This document shows positions 1 to 32,288 of a DNA stretch of 32,288 bases, piece by piece. The DNA is from Catajapyx aquilonaris (taxonomy: Eukaryota): NCBI GenBank assembly GCA_000934665.2, contig KZ539142.1, positions 1-32,288 on the forward strand, read 5' to 3'. The notes under the pieces were generated by a model. It saw only the letters and a program-made list of their open reading frames with translations, was not told the origin of the DNA and did no database searches. Numbering within the stretch: position 1 is the first letter of the stretch; each line of letters opens with the position of its first letter. A program made the position numbers and the translations under genes.

Positions 1-452
1 GCCCAATCTTCCTTAGTATTATACTAGCCAACAGGACTGATATGGCCACATGTAGTTCACATGTAGGGCTACAACATACGTGAAAACCAGCGAAAAAAAG
101 TATAACAATTTTAAAAATTAAATGTTTAAAATTTGCAATTTCAATCTTTTTAACGCAAAAATTTAAAATTTTAAAATTAACCATAGAATACGATTATATC
201 AACCTTTCTGAGTAAATTGATATCAAAAGCACATCTGTCTCACAATTAGTTGCGGAGAAACAGCCAAAAGAAAAATGGCTCGCAAAGAAAAGGCTCAAAA
301 TTACTACCCCCCCAAAAACGGGTAAAAATCAAAATATTTCAAAACGCTTTGGTACAATGTTTTAGCAGCGCTAGGTCACCATAACCTGTGAATAGCATTC
401 AAATCCGCCACATCAAGGGTACAAAGGGGGCCCCACTGACATGGAATGACCC
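1..452. mobile_element. Right end of a probable non-autonomous DNA transposon (truncated by the window)
   Basis: Ends in CCCCACTGACATGGAATGACCC, a TIR-like terminus; the partner TIR is not in the window. Confidence 0.3.
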
Positions 453-517
453 ATGTGACTTACACTATATCAATCCTACAAAAATCATGGACTTACACCA
501 TTTTTGACTGGGTGTAA

Positions 518-679
518 TAGAGTTGAATCCGGATATAACAGACTCTTGTTATAACCAAGGTCTCTTATATCTGATTTAAAAAACCATTAATGATAGAAGT
601 ACGCCGGAACCGGCCTTTCGAGTCTGTTATAACCGAAAGTCTGTTATAGCCGAGGCTGTTATATCCGGATTCAATTGTA
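518..679. mobile_element. Short pogo/Tigger-type MITE
   Basis: TA-flanked TIRs TTGAATCCGGATATAACAG / CTGTTATATCCGGATTCAA and internal GTTATAACC repeats. Confidence 0.7.
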
Positions 680-888
680 TTTATAAAATTTCCTTTGATC
701 ATTCTTCAATTTTAACAAAAATAATTTTAGTAACAATTAATTTCAATAAAAAATTTCAGAGAAGGAAATTTTCAGCAAAAATTAAAAATAATTTTAAATA
801 TGGCAAAACTGACAGCCACACACTTATTATTTGGCATACACAACAATATTTGTCTGCAGAGATGCCCCCAGAAATATCGCTTAGATCT

Positions 889-1263
889 TCATCGGCCATC
901 TTTAACAGCTGGTATGGGACTTACACCAGGATTGCTCCAAGGGGTAGGCAACTCTCCTTGGAGCATAAATGACATAATGTCATTTACTGCCCAAATATCC
1001 AACTTAGGATTTATACCATTTTTTTTTACCAACTTGGAGTACTTCTCTGAATGTGATGGCAGTCCTATCTCGAAAATTGCATTTTTGCACTTGGGCCACT
1101 TTTGTTCTAAGCGCCTCAATTTATATGCTGGAAATTTGGAAAGCGTCATTTGCAATGGAAGCTGCGATTCATAACATCATGTCAGTTGCTGCCCTCTGGG
1201 GCACAGTGGTCCTTAGGACAGTGTACACCTCTTTGTGGACGACTGTGCCCCCCTTTGCCTCTG
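889..1263 (-). pseudogene. Decayed protein-kinase-like fragment (subdomain IX)
   Basis: KLDIWAVNDIMSFMLQGELP has the spacing of kinase DIWSxGxIxxxMLxGxLP with the invariant G changed to N; upstream frames are broken by stops. Confidence 0.4.
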
Positions 1264-2029
1264 TACAGTAATTAATGTCATCATAGGTTTATATGCTAAT
1301 TGTTTTGACAGACACTATTATGGAATAAAGTTCATGCGCTGAAGGATGTGTCTGGACCGGTCTGGACAAAGTCTATATTCTGGAGAGAAACAATGTTTCA
1401 CTTATGTCCACAGGTTGCAGTAACAGAAGTCCCTTTTTATTATTTCCCATTTATTTAGAGGGGTTAGATGTACAATTAAAAATTTTAAAAAAACTTCTTG
1501 TGTGAATTCTTGTGTGACCAGTGCCCAAAGCATCAGGGTACAGTTGTGGTCCAATTGCATAGGGCAGCGCCTTAAAAATTTTTAAGCCAAAGGGATGGCA
1601 CTGCCTGTGAATATATTAGTGACGTGTATTACCAATAAGTACCTCCACCGTGCCGGAAAATATTGGGTGTGTAGGTATAACAGGAACTTTTATAAAAATT
1701 CAAATGTGCAAAAGTGGACCACTGCGCCTCGGTCTCCCCAACAGTCCCTAGGAAATGGGTACCAATATGAGGAGGTCAGCAGTATGAGATGTGCATGTGC
1801 TTCGTCTTCATGCATCACAATTTCATAAACTTCACAAATAATTTAGACTAATTTTACAAAAAATAAGGGTGAAGTGGGCTTTAAATGCCATAGTAATTAC
1901 AAATATAAAACTTCCTACTCACACACAATAATTCAAATATTACTTGATGACAAAAATGTTTGCTGATACTGATGTACCCCAAAACCAGAGAAAATAGTCC
2001 ATGCAAATGGTGTATTGTGGGGTCCTTAA

Positions 2030-2856
2030 CCCTAATAAGACGGGTGGTTTTTCGCGGTTTTGCAAGTGTCCGCAAAAAATTTGCTTTCGTTGGGACTTGG
2101 GGGACGAGATTTGAAAACACTAGTGAATAAGATCGCATAGTGTCCAGGCTTGATCCTGAGGCCATCTATGTGACCCTCCTCTCATGCGTACGCAGTGGAA
2201 ACTCTCATATGCATAACAAGGTGGCGCAGAGGCGTATGTTTCGCACCTACTCCAATTTTTTGTCACTCTGCCTGCTTGACAAAAAATTATCGGTATGTAG
2301 CCTTGGCACCGCTGACCAAAGCAGTTCATAAGTGCATGGCATGAATTACGTCACAGGACTGCGAGACTTGCAGCAGTCATAAACAAACAACCCCTCACGA
2401 ATGTAAACATTCAGCCATTCAAAAGGTGCGGGGAGCATGCACCCTCCAGCCAGCCTGAGGCTGGCGCTGAAGTGCGCAGACTCCCGCCAGCCGCTAATTG
2501 GCATTTACGAACATTATTTGTTTATTTCAAAACTATTGAAGCATCTTTTGCACTAATTTTAGGGTGGAATCTCTTGAGGAGGTTAAGGGGCAACTATGTA
2601 TGCCAAAAATTTGCTGGTCAAGGTCGGATTTTTTTTTTTCAGCGGCCGCAAAAAGATGATTTCATTCAAGGTAATCTGGTTAATCCGGTTTATTTATGCA
2701 CGATTTTGTAGTCCGAAACTCGCGATTTTTTTACGCGAGAGAAAATTTAAAAAGCCACACAGAAACCACGTTACATAGTGGGAAAACACTATAGTTTTGC
2801 CAGCAGAATTTTTTAAAGCTAGCGTCACAGCATATGTGACGCCCGTCTTATTAGGG
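2030..2856 (+). mobile_element. piggyBac-type MITE, family C, full copy
   Basis: TTAA TSD at 2026-2029 and 2857-2860; 17-bp TIR CCCTAATAAGACGGGYG; related copies at about 14651-16105 and 19014-19390. Confidence 0.88.
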
Positions 2857-2919
2857 TTAAAGTATATATTTTGGCACCTAAAATTGTGAGGTCCACCCAA
2901 GTACTCATTTACAAGAGCC

Positions 2920-3179
2920 GGCGAAACGGTGGCGGAGTGGTTAGCTCCGCAGCCTTCCACCTCCAAGGTCCAGAGTTCGATCCCCGGGTCGAACGGAGGA
3001 TACTTATGTGGATAGAGTTTCGATGGGTTCTCTCCGTGTTCGCGTGGGTTTTCGCAGGGTTCTCCCATTTCCTCCCGCAATCAAAATCCATGACAGCAAA
3101 GGCAATGGTTAAAGAAGGTTATTCAAAAGATGATCCCCTAAGAGGCCCAAGGAGGCCTATCATGGGGTATCCATTATTA

Positions 3180-3221
<42 letters not shown>
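2920..3221 (+). mobile_element. tRNA-derived SINE, family 1
   Basis: A box TGGCGGAGTGG, B box GTTCGATCC, (ATT)n tail, 18-bp TSD TACTCATTTACAAGAGCC (2902-2919, 3222-3239); second copy at 20340. Confidence 0.9.
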
Positions 3222-3308
3222 TACTCATTTACAAGAGCCTGAAAAAAACATAACAAAATGGAGCTAAAAAATCAGTCAATTCCCATTCTTGAACCATTTA
3301 TTTAATCA

Positions 3309-4217
3309 TACACTAAAATTTCTATAAGTTCGAAGTTCTCTATAATTCGAAGAAAATGATGAGCTTGGTTGGTCACAATGTAAAAGAATACGAAATAAAC
3401 TTCCCTAACTCGAATTTCTATAACTCGAAGTTCTCCATAACTCGAAGTGCTGGCAGGGCCTTACGATATCAATGCATTTTCAGTCTCCCTAAGTCGAAGT
3501 TCATGTTGGCGAGTACGAAAAATTTTCTCATTTCCCAGCTGAAGGGTCGAGAGTAGGCGACATGTTGTATAGAAAGGCTCAATTTCCTGATCTCAGTCTA
3601 CCAGACGTACCCAAAGAAGAGTTTGACTCTATTGTGACAATTTAATCCTTGAATCTAATAATAATAATAAATAATTAATAATTCATACCCCGTTATCAGC
3701 CTATCGGCTCTTTAGGGGGGAAGTTTTTGTTTTGCCTGGAACTCTTTGCTTTCATTTTACTGCGCTTTTTGGGATATGATAGGGATGGAAGGAAGCGGCT
3801 GTGGCCTATTAATTATGGAAACAACTCCGGAATTTTCTTGGAAGGACTGTAGGAAACCACAGAAAACCACAGTCAGAGTTGCGGGCCCGGGGATTTGTTC
3901 CCAGGACCTCCCGATTAGCAGTCGGACACCATATCCCCTACTCCAAACTGCTTCAGTTAATCCTTGAATCTAATTGTAGGCATGCCCATAATGGAGATTT
4001 TTTTTTGCAAACAAAACAGCGAGGAACATTGTAAGTGTGATAGTGACAGTTATTTTTAAGTTTTGAACACCTTTCGTCACTGGATATGAAGGCAGGCTTC
4101 CTTATAGACATAGAGTTATGTGCTTTAAAAATTCCAAACTTCTCTAACTCGAATCTTCTATAACTCGAAGTTTTTTTCCGGTCCCATGGAGATTTGACTT
4201 ACAGAAGTTTTACTGTA
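3309..4217 (+). mobile_element. pogo/Tigger-type MITE, family A, copy 1 (SINE inserted)
   Basis: TA-CAGTAAAACTT-like termini, subterminal TATAACTCGAA repeats; collinear with copies at 10985 and 25667. Confidence 0.85.
3660..3956 (-). mobile_element. tRNA-derived SINE, family 4, nested in MITE A
   Basis: 18-bp TSD TTAATCCTTGAATCTAAT (3642-3659, 3957-3974), (ATT)n tail at the left end; body shared with copies at 10662, 29936 and 31256. Confidence 0.85.
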
Positions 4218-4615
4218 TTATTTTGTTGTAAGCTACAAGTAGAAATTGGAGATATTATGAAAGTTGCCCATCATCTCTACATCTATTTGCCTGCATGGTT
4301 GTATTATTTTAAAATGTGTTATTATTTATTTGTTACTTCTGACACATGACAGACTACATTTAATAGCTGAGAATTGGCATTACCACTTAGCAAACTGACA
4401 TGATATGATATACAGGATGAAGGGATTTTGGTGCATAATCGCCAGGTAGAGTGATAGTACTCGCAAAACTAATATAGGGATGTGCAATTAGTTTTGGGTG
4501 CCGTTGCGCAGTTAATGCGTACGGAGCCTTCAATGTTTCATGATGTCACATCCGCTCCACCAGTTTCAAAGAATGGGCTCATTCTTAATGAGTTCTCTGG
4601 TTTTCTATCAAGTGC

Positions 4616-5815
4616 AGTAGAATCTTCATATAACGCTCCCGCATATAAGGCTTTCCCGCTTTTAACACCCTTTTTTCCCGACCTCTAGATCAGCCCCATA
4701 AGGCCCAATGGTAAAGCAATGGTATAGCACTTTCCAGGTTTAATGCTTTCCCGCATATCCCGCCCCGTTTCCCTGGACCCTAGAGACACTTATCCATATA
4801 CCGCCTGGTTTCCCGGTCCCCAGAGACACTTATCCCCCATATAAAGTCGAAAGGCGTATCGTGTGTACATAGAGGGCAATTGACAACAAGCGATAAATAA
4901 CAGGAAATACATTTTCTCTCGTATTTTGGATGTATGAGGGCCTTTGTGGGATGGTGTAAGGCTCTGGGCATTGTCACCAAGTGTTAATTAACTATCTTGC
5001 CGCCGCTACTCCCGCCACATGACTCATGCATGACTTAATCGTATTTAAAAAATTCAATATCTCACCAATGGTGCGTGTTAGCTTCATGCTGCATAATATC
5101 ATTCAAACCGCACTGAATCGCTGCTCCTGCCAGACTTACTGTTCTGCCCCCACAGTACAGGCCGTATCATAACAGCTATAACTACTTACATGCATCTACG
5201 CAGGGGGGTTGGAAAAAATGTCGTGGTGAAGTATACGAGATCAAACATAGATTCTATGCAAAATATTGCTAAGAAACCGATCTAATAAATTGCTACATTC
5301 CCAAAATTGAGCTAGTCTTCATACAATCTCTATCATTCCACATTTAATTTTTCCAATATGGCCGCCGGAAGATGACGTCATATGGTCTGGCAAAGGACTT
5401 GAGCATGTGATTTTTGTGCTGGATTCTGCGTGGCTTGCTTGTGAATATGCTGAAACCCTCGTTCATTTACGGTTTATAGATTTATTGCAAAAATAATCTC
5501 ACCTTGGAGCACGGACACAGCGGCGAGAGGGTTAAACAAGTCAACGTTGCAGAGAGGCAGCTTACGTGAACTGTGACCCTAGGTAATAACTATTGTTTTG
5601 GGTGCTTCAGCATCAGGGGATATTTTCGGGTTCTCTCTGTGGTACTTGGGCAGGTCAGTTCAGGTTACCGTTGTTTATAAACATCCATATGCATAGCACC
5701 AGTGAAGGCATTAATTTCCTGAGAAAAGGGTGAATTAAATAGAATTTCCTGCATATAACAAATTCCCACTCATAACCCTACTTTTGGCGGTCCCTTGAAG
5801 AGTGATATATGTATG
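4616..5815. mobile_element. Old Tigger-like element containing a degenerate piggyBac-type MITE (4988-5535)
   Basis: CAGTAGAATCTTCATATAACG left end, about 29-bp direct repeat at 4767 and 4808; inner element has TTAA ends and an imperfect TIR (CTATCTTGCCGC / GCGGCGAGAGGG). Confidence 0.45.
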
Positions 5816-6009
5816 AGCTTCAAATCAAATTACAATACAGTCATTAGTTCATGTATTATTTTGAATGAAGTCCGAATATAGACTGTCTGTATATGATAGG
5901 ATATAATACTAAAAAATGAAAATATTTCCTGAGACAGGATAAGAAGATATCTCTCTTTCCATATAAGGCTAGCACCTTCAACATCTGGTACGCCAGTCCT
6001 TAGTCCACA

Positions 6010-6173
6010 TCAATAAATCTCTAACATGGAGTTAGGATATCCCAGGAGTTTTAAAGCCTTATGCTCTGCTGTACACAACAGCTCATCTGCTATTGGCATT
6101 AGGCTGTAGTTTCCCACACTATCGACCAGCCATGTATATGTTACTGTTATGGCCTTGTAAGTGCTAAACCACT
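6010..6173 (-). CDS. BRCA1: BRCA1-like terminal exon 10 (BRCT2 C-terminus, stop TGA)
   Basis: tttcttacag|AG-WFSTYKAITVTYTWLVDSVGNYSLMP...MLEIY*; VTYTWLVDSVGNY matches human VTREWVLDSVALY. Confidence 0.88.
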
Positions 6174-9100
6174 CTGTAAGAAAGTGTGATAAATAAGCTG
6201 AGCATTCAACTGTTTCTTGTCATTAAGCAATACACTACCATTATATCTTTGCTTCATGGAATCATGATTATCACAAATAATCACAGCAGGCTCAGAAGAG
6301 GAGGTGCTTATGTCCGTCACAATTGGCCGGGGAGTGCCTCCACATGCTATGACAGCTCCCTGTAAATAAAAGATCCATACTGAAAATCTTCAAGGTAGCC
6401 TGACATGACATCTCTACCTCACTGAACATGGATTCCCTTAATGTGGCTCAAATGTGGTTGATTTATTGCTATCAAAAATTTCAATTTCAATTTTTGTTTA
6501 ATTTTTGTTTAAATTTACCCCGTCATAGGGTGCGAATTTGGTGTTAAGCCACGATGTTCATGTGTCAATAGGACCAAGGGTTGTTTGTTTGGATAGGTGT
6601 AAATGGCGTAAGGTAATTAATGGGTAGAATATTCACAGGTTTGTGAGGAATGGCAGTGTCCATTGAGTTCTTCCAAATGGCTAGAATGTTTGCAGGTTGG
6701 TGGGAGGAGTCGGCATCTGGAAGTTCATACTTGGGCTCTGGATGCTGTGCAGAACTACAAGGTTGGCAAATATTTCTTGCACAGTAATGCATAGGTAGAC
6801 ACCGGTAGTCATGCTTGCAAGGGTATCTGCATCTCTCTCTCTCTCTCTGTCCTGCACAGCACTTGGAGTTTGAGTGTAGATTTCCGTATGCTGGTTCTTT
6901 TCACTGGCCTGTGGGTGTTCTGGTCGTTTGGAGGAGAATATTCTAGTCACTTGGAGGAATTTAACAGTTGCTGATTCCTCTTCCAGAGGGGGGGTGGGGG
7001 GCGGGACGGGTTGTTTATAGGTTTATTTTTACAAGTATTAATTTAGTTCATATTTTGGGTTAGCTTGTGGCTCCCGTCATCGCTGACTACCCCTTTTAGG
7101 GAAATGTTGTGATGGTGATGATGATAGGGCGGAGCCCTTTTAGGGGGGAAGGGGAGGTTCCCAAGGGAGGGCACTGTAATTATACAGGGTGGTCAGTAAA
7201 TGGCGCACAAGCTTCAGGTAGCGAGATTCCTTGTGAAAAACCAGTATATGGAAGTGAAGGTCATATTGCTCTACGATGCCTGGTTATGGCTCACGAGACC
7301 TCCAAAGTTTGGGCCAAATCATGACGTCACGTCCGCCCGCGAAATTCAAACACTACCGTATCACTTCTGTCTGCAGTGCGTTGCCAGGGGTTGCCATGTT
7401 GACATCCCCCACATTTTCACCAAACAAAGGAACCGTATAAACGGGCTGGGACGTTGCCAGGCATTGCCATAACATCGTCGCCGCGTGCCTGGCAACGTCC
7501 CAGCCAGTTTATACGGTTCCTTTGTTTGGTGAAAATGTGGGGGATGTCAACATGGCAACCCCTGGCAACGCACTGCAGACAGAAGTGATACGGTAGTGTT
7601 TGAATTTCGCGGGCGGACGTGACGTCATGATTTGGCCCAAACTTTGGAGGTCTCGTGAGCCATAACCAGGCATCGTAGAGCAATATGACCTTCACTTCCA
7701 TATACTGGTTTTTCACACGGAATCTCGCTACCTGAAGCTTGTGCGCCATTTACCGACCACCCTGTATAGTCATTTCTGACTTTCTAAAATACACCAGAGC
7801 TTTCCTCCTGGCCCTGGGCAGAGTAGGGAGTGCAAGCAGAGGTGACGGGGATGGGATTTGAACCCTGGCCTCCCACTTGGCTGGCCAGTGGCATAACCAC
7901 CAGACCACCATGCCTCCTCAAAAATTTCAATTTGAAGCAATGGTACAATGACTTCCTCCCTGTATACAGGGTGTAAAGGAATTCGGGGGACAAACTTGTA
8001 GGGGTAATAGAGGGGACCAAGACAAACATATTTGTCCTAGGAACCTGTGTCCGGAAACGCCATCTAGAGGGGGTTCATAGACAAGGAATGGGTGCGCTCA
8101 GAAGCGTCAGGCGGGCGGCTGTAGCGAGCAGACCGTTTAGTTGCTAGGTGGCGTGCGGATTGTACACAACTTCGCAATTTGTCATAACCTGGCAACAACA
8201 GAGCCACCTTACAACTAAAGTCAGCATGCTAGGTAGCGCGTAGATAATAAACAACAGCTCTGTTGTTGCCAGGTTATGGCGAATTGCCGAGTTGTGTACA
8301 ACCCGCGCGCCACCTAGCAATTAAACGGTCCGCTCGCTAACGCCGCCAGCCTGACGTGTCTGAGCGCACCCGTTCCTTGTCTATGAACCCCCTCTAGATG
8401 GCGTTTCCGGACACGGGTTCCTAGGTCAAATATGTTTGTCTTGGTCCCATCTATTACCCCTACAAGTTTGTCCCCCGAATTCATTTACACCCTGTAGATA
8501 CAGAGGGAAAATAAATATGAATGAAAATATGACTATGAATGAATGGTACAATGACTGGAAACAAAAACAACAACCTGGGCAAGAGGAAGAGATTATCAAT
8601 ATTGTGAATGGCCATGCTACTAAACTTTGAAAACATGTTTCCCCCTTGTAATGGTGTGCTCTTTCAGGACAACACCCTTCCAACTTTGGGAACCTATCAG
8701 GTCTTATACTGCTTCACAAGGTAAGTTTATGTTGGTATAAACAACCACTCTGATTGGCCTGCTTTCCTAGACTACTACTTTGGTCTTAAGACACGTTTAT
8801 CTGCAAACATAAAGAATCACCAAATGCTGTATTTAGAACTGTTTACTCCATTGCATGAGTGCAGCAGCCCAGGCATAATTTTTTGACAAAATGCCACAAA
8901 ACCTTTGAATTCAAAAGTGTCCTCTACCTGTGGTATCATTCTCTCTTTTCCAAACACCCTAGACAGTCAAAGTGAATGCACAGATGGAAGAATCAATTCT
9001 ACTTAATGCCGTCTTACCTGCCAAGCATCATAGGAAAGTTTTGAGCCGGAAGATCTTATTAAACATATCTGCATTCCCTGGAGAAGCAGCTTGGAAGACA

Positions 9101-12100
9101 GTCTTGCTTTCTGTGGGCCTGGTGTTCCAACCCAGCTGTTCATTTCAAATGGCTCCTGTAAAAAATGGTTCCAGTAAATATTATATACTATTACTACATT
9201 ATCATGGCTACTCTCACATGCATTCCTTAAGGAAAAATGGTAACAATATTTGGCCAACAGCACAGTATGGAGTACTAGTCTGACGCCCCAAGCAAAAACT
9301 CTGCACGTGCAAAAACCATGTATGTTCAGCTAAGCATACCTCTGCACTCCCCTTTATGCTGCCCACGTAATGGTAGAAACGTCGTTTCTCTACGAGCCTC
9401 CATTGCAAAGTTAGGGACAAACCATTTATGTATATGTATGTAAGGCAGGGTCCCCCTAAAAGGACACTGCCCTCTAATGGGGTAAATAAAATAAAATAAA
9501 AATAAAATATGTAAGGCAGGCATGCAAACTTCTAATGCAATTATCTCGAAATGACAAAAACCACACATACAGGGTTTTATGCTTTGGGTGTCAGTAGTGG
9601 AGCCACAAGCCCATGGCACCACCAGTAGGACACCATTAATGTCCAGCACTTGTACTTCAGCTCATATCTGCACAAATCATGAAGAATAAGAGTGCACCTG
9701 GCATGACATCAATATTCCAATACTTTTTTTCAGGGGCGGGAAGAAATAATCTGCCTTAAAACCCTTTAATTACCCTCTCTGTGGTGTACTGAGTGAGCAA
9801 ACATGCATATCAGAGGCTGCACAATAATTGTTTATTGGAACATCTCAGGATGCAAGGAATTTGAGATCTTCAACTTTCTATGGTATTCAATGCCATTGGT
9901 AGATGACTGCTGATTTTGTGTTGACATTTTTCACTAAAACTGGAAGTAATGAAATTTATTCATCCAAAATCATATTTCTCTATTGTATTGCCCTATTTAA
10001 AGGGGCCTTATGCTGTGTAACCAGTGCTCCAAAATAACTCATTCTGCTAAATATCACTTTTAATTAACCCTTTGTCGGAGAAGGTGTGGTGGCTGAGATG
10101 GTAACGTCTCGGCTTGCTGTGCCGCCGGGAGTTACCTTTCGCCTGAGTCACAGTGGGTCTCTGGCCTGTGCCTAAGGAGCTCTTGGCAACCGGCCTCCTG
10201 GGGGACTGCACATGACCCTTTTCAGACATTGCACTTGCACCTGTGTCCCCTCCCAACTCCCCCCATCCTTACCCTACATCCTTAATGTCCTTGCACGGTG
10301 ACTGAAGAAAAACAGAAAATCAATCCTGATGGTGGTAATCCCCCCCCCTAAANCCCCCTAAAAGGGCTTCGTTCCCTCTAATGGGGTAAACAAACAAACA
10401 AACATAACCTTTGTCTACCGTGGCCGTGTTGGTTGCATTATAATGCCACCAAACATAATAATTTGTTAAAATTCACTGGTATAACCCCGACGGAATTTCT
10501 TTCACCATAGCATTACGAAATGTGTGTAGTTTACATGTTCATGAGTATTTACGCGACCCCGCGTGATATTTTTAATGTCATGACGTCATAGGCCAAAGGT
10601 CCCGTTCATTGTCAACAAACACTTACTGCGGGAATTTAAATAGACATAACTCCCTGCCGCAGAGGGAGGCATGGTGGTCTAGTGGTTACGCCACTGCCCA
10701 GCAAAGTGGGAGGCCGGGGTTCAAATCCCATCCCCGTCACCTCTGCTTGGCCGGGTCTTTTTCCGCTTTTCACCTGCAATCCTAACCGTGGTTTTCTGTG
10801 GTTTCCCACGGTCCCCCCCAGGAGAATTCCGGGATTGCTTCCTAAATAAAAGGTCACAGCCGCTTCCTTCCATCCCTATCCTATCCCAAAAAGTGAAGTA
10901 AATGAAAGCAAAGAATCCAATCAAAACAAAATTGGGATGAACTCCCCCCCCTAAAGAGCTGCCGGCTGATAACAGGGTATGAATTACAGTAAAACTTTTA
11001 TAAGTCGAACTTCCCTAAGTCGAAGTTCTCTATAAGTCGAAGAAAATGATGAGCTTGGTTGGTCACAATGTAAAATAATAGGAAATAAACTTCCCTAACT
11101 CGAATCTCTATAACTCAAAGTTCTCCATAACTAGAAGTGCTGGCAGGGCCTTACGATGGGATATCAATGCATTTTCAGTCTCCCTAAGTCGAAGTTCATG
11201 TTGCCGAGTACGGAAAATTTTCTCATTTCCCAGCCGAAGGGTCGAGAGTAGGCCACATGTACAGAAAGGCTCAATTTCCTGATCTCCGTCTATCAGACTT
11301 ACCGAAAGAAGTGTTTGACTCGATTGTGACAATTGAATCCTTGAATCTAAGAGTAGGCAAATGTCCATAACAGAGATTTCTTTTACACCAAAACAACGAG
11401 TAACATTGTAAGTGTGATAGTGACAGTTATTTTTAAGTTTTGAACACCTTTCGTTGCTGGATATAAAGGGAGCCTTCCTTATAGAGTTCTGTGCTTTAAA
11501 AAATCCAAACTTCTCTAACTCGAATCTTCTAGAACTCAAAGTTTTTTCCTGGTCCCATGGAGATTCGACATAGAAGTTTTACTGTATTATTATTATGAAA
11601 ATTGGAATCTGCATGGTGGCTGAAAGCAGTACATGTGGGTGGAGTAACAAGATAACAGATGAACCTAGCAACAGGGCAAATGATAAACATTTTAAATGGA
11701 AAGAACCCAGTCGTGATCTCTATCATGGGTAGTGCCGGATTTCCCAATAGTCAGAGTAGGCAATTGCCTGGGGGCAGCTGCAAATTGGAATATACAAATT
11801 TTCAAATAAAATAAAATAAAATAAAAAGGGGAGAGCTATCTTCATCCTACTTGTCATTATAATGCAACACTTACCTCGGAGACAAGTTGTTTCTTACTGA
11901 GGCACTCCTGCACCCAGGAAAAACTTATTATCCATTTTCTGAAGGCAACTCCCAGTAAGTACTCTCCTGTCGGATTCCTGATATTCATGCTACCAGACGG
12001 CATTATCACATGTGTGACATCCTTCGTGAAAAAGTCAAATGTCTTAGCACTTAGCATTCTTGCCAAGTAGGTCACTAGTCTGATTTCAGTCTTGTTTAGA

Positions 12101-15100
12101 TCACATATTAGCAATCCCACTGGGTCACGTGTGCTTCTGGGAATCATGTGGCGTTGCTCTATCATTTGCATCGTGCTAAAAAAAATCAAAGGCAGACAAA
12201 ATTACCTTCTGGTTAAGTGCTTTGTGGCATCTTTCAAATGCACTGTACACACAACAACTTCGTTCCAGTTTCAATATACTGTATACAGATATGGGGCATT
12301 CTGCGTCAACAGCCACCCGTTGCTGTGACCTTCTCCGATTTTGACCAAATTCGAGTATATTGTAGTGCCCTTATATGTTGAAGAGAAACTGTCAAGATGG
12401 TGGCACACCTTCCGATATGCTCTAAGTAGGAGGTGAGAGCTCTTATAAACATGAGAAATATGCAATAGAATATTTCAAAACTAGCGCTATAGGATGCTTT
12501 TTGAGAGGACAGTTGTAGATCTATAATGCACACAAGGTGGTCCTTCCACCCTCACTCCTCTACTGTCGGATTCTTTGGACCCGACCTTTTGTTGGCTCTC
12601 TTTTCTTTTTTGAATAAGTCCAACTTGTACAGACTTTTATAATGGTTGGCTCTTCAAATATACAGGGTGTCTAAACTTTTTTGTCCGAACAACTATTATC
12701 CGAAATATTGCACTAAGCTGCTTATGTTTTAGCAGTCACTTGCAACCAGTGATGCTTCCCTGGCTTTATCAGCTGAGGGATGTGCCAGGAATGTTGGGGC
12801 ATATTCTGGCTACATAGCTAGAAGATACATAGGCTTTTCCGATAAGGGGTCGTCCATATACCACGTGACCGTTTTGGGGGNNNNNNNNNNNNNNNNNNNN
12901 NNNNNNNNNNNNNNNNNNNNNNNNNNNNNNNNNNNNNNNNNNNNNNNNNNNNNNNNNNNNNNNNNNNNNNNNNNNNNNNNNNNNNNNNNNNNNNNNNNNN
13001 NNNNNNNNNNNNNNNNNNNNNNNNNNNNNNNNNNNCACGTGAAAAAGGGGGGGAGGGGGGGGGGTTCCAATGGATACCACGGTCGGTCACTGGGGGGGAG
13101 GGGGGGTCAAAAAGTGCCCGACAATCGGTCACGTGGTTTATGGACGACCCCTAACTGTTCAGACAAAAAAGTTGAGACACCCTGCATACTGGCAATGGTG
13201 ACCCTCACATGCATTTCATATTAGAATTATATATATATTGTTATCACTTCGCAACTGCAATATATGTAAATGCTCATTAGCTATTCAAAATGATTTTTTT
13301 AAACCTTTTGTTTATTTACATTGGGGTAGGTTAGCACACCCTGCCAAACATAACACTGTGTTTGGCAAAGTATAGCCACCATTGCTTTGCGCCATTAAAA
13401 GCCCAATCAATCAATCAAACAACTGTAACTTCAGAGAGTTTCTCAATAGGTGGAATGCGTGTTGGACAGCACCTACTTAAAGATCGTGGCACCCTTCAGC
13501 CATGTGCCAAGAAAGAGAAGAGCTGTCATATTTTGAGCTGAGCAAGGGACAAAACCCATTGGAATGTATTGACAAATGCAAACACAAATGGATTTGCCAT
13601 GCATCTCGCAGTCACATGTCTAGTGAGTAGTGTAAAAAATTCCCGGTGTCACTGCTCAATTTGTCTGGCCATGGTTAAGCTATTTTCACCTCGCTGGAAT
13701 TTTTTACACAACTTGTAGGCAAATGATTGCGAGCTAATAGGAACACCATATTTAACCAGCATTTGAGCATACATTTCGATGGAGTTTGGCGCTTCTATGC
13801 ATGATACTGAATAACCACTCTCTCCTCCTTGGTACATGTCTGAATGGCACTATCATCTAACCCTTTGTCTCCCATGCGATTTTGAACTCTTCGGGTGTTG
13901 TATATCGAGAGAGAGCAGCAACCGCCTCATAAACTATGCACAAGGCAGTGACGTCATCCTATTGCATCATCTACGTGATGTTTTAAAGGCGGCTTCTACC
14001 CCTCTAAGAAATCCAAGAAAATTCTCTATCCTTCTGAGACCTGATGTGGTCAGATGTCGACATCAGGAAAAAAATTTTTGGCCCCAACTAGTGTTGCCAA
14101 CAGAACTGTAATCTGTTGGTATCCCATGATTACAATCTGGCCTCAATGTGTAGCCACCTAGTGTCAAATAACTGACTTTGGCCGCAAAGATTAAATCACT
14201 CTTGAAAATGGTGGATGCCGCTGCTGAAGCTGGGCGTTCATCTGATAAGTTTATTTTTTCCTCACATTTAGAGTGCGATTTTCGTCAATGCAGAATGTCA
14301 TGGGATTCGCAAGGAATGTGTATTAGGAAATATGAAAAGACGTGTCTGTGACAATCTTTGTTGCTGTAGAGAACTGGTAATTTTCTTTTCTTCCCGAAAC
14401 CAAATTTCCATTTAAATGGACACCCACAAAAAAATTTTTTTAGTTGAATGGGCTGTGACTTTTCTTTAAGTGCCTGCTTTGCGCTACAGTTCAGTTTTAA
14501 AATCTAGAATAGCGAGGGACCATGCTAGGAGGTGAGAAGGGAAGGAGCAAGCCCCAATGCCTGGAATGGTGGCATTCAAAAATAATTGCAGCTTATCTTT
14601 AATTGTCTTAAGACGAATGTTGCTACCACGAATTCCACAAATGAATTTAACCCTCATAGGGCGGGCATGACATACATGTCATGGCAACTTTAAAAAATTC
14701 TGCCGACAAAACTATAGCGTTTTTCCACTGTGTAACGTGGTTTCTGTGTGGCTTTTCATATTTTTTCTCCCGTAAAAAATCACGAATTTTGGACTACAAA
14801 ATCTTGCATAAATAAACCAGATTAACCCGTTTAACTTGAATGACATCATCTTTTTGCGGCCGATGAAAAAAAACTCCCCCCCTCCCAAAAAATTACTGTA
14901 TTACCTCTCATATTGCGACACGCCGGTATAAAACGAGGTCTAACAGCATGCCAGTATAACCTGCGGGTGGCCCGCATGCCCTAATTACCAAGGTAGATTT
15001 CTGTAATTTTGATCCTTGCCAAATTTTTTGGAATGCTTCTGGTACCATACTAAAATAATGTTACAATGAAAATGGGCGAGTCTACAGCTGTAAGAATATG

Positions 15101-16732
15101 TCAGTTCTGTTGCACAGTGCATTAAAAAAATGTAGAGTATATAACCAATCCCATCGTCAGCCTGCTTTGACAGGGGAACCCCCTTCTCTAACATACAGTT
15201 TAAAGAGAGATTATTGCCAAACACTGCAATTGAAAACAATATATGGCGTATGGGTACCCTATTTGGAAAATGTGCCTTTTCGATGGCCTTTATGTGAATT
15301 TCGATTTTCAGGCAAATGTCAAGTTCAGAAAGGATAATGTAATTTATGTGAAAACCTTGCCTTATACCGGCATACCTCGCCCTATACCGGCATGGCGGTA
15401 TAGCCACCAGATCGTGCATTTCTAAAAACTGGTCGACCTCGCCTACACCTGCATGCTGCAATATGAGAGGTAATACGGTATGACCTTGGCTGGCAAATTT
15501 TGAGATATAAGAGTTGCCCCCAAACCTCCTCAAGAGATTCCACCCTAAAATTAGTGCAAAAGATAATTCAGTAACTTTAAAATAAATAAATAATGCTCGT
15601 AAATACCAATTAGCAGCTGGCGGGCCACTGCACAACTCCCTCCCGGCCTTTGCCAAGATGGAAGGGCGCATGCCCCGCAGGGCTTTTGAACACCTGTGGA
15701 GCGAGGCAGGTTTCCACTCGGGTGGGGGGTATATGTATCTTTCTGTAGCTCGGATTCCTATTGTGTGATGTATTATTCATGCATACTGGTCTGTTCAGCA
15801 GCGCCAGGGCGACATACACATATACTTCAGGTTAGCGCAGGAGTGACAAAAAATTGGAAAAAAAATAAATAGGCGCGAAACGCACCCCTGATGCATACGA
15901 GTATGTTGAGACTTTTAAGAATTTAAATCTCTGCATGGTATGGCAAGAGGGTCCCATAAATGGCCTCAGGATCAAGCCTAGACACTACACGATGTTACTC
16001 ACTAGATTAGTCACGTGTGGTCCCTCAAATGACAATGTAAGCTATTTTTTTGCAGATTCTTGCAAAACCGTGAAAAAAACCGCCCCTCTAATGAGGTATT
16101 AGGGTTACAAAACATTGTTTGGAAGATAGAGCACTATGTTAGTGATCCCTCAAGTGGCATTTAAATTTTCAGCTTTCATCTGTTCTGCTTTTGTAGCAGA
16201 AATTGGGTCCTAATATTCTCATTGGTTGTGTCATTATTTTTGTCAATATTTTAGAACTATAATTTTTTTCTCGTTTCTTATTTGGATAATGTTCAGAAAA
16301 TGCCATAGGAACTGACATTGCGTTACTCAATTCTTCTCAGGTCTCAGGAGGATATGGTTGCTCAGTCCCTCTGATGAATTATGAAAACATTAAGTGTCAC
16401 TAGGGAAGGCGAAGTGGCGCTGCGGTAACGGATGCGCCCACGGATGGAAGGGTCCCGGGTTCGATACCAAGCCTGGGCATTCCCCCCTTTCATCTCGTGC
16501 GGAGTTCGGGGTCATCTCCTGCTTCGTCTAGGGTGGGATTTCCGATAGATGATGAACCATCCGGGGGAGTTCACAAAATGACCATAGTGCTGACATTGCC
16601 CTGCACATTCCACATCCCCTACCAGTCACCCGGTCCCTGGACCAGGGCGCTTCGTCGAAACATGACAAACTGTACTACCTTGTGGCAATAAAGGTCCGTG
16701 CAAAACCTCATATGAGGTACGCACTATACCCA

Positions 16733-16797
<65 letters not shown>

Positions 16798-18547
16798 GTG
16801 TCATTAAAATCTTTTTAAAAGTCCAGTTTAAACAGAGGTAATGTGATCACCTGGTTGCAAAAAAAAAGGCAGCTCAGGTGGCAAGCGGGCAACACCCCAA
16901 GCTCCTAGCAGTCCGCACGGCCAATTAGGTGCGAGGGTGCTTTATAGTTTATACGACCAAAATGGTTCCAGAGGAGATTGCCTACCTTTTACAGATCGTT
17001 CGGATTTCCTCTCCCGGCGAAATGTAAGTCGCAGAATTTCGGGATTTTTAAAAATGGTTTTTAGCTGGACGTCCACATACCGGGAAATAAGGAGCAGGGA
17101 GCTGTGTGTATTTAAATTCGTGTAATAGGTGTTTGTTTCAGGTTGTTTACCATGAATTAAACCTTCGGCTTATGACGTCGTACCATTAAAAATATCGCGC
17201 GAGTGGCGTAAATACACATGAACATAGAAACTATGAACATCTCTGAACACTATGGTGAAAGAAATTTCTGTCAAGGTTATACCAGTGAATTTAAAGAAAT
17301 TATTTTGTTTAGTTGTATTGCTTATACGGTTGACATCAATTGGACAAGGAAATTAGTTAGTCTGCAGCAAACCATGAAAGATATGGAGGTCGTAAATGAT
17401 ATTAATAAGTTAAAACTCTCTAAAATAAATTGTAGCAAAATTGGATTATACGCAGAAAATAGATACATGGTGGCCAACTACATAACTGCAACTCGACCGA
17501 TTAATCTAACAAGAATGCTAGCTTGCCTAAGATTGGGAGCGAGGTGGATGTCATTGGGAAAAGACAGGAAAATCACTATCGTGCCTGAAGAGAACTGAAG
17601 TTTATGTTATCGGAAATAAAGGCGATTGGTTCCATTTATGGTGGGAGTGTAAATTGTTTGAAGGGGGGAGAGGGAAGGTGAGAGAGGTGTTTTCGGAATT
17701 CGACAGGGATAATCTATCAAGGGCATTGTTGAACCCCTCGTATGAGCAATTGCGGGCACTTTCTTATTTTTTTTCTTACCTAGCGGACTGGGTGCACAAT
17801 TGTTAATGGAATTGAGTTACAGTGAGAGGTACATGTCCTATCTACTTAATATCCTTTACATGAATTGGAAAAGAGGATAAGTGACACTTTGATTTGCCCT
17901 CAGCTATTTAAGAGGGACACTAACCAAAATTAGTGTTCAGAATTATGGCAATGTTGGCCCATTCTCAAATATTTGATTGCTGTTTCCATCTGTCTGTGGG
18001 CTATTAGAATGAACTTACTTGGTGATATCTGTGGGTCTGTTGTCTGCAGCCTCAAGTGATAAAGGCACCACGTCTGGATCATTCTCCATATCGTGGTCAT
18101 CTTCCGGTGAAAAGGTTGACCTCTCTCCAGAGTTCTTATTTTCATGAAAAACATATGCTTTGAACATATTCCCCAAGGAAATTAATAAATAAGGTGAACT
18201 TACATATCCATCCCGATGCTGCTTCCGACTTTTATTTGGCTGAAGCTTCCTTTCCATGTTGCCCACTTGCTCCTAAAAGATGCAGACACATAAATATTTT
18301 GTTGCATTCAAATCCCCAACAGCTCCTTATCTCTCTTCAAACTGGCAAAAGGTATCTTTATCTTCATGTTATACATGAAGACCTCGGGAGAAAAAACCAT
18401 CAAGGTCCACCTGAGGTGAAACTGAGATAATCCTATTTTAAATTTCGAAGGCCCATAAGGTTCCATTGTAAATCCCACTTTCAGGGCTTTCCATAGTGAC
18501 CTATGATCATTACTCCACAACCACGACCAAACCATCATATTCTACAC

Positions 18548-18594
<47 letters not shown>

Positions 18595-21500
18595 TTTATT
18601 GCCCCGCCCTGGGCCAGTTTGCCCTATGGGCGGGGGATTCCCCTTTTACATTATCCAGAACGATGTCACAGAATTTGAGTTTACTGCTTGCTGCACAAAA
18701 AAATTTTAATAATTGATATAGTCGGTATTCCGGGATGTTAACAAAAACAAAAAAATATATCCTGTGGTGGGATTTGCGGAAAATCTTTTAGGAAAAATGA
18801 TCTCTCGTCTGGAAAAATTGGCAGTCATACAGAATATGGAACAGATCGAAATTCAACGTATTACAAAGAGTACAAATTTCATTTGGTGAAAAAACAAACC
18901 TGATAGTCATCGAGCCAAATCTTTTGAGTTGTTTCTCAGGTTTACCAACAGACGTGTAATACTGATAGGAGAGTTATAATTGAAATAGGTTTCTCTTAGA
19001 TAATCTTCATCTTTAAGACGGGTGGTTTTTCGCGTTTTTGCAAGTTTCTGCAAAAAATTCGCTTTCTTTGGGACTTGGGGGACGAGACTTGACAACACTG
19101 GTGAATAAGATCGTATAATGTCCAGGCTTAATCCTGAGGCCATCTATGTGACCCTCCTCTCATGCATACGCAGTGGAAACTCTCAAATGCAAAACGAGGT
19201 GGCGCAGATGGGTTTGTTTCGCGCATGCTCCAATTTTTTGTCACTCTGCTTGATTGACAAAAAATTATCGGTATGTAGCCTTGGCACCTCTGAACAAAAG
19301 CCGTACATAAGCACATAGCATGAATTACAGCACAGGCCTCCCAAGCGAGCTGTGTTGACAAACACTCACGAGTATAAACATCCTTCAGCAACAGCTATTC
19401 ATCGGCTTCAGGGATACATAAGTTGCATTTTCAAAAGGTATACTGCACTGATAAGAATAATGTAAATGTCATTCAAGTAATATTAAATGTGTTTCCTAGC
19501 GCCACACTAACAGTGCCTGTAAGTGGCCAGGAGTTCCTTTTCACCTGTGTCAGGAAGGTCTCGGACCCACGCCTTGGAGGCGTCTGGCAACCTAACCTCC
19601 AGGGAGACTGCACATGACCTTGTTTCTGACATTGCACTTGCACCTGTGTCTCCTCCCCAAAAATCCCCATCCCTACCTCATGTCCTTTCTTCCCTGCACG
19701 GTGTCTGAAGAAAACATATATAGAAAATTGAAGGTCATGGTGGTGTTCCACCCCCCTAAGGGACAGCTGATCTCTCTAACGGGGTTAAGAAGAAAAAAAA
19801 GAAAGAAAAAAAACTTTACTGGTTATTTATAAGAGAAACTATGGGGCATTTTTCTTGCACTCCACATAAAAAGGAGATGGAGAGTTGACTTTATGGATGA
19901 CATAACAGGGAAGGATTCGCACCAAACAACCCAGGGGAAGGGAGGAGGGAGCAGAAAACCAACATGGTAGAAGAAATCAAGTAATAATTGGAATTTCGAT
20001 ACTGCTATGGTCTGCCTTGCTTTTGAAGTTTATGACACCTGGCATGAGCCCAGGTTCAGAGTGAAGCAGAAGCAACAAATCTGGAAGTGAATACAGGGAT
20101 TGTCAAGGCATCAGCCATTTTGAATGACTGGTTGAGGGTGCTCAATGGGTGCCACCACGTTGTTGATATTGTGATATAAACTATTCTCTCCATCTCTTAC
20201 ACTTACCACTTACTCTTACACTTACGGGAGAGTTGGAGAGAAGTGCCGATATCATTAACGACTATCCCTCTTCAGAAAAGTGAACAAGAAAAACATGGCC
20301 TAAGTGCTGGTGCCTTTCAATAATGACTTGTAGTGATTGGGGCGACACGGTGCCAGAGTGGTTAGCGCCACAGCCTTCCACCTCTAAGGTCCCGTGTTCA
20401 ATCTCCGGGTCGGACGGAGGATACTTATGTGGATAGAGTTTCGATGGGTTCTCTCCGTGTTCGCGTGGGTTTTCTCGGGGTTCTCCCGTTTCCTCCCACA
20501 ATCAAAATCCATCACAGCGCAGGCAATGATTAAAGTCAGGTATTTAAAAGATGATCCCCTAAGAGGGCCAAGGAGGCCTATCACGGGGTATCCATTATCA
20601 TTATCATTATTATTATTACTTGTAGCGATTGTTTACATGGGAAACTAAGTGACTGATGACAGGCAAGAATGATAAGATGGTGGTACTGCCATACACCCCA
20701 TTTTGCTATGTTGGGCCAAATAAAGAAGGACTATGTGCATTTCAAGGCAACATATTCTGAATTTTACTGCAAACATAGCATCCTAAAACAGGGTATGACA
20801 TGGTCACCAGCATAAATATTAAAATATCTATGATTGCCATTTAATATCAACAAACTCGCGAGATCATATGTGAAGCTAGCTAAATTACTTAATGTCAGCA
20901 AGGATCTCTTGGAAAACATAGGCATTACACTGTCTCACAATGCATTTGAATTTTTTACCGTATTACCTCCCATATTGCAGCATGCCGATGTAGGTGAGGT
21001 CGACTAGTTTTTATAAATGCACGATCTGGCGGCTATACCGGCATGCCGGTATAGGGTGAGGTATGCCAGTATAAGGCGAGGTTTTCACATAAGTTACATT
21101 ATCCTTTCTGAACTTGACATTTGCCTGAAAATCCAAATTCACGTAAATGTTGTAAAGGCTATCGAAAAGGCACATTTTCCAAATAGGGTACTCGTACCAT
21201 ATATTGTTTTTAATGGCAGTGTTTGGCAATAATCTCTATTTAAACAGTCTGTTAGAGATGGGATTGGTCATACACTCTACATTTTTTAAATGCACTGTGC
21301 AACAGAACTGACATATTCTCACAGCCTGTACACTTGCCCATTTTCATTGTAACATTATTTTAGTATGGTACCAGAAGCATTCCAAAACATTTGGCAAGGA
21401 TCAAAATTACGGAAATCTACCTCGGTTATACCGGCATGCTGGTCGCCCTCGTTTTATACCGGCATGCCGCAATATGAGTGGTAATACGGTAATGCAATCA

Positions 21501-24500
21501 CCGCTGTTGCAGATGAAAGGAATTGTGATTCACACGATGGCTGAGTGCATTATTCTAAGTTTTATTAACAAATGGATGGTCAATGTAAGAGTTAATTATT
21601 ATTACCGGTACCTAGCAAATGCTCCATGATGTAATTCATTTTCTTTGCAAAATCACCTGAATCAGAATGTTTTAGTCTCATTATCTCTAAAGCTGCTGTG
21701 ACTAGATTTCCTATGCCATTGCCAGCGGAAGGGCGCAGATCATATCAATTACCGAAAAGCAATTAAGAAGTGACCAATTTTACCTAGTTCCAGTAAGCAA
21801 GGCAGTACGCAGGGGGCCATTGTTGCGCAAGAACACACCCCGAAACTCAATATACCGATACATTTCTTGTGAACTGCCATCCTTAACTTCTGTAATGTCT
21901 CACAATAAACTTTTGGCTTGAAGAAACGTAGCAGCATGTTAAGTTTCGGGGTGTTTTCTTGCGCGACAATGCCCCCCTGCGTGCTGCCTTGCTTACTGGA
22001 ACCCTGCCGCAACAATTCAAGTGAGAATTTGTTGATCACCTGGGATTTAGAGCATAATGATTACCGCTTGTCCATGGACAGGGAGAAATGGCTTGCAAAG
22101 CAGAAGGTTGATGATGACGAGGAATTGCAATCCAGCATTCAGGGATCGCGGAAATGGCTGGCGGCAGACTATGACATAGGCATACAAAATTGTGTGTAAC
22201 TCAATGAAAAATGCCTCGATTTGGCAGGAAACTATTTTGAAAAAAAGTAGACAGTTGTCGATTTCAGATGTGTAAATAAAACTTCTGGGGGTGCATTGTG
22301 GTTATTCTAATAAAAAAACGGAACTTACTTTCTGGACGTGCCTCGTACATATCAATTTTCATAGGGAACCATACAATTATTAAAAAGCTATTGAGGAATG
22401 TTTGGGTTTCCTAGAGAGAGAATCATCCTGTATTTTCATGAGCATTAATGATGGCTTACCTCTTCAAATTCTTCCTCTAAGCTGTTTGATATGAAGCTCG
22501 TCTCATTATCATTATATTCTTCTGTTCCAGTCATGTAATCATTCTGGATGGCCTTGACTATTTCTTGATCTTCAGTAGGAGCCTTAAACCCACCATTCAC
22601 ATGCTTCCCTTCTCCGTCAGCTGATTGATCAGTAGTGCTTTCCTTCGGGTCAGAAAAACCACCATTGTCATCTAGGTGGGGAGTGTCTTTCATATCATCA
22701 TTCTTGTCATTTGAATTGGCCCAAGAATGCTTGGTTGTACTTGGCTCTGCCTGTTCATTACTATCATAATATTCATGAGGTGAATCAAGATGACTTGTCC
22801 TTGGAACCAATCCTTGAGAATTGTCGATATCAGTCAAATCAACCTCAGTGTGGGAGTCTGTCCAAATGTCTGTAGTGGGCCGAATCTCATCACTGAAGGT
22901 GGGCCTTCTGGGTGCCTGACCCTGCAGTCGCCCACGCAATAAGAAAAGCACTCTATGTCTGAAAGGCCGTCTACACTTGCTACAAATGTAAGGCTCAGAT
23001 GGTTGTTTGCATGAGCATACCATTTTACTTTGTGGCACCTTAGAGCAAGCCTCATCGCCACAGGAAGGTGACCCTTCAATGTGTGTTGGAGCAATATGTG
23101 ACAGTAATAGCTGAGTATCATATTTGGGAGAAGGTTTCACACATTCTAGGTCTTGTGTGTCTGCCGGAAGGGAAAAAGTGACCCGCCTGTTCTCCTTTAA
23201 TAGTGACTGAACAACTTTCTTCTCAGTTGACCTTGGCAACAGTCGAGGGTCACGGGCAGCCCCTAACGAACCCCGTGTAGGGGTTGGTGTTTCCAAATGC
23301 AATTGACTTTCTGGCCTTTCACAACCCACCAACGCTTCTGTGGGCAACTGGGCTGGCAAGCTGGAGGGACCTTCCTTTCCTGCAAATGGAATTGAGAGAC
23401 ACTCTGTAGACAGTTCAGGTGCACTTGCATAGAGTCTTTTGCATGGCTGGATGTTACTTGGAAGTAACCCTAGGATCAAAAAGTTCCCGGAAGGTAGCGA
23501 TTGAGAAGGGGAGAGATGCGCTTTTTTGGAGTATCTGCACACAATCCTAATGAGGCAGTGTGCCAAGTGGAATTGCCCTGTGTACATCTGAACGCATCTC
23601 GCCCACGCTTCTGAAAACCCACTGCATGTCTACTTGTCAATCCACAATGTGCAGGCAAGTTTATGGATAAAGATTTGCGTGAAGCTCGGGAAATATTCAA
23701 CTGAGGCACTAGGAAAGCTTCATCAGGCTTCTCGTGATCAAGCTTTAGGCCACAAGCACAATGTTTTGAGTTGCAATTGCCTTTCAAGTGTGGTCAATGT
23801 CAATTGAATGTCACGTGCACTCGGGAAGACCACACATCAACACAGCCTCTGAAATTTCGATAAATCATTTGTGAGGACCACCTCCATACTATTCATGAGA
23901 TCTGTGACAGAGATGGGATTCAGTTCCAGGTCATTCGTACCTATGAAATGAACCTGCATTGTGGCATGTCCCTAGGCTTCTGACACCTGACCAGAAACAG
24001 TGGTGCCTCGACGTGTCCAAGAGCTTTGAGAAACTGTAAATGGCAACTCAGCATTCATAAAAGGCGATGATATTTGTCATGGCAACCTTTACACTGGAAA
24101 AGCCAACTTTAGTCACTTGTGATGCACACACAGTGCTCGTTTTTGTCAGCATCACAGGATTGACGTGTAGACGTGCAATGGGTTCACAAAAGCGCGTTCG
24201 AGACGCGTTCAGATGTACACAGGACAATGCCACTTGCCACACTGGCTAATTAGGACTGTTTGCAGGTACACCTAAAAGCGCATCTCTCTACTTCTCAAGG
24301 TGGCCAAGTAATCAGTGCATTCCGGGAACTTTTTGATCCTACTACACTACCGGTCAAAAGTTTAGCATCACCCCCAAGCTCCGGTTTTTTAAATTTCTCA
24401 AGCCTAAACTTACAGTATAAATTGAAAGTGTGAGGCACCATTGAAAGCATAGTGAATAACACTACAAACCAAAAAAGGAACGGTCATTCTAGGTTCAACA

Positions 24501-25268
24501 GAGGCGCAGATATGACCTATTTTGTTAAAAAAAAAATCTCGAAAACCTACATTTTCAACTATAAATATTAATAAATAAAGGTAATCATCACAAATTCACG
24601 ATTTATTCTTTTTATTTACGTCAATAAGTAAACGCCGAACACAAGAAAAATTACCACAATTTTTTTTCAAATTATCACTCAAACTGGAATTTTTTAAAAT
24701 TCGCGGAATTTCTTCTTTTATGCACCCACAACAATTGACGTATTGTCAACAGCGCATAACTTGAGAAACAATACTCCTACAGATATGATGTTTGGACCAG
24801 CTGATTTGTTAAGGGTTTCCAAATCGGCTGGTTCAAACCTCATATCTGTAGGGGTATCGGTTCTGAAGTTATGCGCTGTTGACAATACATCAATTGTTGG
24901 GTGGATATAAGAAGAAATGCGGGGAAGGTGTGGTGGCCGAGATGGTAACGTCTCGGCTTGCTGAGTGAAAGGCCGCAGGTTCGATCCCCGCCTGGGGAAC
25001 TTTCCTTTCACCTGCGTCAGGAGGGTCTCTGACCTGCACCAAGGAGGTGTCTGGCAACCTAACCTCCTGGGGAACAGCACATGACCCATAGCTACGACAT
25101 TGCACCTTGCACCCATGTTCCCTCCCCAAAAATCCCTATCCTTTCCCATTGTCCCTGTTTCCTTGCACCGGTGAATAAAGTGAAAATATATATATACAGA
25201 AAACTGATGGTGGTGTGCGACCCCCCTATAGCTCCCGTAAGGGACATCACAGGGTAAAATAAATGAAA

Positions 25269-25299
<31 letters not shown>

Positions 25300-28200
25300 G
25301 AAGAAATGGCGCAAAAAAAACACAGTTTGAGTGATAATTTGTTAAAATTTTTGTGGCAATTTTTTGGATTGGACGGAAAAAACTTAACCGGTGGGGAGCA
25401 AGGGAAGGAATCGAGGTATATGGAACGTGAAGTGGCAAAGATTGGGTAATCAAAGAGTAGGTGAAAGAGGTCTAAGGGACAGTTTATGTTACACCAATCA
25501 CGTGTATTTTCTGACAATCTTATGCCAGTACCAGCTTTTATGGGGATATAGCCTACTGTAGGTGGAAAAATTTCAGGCATACCTCACTTAGACCGCCATG
25601 CCAATATAGCCACCAGATCGTGAATATCTAAAAACTGGTTGACCTCGACTACACCGGCATGTGAGGTACATTAAAACTTCTATAAGTCGAACTTCCCTAA
25701 GTCGAAGTTCTCTATAAGTCGAAGAAAATGATCAGCTTGGTTGGTCACAATGTAAAATAATAGGAAATAAACTTCCCTAGCTAGAATTTCTATAACTCGT
25801 AGTTCTCCATAATTCGAAGTGCAGGCAGGGCCTTACGATGGGATATCAATGCATTTTCAGTCTCCCTAAGTCGAAGTTCATGTTGGCAAGTACGGAAAAC
25901 ATTTTCTCATTTCCCAGCCGAAGGGTCGAGAGGAGGCCACATGTACAGAGAGGCTCAATTTCCTGACCTCCATCTACCAGACGTACCGAAACAAGTGTTT
26001 GACTCGATTGTGACAATTGAATCCTTGAATCTAAGAGTAGGCAAATGTCCATAACGGAGATTTCTTTACAACAAAACGACGAACATTGTACGTGTGATAG
26101 TGACAGTTATTTTAAAGTTTTGAACACCTTTCGTCACTGGATATGAAGGTATGCTTCCTTATGGAATTCTGTGCTTAAAAAAGCCAAACTTCTCTAACTC
26201 GAATCTTCTATAACTCGAAGTTTTTTCCCGGTCCCATGGAGATTCGACTTATAGAAGTTTTACTGTATGTGAGGTAATGCGGTACCATAACACAATGCAC
26301 AGAGTTTAATGTGTAGATGACTTTGTCTGTATTCACCTAGAGGTGACAAAGCTACTTCACCTCTCTCACCCTTCCTCTCTCCCTTCTCTTCCCCAAAACC
26401 AGCTGGTGCAGCTTCCTGAGCTCCTTGCTTTTCACAACCTTCCCCAACCTCCTTCCTCCACACCTAATCGCTACCAGGATTATGTGACCAGTGTATAGTT
26501 GAGGATACGAGGCCCGAGCAAACCACATATTGAGTACGTTTACAAGGGACTAAAAATCGGCCTGACCCAGGCTTCCTAAGCAAGGCCTATCTGCGCAAAG
26601 CCTGCTCCCACTTTTGCCACTGCTACATGGGACTGACTATACCGGGCACTACATGGGACAGAGGGGGTGAGCCGCCCGAAAATAGTCCCTACCATGCCGG
26701 GCCATACTCCGCTCCTCACAGCAAAATGTGCAATATGTGTAGCTCTGCAGCTACCGCATGGGCTGCCCGTGATAATTAGGCAGTTGAATTACATGTACCA
26801 GCACTGTTTATTCGAGAAAGCCACAGATACGGGGGGACTATTTTCGCGGCCAGTAGTCCACTCAGAAGCAAGTCCTGGGCTGTCCCCTAGCAGCCAATCA
26901 CCGCCATCGCCTTAGGTAGACCACCCGATCCAGAAGGCTTGGGCTGCGCCCGACAACGGATCAGATAAGGCCGGTCTATCGTAGGCCCAGCGGCTACATG
27001 GGAGTAAACCGGTTCGCCTAGCATAGGCGGCCGTAGCTAGGCTGATTTTTAGTCCCATGTAAACGTACTCATTGATACTGTAACAAATGCACTAGCAAGA
27101 CCCTCTACCAGCAGAAATAACTGCTTTCAAAAGCAGAACGGGAGTGCGCGACCCATGTCCATCTTTATGCTTGTGACTATACATTGTTGGTTAATGCTTA
27201 ATCAGGTTTTATGTCTTGAAATAAGGTCACATCTTACCTTCTTCATCTGCACATTCTTTGATTGGCACGGCCTTCTTTGATGCCATACCGCCAACCAGCT
27301 CCTTTCCTTTTCCTCGTTTTCGCTTGCACATTGGTGACCGAGGTCTTTCCTCTTCTGACTCACAATTTCTGAGTCTTTTCACTTGGGTGGCCAAGGTGTT
27401 CTGGCTTCTGGTTTTAGTACAAATTGCTGGGTTCGAGGATGATGGCACTGTATTAGCTGTTATGGAATTAAGCCATACAGTCACTTCAGAAGTAGAATTT
27501 ATTTCACTAGCTTCAGGAAGGATGTCTGGCTCATCACGCTGATTTGATTCAGAGGACACAAGGTCACTGGTGCCCTGACCCAATACAACAGTGTTATATG
27601 CATTTGCATGCTTCAGAGATCCAATAGAAGTGGTCCCACACGAGATAACATCATCATTTCCTAAGAAGTAATAAAAATAAAATAAATACATATCACACTG
27701 TATCCTTTACCCAAGACGTTGCAAGTTGGGTTATCTGGGTGGTGTCCTGCCATGGTGAATAAACCCTCAAATTATGTGTGTACATGGCTGACTGTCAAGT
27801 GGTTGGCCAGAGAATGTCAATAACTCCAATCAGGCTCTGATTTCACCTCCCTGTTATACGCCAATAAATCAACTCAATCCCTTGCCCATCTGCCATCCCA
27901 AGCCACCACCACCACCACCTCTCAGCAAGACATGATCCCCCAATTTAGTCACTTCAGTCTCAGCAGTGATTATTGGGTGTGAAGCGTGGCAGTAGTGAAG
28001 CAAATGTGTTCAACTAGGTAATTCAGTTTAAGTGGCAAGAGAAGAAGCACATCATTCTTACTTGCATATCCAATAGTTTGATTGAAGGCAGCATCAAGAG
28101 ATCTGATGGATATGATGACAGTGCCTGACGGTTCATCACCATACAGGCTTCTCTTTGGCATGCTCTTATTGCACAGTGGGCATTTGGGGTCAGCTTTTCC

Positions 28201-31200
28201 GAACAGAGATGTCTCGATGCAAAATCGGCAAAATCTATGATTACAAGATGTAACCATGGGTGACATCATCAAATCGTGGCTGTAACAGCAGAATGTAAAA
28301 ATTACACTTCAAAAGTCTCAATACAACACACTGATTCTGAACCCTAATACAGTGAAACCTGTTCATAACGGACCCTGGGTACAGTGGAAAATTGTCAATT
28401 TCTGGGAACGGGCACAGGACATGCTATATATATTTTTGACAGATATTGCGGAAACCTGTTCATTATGGAAAAATTTTCAGGTCCCATGCGATTTCACTAT
28501 GCACAGGTTTCACTGGAGTACCGTATTCCCCTCACTTAAAGCGGCATGCCGGTATAATACAAGGTCGACCAGCATGCCGGTATAACACGAGCTGCAATAC
28601 CAGAGGTAGATTGATCCATAATTTTGATCCTTGTCTTAATTTTTTTGGAATGCACATGGTACTGTACTAATATAATGATACAGTGAAAAATGTGCGAGTA
28701 CAGGCCTACAGGGCTGTCAGACTAGGCAAGTTCATCTGTTGCACAGGGCATAGAGTGTGGCCAATCCCATAATCAGCCGGCTCAGAGAGGGGAAACATTA
28801 CAAAGGATCAAGGCAATAAATTCCTTCAGTCCTTTCTTTTGCTCAATAGTTCGCTGGTCGCAGATCTCCAGAGGATCTCTTTATGTAGTGGTATCAATTT
28901 GTCTGAGAAGCCTCGTTACTCCGATAAAATCCAATCTCAATGTATGAAATATCCTGATATAGTATGTTATGCTTCCCTTCATGCAGCCTTGCACTTTTAA
29001 TTGAAAATGTTGCTGTGAAAGAACTTACGAACGATCTTATGCGATGTGTCAGGCAATAGAAGCAGTGATTTTGGGCCAATGACGTTGTGCCATTCAAAAT
29101 ATCACGCAAGTGGCGTAAATACTCATGAACATAGAAGCTATGATCATTTCTTAGGGCTATGGTGAAAGAAATTTCCGTCGGGGTTATACCAGTGAATTTT
29201 AAAAAAATATTTTGTTTAGTTGTATTATAATACAACCAAATCGGACGCGGGAGACAAAGGGTTAATTTAGGGACTTCTAGACAAATGAAAGTTGTTTCCA
29301 ACACAGTCATAGTGTAGAGCAGCTGTTCCCAAACTTTTTTGAACAAGTACGACTCCGCGAGGACCAGTAAACTGAAGTGCCACTGTCAATCGTTAATTTA
29401 CGCCCGTGTTGTTTTGAAGAAAAAGTCACTATAATCACTATAATCACTATAATTATGACGTTAAAGTGATATAAAATAATTAAAGAATCGTTTAAAAAAA
29501 GCGCGAGGTGTATAAACAGGTAAAACGACTGCAAAGTCATATGCGCGATTATAATGACGACCCCAAAGACAGCACAGGTCACACGAGTGGCCACACGAGT
29601 ACCACTTGGCATGGCTTGAAGTACCACCAGTGGTATGCGTACCACAGTTTGGGAACCACTGGTGTAGATCATGAACGTGTAAGTGTATCTGTTACTATTT
29701 GTGAAATATCTTGTCCTTATCTTCAGAGTAAATGCAAGCGAAAATCTAAGCGATGGAATTCAGTGATCTTCTTGGAAATTAATTTAGGGATTTCTAGACA
29801 AGGAAAATTCTTTCCAAAATATAGGCCCTATGTTGTTTTCCATGAACATGTAAGTATAGCTGTTATTATTTGTAAAATATATGATAATTATCTTCAGAGT
29901 ACATGCAAACCAAAATCTAGGTGATCCCAGGGTACCGAAGCAGTAGTGGCGGAGGGGATTTGGTATCCGACTGCTAATCGGGAGGTCCTGGGTTCGAGTC
30001 CCGGAGGCCGGCGGTCCTGACCTTGGTTTTCTGTGGTTTTCCAAGGTCGCCCCAGGAATAATTTCCAGGATCGTACCGTAAAATAGGCCACAGCCACTTC
30101 CTTCCTTTCCCTGTCCTGGAGGAGGTGCGGGTTAGTCGGGGGTTTCTAACTCGCATCTAGGGGGTCATCTTGGCGAACGGGCCCCCTGAGGGACTGCACA
30201 CGACCCCCAACTTGATGACATTGCACATGCACCAGTGTCCCCCCCTCCTATCCCCACCCTGTCCCTGCACGTAGTGGTATTCCACTCCCCTAAGAGAGCC
30301 CATGGCTCTAGCACGGGGTATATCTAAAAAAATAAAAAAAAAGTGATCCCAGGGTACATCAGGGGTATTCAACGAGTTTATGACAAGGTCCAGTATTTAC
30401 CTTTCCTGGGCCATTGAAGGTCCGAACCCCCTCCCCCCCCTCCCCAGCTAAAGATATGGATTTTATATTTTTATATGGTACCACAGGGTTCATTTTTGAA
30501 AATAGAAACATGTACAGCAAGGGTAGAAGGGCCTATCAAGACAGGCCATATTAAGTCATTTTCGCCCTTTATGATGTCCTGTACAGGCACGTCCAGGCAG
30601 AAAAATTTCGGAGGGGGGCCCATTTCATAAGCACAAGATGAACAAGCCGTAGAGGGCGGGGAGCAAGCCCGGCGCAGGCGAAATTTTTTTGACGGGGTGG
30701 AAGGTCACAAGAGCTTATGTGAAAGTGGGAGATTTGAATGGGTGTGTATTTGATAAAATTGGTAGCACTTTTTCCAAAAAATCATGAATTAGTAATTTCT
30801 AATGCTATTTCAACCTGTCCTGTATATCGTCGCGGTCCAGACAAAATTATGTCGCGGTCCGGATCCGGACCGCGGTCCGCCAGTTGAATAGCCCTGAGCT
30901 ATACTCTGCACCGATCCTTTTGGAAATTAATTTAGGGACTTCTAGACAAGGAAAATGGTTCCAAACACATACATAACGTAGAGCGTGAACATGTAAGTAT
31001 AGCTGTTATTATTGGTAAAATATTATTTTTAATCTTTAGAGTAGCATACATGTAAGCTTAACGGACACTAAATTCTAGATGATGGCGGTATATCTGGGGC
31101 CGAAAGGGAACATAATCCACAAAAGTCATCAGCAATCATGAAGTCAAAGTCCATGGAAGTACTCCTGCTAAATGTTAGGTGCTTGGATATGATTGAGAAG

Positions 31201-31846
31201 CACTGTACTCTGTACACAAAGATATCAGATTACTATTGCACCTCACATTAAATATAATAATAATAATAATAATAATAATTTGTACCCCGTGCTAGAGCCA
31301 TGGGCCCTCTTAGGGGGGTGGGATACCACCATATTTTATATATATATATATCTGGAACTCTTACTTTCGTTTTTACTTCTCTTATATGGGGATGGGATAG
31401 GGACGGAAGGAAGCGGCTGTGGCCTATAATTACGGACACGACCCCGGAATTTTCCTGGTGAGACCATGGGAAACCACAGAAAACCACGGTCAGGGTCGGC
31501 GGCCCCCGGGATTCGAACCCAGGACCTCCCGATTAGCAGTCGGACACCTCACATTAAATATTATATGCTACATTTGAACATATTTTAAAGTCCATTATCT
31601 TCGACTCTAGTCCCAGTGACGCCAGACGCAAGAGCGAAGGAAGGAACCAGTTACATCAGCGGAGAGTCACCCATCCAATTACGTCTGATTTCCGCCAGAA
31701 ATCTGTAGCAGCCATAGCAAGTCTCCACCTGTTCATTACCATATGCTGCAGGTGATTTCCAGCTTCATGCGTTCTATGATACTCCGGACTTCCTCCTCTG
31801 TCTCCTTGGTCATCCCGCTGATCTTCCCATCACCGTGTGGAGCCAT
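6010..31846 (-). CDS. BRCA1: BRCA1-like RING + tandem BRCT protein, 10 coding exons, about 858 aa (888 aa with the alternative exon-4 acceptor)
   Basis: Exons 31846-31740, 28279-28062, 27660-27238, 23379-22460, 18272-18204, 18134-18019, 12175-11875, 9155-9018, 6359-6239, 6173-6010 join with GT-AG sites and matching phases (2,1,1,0,0,2,0,0,1) into a 2577-nt stop-free frame. EEVRSIIERMKLEITCSIC matches human EEVQNVINAMQKILECPIC; no ankyrin repeats, which argues against BARD1. Confidence 0.88.
6239..6359 (-). CDS. BRCA1: BRCA1-like exon 9 (BRCT2)
   Basis: tttatttacag|GAVIACGGTPRPIVTDISTSSSEPAVIICDNHDSMKQRYN-G|GTAGTG; CGG and hydrophobic strand as in BRCT2. Too short to appear in the ORF track. 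Confidence 0.82.
6490..6960 (-). mobile_element. Non-LTR retrotransposon 3' remnant
   Basis: Broken coding-like frames ending in CACCCTATGACGGGGTAAA followed by an A-rich tail, the same terminal motif as the SINEs. Confidence 0.4.
7185..7764. mobile_element. Near-perfect fold-back MITE (Tc1/mariner-type, TA TSD)
   Basis: Arms 7181-7463 and 7486-7768 (283 bp, 3 mismatches seen), 22-nt spacer, CAGGGTG termini. Confidence 0.92.
7835..7919 (-). mobile_element. SINE head fragment
   Basis: Reverse complement matches the tRNA-like head of the SINE at 10662 (GGCATGGTGGTCT...GGTTCAAATCCCATCCCCGTCACCTCTGC). Confidence 0.7.
7967..8494. mobile_element. Second fold-back MITE (Tc1/mariner-type, TA TSD)
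   Basis: About 240-bp inverted arms with scattered mismatches, CAGGGTGTAAA termini. Confidence 0.9.
9018..9155 (-). CDS. BRCA1: BRCA1-like exon 8 (BRCT linker and start of BRCT2)
   Basis: tttttacag|EPFEMNSWVGTPGPQKARLSSKLLLQGMQICLIRSSGSKLSYDAWQ|GTAAGA; matches human DFEV...GPKRAR...IFRGLEICC. Confidence 0.88.
10064..10640 (+). mobile_element. piggyBac-type family D end with a family-3 SINE (about 10077-10404) inserted in its TIR
   Basis: TTAACCCTTTGTC is duplicated around the SINE; the sequence after it matches reverse copies at about 17130-17330 and 29030-29265. Confidence 0.7.
10662..10984 (+). mobile_element. tRNA-derived SINE (family-4 body); tail interrupted by MITE A
   Basis: A/B boxes (TGGTCTAGTGG, GTTCAAATCC); 3' end GATAACAGGGTATGAAT; (ATT)n resumes at about 11587. 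Confidence 0.8.
10985..11586 (+). mobile_element. pogo/Tigger-type MITE, family A, copy 2
   Basis: TA-CAGTAAAACTT...AAGTTTTACTG-TA; collinear with the other two copies. Confidence 0.88.
11875..12175 (-). CDS. BRCA1: BRCA1-like exon 7 (BRCT1)
   Basis: ttttttttag|C...VTHVIM...YLLGVAFRKWIISFSWVQECLSKKQLVSE|GTAAGT; gapless match to human BRCT1 (THVVM...[29 protein letters not shown]). Confidence 0.92.
12661..13186. mobile_element. Mariner-type MITE containing a PIF/Harbinger-type MITE (12846-13151, TAA TSD) and an assembly gap
   Basis: Outer TIR CAGGGTGTCTAAACTTTTTTGTCCGAACA; inner TIR GGGGTCGTCCATAWACCACGTGACCG with TAA on both sides; N run 12881-13035. Confidence 0.8.
14651..16105 (-). mobile_element. 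piggyBac-type MITE, family C, reverse copy with nested family-B MITE
   Basis: TTAA-CCCTCATAGGGCGGG left end; both parts match 2030-2856 in reverse. Confidence 0.8.
14894..15480 (+). mobile_element. TA-flanked MITE, family B
   Basis: TIR CYGTATTACCTCTCATATTGC; inverted copy at 20956-21491, fragments at about 25596-26284 and 28519-28795. Confidence 0.85.
16403..16792 (+). mobile_element. tRNA-derived SINE, family 2
   Basis: A box TGGCGCTGCGG, B box GTTCGATACC, long (ATT)n tail, TSD ATTAAGTGTCA (16389-16399, 16793-16803). Confidence 0.85.
17130..17330 (-). mobile_element. Family D fragment
   Basis: Matches 29060-29230 directly and 10430-10600 in reverse. Confidence 0.65.
17340..17720 (+). mobile_element. 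Non-LTR retrotransposon ORF2 C-terminal remnant
   Basis: LACLRLG followed, across a stop and frameshift, by SLC...DWFHLWWECKLF, a decayed CCHC knuckle. Confidence 0.5.
18019..18134 (-). CDS. BRCA1: BRCA1-like exon 6
   Basis: Weak AAG acceptor|NSGERSTFSPEDDHDMENDPDVVPLSLEAADNRPTDIT-AA|GTAAGT; the phase-2 donor matches the acceptor of exon 7. Confidence 0.65.
18204..18272 (-). CDS. BRCA1: BRCA1-like exon 5
   Basis: catcttttag|EQVGNMERKLQPNKSRKQHRDGY|GTAAGT, phase 0 to 0. Confidence 0.7.
18548..19010 (-). mobile_element. Non-LTR retrotransposon 3' end with tail
   Basis: CTLCNTLNFDLFHILYDCQFF (CCHC knuckle), then a stem-loop, AATAAAC and (ATT)n tail. Confidence 0.7.
19014..19390 (+). mobile_element. 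Family C 5' fragment
   Basis: Collinear with 2036-2415. Confidence 0.8.
19529..19811 (+). mobile_element. 5'-truncated family-3 SINE
   Basis: Matches the body and tail of the copies at 10077 and 24920. Confidence 0.75.
20340..20617 (+). mobile_element. tRNA-derived SINE, family 1, copy 2
   Basis: Collinear with 2920-3221; 14-bp TSD ACTTGTAGYGATTG with one CpG-type mismatch. Confidence 0.88.
20956..21491 (-). mobile_element. Family B MITE, inverted copy
   Basis: TA-CCGTATTACC...GGTAATACGG-TA; reverse match to 14894-15480. Confidence 0.85.
21787..22348 (+). mobile_element. Mariner transposase C-terminal remnant with right TIR and an internal inverted duplication
   Basis: GVFLRDNA (HDNA motif), DLEHNDYRL (YSPDLAPSDY), KWLAKQKVDDDEEL, GIQ...KCLDLAGNYFEK*, and TIR ending CCTCG-TA. 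Confidence 0.85.
22460..23379 (-). CDS. BRCA1: BRCA1-like exon 4 (large low-complexity central exon)
   Basis: Within the 380-aa ORF; acceptor ctcaattccatttgcag|GA AAG, donor GAA GAG|GTAAGC. An in-frame alternative acceptor would start the exon at 23469. Confidence 0.78.
23470..24341 (+). mobile_element. Mariner-derived fold-back element with N-terminal transposase remnant
   Basis: About 175-bp inverted arms starting AGGATCAAAAAGTTCCCGGAA; internal IKICVKLGKYSTE, HSGRP and VPRLLTPDQK in shifted frames. Confidence 0.85.
24343..25395. mobile_element. Tc1-type palindromic MITE with a family-3 SINE inserted (24920-25295)
   Basis: TA-CACTACCGGTCAAAAGTTT left end; internal palindrome centred near 24813; SINE flanked by 13-bp TSD ATAAGAAGAAATG. 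Confidence 0.75.
25395..25590 (-). mobile_element. Non-LTR ORF2 C-terminal remnant
   Basis: WCNINCPLDLFHLLFDYPIFATSRSIYL resembles the knuckle near 18850 (DLFHILYDC). Confidence 0.5.
25667..26267 (+). mobile_element. MITE family A, copy 3, inserted in a family-B end
   Basis: Collinear with 10985-11586; the family-B terminus GAGGTAATGCGGTA follows it. Confidence 0.88.
26532..27070. mobile_element. PIF/Harbinger-like MITE
   Basis: About 32-bp TIR GAGTACGTTTACAWGGGACTAAAAATCRGCCT, 3-bp ATT duplication, internal CTACATGGGA repeats. Confidence 0.75.
27238..27660 (-). CDS. BRCA1: BRCA1-like exon 3 (S/T/E-rich, candidate NLS KRKRGK)
   Basis: cttcttag|GA-NDDVISC...ECADEE-G|GTAAGA; open frame, phase 1 to phase 1; lies within ORF 27227..27691. 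Confidence 0.8.
28062..28279 (-). CDS. BRCA1: BRCA1-like exon 2 (RING finger C3HC4)
   Basis: ttacag|C-HDLMMSPMVTSCNHRFCRFCIETSLFGKADPKCPLCNKSMPKRSL...AFNQTIGYA-A|GTAAGA; all Zn ligands and the KRSL motif present. Confidence 0.92.
28348..28795. mobile_element. Small pogo-type MITE (28348-28517) abutting a family-B fragment (28519-28795)
   Basis: TIR CAGTGAAACCTGT / ACAGGTTTCACTG, then TACCGTATT and sequence matching 14900-15180. Confidence 0.7.
29030..29265 (-). mobile_element. piggyBac-type family D end
   Basis: Ends GGGAGACAAAGGG-TTAA. Confidence 0.7.
29320..29661. mobile_element. hAT (Charlie-type) MITE
   Basis: TIR CAGYKGTTCCCAAAC; 8-bp TSD GTGTAGAG / GTGTAGAT. Confidence 0.82.
29936..30342 (+). 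mobile_element. tRNA-derived SINE (family-4 head with central structured domain)
   Basis: A box TGGCGGAGGGG, B box GTTCGAGTCC, A-rich tail, 15-bp TSD GTGATCCCAGGGTAC. Confidence 0.88.
30360..30896. mobile_element. hAT-type MITE
   Basis: TIR CAGGGGTATTCAAC / GTTGAATAGCCCTG, subterminal CGCGGTCC repeats; no clear TSD. Confidence 0.7.
31256..31544 (-). mobile_element. 5'-truncated family-4 SINE
   Basis: 17-bp TSD CACCTCACATTAAATAT (31239-31255, 31545-31561), B box and (ATT)n tail. Confidence 0.88.
31740..31846 (-). CDS. BRCA1: BRCA1-like coding exon 1 (N-terminal helix and first RING CxxC)
   Basis: MAPHGDGKISGMTKETEEEVRSIIERMKLEITCSI-TG|GTAATG, phase-2 donor inside the second Cys codon. A second in-frame ATG (MTKETEEE) could be the real start. 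Confidence 0.85.
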
Positions 31847-32288
31847 CAGGCTTACGTCCCTGAACCAGGGATCAGCAGGAGTCGAGAAGACAGAAGACGT
31901 CAACAGACACCCGACACCATGCAGTCAGTTAGATACAAAGGGCTACGGGGCACGGGATACTCTCGCACTCGCACTGTCGCACGCAGACTCGCACAGGCCC
32001 AGAGCTTGCGCTAGGTAGCCGGCTTGCCGTCAATTTGGCGGGAACTGGGGTGTCTTGCACACTAGCAACAATAGATGGCGGAGTCCAACGGAGTCTGCTT
32101 TGTGCTTTGGGTCCGTTTTATACTTTCTCCAGTGGAGAGGACGGAAGCGCTTCGAAGATGGTCGACCGCGAAATTCATATCTAAACACCTTCACCAGAGA
32201 CTACAAAGTAGTCAGACTCGCCACGCAATGTTATTTGGCGTTCGCGTGAAAATCCGGCCGCCCGCATGAACTTGGGCTTGCGCCCGTT
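31847..32288 (-). promoter_or_regulatory. CpG-rich 5'UTR/promoter region with E2F-like sites
   Basis: GC/CpG-rich and TE-free upstream of the ATG; TTTGGCGGGAA 32034-32044, CCGCGAAA 32166-32173, TTCGCGTGAAA 32241-32251. Confidence 0.5.

Follow-up and report, generated by a model that had tools for sequence, protein, structure and literature searches.

The window (the whole 32,288-nt stretch of DNA analysed) carries on its minus strand a BRCA1-type gene in which the phosphoserine-binding residues of the first BRCT repeat are replaced by residues that are highly unusual among its homologues. We hold with moderate confidence that this is the real, fast-evolving BRCA1 orthologue of an arthropod-like animal, in which canonical pSer-x-x-Phe recognition has probably been lost.

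Architecture of a BRCA1-type gene

The gene spans ~26 kb, nearly all of it inside the window, and comprises the following elements, given in the direction of transcription with the evidence for each.

31740..31846, minus strand: first coding exon, N-terminal helix and first RING Cys (pattern search, translation)
28062..28279, minus strand: RING exon, 218 nt, completing a split Cys codon and carrying the remaining Cys/His zinc ligands (PDB, Pfam, tblastn, splice sites)
27230..27706, minus strand (extent of the frame, not exon boundaries): 159-codon open frame, probable middle exon with a basic NLS-like patch (inferred from the ORF listing)
22448..23629, minus strand (extent of the frame, not exon boundaries): 394-codon open frame, probable large central exon (inferred from the ORF listing and its place between RING and BRCT)
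11875..12175, minus strand: BRCT1 exon, 301 nt (splice sites, ORF, Pfam, phmmer, homologue profile)
9018..9155, minus strand: inter-BRCT linker and BRCT2 start, 138 nt, phase 0 at both ends (tblastn, profile, splice sites)
6239..6359, minus strand: BRCT2 middle exon, 121 nt (canonical splice sites, phase fitting its neighbours)
6010..6173, minus strand: last exon, BRCT2 end with the conserved Trp, arthropod-type G-Y-P tail and stop TGA at 6012-6010 (tblastn, profile, alignment)

The first exon has an in-frame ATG at 31846 or 31813, encodes an N-terminus similar to those of 57 RING-bearing homologues and ends, ahead of gtaatg, with TG, the first two bases of a split Cys codon. The codon of the second RING Cys is divided as at the human BRCA1 exon 2/3 boundary. 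Across this exon and the RING exon, eight of eight zinc ligands are present. The RING exon matched Pfam zf-C3HC4 (1.3e-5), was detected by tblastn with 66 of 150 homologues and had the BRCA1 RING 1jm7_A as its best PDB match (3.7e-8). The top four PDB matches of the RING were all BRCA1 RING chains, and the BARD1 RING was absent among the 60 RING matches listed. Between the RING and the BRCT exons, as in the BRCA1 architecture, lies the 394-codon frame, for which we found no Pfam family and no relatives by word-index search; the 159-codon frame likewise matched no Pfam family.

The four BRCT exons, with AG/GT sites, pyrimidine tracts and matching phases, splice into a stop-free tandem of 240 residues with BRCA1-type spacing. 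Three of the four were individually significant against the homologue profile: the BRCT1 exon (E 1.4e-25, among 1409 six-frame ORFs, with a profile built from 87 homologues and the window left out), the linker exon (E 3.3e-5; tblastn with 11 homologues, best E 2e-4) and the last exon (E 1.5e-10; tblastn with 53 homologues, best 4.4e-6). The exon at 6239..6359 falls in register with the homologues only inside the spliced tandem (profile E 1.5 when taken alone). When BRCT2 was searched from two ORFs alone by phmmer against the PDB, the matches were at chance level (a designer PPR protein, PsbE and acanthaporin); the BRCT2 exons are therefore recognisable only by homologue profiles or within the spliced tandem. 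A second linker-like stretch downstream of the stop (4838-4951, minus strand; detected by tblastn with 9 of 150 homologues at E 0.006) was discarded, its profile E of 0.67 not being significant.

The best tandem matches are NCBI-named BRCA1 homologues from thrips, ant, bee, moths and the hemichordate Ptychodera, and the C-terminal G-Y-P tail is common to the window and insect BRCA1. The original prediction of a BRCA1 gene is supported by the BRCA1-like RING, by the tandem BRCT and by the lack of ankyrin repeats: ankyrin families matched 0 of 131 minus-strand ORFs of at least 38 aa in the sequence between 12200 and 31900 on either side of a 155-N gap. The gene looks intact across its modelled exons, i.e., the start, the RING and the four BRCT exons.

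The BRCT1 exon

Read on the minus strand (12175-11875), the BRCT1 exon is preceded by a pyrimidine-rich acceptor (..ttttttag) and closed by a donor in which GAG is followed by gtaagt. Its first base finishes a split codon, after which 100 codons are open (protein P0001); the 155-N gap lies in the intron directly upstream. P0001 matched the Pfam BRCT family (E 3.7e-7) and, by phmmer against the PDB, rat BRCA1 (1l0b, 3.2e-9) and human BRCA1 BRCT chains (~5e-8). The human alignment is gapless, query 21-101 against chain 6-86, whereas BARD1 chains (4e-8 to 3e-7) required a 3-residue gap. An AlphaFold model of the exon alone reached a pLDDT of 87.3, and the structures closest to it were the BRCT1 repeats of BRCA1 and BARD1 (TM ~0.74). 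We fixed the human numbering through chain 3pxa (title G1656D), whose Asp at chain residue 11 faces query residue 26. The gapless alignment and the intact frame agree with what had been proposed from the sequence alone, and the fold residues then listed are all kept (T55, H56, T70, G76, A78, W82 and W88 of P0001).

Replacement of the phosphoserine pocket

What defines the BRCA1 C-terminus functionally is its Ser-Gly...Thr-x-Lys pocket, where many cancer-associated variants fall. Two short stretches of the BRCT1 exon, identified by alignment and translation, correspond to it.

12100..12105, minus strand: codons TGT GAT, which give Cys-Asp at the site of the phosphate-binding Ser-Gly pair (1655/1656)
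11962..11973, minus strand: codons CCG ACA GGA GAG, which give Pro-Thr-Gly-Glu where Arg/Lys-Thr-Leu-Lys is usual (1699-1702)

Codon by codon, S1655 is changed to Cys (TGT, 12105-12103), G1656 to Asp (GAT, 12102-12100), R1699 to Pro (CCG, 11973-11971), L1701 to Gly (GGA, 11967-11965) and K1702 to Glu (GAG, 11964-11962), with T1700 unchanged (ACA, 11970-11968). The phosphopeptide signature is absent: of Ser/Thr-Gly, which follows strand 1, and Thr-x-Lys, with which helix 2 begins, only the Thr of Thr-x-Lys is retained. The original prediction held that every pSer-x-x-Phe contact is replaced. This is true of the four that it named (1655, 1656, 1699 and 1702), whose coordinates agree with those it gave, and too sweeping otherwise: Thr1700 is kept, the contact at G1656 is made by the backbone NH, and the +3 side is partly changed. 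In the +3 pocket, the changes F1704 to Leu, M1775 to Leu and L1839 to Val are conservative, whereas L1701 to Gly, R1699 to Pro and N1774 to Lys are not. The loop between strand 1' and helix 1' has a one-residue insertion, and residue equivalences within it are uncertain. The acidic character first ascribed to the pocket is therefore best taken as putative; Arg67 and Lys29 lie close to it in the sequence.

The phosphoserine contact residues of the BRCA1 BRCT are mapped in a review (PMC4728184), which also describes missense changes at G1656 and R1699 that reduce or abolish phosphopeptide binding. Judged by this published contact map and the structures of human variants, canonical phosphoserine binding has probably been lost. 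Binding of a basic ligand by the changed pocket, also proposed at the outset, is speculative. It is improbable that the pocket has been rebuilt so that Lys29 and Thr30, where helix 1 begins, and Arg67 before the Thr bind phosphate or another anion in a shifted geometry. The retained Thr1700, the solely conservative changes on the BRCT2 side of the +3 pocket and the extra helix 1 arginine through which TopBP1 BRCT7 binds phosphate (described in PMC4728184) might suggest this, but the carboxylates of Asp26 and Glu72 flank the site and residues 60-80 of the exon contain no Lys.

Rarity of the replacements among homologues

To gauge how unusual these residues are, we took a census of 147 aligned homologues out of the best 150 among 1.84 billion representatives. 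Of the 147 aligned homologues within these best 150, 146 have Lys at position 1702; Asp is found at 1656 in 0 of 123 and Pro at 1699 in 0 of 147. The replacements are thus highly unusual in the BRCT1 alignment. Three sequences were excluded from the 147-row census: P0078, which lacks an aligned stretch; P0151, a multi-BRCT protein with three stretches, one of them with Glu at the aligned position; and P0139, an unnamed fragment of 107 residues that has a deletion in a loop, Phe for Trp1712 and Glu at the aligned 1702. With all 151 rows included, the counts at 1702 are Lys 148, Glu 2 and Asn 1. Lys1702 is present in 8 of 8 homologues whose conserved tandem columns are as few as those of the window or fewer, and among the surveyed homologues the Ser-Gly...Thr-x-Lys pocket holds from protists to mammals, the most divergent included. 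The open-access literature searched yielded no description of a BRCA1 orthologue without this pocket.

Loss concentrated in the pocket of a divergent protein

Of the 20 BRCT1 columns whose consensus reaches 70% or more, 17 are retained in the window, and the non-conservative losses are L1701 and K1702; loss is therefore concentrated in the pocket. One of five pocket positions is kept, as against 20 of the 24 remaining columns whose consensus is 58% or higher (Fisher p = 0.013). The BRCT fold appears to remain under constraint. Over the tandem, 24 of 35 conserved columns are kept, ninth from the bottom among 88 (median 0.91), and BRCT2 has lost several of its consensus residues. The terminal branch of the window measures 1.42 substitutions per site, rank 4 of 88 against a median of 0.33. 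The top identity over BRCT1 in an exhaustive search was 44%, and word-index searches with the BRCT1 exon and the large central exon found no close relatives. In a FastTree analysis of 88 tandems, the window formed a long branch near the root, beside protist sequences; being a case of long-branch attachment, this placement was dropped as evidence either way.

The same divergence could mean that the gene is sliding to loss, i.e., that constraint on BRCA1 has relaxed in this lineage, with the pocket going first and the open frame surviving because the decay is recent. The long terminal branch, the 24 of 35 tandem columns and the lost BRCT2 residues are compatible with such a course, which has precedents: PMC13571142 gives BRCA1 as missing in Drosophila and Aedes and does not list a spider-mite orthologue, and PMC3969565 describes losses of genes of this module in arthropods. 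We nevertheless regard decay as unlikely. The modelled exons are all open, with canonical splice sites and matching phases, and retain all RING zinc ligands together with the 17 of 20 BRCT1 columns. Moreover, moths and a springtail have annotated BRCA1 proteins that are just as divergent, so divergence alone is no sign of decay.

Copy number

A neofunctionalised paralogue, with a canonical BRCA1 of intact pocket elsewhere in the genome, would also account for the replacements. Two BRCA1-like BRCT proteins occur in the ostracod Darwinula stevensoni, one of them with Asn at the Lys1702 position, which indicates that duplication with pocket erosion is possible in crustaceans; the ambiguous placement of the window in the tree would also suit a paralogue. 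The DNA runs and the gene itself argue against it. In each of three DNA runs, one contig covers the BRCT1 exon with 0 mismatched letters, and at a likeness of at least 80% exactly one contig covers it in three of three; these runs are not independent, as they probably come from the source sample. Four DNA runs, all from one sample that is probably the source, contain the exon. A fifth run with the same species label contains almost no exon words, its contact being with an intronic repeat only. Within the window, neither tblastn with the 150 homologues nor the profile over the window ORFs found a second BRCT1 exon. The copy in the window has the full architecture of an orthologue, from the start codon to the C-terminal tail, and a paralogue is accordingly an outside chance.

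A possible BRCA1 without phospho-docking

Returning to the reading as a genuine orthologue, the replacements of Ser-Gly by Cys-Asp and of Lys by Glu would dismantle the phosphoserine anchor of BRCT1, and those of Arg by Pro and Leu by Gly would alter neighbouring +3 contacts. Docking on pSer-x-x-Phe partners would then be lost, unlike in vertebrate BRCA1 with BRIP1, CtIP and Abraxas. RING E3 action with BARD1 presumably continues, and chromatin is presumably reached by way of the partner or by contacts that the retained BRCT fold makes independently of phosphorylation. An apparently intact gene in which the partner-gripping residues are replaced suggests a protein that probably works without that grip. 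Taken as a whole, a functional BRCA1 that does without phosphopeptide recognition but has kept its RING and BRCT fold is a proposal that we make tentatively, leaning somewhat to the side of doubt.

An intact orthologue with a charge-reversed pocket would reveal which BRCA1 functions survive without phospho-docking, as a natural counterpart of engineered BRCT-pocket mutants, and would hint that BRCA1 is recruited in another way or that the BRCT fold serves another purpose. If the protein indeed works without phosphopeptide recognition, the gene is a natural separation-of-function allele and implies a conserved phospho-independent role of the tandem BRCT; together with the ostracod copy with Asn, it would suggest repeated rewiring of BRCA1 recruitment in crustacean-type lineages. 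If the gene is decaying instead, it would capture a halfway point in the loss of BRCA1 that is already known from flies, mosquitoes and a spider mite.

Comparison with known BRCA1 and BARD1 proteins

BARD1 tandem BRCTs (3fa2, 2nte) have E-values similar to those of BRCA1 and fit the model with a still lower rmsd (1.2-1.5 A); unlike the window, BARD1 has ankyrin repeats and a 3-residue gap in the alignment. The closest tandem-BRCT matches are the arthropod BRCA1 homologues of Frankliniella fusca (KAK3930076.1), Thrips palmi (XP_034243716.1), Hylaeus volcanicus (XP_053974472.1) and Orchesella dallaii (CAL8102353.1), which share the linker length and C-terminal tail motif of the window. Several of them show a similar overall divergence, yet all have Thr-x-Lys and most have Ser/Thr-Gly, in contrast to the window. 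Of the named homologues in the set of 147, Darwinula stevensoni CAG0884999.1 (P0080) alone shares the lack of the Lys. It has Asn there and, like the window, Cys at 1655 together with a residue at 1699 that is not basic; it is 25% identical to the window over the tandem, and its pocket is not charge-reversed. The gene model of this protein looks chimeric (DOT1, BRCT and a cuticle domain).

Human and rat BRCA1 (tandem BRCT structures 1jnx, 1t15 and 1l0b) resemble the window in the gapless BRCT1 (25-31% identity, TM ~0.74), the order of secondary-structure elements and the RING-to-tandem-BRCT architecture. They differ in that BRCT1 is a single exon in the window gene and in the phosphate triad, which is Ser1655, Gly1656 and Lys1702 in human and rat and Cys, Asp and Glu in the window, where Arg1699 is also Pro and Leu1701 Gly. 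Structures of human pocket variants are available for G1656D (3pxa), R1699Q (3pxc) and T1700A (3pxb), of which 3pxa bears the same Gly-to-Asp change as the window and is the best-scoring human chain. These variants are single changes in patients, whereas the window combines changes at five positions in a wild-type gene.

A BRCA1-like gene on the minus strand

The window is eukaryotic DNA with a G+C content of ~40%. Homologues from an exhaustive search were compared with it by tblastn and, as a profile, with each of its 1409 six-frame ORFs.

Exons and probable exons of the gene
31846 or 31813 (ATG) to 31740, minus strand: start exon, placed by translation and phase
28279-28062, minus strand: RING exon; BRCA1 RING chains are its four best PDB matches
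27230-27706, minus strand: open frame (coordinates of the frame), probable middle exon
22448-23629, minus strand: open frame (coordinates of the frame), probable middle exon
12175-11875, minus strand: BRCT1 exon; pyrimidine-rich acceptor and GAG/gtaagt donor
9155-9018, minus strand: linker exon, also coding for the first part of BRCT2; profile E 3.3e-5
6359-6239, minus strand: third tandem exon; AG/GT sites, phase matching its neighbours
6173-6010, minus strand: end of BRCT2 and tail; profile E 1.5e-10; stop TGA at 6012-6010

The first base of the BRCT1 exon completes a split codon, after which 100 codons are open; the translation (P0001) matched Pfam BRCT (E 3.7e-7), and its E-values in the PDB were 3.2e-9 with rat BRCA1 and ~5e-8 with human BRCA1 BRCT chains. 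BARD1 chains scored close to BRCA1 but needed a 3-residue gap, whereas P0001 residues 21-101 aligned with human BRCA1 without any. The three downstream exons on the same strand show AG/GT splice sites with pyrimidine tracts and are in phase with one another; joined to the BRCT1 exon, they give a tandem BRCT of 240 residues in an uninterrupted frame, whose best matches are homologues named BRCA1 at NCBI (thrips, ant, bees, moths, and a hemichordate). At the 5′ end, the first two bases of a split Cys codon close the start exon at 31740 and the last opens the RING exon; together, these exons supply all eight zinc ligands. Ankyrin repeats were found in none of the 131 minus-strand ORFs of at least 38 residues between RING and BRCT. 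This is the architecture of BRCA1, not of BARD1. The two long open frames, for which we found neither a family match nor relatives, probably hold middle exons.

Replacement of the phosphopeptide pocket

Human numbering was fixed through PDB chain 3pxa (title G1656D), whose Asp faces P0001 residue 26. The codons read TGT (1655), GAT (1656), CCG (1699), ACA (1700), GGA (1701), and GAG (1702), in exact agreement with the coordinates in the original prediction; with the BRCA1 alignment, this confirms that observation. An AlphaFold model of the exon alone (41 homologue rows; mean pLDDT 87.3) arranges its strands and helices in the order typical of BRCT, with Cys25-Asp26 immediately after strand 1 and Thr70-Gly-Glu72 opening helix 2, and Foldseek retrieved BRCA1 BRCT structures first (TM ~0.74), then BARD1. 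P0001 residues 60-80 contain no Lys, so no plausible shift of the alignment brings one into the pocket. In the aligned BRCT2, Met1775 is replaced by Leu, Leu1839 by Val, and Asn1774 by Lys, and the strand 1′-helix 1′ loop carries one inserted residue.

In human BRCA1, S1655F impairs binding, and PDB structures titled G1656D, R1699Q, and T1700A exist. The review PMC4728184 assigns phosphate contacts to Ser1655, Gly1656, and Lys1702, the +3 Phe pocket to Leu1701, Phe1704, Asn1774, Met1775, and Leu1839, and a bond with the Phe main chain to Arg1699; according to the same review, missense changes of Gly1656, Met1775, or Arg1699 reduce or abolish binding, and Glu in the ligand does not substitute for phosphoserine. 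These residue roles and variant structures strongly suggest that canonical pSer-x-x-Phe binding would be lost in the window protein.

Rarity and specificity of the change

A phmmer search of 1.84 billion representatives returned 175 matches at E ≤0.001 (best identity, 44%), of which the best 150 were re-aligned to the exon, giving 151 aligned stretches. Among these best 150 of 175, position 1702 is Lys in 148 stretches, Glu in 2, and Asn in 1; Asp is absent from position 1656 (0 of 123 aligned) and Pro from 1699 (0 of 147), while 1655 is Ser in 71, Thr in 21, and Cys in 11. Three entries were dropped from the census: P0078, of which no stretch aligned; P0151, which has multiple BRCT domains; and P0139, an unnamed fragment of 107 residues in which a loop is deleted, Trp1712 is replaced by Phe, and 1702 is likewise Glu. 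Lys then occupies 1702 in 146 of 147, the sole exception being the Asn of a Darwinula stevensoni protein.

Within BRCT1, 20 columns reach a consensus of 70%, and the window keeps 17 of them; the other three are Leu1701 (here Gly), Lys1702 (here Glu), and a Val conservatively replaced by Ile. Of the five pocket positions 1 is kept, versus 20 of 24 other columns whose consensus reaches 58% (Fisher p = 0.013), and the loss is thus concentrated in the pocket. Over the whole tandem, 24 of 35 conserved columns are retained (ninth lowest of 88; median, 0.91), which equals the value for an annotated springtail BRCA1 and lies near those of moth BRCA1s; in a FastTree of the 88 tandems the window joins near protist sequences, on a long branch (length 1.42; median, 0.33). 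The pocket loss is not a by-product of general divergence, because all eight homologues at or below this retention keep Lys1702 and most BRCT1 columns are preserved.

Copy number and sequence context

In three DNA runs, at a likeness of at least 80%, the BRCT1 exon occurs in one contig each, at even depth and without a single differing letter. The assembly was probably built from these runs, which are therefore not independent support; they exclude a near-identical second exon copy but not a diverged paralogue. Within the window, homologue tblastn and profile search of the ORFs revealed no second BRCT1-like exon.

An assembly gap of 155 N (12881-13035) in the intron just upstream of the exon could hide a small exon, and a single N lies at 10353. 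Intronic repeats at 11731-11794 and from 12312, short and highly multi-copy in the runs, flank the exon (in run X1, summed contig depth reaches ~1479 there versus 30.6 across the exon). SINE-like translations recur, e.g., near 3760-3969, 10639-10875, 29787-30131, and 31251-31548, and long trinucleotide microsatellites in introns (16711-16846, 3122-3220, and 18513-18645) translate as Asn, Ile, or Tyr runs. Between the linker and BRCT2 exons, the intron contains a near-perfect inverted repeat (7181-7768), whose 283-nt arms at 7181-7463 and 7486-7768 are 99% complementary and separated by 22 nt. A foldback element could account for it, as could an artefact of assembly. About 1 kb past the stop codon, 4838-4951 (minus strand) resembles the insect BRCA1 linker and BRCT2 start (G-P..S-K-I-R-E-K...C..P); the match is not significant (tblastn E 0.006, 9 of 150 homologues; profile E 0.67) and may be due to chance or to the remnant of an old exon.

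Evolutionary interpretation

On evenly balanced confidence, we favor a real, fast-evolving BRCA1 orthologue that would have lost canonical phospho-docking while keeping RING and BRCT fold. Decay towards a loss of the gene, as in other arthropods, seems unlikely; PMC13571142 reports BRCA1 missing in Drosophila and Aedes and lists no spider-mite orthologue. A neofunctionalised paralogue, against which the exclusion of a near-identical exon copy speaks, is improbable, and a phosphate site rebuilt with Lys29, Thr30, or Arg67 is just as doubtful.

None of the open-access full texts searched was found to describe a BRCA1 orthologue that lacks the pocket. Among the re-aligned homologues, the only named one also lacking the pocket Lys is D. 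stevensoni P0080 (CAG0884999.1), whose gene model combines DOT1, BRCT, and insect-cuticle domains and is probably chimeric; P0105, another BRCA1-like BRCT protein of this species, keeps Lys. With insect BRCA1 the window gene shares a C-terminal tail with a G-Y-P motif. The matches fit an arthropod-like genome but are no proof of one. PMC3969565 reports that Abraxas (FAM175A) and RAP80 (UIMC1) arose only shortly before vertebrates, so arthropods would be expected to lack at least one classical ligand. Even so, the re-aligned insect BRCA1 homologues retain the pocket, and some ligand is thus presumably present there.
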